DNA of 64,000 nt from Takakia lepidozioides (taxonomy: Eukaryota; Plantae; Bryophyta), in contig CM060733.1 in the NCBI GenBank assembly GCA_030704615.1, forward strand, positions 35,154,001-35,218,000. Reading direction: 5' to 3'. Made by a program: the position numbers and the translations under genes. The notes under the pieces were generated by a model, which saw only the letters and a program-made list of their open reading frames with translations, did no database searches and was not told the origin of the DNA. The stretch's first letter is position 1; the number at the start of each line of letters is the position of its first letter. Shown here piece by piece: positions 1 through 64,000 of the stretch.

Positions 1-1094
1 ATACCCTCATGGGTGAGGGTATAAGCTTATCTCTCATTTGACACACATCCCACCGTACCAAAGTGATCCTACCTACTTCATGCACCTCATGTAAAAATCT
101 CAGGAGATTTGACCGTCTAATTAGGAAGATTATTAGCTAGGCCAAATTTCCTACCATTTTTCTTTACCATTTACCGTTTTCATAGTGAGTTTGTTTTTTA
201 AGAAATGAAGGGAAACACCTGGGAGTGACAGCTCACAAATCAGGCCCCTTAATACTGAGAGGAGAAAATAACCTCTTTCATAGTAACCTCGCAGTGAAGG
301 CTTTCTGATGGGACACTGCCCAAGGGAAGGGGAGGAGAGCATACCGCACCCCTCATGTAGCAGGATTTGACCCGAGAAACATCTGGGTGTCACTCGGTGC
401 GCACTAACCAACTGAGCTACTGACCGTTAGTGGAAAATTGGTTTGACCAAGCACATGGCTTACCATTTAGAATTTGCTCTGATACAGGCTGTACCCAGAT
501 TCTAATTGTATGGCACCTACAGCATGTCCACCCAAAAATCTAGAGCAAAATGCCAAAAATTCAAAATGGTTGCTTTGTATGGGAAAACAAGGGGGTAAAA
601 ATGGCCATTTCTCCCCAAATCACCCTAAACGTGTCCCAATTTTTGAGGAAACAAAACTCCTCTTCATGCTCTTGCTTGCCTTTTTTTCTTTTTTTTTGAC
701 GATAAAGGGGAACGGACTTGCCTTCATACTCACTACCCTGAAAAGAAATGAAACCATCCTAAGCTATTTACAGGCAGAGATTGCAAAAGAAAGGATTTCC
801 TACTTGAATCCAAACTCAGGCCGACTATCGGCTCAGATAATCGCGGCAAGGAAAAGGGGCCACGCCATCTAAAGCGATGAACTGTTTTGTGTGAGCCCGT
901 TAATTTTGTGGGCCCCTGCTGACAAACCCTTCGCCCGCAAATGCCGAGACTCAGCCCCATTTGCCTGCCACGTGGTAAAGTCAACCCTGCTGGAGGGCCC
1001 CAAACCATCAAAATTTTGGGTGTCCGTGCGCAGTCCAAAAATTTCTGACGGCAGTCCTTTAGGTTTTTTAGGGTGCCATCAACGCAAGGGGGTG
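1..1094 (-). repeat. Dispersed ~1.1-kb unclassified repeat (copy A, cut by window edge) hosting a SINE insertion
   Basis: Near-identical to 42658-43736 (direct) and 59747-60840 (inverted); diverged homologue at 29310-30104. No coding capacity recognised. Confidence 0.75.
188..427 (-). mobile_element. tRNA-derived SINE (copy A)
   Basis: On the minus strand: A-box TAGCTCAGTTGG, B-box-like GGTCAAATCC, A-rich tail AAAAAACAAA, flanked by direct CACTA repeats (plus-strand TAGTG at 183-187 and 428-432). Absent from the homologous repeat near 29.9 kb. Confidence 0.75.
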
Positions 1095-1139
1095 AACTCT
1101 CTTTTGCCTGAAATGCAAAGCCATTCTCAAAACACTCCT

Positions 1140-4100
1140 GACCTTGGATAATTTAGTGCGCATAAGTAGTAACACACTGCTTCGAGTAAGGAAATGACAG
1201 GTCTGAATCGCTTAGACAATCCAAGGTATCATCGAGTTGGACGTTGGGGTCTGCTGGAGCGGTAACAGGTGTGCAGTGGTCAAACCCAAAGCATGGAGAA
1301 TTTTCTTGACATAGATGGATTGGTCAATCCAAAAAAGCTTATGCGCAAGATCTCGTATGATGATGTGGAGACCAACATACACGTCTGCAACAGATGTAGA
1401 GACTTCAAATTCTTTTTCCATGTGCGAGATCATACATGTCAGTTTGTCCGTGTGAATGCAACACCCAAGGCCGTTGTCAACAAAGATGGTCGTGAAGAGA
1501 AGAGGCAGCAGCCGACTAGAGTATACGCAAGGATCCGCATCAGTAGGGTGCAGATCTTACTGTGTGAGGAAATTGTGAACTTTCTGATTCTAAACCCTGG
1601 AAGATTGTTTGAGCCCGTAAAGACTCTCGCGTAAACGGCAAACCTTCCCTGCTTCATCCCCAGGGGTTGCAAAGCCTTTAGGCTGTAGCATGTAGATTTC
1701 CTCCTCCAAGTGCCCGTACAAAAATGTTGTCTTTATATCGAATTGGACAATGTCTATATCTTGCTGGGCAGCAATGGAGAGCACAGTCCTGATCGGCTCA
1801 TATTTAACAACTGGGGAAAACATTTGATCGTAGTCCACGCCATATTGTTGGTTGTAGCCTTTGGCCACGAGTCGAGCCTCGTATTTTGCAATGGCCCTTG
1901 TAGATGTTGTCTTTATTTTGTATATCCACTTACACGAAAATGGCCTTGCGGCCAGGAGGTAAGTGTGTCAAGACCCAGGTTTCGTATTAAGGACTGGAAT
2001 TCTTGCCTTTTTGCCATTCAGCAGAATCAGGACAGCTCAGAAAATGTGACAGGCTCTTCTGGCAAGCTGTTGGTTTCTACAACGCCTGCAAAGGAGCTCA
2101 CGTAGTAATCTTTAAGCCTCTCAGGTGGTCCCCGAAGTCGTTGGGGTCGTCCATGGGGCTGCTGATTAGCCAATTGATCACCATCACTGTTGGGAGCTTG
2201 GTTGGCCAAGTTAAGCTCTTGAACCACAACTTCTTCTTCGGCAGGAGTCTCAAGTGGTTCGGCTGCAGTGGCCGGAGCGGACTCATCAATAGCCGCTGGT
2301 TGATGATCTTCATGCATGACTTCGTAGAATAGTCCTGATGCTTCATCGAGGCGATTGGCAGCGTCATGGGTTAATGAGAACTCGTCAAAAAAGACGTCGC
2401 GGCATATCATAATTCGATGTTTCTTGGCATCCCAGAGACGATAGGCCTTAGAGTGGGAGAAACACCCAACAAAAATGGTCCTAAGGCTCTTAGAATCTAG
2501 TTTCTTTATGAGCTCTTTGGGGATGTGTGCATAGGCAATGCTCCCGAACACAGGTAAATGACCCACAGTGGGTTTATGGCCTATCCATAATACGTAGGGT
2601 GTCACTCCGTTGTGAACTCAGGAACCTGAACGGTTGAGTACGTAGGCTGCCGTTTAAGCCGCCTCCCCCCAAAATTGCAAGCTTAATCTCTTGGCATGTA
2701 GCATGCTGCGAATAGACTCGACCAGGGTTCTAGTCTCTCACTCTGCAGATCCGTTCTGCTCGGGGGAGTATGTTGTGGTGGTCTCATGGCGAATCCCGGC
2801 GTATCTGGTGAACTCGGTGCTCAAATACTCGCCTCCCCTGTCACTACATAGCTTTGAAATCCGGTTCCGAGTCTCTCTCAAAGTTGTCGCTTCAAGCTGC
2901 TTGAAGGCGTCGAAGACCTTTGATTTATTAGGGATGCAATACACAAAACGGTATCCACTAAAATCATCCTTAAAAATAGCAAAGTATATTACGGATGCAA
3001 TACACAAAACGGTATCCACTAAAATCATCCTTAAAAAGAGCAAAGTATCATGCCCCTCCAAATGAGTTGACACTCATGGGCCCACAAACATCACTGTGGA
3101 AGAATTCGCCAGCTTTTTGTGCGCGGAGTGCCGATGAACGGACTGGGAATGGCTACTTCTGGTCTTTCCGAAGGCACAACCTTCGCACAGACCAGGCTCA
3201 CAGTCCTTGGTTGCAAGCTGCAGACCTATAACCACGTCGTTCTTCACCATCTGAATATCATGTTGTTGTTGTTGACATGCCCAAAACGCTCGTGCCACAC
3301 ACCGAAGCTTTTGGTAGTAGGCATTTTCCCATTGGGAGTCAAATCTGGATTGGTGAGGGCAACATTGGCCTTGCTTGTGGGCTTCACCGCCCTAAGCTAC
3401 AATCCATACAGTTTGTCAGATTGAATGTCAGTCAACACAACTTTGCCTCGTCCTTCTTGGCTAGTGAGGAAACATTCCCCTCGCCTGTAGGTGGTCACAA
3501 ATCCTTTATCAGCAGCAATTTTCATCAACCAGGCATCGGATTACAATGTTGCCGACACCGCAGACCCAAAGCTTCCTGTTATCGGCAATCATAACTGGCC
3601 ACTTATCGGGACAAATCTCCTCAAGAGTGTCAAACCACTCGAGATTATCTGTCATATGCTCCGTGGCACCACCATCCGCATACCAAATACTGGCAAACTT
3701 GCTGCTGCTAGATTCGTTGGTGATTGTGACAAAGGCAGCGTTGTTGGATTCTTCAGAGGCGATGATTTTCGCTTCACTCCTAGATTTCTCATCTTGTTTC
3801 TTCTTTTCACATTCCCTTTCCCAGTGACCTTTGCAATGACAATAATTGCATCTGGTCCTCTTCTTAAGCTCAGCTATTCGTTGGGCACGCTTAATTCCCT
3901 CCTCAGCTGTGGCAGCTTTCTGCATGCTGCTGCTGCTGCTTGGGCGGCTAGAGAAAAAATGCTTTGTCACTTCTTCCTCGGATACATCATGTACACGATT
4001 GCGACCTTCCTCCTTCAGCAATCGAAGGGTGAGGATTTTGAGGGTCTGCTGATCGGCGGGGACGCTGTCCCATGCAGAGACCAAATACCTATAACTTTGT

Positions 4101-5148
4101 GGCAAAGTGCCTATGATCTTGGTCATGACGGCTTGATCTGAAATGGGCTCTCCGAGATCATTGAGCTGGTTCGCCATGACCTCAATGGTGCTGATGCGGT
4201 CGGCAATGTTATCATCGGATTTCATGCGGAAATCGAAGAACTTCTGCTCGAGCAACGGCAGGTTTTCGGCGTTTTGCTCATGCACGGTGCAAAGGCGTCA
4301 CCACATCTGTTGGGAGGACCTGCACATCATCAATTGCCGCAAAAACTTAGTATCCTTAGAAGAACAAATGAAGGATTGACAAATATTATCTTTATCAGTC
4401 CACTCATCTTCATTCGCTGCATCCTCTCTGATGGCAATCCCGTCAATTATATCAAGTAGCTTCTTGGCACGAAGCATGACACTCATCTCGAATTTCCACA
4501 TGCCGAAGTTGTCTCCGGTGACCCACGGCCCTCAATGGATCATTCCTGGCGGGCATTTTTGGCTGAGATCGAGATCAATTTTAAACTACTGCAGAGAGAA
4601 GATAACGCAGAGTAATGTGCTAGTGGAAGTCAGAAGAAAAGAATGGTGTCACAATAGTTACAAGCCTATCTATGGAAGCTACAAGGGTTGTGGGCCCATA
4701 ACCTATAGAAAATACTAACTAGGGTGGTTAGGGACAGACTTGCACCAGACACGGAATGCCACAAAGAACACGAGTAGTGTTGCTGTAGATTCAGATCACA
4801 GTCATGAACTACATAAGCTAGCCTCAGATTCAGATCACAGTAGTGAAGTAGGGAAGCTAGCCTCACACTTTGCACACACTGAGATGAACGTTAATGCAAA
4901 TGGAGAGACTATATACCTAGCTTCCATACCTTAGCATGGGTTAAGGCAGGAACACATGAACATGCTTGGCTATGAGTAAAGTTAACACATAGTAGGCCAT
5001 ATGTGTATGAGTGGCAAACTTGTAGGCGGCAGAATCAAAAAGTGGATTGTGGCATTTTCTAAGCCATAGGTATATTGAGTACTCTATGTGAACAAAGGCC
5101 ATGCAGAGTGCCAACTAGTCTGCAGGTGCTGTTTCTAGATTTTCTACA
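1140..5148 (-). mobile_element. Ty1/Copia LTR retrotransposon, degenerate, 3'-truncated in RT (copy A)
   Basis: LTR 4704-5148 (TGTAGAAAAT...ATTTTCTATA); PBS GGTTATGGGCCCA at 4691-4703; gag with CNYCHCKGHWEREC knuckle; protease WYADGGATEHM; integrase SDRGGEY/PEQNGSAE; [14 protein letters not shown]...[10 protein letters not shown]...SLYGLKQ. Many stops and frameshifts; no RNase H or 3' LTR. Confidence 0.93.
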
Positions 5149-5149
5149 T

Positions 5150-6690
5150 GTTGTCTCCAGAGGATGGTGAGAAAGATAGAGAAGGCGATACTGGTGGTGA
5201 AGTACGCGGTCACTGCTCCTGGACATTATTCTCTTCTTGGCTGCAGAGCACAAACATGCATACACCGATAAACGCTTTCTCCGGTGGACAAGAAAAACAG
5301 CTGACAAACAGAATTTGGCAGAGCTAAGATGATGAGAATCTGTTAATTAATGGTTCAGTGTCTGCAACAAATGGTGAAACCTTTGCAACATTTCTGTTCA
5401 TGAACACAAGCTCCAGTTTGTTCCCAACTGGAAATGTACCCCCTTGAAAATTTCTCAATTGTTTTTGCAAAAATCTGAAATAGCAAGCAAGGGCCTTTAT
5501 GTTCAGTGAACTAGGAACAGTAAACGTTCTACAAAAAGCAAGAAAAGGATACGTAATCAGTAAAAACAGCTCTGGCAAACATTTCAACAGCCGACCCGAG
5601 ATCCATGGTTTTAAGAGGAAGTTAATGGAACCAACTGCCAGTGTGCTTGGAAGTTGAGGAAATGTTAACAGCTTGTGTCACATTTATAACAGAAAAGCAG
5701 TAAAATTATACTCAGACCTCCGCTGTAAGCTCAAATCAGATTGAAGACTATCATTTCTAGACTCGTGCTGGACCTGATTTCAGCCTGCAGAACATTCCAA
5801 GCCTTCCTTGACTCTTCTTTGTTCTCAGCAATTCTCAGCATTTCCTGCACAGCATCACAAAGGCAGATATCAAACTCCAGTTCGGACCACAAAGGTGTAA
5901 AGTTTGACAAAACCAGTTATGCTTCTGCAGCCAATTGCTTAAAGTTGATAGAAGAGAGATTGAGAAGCAAGATCTTGAGATGACGTACTCTCCACAAGCC
6001 TATAGAGCACTACCAAAACATGGAAAACTTTTGTCAGCATAAGGACGGAAAATCTATGCACATTTTTCCACATGGCATCATCCACATGCAGATTTAACAA
6101 AATGCACTCCAGACTTCTCTCATCATCCTCAACGAACTGCTCAATTATTAGGTACTCATAGGACGACATTTGCCATAGCTCAATTATAGAGACTCCCAAA
6201 ACAAGTCTTGGGTGCGGAAAAAGGCACTCTTGAGTATGAACAATGATACTGAGAAGTGCATGCATTAGATGTAATGATATCCCATTAACAACACCGGGTT
6301 CTTTGACATGGTTTGCAAAAAGTTTCATCACATAGCCATCTCTGCCATAAACACAGCTGCAGTAGCACAACATATTCAGGTTGTGGATGGACCAACTGTT
6401 CAATTACCTTAACTTGCAGCATTGCAAAAGTATTTCATGTCCACTTCTATTGGAAATGAGGGAATTCCTTGTCAGGTGACTAGTAATAACAAGGAATGGC
6501 CCAAACCGCTCGGAGTGCCAAGTACTCTTCATCCATTCCTTTGTTGAATCCAGAGATATCTTTGTTGTTAGTGTCCATCACCAATTCAATCGCTGTTGTG
6601 GGCTCTAATTCCATCGTCAACTGCAAAAGATGCACATTGTCACTGGTTAAACAGACATCAGACTGCTGCTGACATTGAAAAGGCAACTGA
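5150..6690 (-). pseudogene. Degenerate coding-like region 3' of the PIF1 core (possible C-terminal exon(s); family not recognised)
   Basis: Broken ORFs 5939-6403 and 6480-6686, conserved with the diverged paralog at 22470-24640; interrupted at 5148 by the Copia LTR. Confidence 0.35.
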
Positions 6691-6894
6691 ATAGCAATAG
6701 TTGCTCTCCCAGCATATATATTCCATAGTGTGTATTAGAGACTCTGAATTGAGTATACTTCATGGCTGGTAAATAGCAAGAAGGTAGCCTAGCAAGTTCA
6801 CTCAAATAAGCCAAAGGGGCATCCACATTCAGTGCCCAACCAAGGGCAACCATAGAATGGAGACTTCTGCACACGTTTATAAGAAATCCAAATT

Positions 6895-9800
6895 ACCTTG
6901 GCACTTATGCATGGTTAGGGCCCATGCCAGCTTCAATGGAACCTGAAAACAATGCAATATGTTTTCCAGCATAAGCATGATCCAACCATACATCTGTGAC
7001 GACAAGCAGGTCAGGGAGAAACTCAGTTGCGGTATAGCTGTCAGGTGCCTAGATCCTGATATAGCATATTGACTTTCCAATTTGGTATATTGTGGACAAA
7101 TTAGTGATCTTCCGGATATCTGTAGTAGAGCCACTATGTGCAGGTTCACAATCAATCAACCTTCCACAAACCAACAAGAAAAAGGATCATTGGCATTCTG
7201 TACACCTGAAGCCTTGTGCAATCATCGACATTCCAAACAGGGTATGTGAACGCTTCTGGGACACAGTCAACCTCCCGCCCGTTTTTGAACTTCACAGTTG
7301 GAACCTCCTGAATGTCACTTATCTGCAGATTTTCATATCCCCGCTTCAGTCTCCACTCTTCTGGGTTTTGTGGTTTGGATGGGGGAGGTTGGGACAACAA
7401 CTCTTTTCTAGACTTCCACCTCACAACAACACCAAGCGAGCCGTTTACCAGCATCATATCTCTGCTTCCACCAAGCTCCAGGTTTCGCAACAGCATCACC
7501 TGCAACACATCGGAGTCTTATAATGACGGCGTTAAGAGTTCCAAGATCTGCTGGAGGAGCTTCACATTGGTTTTCTTCCTGGTAAGAACTCTCGAGTCCT
7601 CTGTCTTGACTATGAAGATCCCTCATTGAACAGAATAATATATTCACTGCAACTGATATTGTAACGTGCTTGTACATGTAGTTCAGTCTCAAGGATCTTG
7701 ACAAAAGCAATGTTGTGGTACTACAAGCTCTGTACGTCAATTTTCGTTGATATTATCTGACTTTCCACATTGAGCCCATAGAGCCCTTGATGTACTACTC
7801 ATGACAGACAAATTAACATCCACACAGATCTCACACCTGCGCCCCAACTTTTAAGCTGATTTCTGAAGCGGCCAGGCAGGTTGACCAGAACACATTTTCT
7901 TTCAATTTGTTGAACTGAGATTGATGTTCTTCCTGGTTCATTTCTCCTCCATGTTCTTCTTTGCACTGTTCCTCTGTCCTGATTACATCCGTTGAAGGAA
8001 TAACAACCTCTCTTTCGGGTAGCTTTTGTAACTCACTTGCATTCAGGTTATCCACATCCTTGTTCCTGCCAAGCCAAATTACCACATCAATCTGGTTAGT
8101 GCTGGACAATAAACTTTTCATTATTCTTACTCAAGATCTTTTGAGAGAGCATATCAAATTTCCTTGAAGGAGCTAGAAATATAATTCCTGTTTGCTTGCT
8201 CAAAACCCAGGACTAAAGTCGAACTAAGTCCCTCTGGGTCAGATGCAATTGTTGATTGTAAGCTAAAACCTGCAAACACTCCAAAGTGATCAGCAAACCC
8301 ACTCTGCGAACCCAGGACGCATCTCTCCTCGGAAATAGCAATGTTGGCAGGACCCCCTCATTTGATTCAAGTGGTCTCGAGCACCTCCTCACAATTTCTT
8401 CCAGTGCTTCTGAATTTTCCCCTGTTCTGATATCATTCACCATCCGGACAAACTCTATGTCACCCTGCAACGTGATTTGAACCCACCCATGTTACTGTAA
8501 ATCTGTAATTCGGGAAGAGATTCCACACTTTCTGTAGGGAGCAAGTATTATTCTTTAAAGATTGTCATACTATGCCTCACCAAATCAGGTGAATTTTTTT
8601 TTGATGGTGTACCTGACGAAAGACAGTTTTCAACATGACACACTCCAAATTTGCTTTGTTCCATGCTGGTGCCTCAAATGCAAACCCCTTATTTGTAAAC
8701 TGATTGGGGGGCTTATCCTGTATTGGAAGCAACTGGAAAAAGTCTCCAGCAAAAATCACCTGTAGCAAACCATTCGTTCAAGCAGTTATAGATTTTCAAA
8801 GAGGATGCCCACCCTCTCTTTCACTTTTGGTTAATCCACAAGGGAAAAAGGGAACCCACTTGGCTGACTGTTGGGATGATGGAGAGGATGCTATTAGTCT
8901 TCGAATAGAGCTACTTCATCAGAATAGTCATTGAATAGAATCGGGAATTGGTTGTCACTCCATTTCTTGCACCCAGTTCAAGAATACCCTGCTGCTTGGA
9001 TGTGATTCTGGGCCATAATCAAATTGAAGATATGGCAAAATGCTTCAGTGGACAATAAGTAACTGCTCAATGAAGTTGATTTTTGAAGATCGTGCTACTG
9101 GAGTAGGATGCTATTGCTCCCCCCCTCCCCACTAAAACAGTGTTCTCTCACAGCCGCATGCACTAAGTACCTCCCATATACATAATACAGTCTGTTTCTT
9201 TTGTTACTGACAGCCAAGCCCTGACAGAGGTGTGCCATTATGAGGATCAGATTGATGGGTCTGCAGTCTCCACCTTAGAACATCTCTTAATGTTGAATTG
9301 TAGTCTTCTAGTTGAGGTAGCTAGTTTTTGGGGGACCCCACTTTTCTTGTTTTTGTTCTCATGGACATTCTTCTTCAGTTTTTGGGAGGAAAGGGGAAAC
9401 ACTCTAGAGCGAACTAATAAAATCAATAACCATAGACAAAGCCTCGACAAGCCATTGGAAGCCCACCCTGGCAGGCCCAGGGGTGAAAGAAACACAACAA
9501 GCCCAAACAGACGAGTGGAGAGCGGTTGAGTAACCACCTTCTCAAAAAGGCAACCAGCTGAATCGAGAGGGAAAAACCAAAGACTACTAGCCCAGCACCA
9601 AAGGACCCAGTCAACTCAACTTGTTATCTAGCAGGACGATTGTGCCTGTCTCACTCTACACAAAAACTGAGAAGGCCAACCCAGAGCAACACAGGAAAAC
9701 AACAGTATTTGGGCCGAATGAATTTCTTTCTTTTTGCCTATCTTTCTTTCTCATCAAAAGTTTGTACTGCTTTAGTGCCACGGACTGGAGAGAATATGCC

Positions 9801-11373
9801 TGTGTAGTGATCATGCTCCCAGCCACGCCATGGCTAACATGGACTGAATGTGAAATCCTGCAATTTTGATCATTAGTACACCTAGTTATGTCCAGAGCTG
9901 ACAAAGAAACATTTGATATGTTGCTACCTGAAGGCCGCCAAATGGTTTTGATGACCCACGAACTCTACATATTGTCTGCTCCAAGTACTCAAGAAATTTG
10001 GCGCTGATCATTTGATATCTCATCAACAATCAGAACCCTCAGGTTGCGCCACTTGATCCTCATTTTGTGCTCAAACATGCGATTAAAATCTTGAAAACGT
10101 CGTGGGATACCTATTCCTGCTGCCGAATGCAGAGTAGTGCCTTCAATCTCCAGTGCTGCAACACCGAAATGAACAAGGTGTTAAGGCACATGAGCAGATC
10201 TAAAACCCACATTATTACCAAAAATCATTTTGTCTGATATACCTTATCTCCCATGTCTCAGAGTGTGCAGGATTAGTCATGACCCATCACATAGAGTTGA
10301 CAACGGCGTGGTCTTGTGCATTTTGCGATATGTACTACATCAGAACAATTATGCAGTCTTCTCAATCAAGGAAATAGAGTAGTGGCAAAAAATGCATTCA
10401 GACAGCACACCACGTGCGATGCCTGTGGATGCTGTAACTGCCACACAGCAACTACAACAAATGCACTGGTACTTCTGCTTTTTAGGATGGATCTTGCCAG
10501 GAAGGACCTCCCCAGTGTCCATCTTCCCAGGATCGACCTTGCCATCATCCCTATCGTCAGGATCAATCTTGATGTGATCTGTGTGAAACTTCTCCTTCAG
10601 TATTCCAAGGATATGCTGAAGCACGAATGTCTTGCCTGTGCCACCACACCTGATTTCGGCTGTCTTCATCGTCAGGAAGAAAAAGATGTCATGAGCTACG
10701 ATCAATTGAACGTCTGGTCCAAGGCTATGCTTCCATCAAGAGTGCCAACTCAAGCTTCAATAAGGGGACGGGAACTTCAGATTCCAGGAGCCTGTCCACG
10801 TTCATTGCCATCTTTTTAGCCAGTTACATCTATATTCATGGAAACTGAATATGACGGAGTCATTTCTTTCAGCGACAGCCGTGTGCATGATAGTGGTCCG
10901 GCAAGCGAGGAACTACACTCTTGCTATTTTCAAAGACAAAAGAGAACATGACTACTAATACTCTTCCTCACATATATTCCCCCGGAAGTCCTAAAGACTC
11001 CGAGTGTCTGAAGGACAAACTATGCCACTCCTACCTTCCCTCACACTAGGAAAAGGCCTTCCCCCTCGTGCTGATTGAATTATGGTAAAGAAACACACGG
11101 GAACATGAAAAACGAAATTGCTTCTTAGCCGTGCAGAGACATTGCATGCGGGCTGTAACGACCCTCAGCCCCTAAACACCTGTCAAATAAGACTTTGTTA
11201 ATCTCTCTTACCATGCCATCCTGGACCAGCTCGACAATTTTTTTCTGCTCAGCCGAAAGCGTCTCTCTGGCGTTGGTGATCAAGCCCTCCTTACGAGAGG
11301 AATAATCAAGCACAGAACAAGCGTCGGAATCATTATCAAAGTCGAGCGACACCGGATTGAATCTGGATCCCAT
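6895..11373 (-). pseudogene. PIF1: PIF1-family 5'-3' DNA helicase, multi-exon, cellular (non-Helitron) type, apparently degenerate
   Basis: Ordered SF1B motifs in GT-AG-bounded exons: LSAEQKKIVELV (~11214-11260), GGTGKT and VAVTASTGIA (10420-10645), GTTLHSAAGIG...VLIVDEIS (~10010-10165), GDFFQLLP...LKTVFRQ (8612-8762), NDIRTG, LKVGAQV|MLLRNL...LVNGSLGVV, RLQ|VPLKLAWALTMHKCQG. Frameshift after DEIS; motif VI is degenerate. Confidence 0.85.
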
Positions 11374-11682
11374 TCCCCTCTCAGGAAGCAGGAATTGCTG
11401 TAACGATTGGTTGGAGAAGCCGGGTCAAACCCAGTACAAACTATTCTTGCAAATTCTCAAGAAAGGAGCTTTGGTGATACTACTCCCAGCCACTTCCTGA
11501 TCTCAAACATTTGGCAGTCCCCCTCTCCAAAGCTTGTAAGGGTCTGCTGTGGTGCTGATGTGGAGTCACTTGTGGAGTAGGTTCCTTCCGTTGGAAACAC
11601 AAAGATCTCTTCAAGCTCAACCTCAAAAAAGGCTCCAGCAACTTGTAAATTATTTTTGTTCTCAGAGACAGATGACCGGCAG

Positions 11683-11710
11683 CAACAACAACAACAACAA
11701 CAACAACAAC
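11683..11710. repeat. (CAA)n microsatellite
   Basis: About nine tandem CAA units. Confidence 0.9.
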
Positions 11711-11964
11711 GGTCAAGGTCTGGATGAATGAGCTGAGAATTTGCCGGTTTCTTTCACACCACAAACTGAGTACTTGAAGATGACTGCCATAGGTCTCCTC
11801 ACCTGAAGGATTCATTTCTGGACCTAATGAGTTGTCGGAGCTCTCCTTTCTTACTTTTTCTTTGCCTTTCTATGTCAGGGTTGAATGGCATAAGGTTGAA
11901 GAAATACCCAGCAATGTATTCAGCTCGATGTATTGCACAGAGGAAGACAGGGATATATAGGGAC

Positions 11965-13260
11965 TGAGGTATCAATGCGTGGGATTACCGCGAAAGATAC
12001 CGACGGTGGAAAGAATCCTAAGCGAAATAAATAGCTGTCTACCATTAAATTACAGCCGACACTACATCTAGATATATCTCATGTGCACTCTTTATGAACT
12101 ATAGGCCCCAGATCTCCGGATCTGGGTGTGAACTGTCCCAACAGAGGTATCAAGATCAATAAGTGTCCTCAGTACATGATCTACTTCAAAGAGATGAGCT
12201 TCTTGGTACAAGCCCGGTATATACTGTAAATTTCAAAAGCGACATGGCAGCAGTTGTTTGCACATCCACTCCTTGCAACAGTATGGCACAGTAGATTCAC
12301 TCCCTAAAATGATAGAGAGACTGCACTTGAAAAGCTGTAAATAAATAGCTGCAAATAAATATCTCATGTGCACTCTTTATGAACTATAGGCCCCAGATCT
12401 CCAGATGTGGGTGTGAACTGTCTCAACACCCTCTCTCACACCTAGATCACTGGCATAGCGTGCATCGGAAGTACTCCTCGCTCTTGTCCCCTAGGTAGAG
12501 TGACTATGCTTAGCTTTTGTTGACTTACCACCTGCTGTAGACTGATAACTCCTAGAGCATCTCTAAAGTGAGAGAACTTACGTTTTCCTAGTGGTTTTGT
12601 AAAAATATCATCAAGTTGATCGTCCGATGAGACATGGTTCAAATCAATTTCTCCACTCAAGATCTTCTCTCTAATGAAATGATAGTGCACCTCTATATGC
12701 TTTGTCCTTGCGCCATCTTAATGGCACTGGAGTTGTCACACCATAATTGAGCGGCTTTACCTATGAGGAAACCAAGTTCTTGAGTCAGTGTGCCTGCAAC
12801 CAGATCGATTCTCTTGATTCTTCAGTTATAGCTCTGTATTCTGCTTTTGTAGATGATAGGGATACAGACGGTTGCCATGGTTGCCGTTTACTCGACCATG
12901 TCACCGGCGATCCTCAGAAACACAAATGATCCTCCAGTAGATCGTCTGGTATCTTGGTCTCCTACCCAATCAGCGTCAACAAAGCCATCTAGTTCCACTC
13001 CTCCATCTGCATAGAACATAAATCCGTAGTCGTTCCCTTCAAATATCGGAAGATCCTCTTGATTGCCTCCATTTGAGACTTATGGGGTGCAGTCGTGACC
13101 TGCTAACCATCCCAATTGCGAAGCTGATATCTGGCAGTGTTAATTTCATCAGATAGATTAGTTTTCCTACCATCTTATGATACAAGGTTTCATCCACAGG
13201 TTCTTCTCCCAATATGTAAACCCAAGTTTCAATCAAGGAAAATCGGCGAGTGCCTAACTA
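11965..13260 (-). mobile_element. Ty1/Copia 3' fragment (RT end, RNase H, PPT, LTR-like ends), a different family from 1140-5148
   Basis: YHKMVGKLIYL...PDISFAIG; GFVDADWVGDQDTRRST; RTKHIEVHYHFIREK...DQLDDIFTKPL. Purine tract GTGTGAGAGAGGG is followed by TGTTGAGACAGTTCACAC at 12428; a second LTR-like start lies at 12142. Confidence 0.85.
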
Positions 13261-13399
13261 GCATGATTGAAGGCCGGGGGGGGGGGGGGCTAGTGGAGAG
13301 GCATGGGAAAGACACGCGGGAGTAGACGGGTGGGCCCGGGCGATAGGGACACCTAGAAAGAGGGGGGCTATTTTCGCCACCCTAGGTTCAACAACGTCT

Positions 13400-15509
13400 C
13401 GCAGAGTCTCGCAGAGTCTAAGTGTTTATTTTTTCATATTTCCAAAATTGCTGGTGGGGCCACTTGTGAATTTCACCCGGTGCCCATGTGGCGAGAGTTA
13501 GAAAAGTGGCTTTATTCCAGGAGTCACGTTTTCATTGGTCCACGTCGGCAAGGCTCCTGAAATTTCTCCTGGTGCTTTTTGGTGAAAATCTCGGATTTTA
13601 CCCCCCATAATGCATTTGTACAAGTAGTTGACCGAGTTTCCGGGTCGAAATCTGGCGATTTTTCGCAAAAAAAACACTACCGAGCGTAAACTATAATCGT
13701 ATCTGTCGTGCGCATACATATTGCTACAGAACAACGCTGTCCAAAACCACACAACACATGTGCACGCCACACACTAGCATATCACTAGTCCACCACTAGT
13801 CCAACCACTAGTCCAACCACTAGGCTGCCACTATGCTGTCCACTATGGCAGTCACTAGTCCACACAATCGCCCCCCTAGCTGGTGCTTAGGTCCCTCTAA
13901 GTCCAGATAGCCACAAGATGTGATAGTGACCATAGCCTCACTAAGTCCTCCACCACTATCCCTACTACACTCAAAACTCGATAGATCAAGAGGCCGGGTG
14001 CAAGAGTTGCCCCATCATTAGTCGCCGTCTTGCAACCTATGAACTTGAGCTTGGGATCTCATGTATTGACTCCTATGAGTTTGGCCTCCCATGTCTTGTT
14101 AGCTGTCTCCAGTCATGTCCACTGCCACTATCCCAAGCAGTGTGGACACAACCAATCTCCGTCAGGAACCTTCTCAAGAGGTGGTGTCAAACATCCCATA
14201 TATCAACCCCTTGAGCATCGATCACACACCAACATGGTGGCTGCCCCTTTGGCAGACCCACAGAGCATGCACCTCAAACCTGCAGATACCACTGCCAAGT
14301 TTGGGTCAACTCTGCCATCGACATTGGGAAGGTGACATGGCGCACAATTACGCACATGGTCCTTCCAAGTCATGTCATCCCGATCCTCTAAGATCAGGAC
14401 CCATGAGGGCAACACCTCTCGAACCCTCAAAATAACACGTCCTGCAGTAACATCCAGAGTCGTAGGAGCAATCTGCTGCAAATAAACATAGTCACCAAGA
14501 CTAAACCTCCGAACCCCAGGACGATATCCTCCACCACGTATAGCAGCATACCTCAACGTATCACGGTGTTGTGCAATGGCAAGGTTCTCAAAAGCCATGG
14601 GCATGACTTTCTTGAACAACTCTGCACACTGATCACATGCACGTACTTACACGTCCGGATCGTCAAGGTTAAGGACTTGAGCAGTGTCCCTACGAATGGC
14701 TGCAGGCAAATCCGGCTCTCGGCCAAAGAGAAGGAAATATGGTGAGAAGGAGGCAAGTGATGCTTGTTTGCTGAACCTGTAGCCCATGGCTAACCAAGGA
14801 ACCTGAAGATCCCAATCTCCTAGGTGTCCCTTCTGCAAACCATACTTGCGCAAACCCCTCTTCACCGTCTGAACAACTCTCTCTGCCAAGCCATCGGCCT
14901 CAGGATGATCCCGAGAAGTGGTGCGGTGGTCTATCAAGGCTTTATCACACAAAGCCTGAAACTCCCCCAAGAACTCTCTCCCTTGGTCCGTGAGTACCTC
15001 AGCTGGAGCACCAAATCGGTTAAGCACACGATCCAAGAATGCATACGCAGCCCCCTCACTAGCCTTGTCAGGCAATGGAACCAACTCAATCCACTTGGAG
15101 AAGTGCTCCACCATCACCAACACATATCTGTGGTGGCGCATAGTCAGTGGCAACGGTCCTGTGAAGTCAAGACTCCACCTGTAGCCCAATCCCATGATTG
15201 ATAAAGGATGCAATTGTGGTGTAGAGGCGTTGAATGAAGCACGCACCCTGTCACACACCATGCACCTAGCCACGAACTGTTGCACCTCTGCATGCATACC
15301 ACGCCACCAATACTGCCCCTGCAGTAAACTGTGAGTGCGTCGCACTCCAAAATGCCCCAACTCCTTATGGGCATGCCGCACTAACCGTGCACGCTGTGTG
15401 GGGTGAGGCACAATCCTCACCCGACCATCCTCCCATACTCGGAGCAGGTGTATCCCCTCCCACTTGAACCTCTTGGCTCGTTGCAGGATCCGATCCCTCT
15501 CCCTGGCAG
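13400..15509 (-). mobile_element. Ty3/Gypsy 3' fragment: integrase with C-terminal PHD finger, PPT and probable 3' LTR
   Basis: ORF 14647-15420 has H(x)4GHFG...CMVC zinc finger and SLDF, LTDQGREF, DGLAER core motifs. PHD-like CMLC...CDRC...C...GDW-CPHC at 14137-14271. PPT AGGGGGGCGAT precedes TGTGTGG at 13866; the LTR far end is approximate. Confidence 0.85.
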
Positions 15510-18500
15510 TGTTAGGAGGCAGTCTGGGACTTAGGCATTTTTATGGGTTCTGTGGAGTCTGGGACTTAGACACTTCTATGGGTTCTGAGGGGTACCCTTA
15601 ATTTTTTGAGATAGCCCGTCACAGCCCGACACAGTCACAGACCGTCACAGCCATACACAGCCCGTCACAGCCCGTCACAGCCATACACAGCCCGGCACAG
15701 CCAGTCACAGCCCGTCACAGCCATACACAGCCAGTCACAGCCCGACACAGCCCGAAACAGCCGTCACATTCTGACACAGTCGCACAGTCAGTCACAGCTG
15801 TCATAGTCGTAGAGAACAGTTATCATGACAGGAAACGACTGTGGGGAACAACATCTGCCGGGGAACATGTAATTCACGGAGGACGGTTAGTGAAGGAAAA
15901 CGGTTAGAACAGGGGGGAAGGAGATAAAGCGGGCAGCGGAGACGGGAGATGATCACTTTTTGGGGGATGGAGATCACTGCTGGGGGACTTTAGCCACGGA
16001 GATCACTCCTGGGGAAGGACTAAGATCGAAGGAAGGGAAGCTGGCGAGGAGGAAGGAGATACTATAGGACAGAGTTAGTACGAGATGTAGGATTACTTAG
16101 ATGGATAGATTAGAGAAGTTAGGACATCAGCATGTATCCGATTATGATTAATCTGATTCTCATCCGATACAAACACCTTGTGTTAAGAAACTTGAATGAA
16201 GCTGTGTATGAATGAAATCAGGGGGCCCAAGAAGCAATCTGACGCTTAAAAAGATACCTGGTCATGATAAACAGGGAATATAAACTGATAAGGAATATAA
16301 TTGGAAACCCAACAATGATTCACTAGCTGCAGGTCATGACTGATTGTTTCACGCGGGCTGAATGCTTAGAGATATCCAACTCTTCTATCTTGGAGTTTCC
16401 CCCTCGGATAGCGAAGGGATGGGTGAGTAAAAGCCGTGTGACATTTGGCGACCATACTGGGGAACTGAGTCATGAACAACCAGATGTGACAGGCATCTGG
16501 TGGGATCATGGTGGTTGGAGGATTAAAGAATTTGAAGTGAATCAAATTCCCTGTGGAACGAAAGAAGAAAGATTGTCCAAACAATTCTTTCAAAGGTTCT
16601 TGGAATTGCCAGACGGTTGTAAAGAAAATATTCTTAAGCGAGTGCATGATGCTGATCCGGAATGGGGTTTGGAGAAAGGAGTGATAAAGATTTATCAGGT
16701 AGCCTGTAGAGGAAGAGCACGGTGGTTACCAACATTGGTTTATGTGATAGCCTTACTATCTATTAAGCGGGTAGAGTTTGAAAGTTGGGAGGAAAGGAAA
16801 GTGAATGTTTACACTCATATGCATGAGGAGCTTGTATTGGTAAAGAATTGGATTCCAAAGGATATCTTGTGGATCAAACTTACACCAAGAACAGCTTTTC
16901 AGACTTGTTTACCATATGGTTATATGGTAACGGAGACTTCCAGTATAGCCAGAGGTACATTGAAGCTGGAAAGAAACCCAGGCATATATGAGAGATACTA
17001 CAGGAGAGAATTTTGGTTGTTGCCACACTAAAAGAAATGAAAGATATGGGACATGAGTGATGAAAGAGAAGTTAGACTCCAAAGATATTTAGCAAAAAGA
17101 GAAAGTTATCTGAAAGCTCATTATCCATACATGTGGGAGAGAGGAATAGACATTGGGGAATCATCTGGACCTCTCACACCATTGAGATCAGGGAGTACAT
17201 CACCTATACCAGAGGAGCTAGAGTTGGATACCACACCTTCTTTTTCTTTGCAAGAAAGATTAAGGGACTTGGCAGAGGAAGAAGATCAACCACGAGGTGA
17301 AAGATCTGAGGTACATCCCTGGATAAAAGATTTGGCAGAAATCTTTGATAAGAGTTGGCATGGAACACCAAGAGCAGGAACTCCAGTTTCGGGAGCAGAA
17401 GAGGAGGATGCAGAACCAGCGGAGAGTTCAAACTCTCCAACATTATTACAAAATAGTTACATGAGTGAAGAAGAAGAAAACCAAGGAAAGAAATTGGAAG
17501 ATGGGGAATATGAAGAAGTAGACCCAGCAGCTGAGGTTGAGACTACAACCAGGACATCCCAACCCGTTGGACCTGGATCAAGTGGAGCACTTGGATCACA
17601 GGCCAACGAAGGTGTCGGCTCAGAGGGATCAGGCGAAAGACCTGGATCTGGCTCTGGGGGACAGGGAGTGTGGAAAGTAGTGCAACTGAGGCTGGGAATA
17701 CTGTGAATATAGAAAGGCCAGGAGCAGGAAGGGTTCAGGGGCCAGTAATTGGTGGAAGAACCACCATAAATACTACAGGTCCACAGGGACCAGCATCAGC
17801 CAAAAGGCCAACAACTGTCAGGGGGCAGGGTGTAGGGTCGCAGATGGCGTTACAACCAACACGGGCTAAACCACATTTTCCGATATATTCAGGGAAAAGG
17901 GATCCTGATGTACACATTAGCCAATTTGAGCACATGTGTATAGTGAACAATGAGAATGGCGATGATGCCAAGATAAGACTGTTTCCGTGTTCACTTATAA
18001 AGAAAGCCAGTGAATGGTATGCAAGATTCCCTGATAATCATTTCCTAACCTGGAATGGCTTGAGTACAGCGTTCCGAAATAGGTTCAGGACCAGTAAAAC
18101 TGAGGATGAAGTGTATAGGAGTTTACAGCAGCTGAAGCAGAAGAAGCATGAAACTGTTGAAGAGTATATGGAGAAAATGGAGTTGATGATGAAAAAGTTG
18201 GCTGCTATACCAGCACCAAGGCTTGGTTTGTGAATGGACTAAGGCCAGAGTTGCAAAAGAAAGTAGACATGTTACCCCACAATACAGTGGAGGAGGCATT
18301 TGAAACAGCAAACAGAATTGAGCAGTTGGGAATGCTCAGGAAGGAGAAAAGAGATGAAGAGGACTCTGAGGATGAGTCAGAAGAAGAAGAGGAGATGGAG
18401 CATAAAAAGAAGAATAAAAAGAAAGAAAAGATGAAGAGGGAAAATTATGAGAAGAGATTAGAAGAAATCTTGAAAAAGTATGTCACAGAGGCTGCAACAC

Positions 18501-21500
18501 ATTGGAGGAAGGGTGTTTGGTGTGCAAAATGTCAGAATGAAGGCCACACCATTACTGAATGCCACATGAAGGAGAAACACTGCACTATCTGTAAAATGGA
18601 TAACCATTCTACTGAGAATTGTTACTACAACAGAAGAACAGCAGTAAGAGAGCCTAGGCAGGTAAGGGTGCATCAAGTGCAACCCCAGCCAAGAAGAAAC
18701 AATGATCAAGACCACTATGGTAGGACAGGTGGTTATAACAATGGCATGGAAAGGAGAGGTAATCCAAGAGGGAATTACCAGCCAGGGAATCAGGATTACA
18801 GAAATAATCCCAGAACAGACCAAGGGCGAGGACCCAATGGAGAAGAACTGTGTTACTATTATAATCAGGCAGGACATCGTAAGGCGGCTTGTCCATTCTG
18901 GATCAGACACCAGAATGAGATGAGAGCTCCTAAGAATGAGGGGCTAGTAGTGGCAGCCCACATGGTTAGGCCATGTATTGTACCGGAAGTGAGTACAATG
19001 ATAGTAACAAGAAGCAGAGCCAAATTAGTACCTCCAGTGGAAGATGAAGTTGATGATAATGAAGATGGCAGTGATGTGCCTGAAGATGATGAGGCTTGGA
19101 GAGATGAGAAGGAACTGCACAAGGAAGTGGCGGATACCATACGGGAAATGCAGAAGAGTACTGATATTCCCATGGTAGACTCCTCAGACTCTGAAGGAGA
19201 AGAAGAAGTCAGTGAGGAAGAAGGAAAGAGGGAAGCCGCAGAAGTGCAGGGTAAGAAAGGGACATTGGCTGAAGTGATATGCCAGTCAAAGTGGAAATTA
19301 CCATTGGACAGCTATTAGCTGTGGCACCTTATTGTAGACACAGGCTGTATCAAGCAATCAACAGGATTGCCCATTTGACAGAGAACACAGACCAAAACAG
19401 CAAGGTGACCAGTTATAATGTGAGGCCAGAAGGGCAAGAAACAATCATGGATTTTGATGATTCTATGCCAGTTATCCAGTTGAGAATTGGAAGCACAGAG
19501 CTGGCAGATGTACTGATAGATGGAGGCTCTGGTGTGAATATCATGACAGACCAATTGAGGCAGAAGCTAGGTCTAAACAACATGAAACCAGTCCCATTTA
19601 CAGTAACCATGGCAGACCAAAAGAGTGTACAGCCATTGGGATTGATCAGAGGAGTTAAAATACAGATTCAAGAGATGATCTTTAAGATCACAGTAACTGT
19701 GTTGAAGATGAATGAAGTCCTGGAAGCTTATTCCTTATTGTTGGGAAGACCATGGCTGAAACAGGCCAAAGTGTCTCATGATTGGAATTCACAGTTACTG
19801 ACTGTGCAGGATGGGTTGAACAAGATACAAATCACCACTAAGAAATCTGAAAGACTATCTGCTACAAGAAGACCAAGAGGGGTCAGAGAGTATGATTGGA
19901 AAGAAGGACTGGATGAGGAACAGGAAGCTACTTTGTTCGCTGCACACCCAGAGTGGGAACAGGTTGCAGAGATGCAATTAGAAGGCCTGAGTTGTTTAAA
20001 AAGTATCTACTGTGGTGCAGTGACAACAACCTAATTGAGGAGGAAATAAATAGTTACCCACCACATTTTTATGATGAAAGGGAAGGAGAGATTGATATCC
20101 TAGAGGAACCAGCCACTGTAAGTCTACAGGATGAAATAGTAACTGGTTGGACAATCACAGCTGATGAGTAGGTGAGGGAAGTGAATGTGGGAACTCAGAA
20201 GGAACCAAGGATGGTGAAGGTAGGGGCGGATCTAGAGCCAGAATTCTTTGAGGAAGCAAAGAGTCTGTTCATTAAATACAGAGATGTATTTGCTTGGAGC
20301 TATGAGGATCTGAAGGGGATACCACCTGAGATCTGTCAACATAAGATTGAAACCAGGATCAATACCAGTTAAACACGCGAGATACAGGATGAATCCCAAC
20401 TATGCAGAGAAGGTTGGAGAAGAGATCAAAAAGTTGGCTGAAGCTAAATTTATATACCCGATAGAGTACACAACTTGGTTGTCACCCATTGTGATAGTCC
20501 CCAAGAAAAATGGCAAACTAAGAGTTTGTGTGAACTACAAGAAGCTGAATGCTTGTACAAGGAATGATCATTTTCCTCTACCATTCACAGAAGCAGTATT
20601 GGACATTGTGGCAGGCCATGAAATGTATTCATTCATGGATGGCTTCAGTGGTTATAATCAAGTACAGGTGGCAGAGGAAGATCAAGGAAAAACACCTTTC
20701 ATCACAGACTGGGGTGCTTATGCATACAAAGTCATGCCTTTTGGACTTTGTAATGCACCAGCAACTTTCCAGAGAGTTATAAGTGAATCTTTTCAGGAGT
20801 ACCTTGATGATTTCATGCAGGTGTTCTTGGATGATTTCAGTGTGTATAGCTCTAAGAGTGAGCACTTACATAAATTGGAGTTGTGTTTGGCCAGATGCAG
20901 GATGAGAGGTCTGGGCCTGAATCCAGAGAAATGTACTTTCTGTGTGAACTCAGGGGTACTTTTGGGACACATAGTGTGTAAAAAGGGACTTCTAGTGGAT
21001 CCCAGAAAGACGGAGGCCATTAAAGCCTCCCCACCTCCAGTAAATGCTAAAAGTCTAAGGAGATTCCTGGGACAAACCAACTACTACAGAAGATTTGTCA
21101 GACAGTATGCACAGATAGCAGCACCTTTGAGCAAACTTTTAAAAAAAGACGCAGTGTTTGCATGGACAGATGAATGTCAACAGGCTTTTGAGGAACTGAC
21201 ATTGTCAATGACAACTACACCTGTATTGATTAATCCTCACTGGCAGAAAATGTTCCATGTTCACTGTGATGCTTCAGGAGAAGCATTGGGAGCGGTGCTA
21301 GCCCAAAATGTTACAGGAATGATAGATTCACCTGTGTACTATGCTAGCCGATTAATGAACAATGCTGAAAGAAATTATAGCACAACAGAAAGAGAAGCAT
21401 TGGCAATGATCTATGCAGTGAAGAAATTCAGGCATTACCTGTTGGGTAAGAAGTTTATGTTCTATGTGGATCACCAAGCTTTGATATACTTGGTAAACAA

Positions 21501-22340
21501 ATTTCTGATAAGCGAAAGAATAGCAAGATGGTTGATAATCTTACACGAATTTGAGTTTGAGATTATTTACAAGCCTGGGAGGCTGCATCTTGTGGCGGAC
21601 CACTTGTCACGGTTATCAACAGGTGAACCAGCCACAGGAGTCGATGATCAATTACCAGATGCGAGCTTATTTGCCGTGGAGATGCAGGGAAGTGCAGATG
21701 ATTGGTTAGATTGGCAATGGCCAATCAGATATTATCTTACTCATGGTCAATGTCCACCAAGTTATGGGAAGGAGCAAAGAAAGAGAATTGTTATCAAGGC
21801 TTTACCTTACACTATGGTAGGAAGCAGAATGTATAAGCTAGGACCAGATGGAGTGCTGAAGCGATGCTTATACCACCATGAAGTTGATAAAGTTTTGGAA
21901 GAAATTCATAAAGGAGTGGCAGGGGGCCATTTTGGAGAAGAGACTACCAGTAGGAAGATACTACTTGTCGGTTACTGGTGGCTTACCTTGTTCAAAGATG
22001 TGCACAAGTATTGTAAAACTTGTGATGAGTGTCAGAGGCTAGGACCATTGCAGAGGTCTGGAAAGATGGCTTTGCATCCTACAATGCCTACTGAACCATT
22101 TCAGAAATGGGGACTGGACTTTGTTGGACCAATAAACCCACCAGCCAAGAATACACAGAACAAGTATATAATCACAGCTACTGATTATACTACGAAATGG
22201 GTGGAAGCTAAAGCTCTGAGGGACAACACAGCTAAGTCCACAGCCAGGTTCATGTATGAGAACATACTTACACGGTTTGGCTGTCCCCTAGAATTTATCA
22301 GTGATCAGGGAAGTCACTTCATCAATGAGACCATAGAACT
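15510..22340 (+). mobile_element. Ty3/Gypsy LTR retrotransposon (probably non-chromovirus), nested in the PHD-Gypsy, 3'-truncated within integrase
   Basis: 5' LTR TGTTAGG(15510)...CCCAACA(16314); capsid FPIYSGKRDP...LFPCSL...ASEWY...ETVEEY; three CCHC-type knuckles; protease LIDGGSGVN; RT YSFMDGFSGYNQ, MPFGLCNAPATFQR, FLDDF; RNase H CDAS...EREALA; integrase GHFG, WGLDFVGP, ISDQGSHF. Several stops and frameshifts. Confidence 0.93.
15614..15803 (+). repeat. 10-bp minisatellite (ACAGCCCGTC-like) inside the Gypsy LTR
   Basis: Tandem variants of cacagcccgt / cacagccata / cacagccagt. Confidence 0.85.
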
Positions 22341-24987
22341 CTTTCCCTTCGTCTGGCCAAGGAACTCTCCCCTTCCTAGACCAGTTCAGCAGAACAGAGC
22401 TCATGTGATGGTCGTTTAATGACCAAGAATATCCTGCTGGAGTTGAATCCCCATTTTCGAAGGCAAGGATGTCGTCTGCAGAGGATGGTGAGAAAGATAG
22501 AGAAGGCGATACTGGTGGTGAAGTACGCGGTCACTGCTCCTGGATATTACTCCCTTGTTAGCTGCAGAGCAAACATGCATACACCAATAAACATTTTCTC
22601 CAGTGGACAAGAAAAACAATTGACAAACAGAATTTGGCAGAGCTAAGATGATGAGAATCCCTCACCACGTTAATTAATGGTTCAGTGTCTGCAACAAATG
22701 GTGAAACCTTTGCAACATTTCTGTTCATAAACACAAGCTCCACTTTGTTCCCAACTGGAAATGTACCCCCTTGAAAATTTCAAAATTTCTTTTGCAAAAA
22801 TCTGAAATAGCAAGCAAGGGCCTTTAAGTTCAGTAAACTAGGAACAGTAGACGTTCTACAAAAAGCAAGAAAAGGATACGTAATCAGTAAAAACAGCTCT
22901 GGCAAACATTTCAACAGCCGACCCGAGATCCATGGTTTTAAGAGGAAGTTGATGGAACCAACTGCCAGTGTGCTTGGAAGTTGAGGAAATGTTAACAGCT
23001 TGTGTCACATTTATAACAGAAAAGCAGTAAAATTATACTCAGACCCTCCGCTGTAAGCTCAAATCAGATTGTAGACTATCATTTAATTAATGGTTCAGTG
23101 TCTGCAACAAATGGTGAAACCTTTGCAACATTTCTGTTCATAAACACAAGCTCCACTTTGTTCCCAACTGGAAATGTACCCCCTTGAAAATTTCAAAATT
23201 TCTTTTGCAAAAATCTGAAATAGCAAGCAAGGGCCTTTAAGTTCAGTAAACTAGGAACAGTAGACGTTCTACAAAAAGCAAGAAAAGGATACGTAATCAG
23301 TAAAAACAGCTCTGGCAAACATTTCAACAGCCGACCCGAGATCCATGGTTTTAAGAGGAAGTTGATGGAACCAACTGCCAGTGTGCTTGGAAGTTGAGGA
23401 AATGTTAACAGCTTGTGTCACATTTATAACAGAAAAGCAGTAAAATTATACTCAGACCCTCCGCTGTAAGCTCAAATCAGATTGTAGACTATCATTTCTA
23501 GACTCGTGCTGGACCTGATTTCAGCCTGGAGAACATTCCAAGCCTTCCTTGACTCTTCTTTGTTCTCAGCAATTCTCAGCACTTCCTGCACAGCATCACA
23601 AAGGCAGATATCAAACTCCAGTTCTGACCACAAAGGTGTAAAGTTTGACAAAACCAGTTATGCTTCTGCAGCCAATTGCTTAAAGTTGATAGAAGAGAGA
23701 TTGAGAAGCAAGATCTTGAGATGACGTACTCTCCACAAGCCTATAGAACATACCAAAACATGGAAAACTTGGGTCAGCATAAGGACGGAAAATCTTTGCG
23801 CATTTTTCCACATGGCATCATCCACATGCAGATTTAACAAAATGCGCTCCACAGACTTAGCTCATCATCCCCAACGAAGTGCTCAATTATTATGTACTCA
23901 TAAGACGACGTTTGCCGTAGCTCAATTATAGACTCCCAAAACAAGTCTTGGGTGTGGAAAAAGCCACTCTTGAGGATGAACAATGTTACTTAGAAGTGCA
24001 TGCATTAGATGTACTGGTATCCCATTAACAACACCAGGCTCTTTGACATGATTTGCAAAAACTTTCATCACTTAGCCATCTCTGATACACACAGCTGCAG
24101 TAGCACAACAAATTCAGGTTGTGGATGGACCAACTGTTCAATTACCTTGACTTCCAGCATTGCAAAAGAATTTCATTTCCACTGCTATTGGAAAACCTGA
24201 ATTCCTTGTCAGGTGACTAGTAATAACAAGGAATGGCCCAAACCTCTCAAAGTGCCAAGTACTCTTCCTCCATTCCTTCATTGTTGATCCAGAGATATCT
24301 TTGTTGTTAGTGTCCATGACCAATTCAATCGCTGTTGTGTGCCTCTAATTCCATCATCAACTGCAAAAGATGCACATTGTTCACTGGTTAAACAGAAATT
24401 GGACTGCTGCTGACATTGAAAAGGTAACTGAATAGCAATAGTTGCTCTCCCAGCATATATATTCCATAGTGTGCATTAGAGACTCTGAATCTGAGTATAC
24501 TTCACGGCTGGTAAATAGTAAGAAGGTAGCCAAGCAAGTTCACTCAAATACGCCGAAGGGGCATCCACATTGGGGTGGAAATGTGTGCTCACTCAGTGCC
24601 CAACCAAGGGCAACCATAGAATGGAGACTTCTGCACACGTTTGTGGAGGTTACAACCTGCCTTCACCAAAAAGGATCATCTCTAGCAAACTGAACAAGAC
24701 TCTTAATAACTCCACCAGGTCTCATAACTATCTGAAGAAAAAAGTGCAGGCAGCACCTAGTAACACATAATGGTATTGAAAATCTTGCTCAGGTGATGGG
24801 TCATCTTGCGAATAGCTGACATCAGGGGCATCAGAAGTAACAAAAGAAGGATCCGCATGACAGCAGCACTGCTGTTTCATCAGACGAGCGAACCTAAATG
24901 TTCTCATCATGGGCCCCTCTCTCTGTATCAGCTGTGAAGGAGACTCGAAATGAAATCCACTATCTTAGCAGTTTACTGGCAAGGACC
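22340..24987 (-). pseudogene. Second, diverged copy of the 3' part of the PIF1 locus, running into the gap
   Basis: 22470-24640 aligns by eye with 5150-6880 with scattered substitutions; it lacks the Copia insertion. Confidence 0.7.
22671..23496. repeat. 413-bp tandem duplication
   Basis: Units 22671-23083 and 23084-23496 appear identical; TT microhomology at the junction. Confidence 0.9.
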
Positions 24988-25487
24988 NNNNNNNNNNNNN
25001 NNNNNNNNNNNNNNNNNNNNNNNNNNNNNNNNNNNNNNNNNNNNNNNNNNNNNNNNNNNNNNNNNNNNNNNNNNNNNNNNNNNNNNNNNNNNNNNNNNNN
25101 NNNNNNNNNNNNNNNNNNNNNNNNNNNNNNNNNNNNNNNNNNNNNNNNNNNNNNNNNNNNNNNNNNNNNNNNNNNNNNNNNNNNNNNNNNNNNNNNNNNN
25201 NNNNNNNNNNNNNNNNNNNNNNNNNNNNNNNNNNNNNNNNNNNNNNNNNNNNNNNNNNNNNNNNNNNNNNNNNNNNNNNNNNNNNNNNNNNNNNNNNNNN
25301 NNNNNNNNNNNNNNNNNNNNNNNNNNNNNNNNNNNNNNNNNNNNNNNNNNNNNNNNNNNNNNNNNNNNNNNNNNNNNNNNNNNNNNNNNNNNNNNNNNNN
25401 NNNNNNNNNNNNNNNNNNNNNNNNNNNNNNNNNNNNNNNNNNNNNNNNNNNNNNNNNNNNNNNNNNNNNNNNNNNNNNNNNNNNNNN
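24988..25487. other. Scaffold gap (500 N)
   Basis: Run of exactly 500 N. Confidence 0.99.
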
Positions 25488-25769
25488 AATTGGGTTTGGA
25501 GTGACTTTGACATGATACTGCTAATGTGATAACAGGAAAGAATCCGAAAACAGGTAATAGAAGAGAAAATGTGTGGAATAAATACTTTGTTGACCCCAGT
25601 CCATGGTGGGACAACCAAGCAAAAAGTGGAATCCTGTTAGATGACAGAGAGTAGCAGACGCAATCAGGCATAGGAACTAGTGTGATTGGGTGTTTCCAGG
25701 GTATCACATGTCAGTTGCTAGCAGCAAGGGAAAAGATGAATGCATGATTTGTGCAGAGGCATGGATTTT

Positions 25770-28290
25770 GCATTTTGATGCCAAACTGCCGAAATGAGAC
25801 GTGGTCTCTTGGACTGCAATAATTGCAGGATGTACTGAGCAAGGGCATGGTGAAGATGCATTTGAACTCTTTGGGCAATTGCCACAAGAAGTGTAGAGCC
25901 CGACAAGTTTCACTCTCATTGCATCCTCAAAAGGTGTGCCACAGCCCAGCAGCTTAGGGCAGGGCAAGGGGCTTCATGCCACATTGTCAACGCTGGATTT
26001 GAATCAGATGTTTATGTAGGAACTAGCCTTGTCCATATGTATTGCCAAGTGTGGGAGTTTTGGTGGATGCGCGAAGATATTGCATGTGCAAAGGTTTGAA
26101 GCCCAACCGCAACATTTTGTTTGTGTTTGCAATGCGTGTGCAAGCCTAGAGCTCTGGAAAGGGGAAAGAGGTCCATGGGTGACAACGTCAAAGCTGGATT
26201 TGTACCAGATGTCATCCTGAACACTGCCCTGGTGGACCATGTATGCCAAATGTGGGTGCATGAAGGATGCGAAGGGAGTTTTCAAATGGCTGAACAAAAT
26301 GTTATGTCGTGAACGCGATGCTTGCAGGGTATGCACACAGGGGCGTGGGATGGAGGCTTTGGAGACCTATGAGCAAATGATGGGGGAGGGGTGAAGCCCG
26401 ACCACATCACGTTGTTGCGTTTGTAATTCGTGTGCAAGCCTGGCACCCTGGTAAGGGCAAAGAGGTGCATGGTTGCATCGCCAAAGCTGGAACTGTACCA
26501 GGTGGTGATCCTGAACACTGCCTTGGTGGACATGTTGCCAAAATGTGGGAGCATTGAGGATGCAGAGGGAGTGTTCAACATATGGCTGAACGAGATTTGT
26601 TGTCGTGGAATGTGATGCTTGCAGGATCGATGCACGCAGGGCGTGGGATGGAGGACTTGGAGACCTATGGCAAAATGATGGGGGCAGGGGTGAAGCGCGA
26701 TCACATCACATTTTGTGTGCGTTTGCAGTGCTGTGCAAGCCTGGCAGCCCTGGAAAAGGGCAAAGAGGTGCATGGTTGCATTGCCAAAGCTAGAATTGTA
26801 AAGATGTGATTCTGAACAATCCCCTCGTGGACATGTATGCCAAATGTGGGAGCATTGAGGATGCGGAGGGAGTGTTTTCCAATATGGCTGAACGAGATTT
26901 GGGTGTCATGGAACGCCATGCTGTGCAGGGTATGCATAGCAGGGGCGCGGGATGGAGGCCTTGACCATACTATGAGCAAATGGTGGGGGAAGGGGTGAAA
27001 TGCAACCACATCACGTTGTGAGCGTTTGCAATGATGTGCAAGCCTGGCAAGCCCTGGAAAAGGGCAAAGAGGTCCATGATGGGGGAAGGGGGGAAGCCCG
27101 ACCACATCACGTTTGTGTGCATTTGTAATGCGTGTGCAAGGCACATTCATCTGTGTTTCAATGTTGGTGCCAGCATGGTGGCCCTGGAGAAGGCAAAGAA
27201 TCCATGCTGACATTATCAAACTGGAATTTCGTCATACCTTAATTGGAGACTCCCTTGTTAACATGCATATGCCACATATTGGAGTGTAAGGAGGCCTGTC
27301 TAGTGTTCAACAATATGGTGGCATGGATATACAAGCATGGTTGTGGTAGGAATGCCTTCGAGACATATGATCAACTGATACAGCAAGGGGTGATGCCCGA
27401 TCAGGTCACATTTGTTTTGCATTCTCAAGGCTGTGCGAACTGGCAGCCCTAGAAACGGCAAGAGGTCTATGCTGACATTGAAAGCTGGACTTGTACCAAT
27501 CTGATTTTGAACATAGCCTTGTTGACATGTATGCGAAATGCGGGAGCATGAAGGTTGCAAAGAGAGTTTTTGACACATGGCTGAACGGGATGTGGTGTCG
27601 TGGAATGCGATTCACAGGATATGCCCAACATGGTTGTGGGATGGAGGCTTTGGGGACCTATGAGCAAAGATGCGGAAGCATTCAACAGAATGCCTCAACA
27701 TCTTGATCACGTTGGAGTATAATTTGGCATGGGGGGATTTACTAAGCATGGTGTGGTAGGAATGCTTTTGAGACCTATGAGCAGTATTCGCGCAAAGGGT
27801 GAAGCCCAACCACATCAGATTTGTTTGTGTTTGCAATGCGTGTGCAAGCCTTGCAGCCTTGGAAAAGGGCAAAGAGATGCATGTTTGCATCGCCGAAGTT
27901 GGAATTGTACCAGATGTGATTCTGAACAATACCTCGTAACATGTATGCCAAATGTGGGAGCATCGATATGTGGAGGGAGTGTTCAACAATATGGGCTGAA
28001 CGAGATTTGGTGTCATGGAACGCCATGCTTTGTAGGATATGCATAGCAGGTGTGCGGGATGGAGGCATGGGGAAGGGGTGAAGCCCGACCACATCACGTT
28101 TGTATTGCGTTTTGCAATGCGTTGGCAAGCCTGGGCAGCCCTGGAAAAGGACAAAGAGGTTCATGGTGACATCATCAAAGCTGGATTGTACCAAATGTGA
28201 GTGCAATGAGGATGCAAGGGAGGATTGACAATATGGCTGAATGAAATGTGGGTGTCGTGGAATGCGATGATCGCGTATATGGTGTCTTGC
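25770..28290 (+). pseudogene. PLS-class pentatricopeptide repeat (PPR) gene, heavily frameshifted as assembled
   Basis: Recurring ~300-bp P-L-S units: NTALVDMYAKCGSIEDA.GVFN, ERD..SWN.M..G, E.LETYEQM...GVKPDHITF, CASLAALEKGKEVHG. No E/DYW domain recognised. Confidence 0.85.
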
Positions 28291-28986
28291 TTCATTCATT
28301 GATTTGTGTAGCCACTCAGACCATCCACCATTTCCTGATAGAGGGGTCCACCCGGCATAGGGAGGAAGTTACCCCAATTCCACTTGACTGAAGGGTGATT
28401 TTTGATTTTTGACTGATTCTGTGACAATGGAATGGAAATCAGAGTACTGTCCTAATTCTAGGTTTGGGTGGTGGAGCTTCACCAAAGCTTGAAGATGGAA
28501 GTGGATACGAATTTTAATGAGCTTGATGAGAGGGGCAGCCATGTGCACAAGTTTGTTCAGCATCTTAAATTTGGACATGTTTGTTTGTTTCTCGTGGTGT
28601 GGCTTTGGATGGAGCCCTTGATGACTTACATGAATATTGTCAAAAGCTACCCTTAACCCACCAAGATCCAATCCCCACTGTGGATGCTTGAAAGTTCATA
28701 TAGTGAATGTAAGGTTATTTGGGTCTGTTGATATTGATTGATGCGGCTTGTGAAAATTGAACATTGAAATGCCAGATCCGCCATTTTTTCTTCCAGGAAA
28801 ACACAAAACACGGGATCTCTTCATGTAACACAGTGGGCATGACCCACTCTTTTTTGTGAAAAATGAACGTAGTTTCTCAGATTTGTCGCTAGTAGTGCGG
28901 AGCAACACGAAGCCCTAGTATTAAAAGGATTGGATTGTGTGGAAGTGTTGAGGATTGTAGCTTGGTGTAGGATTTGGGCCGTGCTA

Positions 28987-29249
28987 ACCAAGGTGTAGCC
29001 CAGTGGTAATGGGCACATACCACCTCGGAAGTGGTTGTGGGTTCAACCCATCCTTGGTGTCACAAAGGTGTCCACCTTCCTAACGGAACGCACATACCCA
29101 CATCGGAAGTGGTTGTGGGTTCAACCCACCCTTGGAGTCACAAAGGTGTCCACCTTCCTAGCGGAATGCACATACCACACCTCGGAAGTGGTTGTGGTTC
29201 AACCCACCCTTGGTGTCACAAATTTGTCCACCTTCCTAGTGGAACGCAG
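28987..29249 (+). repeat. tRNA-like (Pol III A/B-box) head followed by ~3 tandem 77-78-bp units
   Basis: A-box TAGCCCAGTGG; B-box GGTTCAACCC in each unit; units start at 29013, 29090 and 29168. Confidence 0.7.
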
Positions 29250-29309
29250 TAACCCTTTGGGATGAAGATTAAATCAAGCCCTGATGAAAGATGTGCCATT
29301 AAGTTCTGC

Positions 29310-30104
29310 ACACCGCTCCGTTGATGGCACCCTAAAAAACTTAAACGACTGCCGTCAGGAATTTAAATTTCGATTGGTTGGGGCCCTCCAGCCGGTTGAC
29401 TTTATCAGGTGGTAGGGCAGATGGGAGCTGGACGCTTTGTTCTGCGTGGCGCACCAAAAACGGGCTCCCACTAAACACCCCAAAACAGCCCCCTTGAGTT
29501 CATTGGTAATGATTGACGTGGCCTCTTTTCCTTTGCGGAATTATCTACGACGGGGCTCAGGCAATAGTTTGGATTCAAGTAGGAATCCCTTTTTTTGCAA
29601 TCTTTGCCATGGTTTCAATTTTTTTTTCAGGGTAGTGAGTATGAAGGCAAGTAACAACATGACCAGAGGAATTTTGCTTCCCTCAAAAATTGGGACCATT
29701 TGGGGTAATTTGGGGGTCCCATAATAAAATGGCCATCTTTACCCCTTGTTTTCCCATACCAAGCAACCTTTGTGAACTTTTGGCATTTTCTCTAGATTTT
29801 TGGGTGGACATGTTGTAGGTGCCATACAATTAAAATCTGGGTAGCATGTATCAAAAGAAATTCTAAATGGTAGGGTCAAACAAAATTTTTCACTATGAAA
29901 ATGGAAAATGGTAGAAAATTTGGCCTAGCATTGTTTTCTAATTAGATGGTCAAATCTCCTGATATTTTTTACATGAGGTGTATGAAGTAGGTAGGATCAC
30001 TTTGGTACGGTTCATCCCGTCGGATGTGTGTCAAATGAGAGATATACCCTCAACCCCATGAGGGTATGTCTGGTTTTGGACAGGGCCCAGAAAAAGCAGG
30101 CTCG
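29310..30104 (+). repeat. Diverged copy of the dispersed repeat, without the SINE
   Basis: Collinear with 59747-60876 from cgttgatggcaccctaaaaaac to gggtatgtctggttttggacagggccc; single CACTA at the SINE site. Confidence 0.8.
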
Positions 30105-30216
30105 CTCGCGTGCAACTCCAGATTCAACAAGGGGCTCCGCCCACAAGAGGCTCTGTCCTTGCTGATTGTAGGGGTTGTTGTTTTATACTTTTTCCACGGT
30201 TTCATGAATCATTCCT

Positions 30217-30372
30217 ATCAACTCTCCATAGACTAGGCTTAATGGATGGATAGCCTAGTTCTCCTCCTAGGCAAGATGTTCCACCAATCCCTTGCGGGTC
30301 CCATCAACTCTCCATAGACTAGGCTTAATGGATGGATAGCCTAGTTTCGCCGCCTAGGCAAGTTGTTCCACA
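30217..30372. repeat. 86-bp tandem duplication containing a hairpin
   Basis: atcaactctccatagactaggcttaatggatggatagcctagtt at 30217 and 30303; internal inverted repeat ACTAGGCT/AGCCTAGT. Confidence 0.8.
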
Positions 30373-31003
30373 ATGCCTCGATCCCTTGCGGCCGGCGGGG
30401 ACAGCGCCAATAAATCTTCACACAATCGATGGAGGCCAAGTTCCTCGAAATTATGCAAGAGCCAAGTTCTCAAGTATCTGCATAGTGCAAAGCAGGGCTT
30501 TTTTTTTTCATTTTGGCTAAGAAGCGTAGATGGCTACAAAATTTGAAAGCTAAGTGCAAAGGTGGCGATGACATAGATGCTTAGCTAAAAATCAACTGGC
30601 TACAGGCTATTTCATTTGCATGCAATATGGCGATTTGAGCCCACTCACAATCTGAAATCTAAAATAATTAATCAAAGAAGTCCAAAGCCAGGTCGTGCTC
30701 CATGACGAGATCTCCACCGTTGATCGCGCATGGGGCGACAGCCGCTAGATGTAGGGCTGTGGGGAACGTGTATTTCTGGCGCAACACGCATATTCCCCTA
30801 GAGCTTCTGGCACCAGCCCGTGCGCGCGCCCCTATTTTCTGGCGCATTTTTTGTATTTTTTCCCAGGATTTTACATAGGGCTGTCGCAGCCCTTTGTTTT
30901 TTATCGCTTCTAGGCTCCATTTCGCCTAAAAAAAGAAGCGCTGGTGCAAAGCGACGATTGCCAAGACTTAGACCAACCGTGGCGCACCAAGGGGTTCAAA
31001 CCC

Positions 31004-31010
31004 TATAAAT
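31004..31010 (+). promoter_or_regulatory. Putative TATA box of the HAD-terpene cyclase gene
   Basis: TATAAAT about 80 bp upstream of ATG 31085, enclosed by a 9-bp inverted repeat GGGTTCAAA/TTTGAACCC. Confidence 0.4.
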
Positions 31011-31084
31011 TTTGAACCCGGTTTGAGATACTACTCAGCAGGAGGTCGGACCCATTCGATTGCACGCCGTGGCCTCCTTGAAGC

Positions 31085-32679
31085 ATGGGCAGTCTGAATA
31101 CCGAGCTTTTCCCCCATTTCTCAGCTGCAAGCAACAGTCCATTCAAAAGTGTATGCTTCGACATCGGCGGAGTTCTGCTGGTGCCCAACTTAGACAACAG
31201 TCCACGGCACGCCTCTGCACCCCGTTCGATTCAAGCGTATACTGCGCAGCCATTTTGGTTCCAATATATTGAGGGCAAGCTGGTCCTGGGCGGAAACCTT
31301 GCACGGTGTGTCCTCGACAACGGTTTCAATGCAGAAGATGTTCAAAACATTCGTCGACAGAGCGAGAGCTCTCTCCGTCCTGTTGTGCAAATTCTCCAAC
31401 TGGTAGATGCTCTAGCTTCTACGGGCAAGCTCAAATCTCTTCTGCATGACTAATGCTCTAGAGAAAGACTACGACTACCTCCTCGCGAGATGCCCAGATC
31501 TTTTCCAGAAGTTTGATAGAGTGTTCTATTCCGCTGCCGTTGGATTCGCAAACCAACTTCGGTTATTTCCAGCACGTTTTGCACGAGACGGGTTGCAAAG
31601 CATCAAGAAACATTTTCATCGACGACACACTACAGAATGTGGTTGCTGTGAGTCCTTGGGCTTCACTTTGTGTTCTTGTCGGATCGGAAGACGTCAAGGT
31701 GACGGTCAACCTTGTATTGTACCATCTTCGCACTGATGAAGAGAAGCTGTTAGCCGCTGCTGATTAATTTGTTGCGGAGGAGAGGATCAGTTGATAGATG
31801 TCCCCTCTCTTACGTCCGATGGCCTTCGAGTCCCACTTCCACTTCGACCACTTTGTGATGGCGGATCTTGCTAGAGGACCCAGACTTCCTTCCCATGCAT
31901 ACAGCTCCAGCAACCGTGACGTTTAACTTTTTCCCTCCAGAGGAAAGGCTGGTCCAAAGAGATGTTAAGACCAACGCGAAACGCGCGGCCACCCACAAAG
32001 CTTTCCCCAGATGATCTCGACACAACCGCAGTGGCGCTAGTTGCCTTGTACAAGTTCTCGAAAGTAGATTTTGAAACAAATCAACGCCGTATTGGACAAG
32101 ATGCTAGATATGAGGACCGAGGATGGCATTTTCCAGGCGTAACTTCGACCCCTCGCGTCCAAGGATAGATGCGGTCAGTCAGGCCAGCATCTTGTTATCT
32201 ATTTCACCTAGCAGGCCGACCCGCACCTGTGAAGAAGACCGAACAGTTTCTGTACAACTTGCTCAAGATCAGAGCATATTTGCGGGGGAGTAATACTATC
32301 CCCTGCCAGAGACTTTTGTGTCAGCTTGCTGGCCTTGCTCACCAGTTCAAGGAGCACTTCCAAAAGACAGGCTTTCTGGAACTACTGGGCAGCGGGTGAG
32401 CGAGCATGTTGGAATGCAAGGGGGCGCTCTTGCCCTGGCAATGAGACTGATAGCTTGCGAGTTGTGCGGCATCGGGAACACCAGCGATCGGAAGCAGCTG
32501 GCACGGTTGCAGAACGTGGGATGGTTCATGGATGTCTGTCCCTTCTATTCCTACAACGAGACCCCAAAAGCTGGTTCGGGAACGAGATCACGACAACTGC
32601 ATATGCCCTGGCTGCGCTCCGCAGTGGATATCACAACCCTAATTTGGGTGTTAAGACTGCATGCAATGGGACGTATTAA
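31085..32679 (+). CDS. HAD-like hydrolase / class II terpene cyclase fusion (AstC/DrtB/AncC-type drimenol or albicanol synthase-like), intronless; frameshifted as assembled
   Basis: HAD motif I FDIGGVLL; FDRVFYSAAVG; motif IV IFIDDTLQNV. Cyclase half: TFNFF, PDDLDTTAVAL (32010-32027), YLFHLAGR, RAYLRGS, ALALAMRLIAC, QW-like LARLQN-DGSW, WFGNEITTTAYALAAL, stop at 32679. Motifs are collinear across shifting frames with no intron. Confidence 0.85.
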
Positions 32680-35270
32680 CGGTAGACTCCTCGAGTTCTC
32701 GAGTTCATTCTCTTCGGATAGATTTGAGTTCCCAAATACACATATGAGGGTTGAATTCTTGGACGTGGTACTGCAACTAGTGGTTGGTTTGGAGTAGTAT
32801 TTTCATACGCAACTCATACGTTATTGTAGTATTGGGTATGTAGTACTTAGTAACAATTTTCATTTGTGAATCAATACCTAGACATGCAGAGAATACGCAA
32901 GGGTTTCTCCCCACTTATAAATTTTACAAGTTACGGACCAGCTTTCAAGGGACCAATGTTGCTGGATGATTGTGTCTAGATGGAATACTTATATTTTGGT
33001 GTTGGATGAATATATGTGCTTGTTACTGTTTGCTGCTTTTATTGTCAAGTTAAGAGAAAAAGTATGGGCAGTGGGTCATAGTAGTTACCGAAACAACATA
33101 TGGGCATTTCATAGAATGAGTGACATGTGGGTAGCAATACAGATTAATCTCTACTTTCTTTGCATGAAAATAAACAATGGAAGACTGACTGAGGATTCAA
33201 GGCTATAGTCTCAATTTGTATGGGATAGATTGATCCCAAATTGACAGGATTACAATTATATGATAGACACTATATTTGGAATAGCAACCTTAAAATAGCA
33301 ACCTTACTCTGAGATGATAAAGGGCAGGGCTAAGCATGTACCATGCATTGTTAAAAATGTCACAATTATCAAAGACACCTTGTCATATGGTCAGTGCCAC
33401 CCTTACTGTGACGAGCTCTCATGAGAGGCTGGTACCCAATCCGACTTGAAGCTGGATGTGCAGTGTGCATTCATCACCTCCATTTAAGCAATTGTACGCA
33501 TTCAACATCCCTTGATGTAGCCTTGCCGAGTAGCTACAGCACGAGAGAGGGGCACAAAAAGGAAACGAACCATACAAGAGTAGTCATCGTGCATGATGTG
33601 TCAACAACCATCTTCGCATCTGCACTGTGCAATTGAGTGCACGCACCCCACTTCCAAAAACACAAGAACATGTAATCAAATTAGCTGAACTTAAATGAAC
33701 TGGGAAGTTAAAACGTTCCTGTGACAGCAGCTCTTTTGAATAGTCTTCTTGAACTCTCCACATTCTTGCTTCTAAAAAATAAACTCGGAAGGCCTATACG
33801 CTCCTATACACTGCTTTTCATTACATCACAGGGGGCCGGAACTTATCTATAGGTCGATAATACGATGTTATGTCTGCTTCCCAAGTGGTTGAACCAAACT
33901 AGCTGGACATCCAATTCTTTCCGCATAATACAAGAAATCACCTAATGTTCTCGCTTTCTATATCCGAAAACCTCACGATTGATGTTTTTCTTGTGTCTTG
34001 CTTTCTATCTTCTTTGTTTGAAGTTGAAGCTGCTCTCTTTTGCAAAGCTCTGCCTTCATATTCATCATATCTTCATAGCAATCAGGTTTGAAACCCTTGC
34101 AGGCAGCCATTGGTATTGTACAGCTTCCTGCAATCTACCTTGACTGATCCTATTGGACTGGCTGTTGCTCCACATTCACGCCTTCCCTCTGCACAACATC
34201 CCTAAGAAGCAGAAGCTGAATATCAGAGAATCCCCATGAAGGCCGTGCCTTGGAGGTTGTTACACCATTCAAACCAACCACCGTCCCCCTATCTTTCTCA
34301 TTGGAAAATTAATAATTAAGACATACTTATCATTCAGTTAAAATCTTTGTTAAACTTGATCTCTGGGAAGTGGCCAGATTAATTAACCCCCAGGCTCTGT
34401 TTCCCTTTATTTAAAAAATAAAATTGACGATTTTCGCCAGGTGCTGATCCAAAGAGGTCCAATTTCATGAGGACACCTGTAACCCTCTTCTCTTTCTGAT
34501 TGAGGTGGTCCCGGGCCTCAGGAAATATCATTGTGAGGCAATTTTGCTTGGTCAAAAGCTCATTTTTCCTTCAAGATTTGCTTGGAGTTTTCAATCCACC
34601 ATGGTAATTTATTATAATCTCCCCCAAACGTGAGGTCCATTTCTTCCCACTTGCATGTAGTTAGGTAGCTTGCAGTTGGTAAGGTTCATTTTCTGGATGA
34701 ACTCCTGCTAGCAGATACGTCTGATCCATGAGGGTGGGGTCCATTTTTAAGGTGGCCCAACCAAAAACACTCCCGGCGCTTTAGGGGTTTAATATTTTTA
34801 ATACCCAGGCAGGGTTCCTCGCATATGCAAGATCTGACAGCCCGCTTTCTGAGCACTTAGGTGAGCCTCCTTTGTGGCTTTGGAGTTCCTCAGCTCGCTA
34901 TAGTTTCTGGTATGTCACACATAGACATTCAATTTTATTAGTTCAAGTGCACAGCCTGAGACGCGAAGCTGCAGGCATGAAGTTTTTGAGTAGATTCTAA
35001 TAGAGAGCTCAGTGGGTAGGTATCACGTTCTCACATAGATTTCATCTTAGCACAAGTCCAATCCATTTCTCAACATGACAGAACCGTGATAGAGACCCAA
35101 CTCCAAAATTTCAAAGAGCTGTTCGCTTGATTTACAAAATTGACTCTGCAATTAAAAGAACTGGTTCACACAAGTACCAGTCCGAGCTCCATTGGCACCT
35201 AACAGTAGGGATGACAAACTGGTTGGGATCGACAGACCGTGGCAAGTGTATACGGGAACAGTGATCAGAC

Positions 35271-38200
35271 ATGGGCAAACGTTGGGTTCACTCTTTGCGC
35301 TATTTTGGGACTCTGGTGTTTTGGCTGGTCTTCTGGATTATTCCTTCGCAATCAGAGAAAATCGGCTCAAAGGCCGGCCCCCACTTCCACCGGGTCGATT
35401 GGGGCTTCCCAGTCATTGGGGAGACACTTAGCTACCTCTCAGCGATGCGCATCTACAGACCCCAAGATTTCTTTCAGCACTGCCAATGAAGCCACTAGAT
35501 CATGCAGCTAGTTTAGATGCTTGACTAGACATACATGAACTCGAATGATGAAGGTCTTGTTGTATGCGGCTGAGCTATGTCTGAGAAACCGTGTACGGCA
35601 TGTTCTGCCACGAGCACTGATTCTGAGATTCGTGGTGCCCAATATTTTTTGCCAATTCTTTGGATCCACTTATCGATCATCCACGTAGTATGAGTGAGAT
35701 ACGGTGCTGAAACAATAGGTCAATTTCGAAGTCTCAACGTATATTTCAAGAGCTGTGATATGAGATTCTGCCAAATGATCTCATGGTTTCATCCGGTCGC
35801 AGGCTCGGGAGAAGAAATATGGAGTGGTGTTCAAAACCTCGCTAATGGGTGACAAGACTGTGTGCTTGCCCGCGCCTGCTGGAAACAAGTTCGTGTTTGC
35901 GAATGAGAACAAACTGGTTCGAAATTGCTGGGCACAGCTCATTTTCCATCCTTCTTGGGAAAGAAAGCTATACCTTGGGGACGCCCGACTCTTACAGGTA
36001 AATAATACTCTCTTTAATTGCTTTGAAATGGACAAACTTGTGAAGTGTTCAGAATAATAGCCCTGGACGTGCCTCAATGGCTCCAAAAGGGGGTTAATTT
36101 CACTCTCAATGGCCAGTGCCAGTGGCTTGGGTGTACTTGGAAAAAACAAATAGCCTGGAACACCTGCCAAAGCAAGTGAACGATTGCTTAAGAACTTCCT
36201 TGGAACTGTTACCTATTTCAACAGTGTTCATTATCTCGAATTTGCACATGTCTTGTACACACCACATGGCGGCGTGTGGTATGATGATCACTGCTCTACT
36301 TAGACAAGTTAGACTGGCATGCAGGAAGTCAACAACTTCATACACAACAGGCTGTGCTCGACCTTGCCAATATTGCGAGACAATATGACCCACAATAAGA
36401 ATTCCTGAAAGTTAGACTCACAGGTGATCGCAATGCTGCTACTTTGAACTAATCTCAACTGTGGGGATATTGCACAGACGCAACCGCCGCATCATCATTA
36501 CTTCCTCACTCCCTGAATCGATCCAGAGCTTTGTGTCCAAGAATGGAGGTATTTGCAGCTGCCCACATATCCACATTTGGGAGAATAAAGACCAAGTGAC
36601 AGGATCTGAGTGCATTAAACGATTTTGCATTTGTTTCGGCATGCGATCTCTTCTTGAGCTTAAAGGAGGCCCTGAACTCAACAATCTTTTGGATGCATTC
36701 ATTACTTTTTGGTGGATGGCCTTATGGACTTTCCCTTTGTTCCCGGGCACTCGTTTTCTTTTCTGGAAAGCTAAACGCGCTCGTAAGATCCTCCTCAGTG
36801 CCTGAGCGCCATCATGACAAGAAGGCGCCAGGTAACAAGAGAACCTCAAGTGGAATCCACATATAATTTCCCGCTTGCTACATATTGCAACTCAACCTCA
36901 TTAGTTGGATGACCGATTTATATGAGATCTTGGCAACACATGGCAGTCAGGGGTGAATTTAGACTTCCGAAGATTAACTTAGTTGCTGAAGACCCTGCTG
37001 GATATTTATTACCTTGGTTCTTTCAAGAGATCAGTGATTGTTCTTGAAAGTATTGTTATCACCATGGATGATCTGTACCGGGCAGGAACTCGAAGACAAA
37101 CTTGCATCGCCACCTCAAGACCTTCTGTCAGTGCTCCTGACGACGCCGGACGAGAATGGACAGTTCCTTCACCGAGACTGCCATCCTAGACAAACTCGTC
37201 GTCCTCATGTTTGCTGGCCCACGAGACCACTGCCGCCTCCTTTCCTTGACGTTTGCGCCTCTTGGCTGATAATCCGACCTGCTTGAACGAGGTTTGAAAG
37301 GTAGCCTTCATCTCATGCCACATTGTCCCAAGTACCTTTCCTATGAATCATTGATATTAGTAAGAGGTAAAGCTGCCCGAGGACTTTCCTGGATTTTCGA
37401 ACCCCTGCCCTCGGACAGGCGCCTCAAATCAGGAAAGTCCAAGGCGAGGGCTTTACCTCTTACGTAAAAAACGAAGTTGCCCGTTTTCGATACTGCCCGT
37501 TTCTCCTCTCGGCGTTGCACCAGGGTTTCATCGTCACGTACTACAACAATCGCTGCCCAAGTTTGAAAATCGTCTGCCCTATATTAAGAATAATAATCCA
37601 TAAAATATGGGGGACGATTCCATAATCTGAGATTACAGCCCCGTCCCGGGGCAAAACCTGTAATCACGTGCCAGGGAAAATTCCTGTCAGGGAAGCCCTA
37701 ATTTTAACAAAGCCAAAAATCTGAAGGCTTTTACGACAAGCAAATTGATTAGAAAGATGAGAAGTATACTGAAAAAGCTCACCTCCAACTATAGAATCTT
37801 GACGCTTTCGATGGTGCTTACAGGCTGAGCTCAGTCTCAATACAGAATCATGAAGTCTCTAGTATACAGCGAACTCTCATAATATAAGCTTAGTTAAGAA
37901 AGAAGTGAAACAAGTTACTCTAGCTATCATCATCATCTCTCTTCACTTTCTACTCGGCTTACGACTTGCTTCAGCAGGAGTTGACCTTCGTCTTCTCTTT
38001 CTCTGAAGTCAGTTCTGCCTTGAGTAAGCATCTGCAGTATGGATTGATAACTCCAACCAGGCTAAGTCTGTAGAATCCATGCAAGTGGGGTGCTTAAGGA
38101 GTGCATGTCAGCATGTTCCAAAACAGCTAATGTGGCTGTTTCGGGTGAGTTTGGCATCCCTCCCCTCCCTTAAGCATTCAAGGTCAGATGGTGGGGTCAG

Positions 38201-39744
38201 CTGCAACGTATGACTAATATCAGATACCCTAAGTTAATCGACTTTATATCTTGGAAGCAGGATCATGGGCCTGTCAAACAGGCTAAGTCCTGGCGGAAGA
38301 GGGTACAAGAGATTCTCAAGAATCTGAATCTTAAGTCCGCAAGTCCTGACCCGCTGCATAAAATCTGACTTAGAGGCTGTATGTCCAAAGCCATCTGTTG
38401 CTACCTCAAGGGTTTACCCACTCTCTCATACAGCCTACCTTTAAACAGCAAACAGATGCAGAGAGGAAGGGGATTGCAAGTGCCTGTGGTGTGGGCAACC
38501 TGAAGACAAAATTCATTTTCTGATTCATTGTCCTTGGTACTCACCAGAGAGACGCCCTCTTCTAATCCATCAAGGGATTTGTGCCTGTACCTCTGTTTAC
38601 CAACTTTGAAAATCTCAAGGCTGACCCAAAGCTCTGGCCCTTTTGGGGCCTAGTTATTGGGCAAATCGTACACAGCAGATCGATGCTTGTGTAAAGGGAT
38701 TTTTAGAGGATCTCTGGAAAACTCGGATCAATTGTCTGTTCCAAGGTAAGTCATACTATCAGCATCAGCCCCTGACAAAGGTAGTTTCTGTCTCTTTGTG
38801 TTCCGCTCAAACTGGGCGCTGGGTCAATGACCACAAGGGTACGGGAAACAACGTCTTATGAGTACATTCTTTCCAGTAGAACTGCTTACTGATTAAATGT
38901 ATGAATTTCCAGAGCTAAGACAGATTGAGGCAGCGAGGGAACCTGGAGGCAGTACTGAACTGGACAGACACAAGGCAGATGAAGTACACATGGCGCGTTA
39001 TCCAAGAAAGTATGCGCACAGTACCAGTGGTGCCACTCCTCTTTCGGGAGGCTATTACCGATTTTGAGTTCGATGGCTTTACAATTCCCAAGGGTGGAAG
39101 GTACATCCCGCTCAGATCCACCCACTAGCATCTAATTCCCAATATTGGGCTCCAATGGTCCAAGCACTCTTTTGTCATGGGCTTCATCGATCAAAACCAC
39201 TTAACCTTATCAGTTCAAGTGTCAATAACTCGTCCAACACAATCAGCACTGTCGGATATCACAGTAACTCGCATGATTATGCTCCTCACGCTTTCTGAGG
39301 ACTAGGCCCAAAATAGCTCATAGATTTACAATCCTCGATTGAGGAAAGCTCATTTCTGATGCGAGAGATCTTAACATCAGTTTGTTGTGTTTAGCAGGTG
39401 ATGTTTTCATCACATCGCTCCAACATGGCCCGGAGTACTTTCCTGAACCACGCAACTTTGACCCCTCCCGATTCGAAGGTACGGGACCTCCTCAGTACAC
39501 GTTTATACCCTTTGGAGGAGGTATACACAGCTGCCCTGGCTATGAGTTGGCGCGGTTGGCGATGTTGGTGTTTGTGGATCAACTGGTTAGACGCTTACAA
39601 TGGTCACTTGTCGACCCCAATGAGGAAATCACCGCCACCCCTCTTCCCACGTCTGAAAAGGGGCTGCTCTTGAGATTGCAAAGAGATGCCTGTAGCGCAG
39701 AGGACCTTGACTGCAGAGGACCTTGCTTGTGGCTCCTTCCATAA
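35271..39744 (+). CDS. Cytochrome P450, CYP85 clan (CYP716-like N-terminus), six exons; frameshifted as assembled
   Basis: Approximate exons: 35271-35485 (PPLPPG..GFPVIGETL), 35803-35997 (KYGVVFKTSL...AGNKFVFANENKLV), 36470-36831, 37086-37300 (QDLLSVLL; FAG-HETT I-helix), 38912-39100 (ESMR; PKGWK), 39398-39744 (FDPSRF; PFGGGIHSCPG heme motif). Confidence 0.9.
37360..37463. mobile_element. MITE-like fold-back element in P450 intron 4
   Basis: Terminal inverted repeats GTAAGAGGTAAAGC...GGACTTTCCTG / CAGGAAAGTCC...GCTTTACCTCTTAC, about 37-bp arms; possible TA target duplication. Confidence 0.55.
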
Positions 39745-40435
39745 TCCCAAGTTTACTAGGACGATCAAACAAATTACCGCCACATCATGCAATAGTTAGT
39801 ACTAAGTTCCTTCTGGATCTAGTAATTTTGCCACTTGCGCAATGTCTGGGGTGTCCATGTAGAAAGTGCTATGCAGTTTTCTGTGAGGGAAAGACTGACA
39901 TTATCCATATTAAGCATGTGCTGTTCAAGCAAAATGGGCTCCTGTAAGTAGCAAGGTCCAGGGTGATAGAATTTTTCAACAATATGGCTCAATGAAATAT
40001 GGTGTCATGGAAGGCGATGATCGAGAGTCTTTCGAGATCTATGAGCAAATGGTCATAACTTGTCACGGTCTGCATAATAATAGCTCATGTTCTTGGCACA
40101 TTTTGTACATTCATGTGTTGAAGAGTGTCACAGGTCACAATCTACTAGAGAGATACAAAGATTTCTTGGGCAGGAAGTTTCAGAGTAGAGCCTCTTAGCA
40201 CCACTGACTGCTAATGAATGAGAGTCTGCTACTGACTGCATGAGAGTCATACACTCATGAGAGAATGCCACATGCTAGCATTCTCTCAGTGCTCTCATGA
40301 TTCTACACAACGACGTGCTATGTCTGTGCGTGCTACTGCATTTACAAGATGCTCTCGACATATCCCAGCTGCGAGATACACGCCTTTTTCTACGATATGG
40401 TAGTAAGTGATTAGTAACTAAAGACGAGCTGCAAT

Positions 40436-42134
40436 TCAAATACGTATTGCCTCTATAAACTTCTCCATAGCTCTCGGAGGGAGTCCGATCAGCACTTTCA
40501 AATTTTCTTTTCCCCCTCACTTCCATCTGGCAATGTAAAGTAAACTGCCTCAGGCGCAGGCCTCGAGTGAGAGGTCCATTGTAAAATGGCTTTCCCCACC
40601 CAAGGTCAAGCTCATAGTACGGCAATCGGGACCAGTCCGAAATTGCAAATGAGTAATTGACCGAAGTTGGCCTCTTCTTTACGTCCCTCCATGTAATCAA
40701 GTACGGATCTCAAGTATTTGTCTGTGATCAAGCAATCCCTTCTTGTATAAGGCCCACTGCATAAGACAGAGGCTTGGATAGGAGCTCATCAGCTGTGGTC
40801 ATAGCGCAAGCTGCATAAGATGAGTTACCAACATAGTCGGACGGAACGGGCGGAGAAACTTTGAACGAACGTCAAACTGCCACGAGGAGTCTGGTTTCTT
40901 GGGATGGCTCCATTCCAGTGCTTTCGTGCGCGCGCGCCAAACATGGGCTGCGAGCGTCTCAAAAGTGGAGCACTTGCTCACATATCCCCCAGGCTGTCCC
41001 AATATTTGTTGTCTTAACTCTGTGAGGGTTTCGGGTGAAATGGAAAGTGTTGTATACAAAATCATCACCCAAGACATTTTCTGCCAGATCCATCTCGTCA
41101 TATTCATGGTGTGGAAAGTCAATCTGACGTGGAGTTTCGTGGGCGAAAGATTGTACGGTCTAAGAATGGAGCACTCAGGGGTACTGTCTCCACGCACTAT
41201 AGCAGCCCAAGCATGTAGGAACTGTATGAATGCGATGCCGTCCATAAACGCATGGTTAAGGCCACGCCGAATGCGAACCCACCACACCTGAACCTTGTCG
41301 CCTGCTAGCACGGAGGGGGGGATTCAACAAAAACTTAGCTGTTTCTGATTCAAGTTGAGGACTCAGACATGCAGTAGTGAGCATGTCCGACATACAATAT
41401 TGTGACATATTATATGAATCTAAAAGACTAGTTCGGTCGCCGTCTATTTACTGAGCAAATCAGTGCCAATTGGACTCATTAAGAGTGCAGGCATTTGAGG
41501 AAGATGCGTTCACATCCTAATCTAGTATGCGTTAATCAAATTTCCTCTATTCTGGAAAGTTTTAAAAAATACTTACAGTGTTGCAGGAAGTTTTAATAAT
41601 CGGGCACTACATGCGATGCATATATGGCAACCATGAAACAAAATTTTGACATCAGCTATGAGTTACCTGAATAACCAACGCAGGGGTCACAAGTTGCTGA
41701 TGCAATGCGTCCTGATTCTTTGCCTCTGGAACAAAGAAGACCAGTTGCATCAATCTCGGATCGGGCTTGCCAGGCTCGGTGCATTTTTCCAAGTCAGATA
41801 TGTCGGCATCTGCCTCAGCTTCCACAAACACGACCCTTTGTGCCATTACAGCAGTTGAGTCGAGTTCCCCCTCCAACTGACTGAAGCCTTCCTGCTAGAT
41901 GGTAATACGGGACAAGTACCTTCGAAAGTGCCTCTCTCATCGCTTTTGCTAACATTGTCATGGTTTACGGTAGGATTGGCATGATACAATGAAACAGCGT
42001 TCATTGTAAAAAAGCAGGGGCTGATCCATGTTGGAAAGATACATCACATGATTTCTAGTAGGAACAGCTGGTACAACCAAAGTTGGGTGGTCTTTCAAGA
42101 TCACTTGGAGCTTGGGCTCAGCTACGATGTCCAT
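40436..42134 (-). CDS. BAHD acyltransferase, left-arm copy; frameshifted as assembled
   Basis: Reverse complement of the intact 61368-63064 copy apart from mostly single-base indels; NHAFMDG and DLGWG present; one intron. Confidence 0.85.
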
Positions 42135-42621
42135 GCTTTCCTGAAGTTTTTTTCGTCCAGAATGGAAGCGAGAACTTCAAATCTGGATGTCCAAGATGTT
42201 TCGGAAGCTGAGAGCATTCAAAAACCCCAAAACGGAATTACAGGTGAGATACTTCGGACCTTCCTCGTTCCTGACCTAGTTGCACATCTCGGACTTGAGC
42301 TACAGCTGTACAACTTTCAGCCCTCTGCCTATCCTCGATATCGTTCTTGCTTGTGACTGTTGGCCAGAAGCATTCAAGCTACAACGCCCCTGAAAACATG
42401 ATGAACTGCTAAGCAGTGCTGGTCTTCGCCGGCACCTCTTCTATAGGCTCCAATAAAGTTGATGGGATTTGGAGGAGCCTCTGAATTTTGTGGGCCCTCG
42501 TCGTAATGAGGTTGGTCTGGAAGTGGGACCCGCCAATGGTAAGCGCCTATTCACTTGCCAAACTTTGCCCTATACCCTACACGCAGGGCCTTGTCCCTTA
42601 GGGGCCTTACCCCTAAAGGAC

Positions 42622-43736
42622 GAGCCTGCTTTTTGTGGGCCCTGTCCAAAACCAGACATACCCTCATGGGTGAGGGTATAAGCTTATCTCTCATTTGAAC
42701 ACATCCCACCGTACCAAAGTGATCCTACCTACTTCATGCACCTCATGTAAAAATCTCAGGAGATTTGACCGTCAATTAGGAAGATTATTAGCTAGGCCAA
42801 ATTTCCTACCATTTTTCTTTACCATTTACCGTTTCATAGTGAGTTTGTTTTTTAAGAAATGAAGGGAAAACCTGGGAGTGACAGCTCACAAATCAGGCCC
42901 CTAATACTGAGAGGAGAAAATAACCTCTTTCATAGTAACCTCGCAGTGAAGGCTTTCTCTGATGGGACACTGCCCAAGGGAAGGGGAGGAGAGCATACCG
43001 CACCCCTCATGTAGCAGGATTTGACCCGAGAAACATCTGGTGTCACTCGGTGCGCACTAACCAACTGAGCTACTGACCGTTAGTGGAAAATTGGTTTGAC
43101 CAAGCACATGGCTTACCATTTAGAATTTGCTCTGATACAGGCTGTACCCAGATTCTATTGTATGGCAACCTACAGCATGTCCACCCAAATCTAGAGCAAA
43201 ATGCCAAAATTCAAAATGGTTGCTTTGTATGGGAAACAAGGGGTAAAAATGGCCATTTCTCCCCAAATCACCCTAAACGTGTCCCAATTTTGAGGAAACA
43301 AAACTCCTCTTCATGCTCTTGCTTGCCTTTTTTTCTTTTTTTTTGACGATAAAGGGGAACGGACTTGCCTTATACTCACTACCCTGAAAGAAATGAAACA
43401 TCCTAAGCTATTTACAGGCAGAGATTGCAAAAGAAAGGATTTCCTACTTGAATCCAAACTCAGCCGACTATCGGCTCAGATAATCGCGGCAAGGAAAAGG
43501 GGCCACGCCATCTAAAGCGATGAACTGTTTTTGTGTGAGCCCGTTAATTTTGTGGGCCCCTGCTGACAAACCCTTCGCCCGCAAATGCCGAGACTCAGCC
43601 CCATTTGCCTGCCACGTGGTAAAGTCAACCCTGCTGGAGGGCCCCAACCATCAAAATTTTGGGTGTCCGTGCGCAGTCCAAAAATTTCTGACGGCAGTCC
43701 TTTAGGTTTTTTAGGGTGCCATCAACGCAAGGGGTG
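42622..43736 (-). repeat. Dispersed repeat copy B with SINE at 42842-43080
   Basis: Same sequence as 1-1094 with indels; TAGTG duplication at 42837-42841 and 43081-43085. Confidence 0.8.
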
Positions 43737-43789
43737 AACTCTCTTTTGCCTGAAATGCAAAGCCATTCTCAAAACACTCCTGACCTTGG

Positions 43790-46700
43790 ATAATTTAGTG
43801 CGCATAAGTAGTAACACACTGCTTCGAGTAAGGAAATGACAGGTCTGAATCGCTTAGACAATCCAAGGTATCATCGAGTTGGACGTTGGGGTCTGCTGGA
43901 GCGGTAACAGGTGTGCAGTGGTCAAACCCAAAGCATGGAGAATTTTCTTGACATAGATGGATTGGTCAATCCAAAAAGCTTATGCGCAAGATCTCGTATG
44001 ATGATGTGGAGACCAACATACACGTCTGCAACAGATGTAGAGACTTCAAATTCTTTTTCCATGTGCGAGATCATACATGTCAGTTTGTCCGTGTGAATGC
44101 AACCCAAGGCCGTTGTCAACAAAGATGGTCGTGAAGAGAAGAGGCAGCAGCCGACTAGAGTATACGCAAGGATCCGCATCAGTAGGGTGCAGATCTTACT
44201 GTGTGGGAAATTGTGAACTTTCTGATTCTAAACCCTGGAAGATTGTTGAGCCCGTAAAGACTCTCGCGTAAACGGCAACCTTCCCTGCTTCATCCCCAGG
44301 GGTTGCAAAGCCTTAGGCTGTAGCATGTAGATTTCCTCCTCCAAGTGCCCGTACAAAAATGTTGTCTTTATATCGAATTGGACAATGTCTATATCTTGCT
44401 GGGCAGCAATGAGAGCACAGTCCTGATCGGCTCATATTTAAAACTGGGGAAAACATTTGATCGTAGTCCACGCCATATTGTTGGTTGTAGCCTTTGGCCA
44501 CGAGTCGACCTCGTATTTTGCAATGGCCCTTGTAGATGTTGTCTTTATTTTGTATATCCACTTACACGAAAATGGCCTTGCGGCCAGGAGGTAAGTGTGT
44601 CAAGACCCGGTTTCGTATTAAGGACTGGAATTCTTGCCTTTTTGCCATTCAGCAGAAATCAGGACAGCTCAGAAAATGTGACAGGCTCTTCTGGCAAGCT
44701 GTTTGGTTTCTACACGCCTGCAAAGGAGCTCACGTAGTAATCTTTAAAGCCTCTCAGGTGGTCCCGAAGTCGTTGGGTCGTCCATGGGGCTGCTGATTAG
44801 CCAATTGATCACCATCACTGTTGGGAGCTTTGGTTGGCCAAGTTAAGCTCTTGAACCACAACTTCTTCTTCGGCAGAGTCTCAAGTGGTTCGGCTGCAGT
44901 GGCCGGAGCGGACTCATCAATAGCCGCTGGTTTGATGATCTTCATGCTGACTTCGTAGAATAGTCCTGATGCTTCATCGAGGCGATTGGCAGCGTCATGG
45001 GTTAATGAGAACTCGTCAAAAAAGACGTCGCGGCATATCATAATTCGATGTTTCTTGGCATCCCAGAGACGATAGGCCTTAGAGTGGGAGAAACACCCAA
45101 CAAAAATGGTCCTAAGGCTCTTAGAATCTAGTTTCTTTATGAGCTCTTTGGGGATGTGTGCATAGGCAATGCTCCCGAACACAGGTAAATGACCCACAGT
45201 GGGGTGTATGGCCTACCATAATACGTAGGGTGTCACTCTCCGTTGTGAACTCGGACCTGAACGGTTGAGTACGTAGGCTGCCGTTTAAGCCGCCTCCCCC
45301 CAAAATTGCAACTTAATCTCTTGGCATGTAGCATGCTGCGAATAGACTCGACCAGGGTTCTAGTCCTCTCACTCTGCAGATTCCGTTTCTGCTCGGGGTA
45401 TGTGGGTGGTGGTCTCATGGCGAATCCCGGCGTATCTGGTGAACTCGGTGCTCAAATACTCGCCTCCCCTGTCACTACATAGCTTTGAAATCCGTTCCGA
45501 GTCTCTCTCTCAAAGTTGTCGCTTCAAGCTGCTTGAAGGCGTCGAAGACCTTTGATTTATTAGGGATGCATACACAAAACGGTATCCACTAAAATCATCC
45601 TTAAAAATAGCAAAGTATATTACGGATGCAATACACAAAACGGTATCCACTAAAATCATCCTTAAAAAGAGCAAAAGTATCATGCCCCTCCAAATGAGTT
45701 GACACTCATTGGCCCCAAACATCACTGTGGAAGAATTCGCCAGCTTTTTTGTGCGCGGAGTGCCGATGAACGGACTGGGAATGGCTACTTCTGGTCTTTC
45801 CGAAGGCACAACCTTCGCACAGACCAGGCTCACAGTCCTTGGTTGCAAGCTGCAGACCTATAACCACGTCGTTCTTCACCATCTGAATATCATGTTGTTG
45901 TTGTTGACATGCCAAAACGCTCGTGCCACACACCGAGCTTTTGGTAGTAGGCATTTTCCCATTGGGAGTCAAATCTGGATTGGTGAGGGCAACATTGGCC
46001 TTGCTTGTGGGCTTCACCGCCCTAAGCTACATCCATACAGTTTGTCAGATTGAATGTCAGTCAACACAACTTGCCTCGTCCTTCTTGGCTAGTGAGGAAA
46101 CATTCCCTCGCCTGTAGGTGGTCACAAATCCTTTATCAGCAGCAATTTTCATCAACCAGGCATCGGATTACAATGTTGCCGACACCGCAGACCCAAAGCT
46201 TCCTGTTATCGGGCAATCATAACTGGCCACTTATCGGGACAAATCTCCTCAGAGTGTCAACCACTCGAGATTATCTGTCATATGCTCCGTGGCACCACCA
46301 TCCGCATACCAAATACTGGCAACTTGCTGCTGCTAGATTCGTTGGTGATTGTGACAAGGCAGCGTTGTTGGATTCTTCAGAGGCGATGATTTTCGCTTCA
46401 CTCCTAGATTTCTCATCTTGTTTCTTCTTTTTCACATTCCCTTTCCCAGTGACCTTTGCAATGACAATAATTGCATCTGGTCCTCTTCTTAAAGCTCAGC
46501 TATTCGTTGGGCACGCTTAATTCCCTCCTCAGCTGTGGCACTTTCTGCATGCTGCTGCTGCTGCTTGGGGCGGCTAGAGAAAAAATGCTTTGTCACTTCT
46601 TCCTCGATACATCAGTACACGATTGCGACCTTCCTCCTTCAGCAATCGAAGGGTGAGGATTTTGAGGGTCTGCTGATCGGCGGGGACGCTGTCCCATCAG

Positions 46701-47764
46701 AGACCAAATACCTATAACTTTGTGGCAAGTGCCTATGATCTTGGTCATGACGGCTTGATCTGAAATGGGCTCTCCGAGATCATTGAGCTGTTCGTCGCCA
46801 TGACCTCAATGGTGCTGATGCTGTCGGCAATGTTTATCATCGGATTTCATGCGGAAATCGAAGAACTTCTGCTCGAGCAACGGCAGTTTTCGGCGTTTTG
46901 CTCATGCACGGTGCAAAGCGTCACCACATCTGTTGGGAGGACCTGCACATCATCAATTGCCGCAAAAACTTAGTATCCTTAGAAGAACAAATGAAGGATT
47001 GACAAATATATCTTTATCAGTCCACTCATCTTCATTCGCTGCATCCTCTCTGATGGCAATCCCTCAATTATATCAAGTAGCTTCTTGGCACGAAGCATGA
47101 CACTCATCTCGATTTCCACATGCCGAAGTTGTCTCCGGTGACCCACGGCCCTCATGGATCATTCCTCCTGGCGGGCATTTTTGGCTGAGATCGAGATCAA
47201 TTTTAAACTACTGCAGAGAGAAGATAACGCAGAGTAATGTGCTAGTGGAAGTCAGAAGAAAAGAATGGTGTCACAATAGTTACAAGCCTATCTATGGAAG
47301 CTACATGGGTTGTGGGCCCATAACCTATAGAAAATACTAACTAGGGTGGTTAGGGACAGACTTGCCCAGACACGGAATGCCACAAGAACACGAGTAGTGT
47401 TGCTGTAGATTCAGATCACAGTCATGAACTACATAAGCTAGCCTCAGATTCAGATCACAGAGTGAAGTAGGGAAGCTAGCCTCACACTTTGCACACACGA
47501 GATGAACGTTAATGCAAATGGAGAGACATATACCTAGCCTTCCATACCTTAGCATGGGTTAAGGCAGGAACACATGAACATGCTTGGCTATGAGTAAAGT
47601 TAACACATAGTAGGCCATATGTTATGAGTGGGCAAACTTGTAGGCGGCAGATCAAAAAGTGGATTGTGGCATTTTCTAAGCCATAGGTATATTTGAGTCT
47701 CTATGTGAACAAGGCCATGCAGAGTGCCAACTAGTCTGCAGGTGCTGTTTCTAGATTTTCTACA
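43790..47764 (-). mobile_element. Ty1/Copia element copy B (indel-rich)
   Basis: Direct copy of 1140-5148; LTR 47326-47764; PBS 47313-47325. Confidence 0.9.
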
Positions 47765-50700
47765 TGTTGTCTCCAGAGGATGGTGGAGAAAGATAGAGAA
47801 GTCGATACTGGTGGTGAAGTACGCGGTCCGCCTCCTGACATTATTCTCTTCTTGGCTGCAGAGCACAAAAACATGCATACACCGATAAACGCTTTCTCCG
47901 GTGGACAAGAAAACAGCTGACAAACAGAATTTGGCCAGAGCTAAGATGATGAGAATCTTTAATTAATGGTTCAGTGTCGCAACAAATGGTGAACCTTGCA
48001 ACATTTCTGTTCATGAACACAAGCTCCAGTTTGTTCCCAACTGGAAATGTGACCCCCTTGAAAATTTCCAATTGTTTTTGCAAAAATCTGAAATAGCAAG
48101 CAAGGGCCTTTATGTTCAGTGAACTAGGAACAGTAAACGTTCTACAAAAAGCAAGAAAAGGATACGTATCAGTAAAAACAGCTCTGGCAAACATTTCACA
48201 CAGCCGACACCGAGATCCATGGTTTTAAGAGGAAGTTTAATGGAACCAACTGCCAGTGTGCTTGTTGAGAAATGTTAACAGCTTGGTGTCACATTTATAA
48301 CAGAAAAGCAGTAAAATTATACTCAGACCTCCGCTGTAAGCTCAAATCAGATTGAAGACTATCATTTCTAGACTCGTGCTGGACCTGATTCAGCCTGCAA
48401 ACATTCCAAGCCTTCCTTGACTCTTCTTTGTTCTCAGCAATTCTCAGCATTTTCCTGCCACAATCACAAAGGCAGATATCAACTCCAGGTTCGGACCACA
48501 AAGGTGTAAAGTTTGACAAAACCAGTTAACTTCTGCAGCCAATTGCTTAAAGTTGATAGAAGAGAGATTGAGAAGCAAGATCTTGAGATGACTTACTCTC
48601 CACAAGCCTATAGAGCACTACAAAACATGGAAACTTTTGTCAGCATAAGGACGGAAAATCTATGCACATTTTCCACATGGCATCATCCACATGCAGATTT
48701 AACAAATGCACTCCAGACTTCTCTCATCATCCTCAACGAACTGCTCAATTATTAGGTACTCATAGGAAGACATTTTGCCATAGCTCAATTATAGAGACTC
48801 CCAAACCAAGTCTTTCTTGGGTGCGGAAAAAGGCACTCTTGAGTATGAACAATGATACTGAGAAGTGCAATGCATTAGAATGTAATGAATCCCATTAACA
48901 ACACCGGTTCTTTGACATGGTTTGCAAAAGTTTCAAATCACATCGCCTCTCTGCCATAAACACAGCTGCAGTAGCACAACTATTCAGGTTGTGGATGGAC
49001 CCACTGTTCATTAACTTAACTTCAGCATTGCAAAGTATTTCATGTCACTTCTATTGGAATGAGGGAATTCCTTGTCAGGTGACTAGTATAACAAGGAATG
49101 GCCCAAACCGCTCGGAGTGCCAAGTACTCTTCATCCATTCCTTTGGTTAATCCAGAGATATCTTTGTTGTTAGTGTCCAGCACCAATTCCACGCTGTTGT
49201 GGGCTCTAATTCCATCGTCAACTGCAAAAGATGCACATTGTCACTGTTAACAGACATCAGACGGCTGCTGACATTGAAAAGCAACTGAATAGCAATAGTT
49301 GCTCTCCCATCCTATATTTTCCATAGTTGTATAGAGACTCTGAATTGAGTATACTTCATGGCTTGTAATAGCAAGAAGTAGCCTAGCAGTTCACTCAAAT
49401 AAGCCAAGGGGCATCCACATTCAGTGCCCAACAGGGCAAACCATAGAATGGAGACTTCTGCACACGTTTATAAGAATCCAAATTACCTTGGCACTTATGC
49501 ATGGTTAGGGCCCATGCCGCTTCAATGGAACCTGAAACAATGCATATTTTTTTCCAGCAAAGCATGATCCAACCATACATCTGTGACGACAAGCAGGTCA
49601 GGGAGAAACTCAGTTGCGGTATAGCTGTCAGGTGCCTAGATCCTGATATAGCATATTGACTTTCCAATTTGGTATATTGTGGACAAATTAGTGATCTTCC
49701 GGATCTGTAGTAGAGCCACTATGTGCCGGTTTCACAATCAATCAACCTTCCACACCCAACAAGAAAAGGATCATTGGCATTCTGTACACCTGAAGCCTTT
49801 TGCAATCATCGACATTCAAACAGGGTATTGAACGCTTCTGGGACACAGTCAACCCCCCGCCCTTTTTTGAACTTCACAGTTGGAACCTCCTGAATGTCAC
49901 TTATCTGCAAGATTTTCATATCCCCGCTTCAGTCTCCACTCTTCTGGTTTTTGGTTTGGATGGGGAGGTTGGGACACACACTCCTTTTCTAGACTTCCAC
50001 CTCCCCACAACACACCAAGCGAGCCGTTTACCAGCATCATATCTCTGCTTCCACCAAGCTCCAGGTTTCGCAACAGCATCACCTGCAACACATCGGAGTC
50101 TTTAATTACGGCGTTAAGAGTTCCAAGATCTCTCTGGATGACTTCACATTGGTTTCTTCTTCCTGGTAAGAACTCTCGAGTCTCTGTCTTGACTATGAAG
50201 ATCCTCATTGAACAGAATAATATATTCACTGCAACTGATATTGTAACGTGCTGGTACATGTAGTTCAGTCTCAAGGAATCTTGACAAAAGCAATGTTGTG
50301 GTACTAACAAGCTCTGTACGTCAATTTTCTTGATATTATCTGACTTTCCACATTGAGCCCATTAGAGCCCTTGATGTACTACTCATGACAGACAAATTAA
50401 CATCCACACAGATTCTCACACCTGCGCCAACTTTTAAGAGCTGATTTCTGAAGCGGCCAGGCAGGGTTGACCAAACACATTTTCTTTCACTTTGTTGAAG
50501 CTGAGATTAATGTTCTTCCTGTTCATTTCTCCTCCATGTTCTTCTTTGCACTGTTCCTCTCCCTGTCCTGATTACATCCGTGTGAAGGAATAACACCCTC
50601 TCTTTCGGGTAGCTTTTACTCACTTGCCTTCAGGTTATCCACCTCCTTGTTCCTGCCAAGCCAAATTACCACCTCAATCTGGTTAGTGCTGGACAATAAA

Positions 50701-51245
50701 CTTTTCATTATCTTACTCCAGGATCTTTTGAGAGAGCATATCAAATTTCCTGAAGGAGCTAGAAATATAATTCCTGTTTGCTTTCTCAAAACCCAGGACT
50801 AAAGTCGAACTAAGTCCCTCTGGGTCAGATGCAATTGTTGATTGTAAGCTAAACCCTGCAAACACTCAAGTGATCAGCAATCCCACTCTGCGGAACCCAG
50901 ACGCATCTCTACTCGAGATAAGCAATTTTGGCAGGACCCCCTCATTTTGATTCAAGTGTGGTCTCGAGGCACGCCCGCCTCACAATTTCTTCTTCCAGTG
51001 CTTCTGAATTTCCCCTGTTTACTGATATCATTCAATCCGGACACACTCTATGTCACCACCCGCAACTTGATTTGAAACCCCCCATGTAACTGTAAATCTC
51101 CAATTCGTGGCAGAGATTCCCACACTTTTGTGAGAAAGAAAGATAGGCAAAAAAGATTCATTCATACTATGCCTCACCAAATCAGGTTGAATTTTTTTTT
51201 GATGGTGTAGAGTGAGAAAGACAGTTTTCAAACATGACACCTCCA
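47765..51245 (-). pseudogene. PIF1: PIF1 locus 3' portion, copy B (indel-rich, truncated at the fold-back)
   Basis: Direct copy of ~5149-8646. Confidence 0.75.
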
Positions 51246-51248
51246 GGT

Positions 51249-54200
51249 TAGTAGTCTTTGGGTTTTTCCCTCTCGATTCAGCTGGTTGCCTTTTTGAGAA
51301 GTGGTTACTCAACCGCTCTCCACTCGTCTGTTTGGGCTTGTTGTGTTTCTTTCACCCCTGGGCCTGCCAGGGTGGGCTTCCAATGGCTTGTCGAGGCTTT
51401 GTCTATGGTTATTGATTTTATTAGTTCGCTCTAGAGTGTTTCCCCTTTCCTCCCAAAAACTGAAGAAGAATGTCCATGAGAACAAAACAAGAAAAAAATT
51501 GGGGTCCCAAAAACTAGCTACCTCAACTAGAAGAGACTAAATTCAACATTAAGAGATGTTCTAAGGTGGAGACTGCAGACCCATCAATCTGATCCTCATA
51601 ATGGCACACCTCTGTCAGGGCTTGGCTGTCAGTAACAAAGAAACAGACTGTATTATGTATATGGGAGGTACTTAGTGCATGCGGCTGTGAAGAACACTGT
51701 TTTAGTGGGGAGGGGGGGAGCAATAGCATCCTACTCCAGTAGCACGATCTTCAAAATCAACTATCTAATTGAGCAGTTACTTATTGTCCACTGAAGCATT
51801 TTGCCATATCTTCAATTTGATATAGGCGCCAGAATCACATCCAAGCAGCAGGGGTATTCTTGAACTGGGTGCAAGAAATGGAGAGACAACCAATTCCCGA
51901 TTCTATTCAAGAAGACTTCTCTGTGAAGTAGTCTGGTGTGCTACTTCGAAGACTAATAGCCAGCCTCTCTCATCCATCAGCCCACAGTGGGCAGTTCCCT
52001 TGGGTCCCTTTTTTAACCAAAAAGTGAAAGAGAGGTGGTGGGGGCCTCCGGTTGCATGCTCTTGAAAATCTATAACTGCTTGAACGAATGGTTTGCTACA
52101 GGTGATTTTTGCTGGAGACTTTTTCCAGTTGCTTCCAACAGGATAAGCCCCCCAATCAGTTTACAAATAAGGGGGCATTTGAGGCACCAGCATGGAACAA
52201 AGCAAATTTGGAGTGTGTCATGTTGAAAACTGTCTTTCGTCAGGTACACCATCAAAAAAAATTCACCTGATTTGGTGAGGCATAGTATGACAATCTTTAA
52301 AGAATAATACTTGCTCCCTACAGAAAGTGTGGAATCTCTTCCGAATTACAGATTTACAGTAACATGGGTGGGTTCAAATCACGTTGCAGGGTGACATAGA
52401 GTTTGCCGGATGGTGAATGATATCAGAACAGGGGAAAATTCAGAAGCACTGGAGAAATGTGAGGAGGTGCTGGAGGTGCTCGAGACCACTTGAATCAAAT
52501 GAGGGGTCCTGCCAACATTGCTATTTCCGAGGAGAGATGCGTCCTGGGTTCGCCAGAGGGGGTTTGCTGATCACTTTGGAGTGTTTTGCAGGTTTTAGCT
52601 TACAATCAACAATTGCATCTGACCAGAGGGACTTAGTTCGACTTTAGTCCTGGGTTTTTGAGCAAGCAAACAGGAATTATATTCTAGCTCCTTCAAGGAA
52701 ATTTGATATGCTCTCTCAAAAGATCTGAGTAAGAATAATGAAAAGTTTATTGTCCAGCACTAACCAGATTGATGTGGTAATTTGGCTTGGCAGGAACAAG
52801 GATGTGGATAACCTGAATGCAAGTGAGTTACAAAAGCTACCCGAAAGAGAGGTTGTTATTCCTTCAACGGATGTAATCAGGACAGAGGAACAGTGCAAAG
52901 AAGAACATGGAGGAGAAATGAACCAGGAAGAACATCAATCTCAGTTCAACAAATTGAAAGAAAATGTGTTCTGGTCAACCTGCCTGGCCGCTTCAGAAAT
53001 CAGCTTAAAAGTTGGGGCGCAGGTGTGAGATCTGTGTGGATGTTAATTTGTCTGTCATGAGTAGTACATCAAGGGCTCTATGGGCTCAATGTGGAAAGTC
53101 AGATAATATCAACGAAAATTGACGTACAGAGCTTGTAGTACCACAACATTGCTTTTGTCAAGATCCTTGAGACTGAACTACATGTACAAGCACGTTACAA
53201 TATCAGTTGCAGTGAATATATTATTCTGTTCAATGAGGGATCTTCATAGTCAAGACAGAGGACTCGAGAGTTCTTACCAGGAAGAAAACCAATGTGAAGC
53301 TCCTCCAGCAGATCTTGGAACTCTTAACGCCGTCATTATAAGACTCCGATGTGTTGCAGGTGATGCTGTTGCGAAACCTGGAGCTTGGTGGAAGCAGAGA
53401 TATGATGCTGGTAAACGGCTCGCTTGGTGTTGTTGTGAGGTGGAAGTCTAGAAAAGAGTTGTTGTCCCAACCTCCCCCATCCAAACCACAAACCCAGAAG
53501 AGTGGAGACTGAAGCGGGGATATGAAATCTGCAGATAAGTGACATTCAGGAGGTTCCAACTGTGAAGTTCAAAAACGGGCGGGAGGTTGACTGTGTCCCA
53601 GAAGCGTTCACATACCCTGTTTGGAATGTCGATGATTGCACAAGGCTTCAGGTGTACAGAATGCCAATGATCCTTTTCTTGTTGGTTTGTGGAAGGTTGA
53701 TTGATTGTGAACCTGCACATAGTGGCTCTACTACAGATATCCGGAAGATCACTAATTTGTCCACAATATACCAAATTGGAAAGTCAATATGCTATATCAG
53801 GATCTAGGCACTGACAGCTATACCGCAACTGAGTTTCTCCCTGACCTGCTTGTCGTCACAGATGTATGGTTGGATCATGCTTATGCTGGAAAACATATTG
53901 CATTGTTTTCAGGTTCCATTGAAGCTGGCATGGGCCCTAACCATGCATAAGTGCCAAGGTAATTTGGATTTCTTATAAACGTGTGCAGAAGTCTCCATTC
54001 TATGGTTGCCCTTGGTTGGGCACTGAATGTGGATGCCCCTTTGCTTATTTGAGTGAACTTGCTAGGCTACCTTCTTGCTATTTACAGCCATGAAGTATAC
54101 TCAATTCAGAGTCTCTAATACACACTATGGAATATATGCTGGGAGAGCAACTATTGCTATTCAGTTGCCTTTTCAATGTCAGCAGCAGTCTGATGTCTGT

Positions 54201-55698
54201 TTACCAGTGACAATGTGCATCTTTTGCAGTTGACGATGGAATTAGAGCCACAACAGCGATTGAATTGGTGATGGACACTAACAACAAAGATATCTCTGGA
54301 TTCAACAAGGAATGGATGAAGAGTACTTGGCACTCCGAGCGGTTTGGGCCATTCCTTGTTATTACTAGTCACCTGACAAGGAATTCCCTCATTTCCAATA
54401 GAAGTGGACATGAAATACTTTTGGCAATGCTGCAAGTTAAGGTAATTGAACAGTTGGTCCATCCACAACCTGAATATGTTGTGCTACTGCAGCTGTGTTT
54501 ATGGCAGAGATGGCTATGTGATGAAACTTTTTGCAAACCATGTCAAAGAACCCGGTGTTGTTAATGGGATATCATTACATCTAATGCATGCACTTCTCAG
54601 TATCATTGTTCATACTCAAGAGTGCCTTTTTCCGCACCCAGACTTGTTTTGGGAGTCTCTATAATTGAGCTATGGCAAATGTCGTCCTATGAGTACCTAA
54701 TAATTGAGCAGTTCGTTGAGGATGATGAGAGAAGTCTGGAGTGCATTTTGTTAAATCTGCATGTGGATGATGCCATGTGGAAAAATGTGCATAGATTTTC
54801 CGTCCTTATGCTGACAAAAGTTTTCCATGTTTTTGTAGTGCTCTATAGGCTTGTGGAGAGTACGTCATCTCAAGATCTTGCTTCTCAATCTCTCTTCTAT
54901 CAACTTTAAGCAATTGGCTGCAGAAGCATAACTGGTTTTGTCAAACTTTACACCTTTGTGGTCCGAACTGGAGTTTGATATCTGCCTTTGTGATGCTGTG
55001 CAGGAAATGCTGAGAATTGCTGAGAACAAAGAAGAGTCAAGGAAGGCTTGGAATGTTCTGCAGGCTGAAATCAGGTCAGCACGAGTCTAGAAATGATAGT
55101 CTTCAATCTGATTTGAGCTTACAGCGGAGGTCTGAGTATAATTTTACTGCTTTTCTGTTATAAATGTGACACAAGCTGTTAACATTTCCTCAACTTCCAA
55201 GCACACTGGCAGTTGGTTCCATTAACTTCCTCTTAAAACCATGGATCTCGGGTCGGCTGTTGAAATGTTTGCCAGAGCTGTTTTTACTGATTACGTATCC
55301 TTTTCTTGCTTTTTGTAGAACGTTTACTGTTCCTAGTTCACTGAACATAAAGGCCCTTGCTTGCTATTTCAGATTTTTGCAAAAACAATTGAGAAATTTT
55401 CAAGGGGGTACATTTCCAGTTGGGAACAAACTGGAGCTTGTGTTCATGAACAGAAATGTTGCAAAGGTTTCACCATTTGTTGCAGACACTGAACCATTAA
55501 TTAACAGATTCTCATCATCTTAGCTCTGCCAAATTCTGTTTGTCAGCTGTTTTTCTTGTCCACCGGAGAAAGCGTTTATCGGTGTATGCATGTTTGTGCT
55601 CTGCAGCCAAGAAGAGAATAATGTCCAGGAGCAGTGACCGCGTACTTCACCACCAGTATCGCCTTCTCTATCTTTCTCACCATCCTCTGGAGACAACA
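51249..55698 (+). pseudogene. PIF1: PIF1 locus 3' portion, copy C (5'-truncated)
   Basis: Reverse complement of 5149-9589, including LKVGAQV, LVNGSLGVV and VPLKLAWALTMHKCQG exons. Confidence 0.78.
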
Positions 55699-58600
55699 TG
55701 TAGAAAATCTAGAACAGCACCTGCAGACTAGTTGGCACTCTGCATGGCCTTTGTTCACATAGAGTACTCAATATACCTATGGCTAGAAAATGCCACAATC
55801 CACTTTTTGATTCTGCCGCCTACAAGTTTGCCACTCATACACATATGGCCTACTATGTGTTAACTTTACTCATAGCCAAGCATGTTCATGTGTTCCTGCC
55901 TTAACCCATGCTAGGTATGGAAGCTAGGTATATAGTCTCTCCATTTGCATTAACGTTCATCTCAGTGTGTGCAAAGTGTGAGGCTAGCTTCCCTACTTCA
56001 CTACTGTGATCTGAATCTGAGGCTAGCTTATGTAGTTCATGACTGTGATCTGAATCTACAGCAACACTACTCGTGTTCTTTGTGGCATTCCGTGTCTGGT
56101 GCAAGTCTGTCCCTAACCACCCTAGTTAGTATTTTCTATAGGTTATGGGCCCACAACCCTTGTAGCTTCCATAGATAGGCTTGTAACTATTGTGAACCAT
56201 TCTTTTCTTCTGACTTCCACTAGCACATTACTCTGCGTTATCTTCTCTCTGCAGTAGTTTAAAATTGATCTCGATCTCAGCCAAAAATGCCCGCCAGGAA
56301 TGATCCATTGAGGGCCGTGGGTCACCGGAGACAACTTCGGCATGTGGAAATTCGAGATGAGTGTCATGCTTCGTGCCAAGAAGCTACTTGATATAATTGA
56401 CGGGATTGCCATCAGAGAGGATGCAGCGAATGAAGATGAGTGGACTGATAAAGATAATATTTGTCAATCCTTCATTTGTTCTTCTAAGGATACTAAGTTT
56501 TTGCGGCAATTGATGATGTGCAGGTCCTCCCAACAGATGTGGTGACGCCTTTGCACCGTGCATGAGCAAAACGCCGAAAACCTGCCGTTGCTCGAGCAGA
56601 AGTTCTTCGATTTCCATGAAATCCGATGATAACATTGCCGACCGCATCAGCACCATTGAGGTCATGGCGAACCAGCTCAATGATCTCGGAGAGCCCATTT
56701 CAGATCAAGCCGTCATGACCAAGATCATAGGCACTTTGCCACAAAGTTATAGGTATTTGGTCTCTGCATGGGACAGCGTCCCCGCCGATCAGCAGACCCT
56801 CAAAATCCTCACCCTTCGATTGCTGAAGGAGGAAGGTCGCAATCGTGTACATGATGTATCCGAGGAAGAAGTGACAAAGCATTTTTTCTCTAGCCGCCCA
56901 AGCAGCAGCAGCAGCATGCAGAAAGCTGCCACAGCTGAGGAGGGAATTAAGCGTGCCCAACGAATAGCTGAGCTTAAGAAGAGGACCAGATGCAATTATT
57001 GTCATTGCAAAGGTCACTGGGAAAGGGAATGTGAAAAGAAGAAACAAGATGAGAAATCTAGGAGTGAAGCGAAAATCATCGCCTCTGAAGAATCCAACAA
57101 CGCTGCCTTTGTCACAATCACCAACGAATCTAGCAGCAGCAAGTTTGCCAGTATTTGGTATGCGGATGGTGGTGCCACGGAGCATATGACAGATAATCTC
57201 GAGTGGTTTGACACTCTTGAGGAGATTTGTCCCGATAAGTGGCCAGTTATGATTGCCGATAACAGGAAGCTTTGGGTCTGCGGTGTCGGCAACATTGTAA
57301 TCCGATGCCTGGTTGATGAAAATTGCTGCTGATAAAGGATTTGTGACCACCTACAGGCGAGGGGAATGTTTCCTCACTAGCCAAGAAGGACGAGGCAAAG
57401 TTGTGTTGACTGACATTCAATCTGACAAACTGTATGGATTGTAGCTTAGGGCGGTGAAGCCCACAAGCAAGGCCAATGTTGCCCTCACCAATCCAGATTT
57501 GACTCCCAATGGGAAAATGCCTACTACCAAAAGCTTCGGTGTGTGGCACGAGCGTTTTGGGCATGTCAACAACAACAACATGATATTCAGATGGTGAAGA
57601 ACGACGTGGTTATAGGTCTGCAGCTTGCAACCAAGGACTGTGAGCCTGGTCTGTGCGAAGGTTGTGCCTTCGGAAAGACCAGAAGTAGCCATTCCCAGTC
57701 CGTTCATCGGCACTCCGCGCACAAAAAGCTGGCGAATTCTTCCACAGTGATGTTTGTGGGCCCATGAGTGTCAACTCATTTGGAGGGGCATGATACTTTG
57801 CTCTTTTTAAGGATGATTTTAGTGGATACCGTTTTGTGTATTGCATCCGTAATATACTTTGCTATTTTTAAGGATGATTTTAGTGGATACCGTTTTGTGT
57901 ATTGCATCCCTAATAAATCAAAGGTCTTCGACGCCTTCAAGCAGCTTGAAGCGACAACTTTGAGAGAGACTCGGAACCGGATTTCAAAGCTATGTAGTGA
58001 CAGGGGAGGCGAGTATTTGAGCACCGAGTTCACCAGATACGCCGGGATTCGCCATGAGACCACCACAACATACTCCCCCGAGCAGAACGGATCTGCAGAG
58101 TGAGAGACTAGAACCCTGGTCGAGTCTATTCGCAGCATGCTACATGCCAAGAGATTAAGCTTGCAATTTTGGGGGGAGGCGGCTTAAACGGCAGCCTACG
58201 TACTCAACCGTTCAGGTTCCTGAGTTCACAACGGAGTGACACCCTACGTATTATGGATAGGCCATAAACCCACTGTGGGTCATTTACCTGTGTTCGGGAG
58301 CATTGCCTATGCACACATCCCCAAAGAGCTCATAAAGAAACTAGATTCTAAGAGCCTTAGGACCATTTTTGTTGGGTGTTTCTCCCACTCTAAGGCCTAT
58401 CGTCTCTGGGATGCCAAGAAACATCGAATTATGATATGCCGCGACGTCTTTTTTGACGAGTTCTCATTAACCCATGACGCTGCCAATCGCCTCGATGAAG
58501 CATCAGGACTATTCTACGAAGTCATGCATGAAGATCATCAACCAGCGGCTATTGATGAGTCCGCTCCGGCCACTGCAGCCGAACCACTTGAGACTCCTGC

Positions 58601-59700
58601 CGAAGAAGAAGTTGTGGTTCAAGAGCTTAACTTGGCCAACCAAGCTCCCAACAGTGATGGTGATCAATTGGCTAATCAGCAGCCCCATGGACGACCCCAA
58701 CGACTTCGGGGACCACCTGAGAGGCTTAAAGATTACTACGTGAGCTCCTTTGCAGGCGTTGTAGAAACCAACAGCTTGCCAGAAGAGCCTGTCACATTTT
58801 CTGAGCTGTCCTGATTCTGCTGAATGGCAAAAAGGCAAGAATTCCAGTCCTTAATACGAAACCTGGGTCTTGACACACTTACCTCCTGGCCGCAAGGCCA
58901 TTTTCGTGTAAGTGGATATACAAAATAAAGACAACATCTACAAGGGCCATTGCAAAATACGAGGCTCGACTCGTGGCCAAAGGCTACAACCAACAATATG
59001 GCGTGGACTACGATCAAATGTTTTCCCCAGTTGTTAAATATGAGCCGATCAGGACTGTGCTCTCCATTGCTGCCCAGCAAGATATAGACATTGTCCAATT
59101 CGATATAAAGACAACATTTTTGTACGGGCACTTGGAGGAGGAAATCTACATGCTACAGCCTAAAGGCTTTGCAACCCCTGGGGATGAAGCAGGGAAGGTT
59201 TGCCGTTTACGCGAGAGTCTTTACGGGCTCAAACAATCTTCCAGGGTTTAGAATCAGAAAGTTCACAATTTCCTCACACAGTAAGATCTGCACCCTACTG
59301 ATGCGGATCCTTGCGTATACTCTAGTCGGCTGCTGCCTCTTCTCTTCACGACCATCTTTGTTGACAACGGCCTTGGGTGTTGCATTCACACGGACAAACT
59401 GACATGTATGATCTCGCACATGGAAAAAGAATTTGAAGTCTCTACATCTGTTGCAGACGTGTATGTTGGTCTCCACATCATCATACGAGATCTTGCGCAT
59501 AAGCTTTTTTGGATTGACCAATCCATCTATGTCAAGAAAATTCTCCATGCTTTGGGTTTGACCACTGCACACCTGTTACCGCTCCAGCAGACCCCAACGT
59601 CCAACTCGATGATACCTTGGATTGTCTAAGCGATTCAGACCTGTCATTTCCTTACTCGAAGCAGTGTGTTACTACTTATGCGCACTAAATTATCCAAGGT
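55699..59700 (+). mobile_element. Ty1/Copia element copy C
   Basis: LTR 55699-56140; PBS GGTTATGGGCCCA 56141-56153; gag-PR-IN-RT fragments, most ORFs identical to copy A; 61-bp tandem duplication in integrase at ~57794-57910. Confidence 0.93.
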
Positions 59701-59746
59701 CAGGAGTGTTTTGAGAATGGCTTTGCATTTCAGGCAAAAGAGAGTT

Positions 59747-60876
59747 CACCCCCTTGCGTTGATGGCACCCTAAAAAACCTAAAGGACTGCCGTCAGAAAT
59801 TTTTGGACTGCGCACGGACACCCAAAATTTTGATGGTTTGGGGCCCTCCAGCAGGGTTGACTTTACCACGTGGCAGGCAAATGGGGCTGAGTCTCGGCAT
59901 TTGCGGGCGAAGGGTTTGTCAGCAGGGGCCCACAAAATTAACGGGCTCACACAAAACAGTTCATCGCTTTAGATGGCGTGGCCCCTTTTCCTTGCCGCGA
60001 TTATCTGAGCCGATAGTCGGCCTGAGTTTGGATTCAAGTAGGAAATCCTTTCTTTTGCAATCTCTGCCTGTAAATAGCTTAGGATGGTTTCATTTCTTTT
60101 CAGGGTAGTGAGTATGAAGGCAAGTCCGTTCCCCTTTATCGTCAAAAAAAAGAAAAAAAGGCAAGCAAGAGCATGAAGAGGAGTTTTGTTTCCTCAAAAA
60201 TTGGGACACGTTTAGGGTGATTTGGGGAGAAATGGCCATTTTTACCCCCTTGTTTTCCCATACAAAGCAACCATTTTGAATTTTTGGCATTTTGCTCTAG
60301 ATTTTTGGGTGGACATGCTGTAGGTGCCATACAATTAGAATCTGGGTACAGCCTGTATCAGAGCAAATTCTAAATGGTAAGCCATGTGCTTGGTCAAACC
60401 AATTTTCCACTAACGGTCAGTAGCTCAGTTGGTTAGTGCGCACCGAGTGACACCCAGATGTTTCTCGGGTCAAATCCTGCTACATGAGGGGTGCGGTATG
60501 CTCTCCTCCCCTTCCCTTGGGCAGTGTCCCATCAGAAAGCCTTCACTGCGAGGTTACTATGAAAGAGGTTATTTTCTCCTCTCAGTATTAAGGGGCCTGA
60601 TTTGTGAGCTGTCACTCCCAGGTGTTTCCCTTCATTTCTTAAAAAACAAACTCACTATGAAAACGGTAAATGGTAAAGAAAAATGGTAGGAAATTTGGCC
60701 TAGCTAATAATCTTCCTAATTAGACGGTCAAATCTCCTGAGATTTTTACATGAGGTGCATGAAGTAGGTAGGATCACTTTGGTACGGTGGGATGTGTGTC
60801 AAATGAGAGATAAGCTTATACCCTCACCCATGAGGGTATGTCTGGTTTTGGACAGGGCCCACAAAAAGCAGGCTCG
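59747..60876 (+). repeat. Dispersed repeat copy C, upstream of the intact BAHD
   Basis: Reverse complement of 1-1094 and 42622-43736; homologous to 29310-30104. Confidence 0.8.
60413..60652 (+). mobile_element. tRNA-derived SINE (copy C)
   Basis: A-box TAGCTCAGTTGG 60421-60432; B-box-like GGTCAAATCC 60468-60477; tail AAAAAACAAA 60641-60650; CACTA duplication at 60408-60412 and 60653-60657. Confidence 0.78.
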
Positions 60877-61367
60877 TCCTTTAGGGGTAAGGCCCCTAAG
60901 GACAAGGCCCTGCGTGTAGGGTATAGGGCAAAGTTTTGGCAAGTGAATAAGCGCTTTACCATTTGGCGGGTCCCACTTCCAGACCAACCTCATTACGACG
61001 AGGGCCCACAAAATTCAGAGGCTCCTCCAAATCCCATCAACTTTATTGGAGCCTATAGAAGAGGTGCCGGCGAAGACCAGCACTGCTTAGCAGTTCATCA
61101 TGTTTTCAGGGGCGTTGTAGCTTGAATGCTTCTGGCCAACAGTCACAAGCAAGAACGATATCGAGGATAGGCAGAGGCTGAAAGTTGTACAGCTGTAAGC
61201 TCAAGTCCGAAGATGTGCAACTAGGTCAGGAACGAGGAAGGTCCGAAGTATCTCACCTCGTAATTCCGTTTTGGGGTTTTTTGAATGCTCTCAGCTTCCG
61301 AAACATCTTGGACATCCAGATTTGAAGTTCTCGCTTCCATTCTGGACGAAAAAAACTTCAGGAAAGC

Positions 61368-63064
61368 ATGGACATCGTAGCTGAGCCCAAGCTCCAAGTG
61401 ATCTTGAAAGACCCAACTTTGGTTGTACCAGCTGTTCCTACTAGAAATCATGTGATGTATCTTTCCAACATGGATCAGCCCCTGCTTTTTACAATGAACG
61501 CTGTTTCATTGTATCATGCCAATCCTACCGTAAACCATGACAATGTAGCAAAAGCGATGAGAGAGGCACTTTCGAAGGTACTTGTCCCGTATTACCCTCT
61601 AGCAGGAAGGCTTCAGATCAGTTTGGAGGGGGAACTCGAACTCAACTGTAATGGCAAAGGGGTCGTGTTTGTGGAAGCTGAGGCAGATGCCGACATATCT
61701 GACTTGGAAAAATGCACCGAGCCTGGCAAGCCCGATCCGAGATTGATGCAACTGGTCTTCTTTGTTCCAGAGGCAAAGAATCAGGACGCATTGCATCAGC
61801 AACTTGTGACCCCTGCGTTGGTTATTCAGGTAACTCATAGCTGATGTCAAAATTTTGTTTCATGGTTGCCATATATGCATCGCATGTAGTGCCCGATTAA
61901 AACTTCCTGCACACTGTAAGTATTTTTAAAACTTTCCAGAATAGAGGAAATTTTGATTAACGCATACTAGATTAGGATGTGAACGCATCTTTCCTCAAAT
62001 GCCTGCACTCTTAATGAGTCCAATTGGCACTGATTTGCTCAGTAAATAGACGGCGACCGAACTAGTCTTTTAGATTCATATAATATGTCACAATATTGTA
62101 TGTCGGACATGCTCACTACTGCATGTCTGAGTCCTCAACTTGAATCAGAAACAGCTAAGTTTTTGTTGAATCCCCCCCTCCGTGCTAGCAGGCGACAAGG
62201 TTCAGGTGTGGTGGGTTCGCATTCGGCGTGGGCCTTAACCATGCGTTTATGGACGGCATCGCATTCATACAGTTCCTACATGCTTGGGCTGCTATAGTGC
62301 GTGGAGACAGTACCCCTTTGAGTGCTCCATTCTTAGACCGTACAATCTTTCGCCCACGAACTCCACGTCAGATTGACTTTCCACACCATGAATATGACGA
62401 GATGGATCTGGCAGAAAATGTCTTGGGTGATGATTTTGTATACAACACTTTCCATTTCACCCGTGAAACCCTCACAGAGTTAAGACAACAAATATTGGGA
62501 CAGCCTGGGGGATATGTGAGCAAGTGCTCCACTTTTGAGACGCTCGCAGCCCATGTTTGGCGCGCGCGCACGAAAGCACTTGGAATGGAGCCATCCCAAG
62601 AAACCAGACTCCTCGTGGCAGTTGACGTTCGTTCAAAGTTTTCTCCGCCCGTTCCGTCCGACTATGTTGGTAACTCATCTTATGCAGCTTGCGCTATGAC
62701 CACAGCTGATGAGCTCCTATCCAAGCCTCTGTCTTATGCAGTGGGCCTTATACAAGAAGGGATTGCTTTGATCACAGACAAATACTTGAGATCCGTACTT
62801 GATTACATGGAGGACGTAAAGAAGAGGCCAACTTCGGTCAATTACTCATTTGCAATTTCCGACTGGTCCCGATTGCCGTACTATGAGCTTGACCTTGGGT
62901 GGGGAAAGCCATTTTACAATGGACCTCTCACTCGAGGCCTGCCGCCTGAGGCAGTTTACTTTACATTGCCAGATGGAAGTGAGGGGGAAAAGAAAAATTT
63001 GAAAGTGCTGATCGGACTCCCTCCGAGAGCTATGGAGAAGTTTATAGAGGCAATACGTATTTGA
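61368..63064 (+). CDS. BAHD acyltransferase, intact, 444 aa (exons 61368-61829 and 62192-63064); clade V (HHT/feruloyl/benzoyl-transferase)-like
   Basis: LSNMDQ; LSKVLVPYYPLAGRL; CNGKGVVFVEAEAD; conserved phase-0 intron after Q (IQ|ATRFRCGG, GT...AG); HXXXD motif HAFMD; STFETLAAHVWRARTKAL; DFGWG variant DLGWG; in-frame to TGA. Confidence 0.95.
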
Positions 63065-63757
63065 ATTGCAGCTCGTCTTTAGTTACTAATCACTTACTAC
63101 CATATCGTAGAAAAAGGCGTGTATCTCGCAGCTGGGATATGTCGAGAGCATCTTGTAAATGCAGTAGCACGCACAGACATAGCACGTCGTGTAGAATCAT
63201 GAGAGCACTGAGAGAATGCTAGCATGTGGCATTCTCTCATGAGTGTATGACTCTCATGCAGTCAGTAGCAGACTCTCATTCATTAGCAGTCAGTGGTTGC
63301 TAAGAGGCTCTACTCTGAAACTTCCTGCCCAAGAAATCTTTGTATCTCTCTAGTAGATTTGTGACCTGTGACACTCTTCAACACATGAATGTACAAAATG
63401 TGCCAAGAACATGAGCTATTATTATGCAGACCGTGACAAGTTTATGACCATTTGCTCATAGATCTCGAAAGACTCTCGATCATCGCCTTCCATGACACCA
63501 TATTTCATTGAGCCATATTGTTGAAAAATTCTATCACCCTGGACCTTGCTACTTACAGGAGCCCATTTTGCTTGAACAGCACATGCTTAATATGGATAAT
63601 GTCAGTCTTTCCCTCACAGAAAACTGCATAGCACTTTCTCACATGACACCCCAGACATTGCGCAAGTGGCAAAATTACTAGATCCAAGAAGGAACTTAGT
63701 ACTAACTATTGCATGATGTGGCGGTAATTTGTTTGATCCGTCCTAGTAAACTTGGGA

Positions 63758-64000
63758 TTATGGAAGGAGCCACAAGCAAGGTCCTCTGCAGTCAAGGTCC
63801 TCTGCGCTACAGGCATCTCTTTGCAATTCTCAAGAGCAGCCCCTTTTTCAGACGTGGGAAGAAGGGGTAGGCGGTGATTTCCTCATTGGGGTCGACAAGT
63901 GACCATTGTAAGCGTCTAACCAGTTGATCCACAAACACCAACATCGCCAACCGCGCCAACTCATAGCCAGGGCAGCTGTGTATACCTCCTCCAAAGGGTA
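63758..64000 (-). CDS. P450 last exon, partial inverted copy continuing beyond the window
   Basis: Reverse complement of 39506-39744 (PFGGGIHSCPG to stop) with a few indels. Confidence 0.85.

Follow-up and report, generated by a model that had tools for sequence, protein, structure and literature searches.

AstC, AacA, DrtB and AncC from fungi and AsDMS from bacteria (HAD-TC-beta, PF28380) are cyclases in which an N-terminal HAD-like part is joined to a C-terminal class II cyclase part carrying a DxDT motif. In the astellolide (ast) cluster, a HAD-like drimane cyclase, P450 oxidation and acyl transfer are reportedly brought together in one locus. The drt cluster of Aspergillus calidoustus is also reported to unite a HAD-like drimane cyclase, P450 oxidation and acyl transfer at one locus (PMC8596746). 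The definition and mutagenesis of the DxDT motif, and the roles of its Asp pair and of the HAD domain, have been reported (PMC13244436); the plant drimenol synthases PhDS and VoTPS3 were described in the same source as canonical class I sesquiterpene synthases. The literature search found HAD-type class II cyclases from fungi and bacteria only, plant drimanes being ascribed to class I synthases; neither a plant HAD-type terpene cyclase nor a plant cluster built around one was returned, and the earlier note on this DNA likewise knew of no such cluster described in a plant.

The window analysed here is the whole stretch of 64,000 nt from Takakia lepidozioides, and the earlier note had flagged positions 31085-42134 as a candidate biosynthetic gene cluster. 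Pfam and homology matches returned the gene families that it had named, which are a HAD/class II terpene cyclase of AstC type, a putative CYP85-clan P450 and a BAHD acyltransferase. The order and strands were also as stated: the cyclase and the P450 lie on the plus strand and the BAHD gene is convergent on the minus strand. Three non-homologous biosynthetic genes are adjacent, and the layout recurs with the same order and orientation in a second, mirrored copy (arm B, Table 1) as far as that copy is visible. The distance between the P450 and BAHD stops, given before as about 690 bp, is about 650-740 bp and varies by copy. The underlying three-gene cluster is real and is uncommon for a plant. 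The view of the flagged 11 kb as an independent or intact cluster was not borne out; the stretch is an indel-riddled mirror duplicate of the three-gene copy at about 61.4-72.4 kb.

The three genes and the evidence of transcription

Table 1. Positions of the genes, motifs and repeat elements in the window.
Feature	Position	Strand	Basis or remark
Third spacer copy with copia-like element	1-9592		direct to 42658-51245; inverted to 60839-51246
Scaffold gap, 500 N	24988-25487		25488 is the first position of the contig that carries both arms
Cyclase copy A, AstC/AsDMS type, intronless	31085-32679	+	stop-free pieces; frame-broken throughout
Cyclase HAD motif-I Asp (FDIGG)	31160-31162	+	read in stop-free pieces
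Cyclase FIDD motif	31615-31626	+	read in stop-free pieces
Cyclase motif DDLDTT (DxDT)	32010-32027	+	read in stop-free pieces
P450 copy A, multi-exon	~35190-39744	+	Pfam and RNA contigs; ends approximate
P450 RNA-supported exons	...35474; 35800-35993; 36474-36832; next near 37070	+	spliced RNA contigs X1, X6
P450 last exons	~38925-39128; 39382-39744	+	Pfam p450 (PF00067; matches 38925-39128 and 39382-39744, E=4e-12 and 1e-17)
Arm A (left), comparable part in window	39506-51245		mirrors 64000-52209, one collinear alignment
BAHD copy A	42134 to ~40390	-	exon 1 42134-~41667; exon 2 ~41303-~40390
Junction arm A/arm B	51245/51246		equals positions 8647 and 9592 of the 1-9592 copy
Central loop, 964 nt, single at hairpin centre	51246-52209		self-comparison
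Arm B (right), cleaner	52209-64000		runs past window end
BAHD copy B, intact, 444-aa model	61368-63064	+	exon 1 61368-61829; exon 2 62192-63064
BAHD copy B intron, GT-AG	61830-62191	+	gene model
P450 copy B 3' end (last exon, cut by window end)	63807-64000	-	frame open to typical P450 C-terminus

The Takakia cyclase is intronless like the AstC-type cyclases and matches both AstC and AstC-like_C proteins; unlike them, it is encoded in a plant, and its similarity to AstC is low. The PDB search matched AstC 404-462 with the one readable piece (32318-32797, E=0.013), and a piece at 32294-32794 matched P0065 (E=2.4e-14) and P0069 (E=3.3e-4), both of which carry PF28380 (AstC-like_C). On these three matches the C-terminal part is an AstC-homologous cyclase domain, and DDLDTT provides its DxDT acid/base motif. 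In tblastn, residues 22-525 of P0069 (535 aa) tile 31142-32637 over three reading frames; within this span the N-terminal part is represented by residues 22-179, aligned to 31142-31615 (E=2.6e-5), and FDIGG and FIDD are readable. The Pfam scan gave no HAD match in the broken cyclase pieces, and its blank result for the C-terminal part is uninformative, as the profile set lacks PF28380. Copy A contains no single ORF of about 500-540 aa, and at least three frames are needed to read it. Since the first HAD Asp is kept in FDIGG, whereas AstC has Glu13, phosphatase competence of the HAD domain is possible judging from the sequence. The cyclase sits on a plant nuclear contig amid copia and gypsy elements, next to intron-bearing plant genes.

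The P450 fold and the heme-binding Cys were both identified in the second gene. The heme motif FGGGIHSCPG (from 39511 in copy A, with the Cys at 39532-39534) is present in copies A and B; the C-terminus of copy A is frame-shifted relative to copy B. The ends of copy A are approximate because frame breaks affect its start codon and several of its exons. The closest solved relatives, searched with the last exon only, were CYP725A4 (taxadiene 5-alpha-hydroxylase), CYP120 and CYP90B1.

Pieces of the Transferase domain (PF02458) match BAHD copy A on the minus strand from 42134 down to 40275. About 20 indel events separate its coding sequence from copy B in the base-by-base comparison, against 3 substitutions in 1.3 kb, and copy A has no intact reading frame. 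Copy B carries HAFMD and DLGWG, its versions of the HXXXD and DFGWG motifs of the Transferase domain. Among database proteins it is closest to omega-hydroxypalmitate O-feruloyl transferase-like proteins (41-46%), and among solved structures to hydroxycinnamoyl-CoA transferases. By these relatives the enzyme is a BAHD of hydroxycinnamoyl-CoA transferase type, in keeping with the hydroxycinnamate esters proposed earlier. These tailoring genes, an intron-bearing putative CYP85-clan P450 and a hydroxycinnamoyl-type BAHD, belong to plant families, unlike those of the fungal drimane ester clusters. Moreover, neither a PKS nor a separate phosphatase gene occurs within the 11 kb, in contrast to the fungal clusters.

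The read evidence consists of Logan contigs from four runs and three samples, and such contigs can lose minority variants; runs X1 and X6, from two studies, behave as RNA, and X2 and X5 are DNA. At least two of the three genes are transcribed, the cyclase unspliced and the P450 spliced. Record 1 of X1 (1978 nt) aligns without splicing over the cyclase (31045-33036), an alignment that contains 50 gaps and 21 other letters, and the RNA contigs show the P450 splices 35474>35800 and 35993>36474. RNA contigs of the cyclase and of the P450 both occur in each of the two RNA-like runs. For the BAHD stretch, fractions of 0.79 and 0.67 of its words were found in these two runs. Two short RNA pieces of low depth lie at 33100-33499, and the spacer between cyclase and P450 (33500-34800) is mostly free of RNA contigs, except for one partial fragment at 34085-34124. 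None of the listed DNA contigs singly spans the cyclase-P450 adjacency.

The inverted repeat and the differences between its copies

The comparison of the two arms stops at 64000, and the mirror cyclase and most of the mirror P450 lie beyond this point. Leftwards, arm A probably reaches at least 31085 and may go as far as the start of the contig (25488). Between the arms there are 296 indel events, of which 256 are of 1 nt and the longest is 5 nt, and 68 substitutions (9 transitions and 59 transversions); no structural difference was found across 11.7 kb. The density of differences climbs from 15 to 96 per kb toward 51245. Because the spectrum is indel-heavy and the density rises toward the junction, the differences between the arms are a sequencing-error pattern and not divergence.

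The third spacer copy is almost the same as arm B, with 8 substitutions and 30 indels between them, and the copia ORFs are intact in both of these copies and broken in arm A. When the three copies were compared, arm A was the odd one out at 394 of 440 variable columns, and its private differences were about tenfold those of arm B. An indel occurs about every 40 nt in arm A, and the accuracy of the arm is about 96%. Deletion-biased 1-nt indels are dominant, and about 60% of the arm A indel events against either other copy lie in a homopolymer context.

The public contigs of all four runs differ from arm A every 25-40 nt. All listed X2 and X5 DNA contigs of at least 200 nt show gaps against arm A (one of 1146 nt, for example, has 13 other letters and 27 gaps), and of the 40 letter differences listed, 33 are sites where all covering contigs carry the non-window letter. 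The RNA contigs of the two studies agree with the DNA contigs. The frameshifts that the earlier note had raised are present in the assembly, where all three gene copies at 31085-42134 are multiply broken; however, these breaks are absent from the public contigs. Given this disagreement and the error-like spectrum, the frameshifts are assembly errors. At a few listed sites, such as 32111, 32331 and 36667, contigs do match the window, and for this reason several near-identical real copies may exist.

Origin of the duplicate arm

The flagged 11 kb is rather likely to duplicate a real three-gene locus at low accuracy, and to be neither a separate cluster nor a set of evolved pseudogenes. The most probable origin of arm A is an artefact, by fold-back or for lack of polishing; a real palindromic duplicate is less probable. 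The source of the arm would have been a single fold-back (strand-switching) long read, or very few of them, extending past the end of a contig; left uncorrected, it would keep its raw indel density, with quality falling toward 51245/51246. Arm B, from 52209 onward, is the well-supported version of the locus. Fold-back chimeras and unpolished contig ends are familiar artefacts of long-read assemblies, and the hairpin seen here, in which a clean arm faces one of about raw-read accuracy, resembles them. The errors of arm A are also of the expected kind, being mostly 1-nt indels that are homopolymer-linked and worse near the turning point. The 964-nt loop, which occurs once at the centre, is unlike the product of a perfect fold-back read.

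The asymmetric loop would suit a real large palindrome, in which two intact cluster copies would give a double dosage and arm A would simply be unpolished, for example through multi-mapping reads. We consider such a palindrome somewhat unlikely, even though palindromic duplications are known in real genomes, a third spacer copy is present in the assembly, and several different DNA contigs exist per place, with both states at a few sites. Two real arms would be expected to have equal read support and a similar consensus quality; whereas the private differences are concentrated about tenfold in arm A, which decays toward the junction as a single read would, and none of the listed contigs of at least 200 nt matches it without gaps.

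Natural decay would leave substitution-rich and transition-rich divergence with occasional larger indels. An older real duplicate, whose three genes had decayed to pseudogenes by genuine frameshifts, would explain why all three genes are broken and why, among the three spacer copies, that of arm A diverges most. However, indel events exceed substitutions by about 4:1, transitions are only 9 of 68, all indels are at most 5 nt with no structural change in 11.7 kb, and the BAHD coding sequence combines its 3 substitutions with about 20 indel events. The private states of arm A are also missing from the contigs of the four runs and three samples. Decay to pseudogenes is therefore very improbable, and the divergence is not that of an evolved paralogous or pseudogene copy, being neither substitution-dominated (68 vs 296) nor transition-rich (9 vs 59) nor read-supported.

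Proposed pathway and significance

The product of the cluster would probably be an oxidised drimane/albicane alcohol esterified with a hydroxycinnamoyl or other acyl group. The HAD-TC-beta cyclase would protonate farnesyl diphosphate by the Asp pair of its DxDT motif, giving a bicyclic (di)phosphate of drimane/albicane type. Release of the primary alcohol would then fall to the HAD domain of the cyclase or to another phosphatase. The CYP85-clan P450 would then oxidise the scaffold, and the BAHD enzyme of hydroxycinnamoyl-transferase type would esterify a hydroxyl group. PhDS and VoTPS3 would yield the same product class, drimane alcohols in plants; however, they are unrelated to the Takakia cyclase in sequence and mechanism.

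The three genes might also be real neighbours without a shared pathway, if a cyclase that is lineage-specific or was gained by horizontal transfer had come to lie next to a P450 and a BAHD gene acting on unrelated substrates. Both tailoring families are large in plants, so coincidental neighbours are common, and in the sole relative whose genomic context is available (L001) the cyclase lies next to PPR genes, not to a P450 or a BAHD gene. This is a substantial possibility, although we incline against it: each of the two RNA-like runs contains RNA contigs of both the cyclase and the P450 as well as most of the words in the BAHD stretch, and the same three enzyme types are reported to be joined in fungal drimane ester clusters (PMC8596746). 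It is doubtful that an expressed, linked three-gene unit both makes acylated drimane/albicane sesquiterpenoids and is duplicated as a real palindrome. If this were true, it would be the first plant gene cluster based on the HAD class II cyclase family, and a genuine second copy would lie beneath the sequencing errors of arm A.

For the assembly, 31085-42134 should be taken neither for a second cluster nor for a pseudogene cluster or a sign of cluster duplication, and about 26 kb of the contig (25488-51245) may be artefact. Gene counts, duplication dating and selection tests that use arm A would mislead. For bryophyte chemistry, an expressed plant HAD cyclase by a P450 and a hydroxycinnamoyl-type BAHD would offer a testable route to the drimane/albicane esters that have been reported from bryophytes. 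Such a plant cluster would converge on the fungal design, and its clean copy is worth pursuing.

Gene content of the flagged locus

The earlier note had proposed a biosynthetic cluster composed of a HAD-like class II terpene cyclase, a cytochrome P450 and a BAHD acyltransferase. Six-frame reading and profile searches confirmed three gene-like sequences in the claimed order and orientation; the features are collected in the table below.

Coordinates of the gene-like and transposon features in the window
Feature	Position	Strand	Basis or detail
HAD-like class II terpene cyclase, DDLDTT motif	32010-32027	+	read in broken frames
Cyclase, HAD motif-I Asp	31160	+	read in broken frames
Cyclase, FIDD motif	31615-31626	+	read in broken frames
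P450 (Pfam p450)	38925-39128 and 39382-39744	+	profile search
BAHD (four Pfam Transferase pieces)	42134 down to 40275	-	profile search
Intact BAHD, right arm (arm B)	61368-61829 and 62192-63064		GT-AG intron, 444 aa, HAFMD and DLGWG motifs
Copia-like element within spacer (gag and integrase-type ORFs)	2027-4285		
Copia-like element, mirror copy	56562-58814		
Copia-like element, broken copy	44754-46520		

A PDB search with one cyclase piece returned AstC (E=0.013). When the piece 32294-32794 was used for an exhaustive HMMER search, nine proteins were retrieved, and the best matches were the database proteins P0065 (E=2.4e-14) and P0069 (full-length, 535 aa, E=3.3e-4), both with a recorded AstC-like_C domain (PF28380). 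Residues 22-525 of P0069 were tiled by tblastn along 31142-32637, spread over three reading frames. The motifs, the AstC match, the HMMER matches and this tiling suggest that a complete HAD-TC coding sequence is present, shattered by frame shifts. The DxDTT-bearing pieces searched alone gave no PDB match, as these pieces are too short. The cyclase pieces also had no Pfam match; the AstC-like_C model is absent from the local Pfam copy, and the recorded members P0065 and P0069 likewise score nothing for PF28380 with it, so this blank is uninformative. Contamination as the origin of the cyclase was rejected, because the contig that contains it also has plant retroelements and plant genes with introns.

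The N-terminal P450 exons and the BAHD of the flagged locus are likewise broken by frame shifts; in arm B, the 3' end of the P450 is open and the BAHD is intact. The splice of the latter was submitted to a reading-frame check, and homology searches for both genes were made exon by exon. The closest solved structures to the last P450 exon, used as query, are CYP725A4, CYP120 and CYP90B1. The heme motif of the P450 is FGGGIHSCPG, in which a His (39526-39528; mirror copy near 63980) replaces the usual Arg of FxxGxRxCxG in both copies; this His is common to both arms and therefore not an assembly error. In the database search, the BAHD came closest to omega-hydroxypalmitate O-feruloyl transferase-like proteins (41-46% identity), and among structures to the hydroxycinnamoyl-CoA transferases.

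Origin of the inverted repeat

Self-comparison showed that 39506-51245 (the error-rich left arm, arm A) is the reverse complement of 52209-64000 (the cleaner arm B) in a single collinear alignment, with a 964-nt central stretch that occurs only once. The spacer segment occurs a third time at 1-9592, in direct orientation relative to 42658-51245 and in inverted orientation relative to 60839-51246. Since a 500-N scaffold gap occupies 24988-25487, both arms lie on the one contig that begins at 25488. The copia ORFs provide an internal control for sequence quality: they are identical and intact in two spacer copies and broken in arm A.

Other repeats were also observed in the window. Within 14647-22419, a retroelement of the Ty3/gypsy type was recognized by eye from translations; its gag and pol ORFs are long and open and include a 690-aa RT-RNaseH-integrase ORF (20347-22419). 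An integrase-like ORF on the opposite strand (14647-15420) was recognized in the same way. A perfect 415-nt tandem duplication (22670-23084 and 23083-23497, 100% identity) adjoins a 1.5-kb repeat family, whose other members are at 5343-6829, 47955-49421 and 54026-55504 (90-94%). The stretches 26088-28299 and 29031-29265 contain degenerate direct repeats (26088-26500 versus 27792-28193, 76%) and a short tandem array encoding repeated peptide-like ORFs (VVGSTHPW.HKGVHLP...), and they may likewise be low-accuracy sequence.

Over 11.7 kb, the two arms are separated by 296 indel events (256 of a single base, none longer than 5) and only 68 substitutions, 9 of them transitions and 59 transversions. 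At 39.5 kb there are 15 differences per kb, and the density rises toward the junction of the arms at 51245/51246, beside which it reaches 96 per kb. In the three-copy comparison, arm A was the deviating copy at 394 of the 440 variable columns, and about 60% of the indel events that separate it from each of the others fall in homopolymer context; the two other spacer copies (1-9592 and arm B) are 8 substitutions and 30 indels apart. The BAHD coding sequences of the arms are separated by about 20 indel events and 3 substitutions. Natural divergence of 4% is expected to be rich in substitutions and transitions, with some larger indels; the pattern between the arms is the opposite. The frame shifts of the flagged locus are very probably assembly errors. 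That arm A holds genuine pseudogenes is highly improbable, as the indel-dominated spectrum with few transitions speaks against real pseudogenisation.

Arm A as a whole is probably an assembly artefact. It would derive from a fold-back or strand-switch long read that overhung the contig end and was left uncorrected. The strongly unequal quality of the arms favours this origin, since a real palindrome would give equal read support, and so does the fall in accuracy toward the turning point. Both observations stand against a real palindromic duplicate left unpolished, which is possible but rather unlikely; the central stretch present only once speaks against settling on the artefact. The flagged copy could not be upheld as a cluster in its own right; it adds nothing independent of the mirror copy.

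Public sequencing contigs

The clean stretch 60900-64000 is contained in seven runs of one organism. Four runs were aligned to 30900-36899; they are stored as contigs and therefore report presence only, neither depth nor absence. Two of them, X1 (2017) and X6 (2021), have the character of RNA runs. The cyclase transcript is represented by one RNA contig of 1978 nt, which spans 31045-33036 without a splice, so that the gene is intronless; this contig differs from the window by 21 other letters and 50 gaps. The P450 RNA contigs splice 35474>35800 and 35993>36474 (GT..AG) and run past 36832 into an exon near 37070. Two short low-depth RNA pieces lie within 33100-33499, and no X1 or X6 contig was found on the intergenic stretch of about 33500-34800 except one partial fragment (34085-34124).

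The picture from the DNA runs X2 and X5 (one sample, 2023) agrees with that from the RNA contigs. No listed X2 or X5 contig of at least 200 nt aligns to the window without gaps; one of 1146 nt, for instance, shows 27 gaps and 13 other letters. Of the 40 listed letter differences, 33 are sites where all covering contigs from every run carry the non-window letter. Both letter states were seen at a few sites (32111, 32331, 36667 and others), and hence near-identical real copies beyond a single one may exist, or the strains may differ. The RNA contigs of the 2017 and 2021 samples carry the non-window letter at 32111, 31969, 36509 and 36671; the DNA contigs of the 2023 sample have the window letter at 32111 and 36671, and 31969 and 36509 are without DNA contig coverage. 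The four sites may mark differences between strains or between real copies.

Proposed chemistry and relation to known clusters

At the real locus, the AstC-type cyclase and the P450 are both expressed, the latter in spliced form, and they are accompanied by a BAHD. In the most likely scheme, of which all four chemical steps are inferred, the cyclase would convert FPP to a bicyclic (di)phosphate of the drimane or albicane type, phosphate removal would yield the primary alcohol, the P450 would oxidize the scaffold, and the BAHD would esterify a hydroxyl, plausibly with a hydroxycinnamoyl group. Esters of the albicanyl hydroxycinnamate type occur in liverworts. A review of drimenol lists liverwort sources of this compound, and one of its references is to a synthesis of albicanyl 3,4-dihydroxycinnamate (PMC11397239). 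The HAD domain removes phosphate in AacA and AsDMS; it is inactive in AstC, which has Glu for the first metal-binding Asp (PMC13244436). In the cyclase here, both the first HAD Asp and the motif IV DD can be read, and thus phosphatase activity of its HAD domain is possible.

The drimenol synthases described from plants belong to class I (PMC13244436). The cyclase here is of the HAD-like class II type. A full-text literature search of one library found neither a HAD-type terpene cyclase in a plant nor a plant cluster with one. AstC-like_C homologues were also found in further public plant-like data. For example, the public contig L001 (Logan, SRR2148099) has a HAD + AstC-like_C cyclase at 255-1792 with about 70-74% DNA identity to the cyclase here, followed by PPR genes (3561-4485), with no P450 or BAHD within 3 kb. 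This contig places the cyclase family in at least one further plant-like data set. Fungal drimane ester clusters unite the three enzyme types found at the locus here (PMC8596746). By this analogy, the underlying cluster of Takakia lepidozioides would be a variant of the layout known from those fungal clusters.
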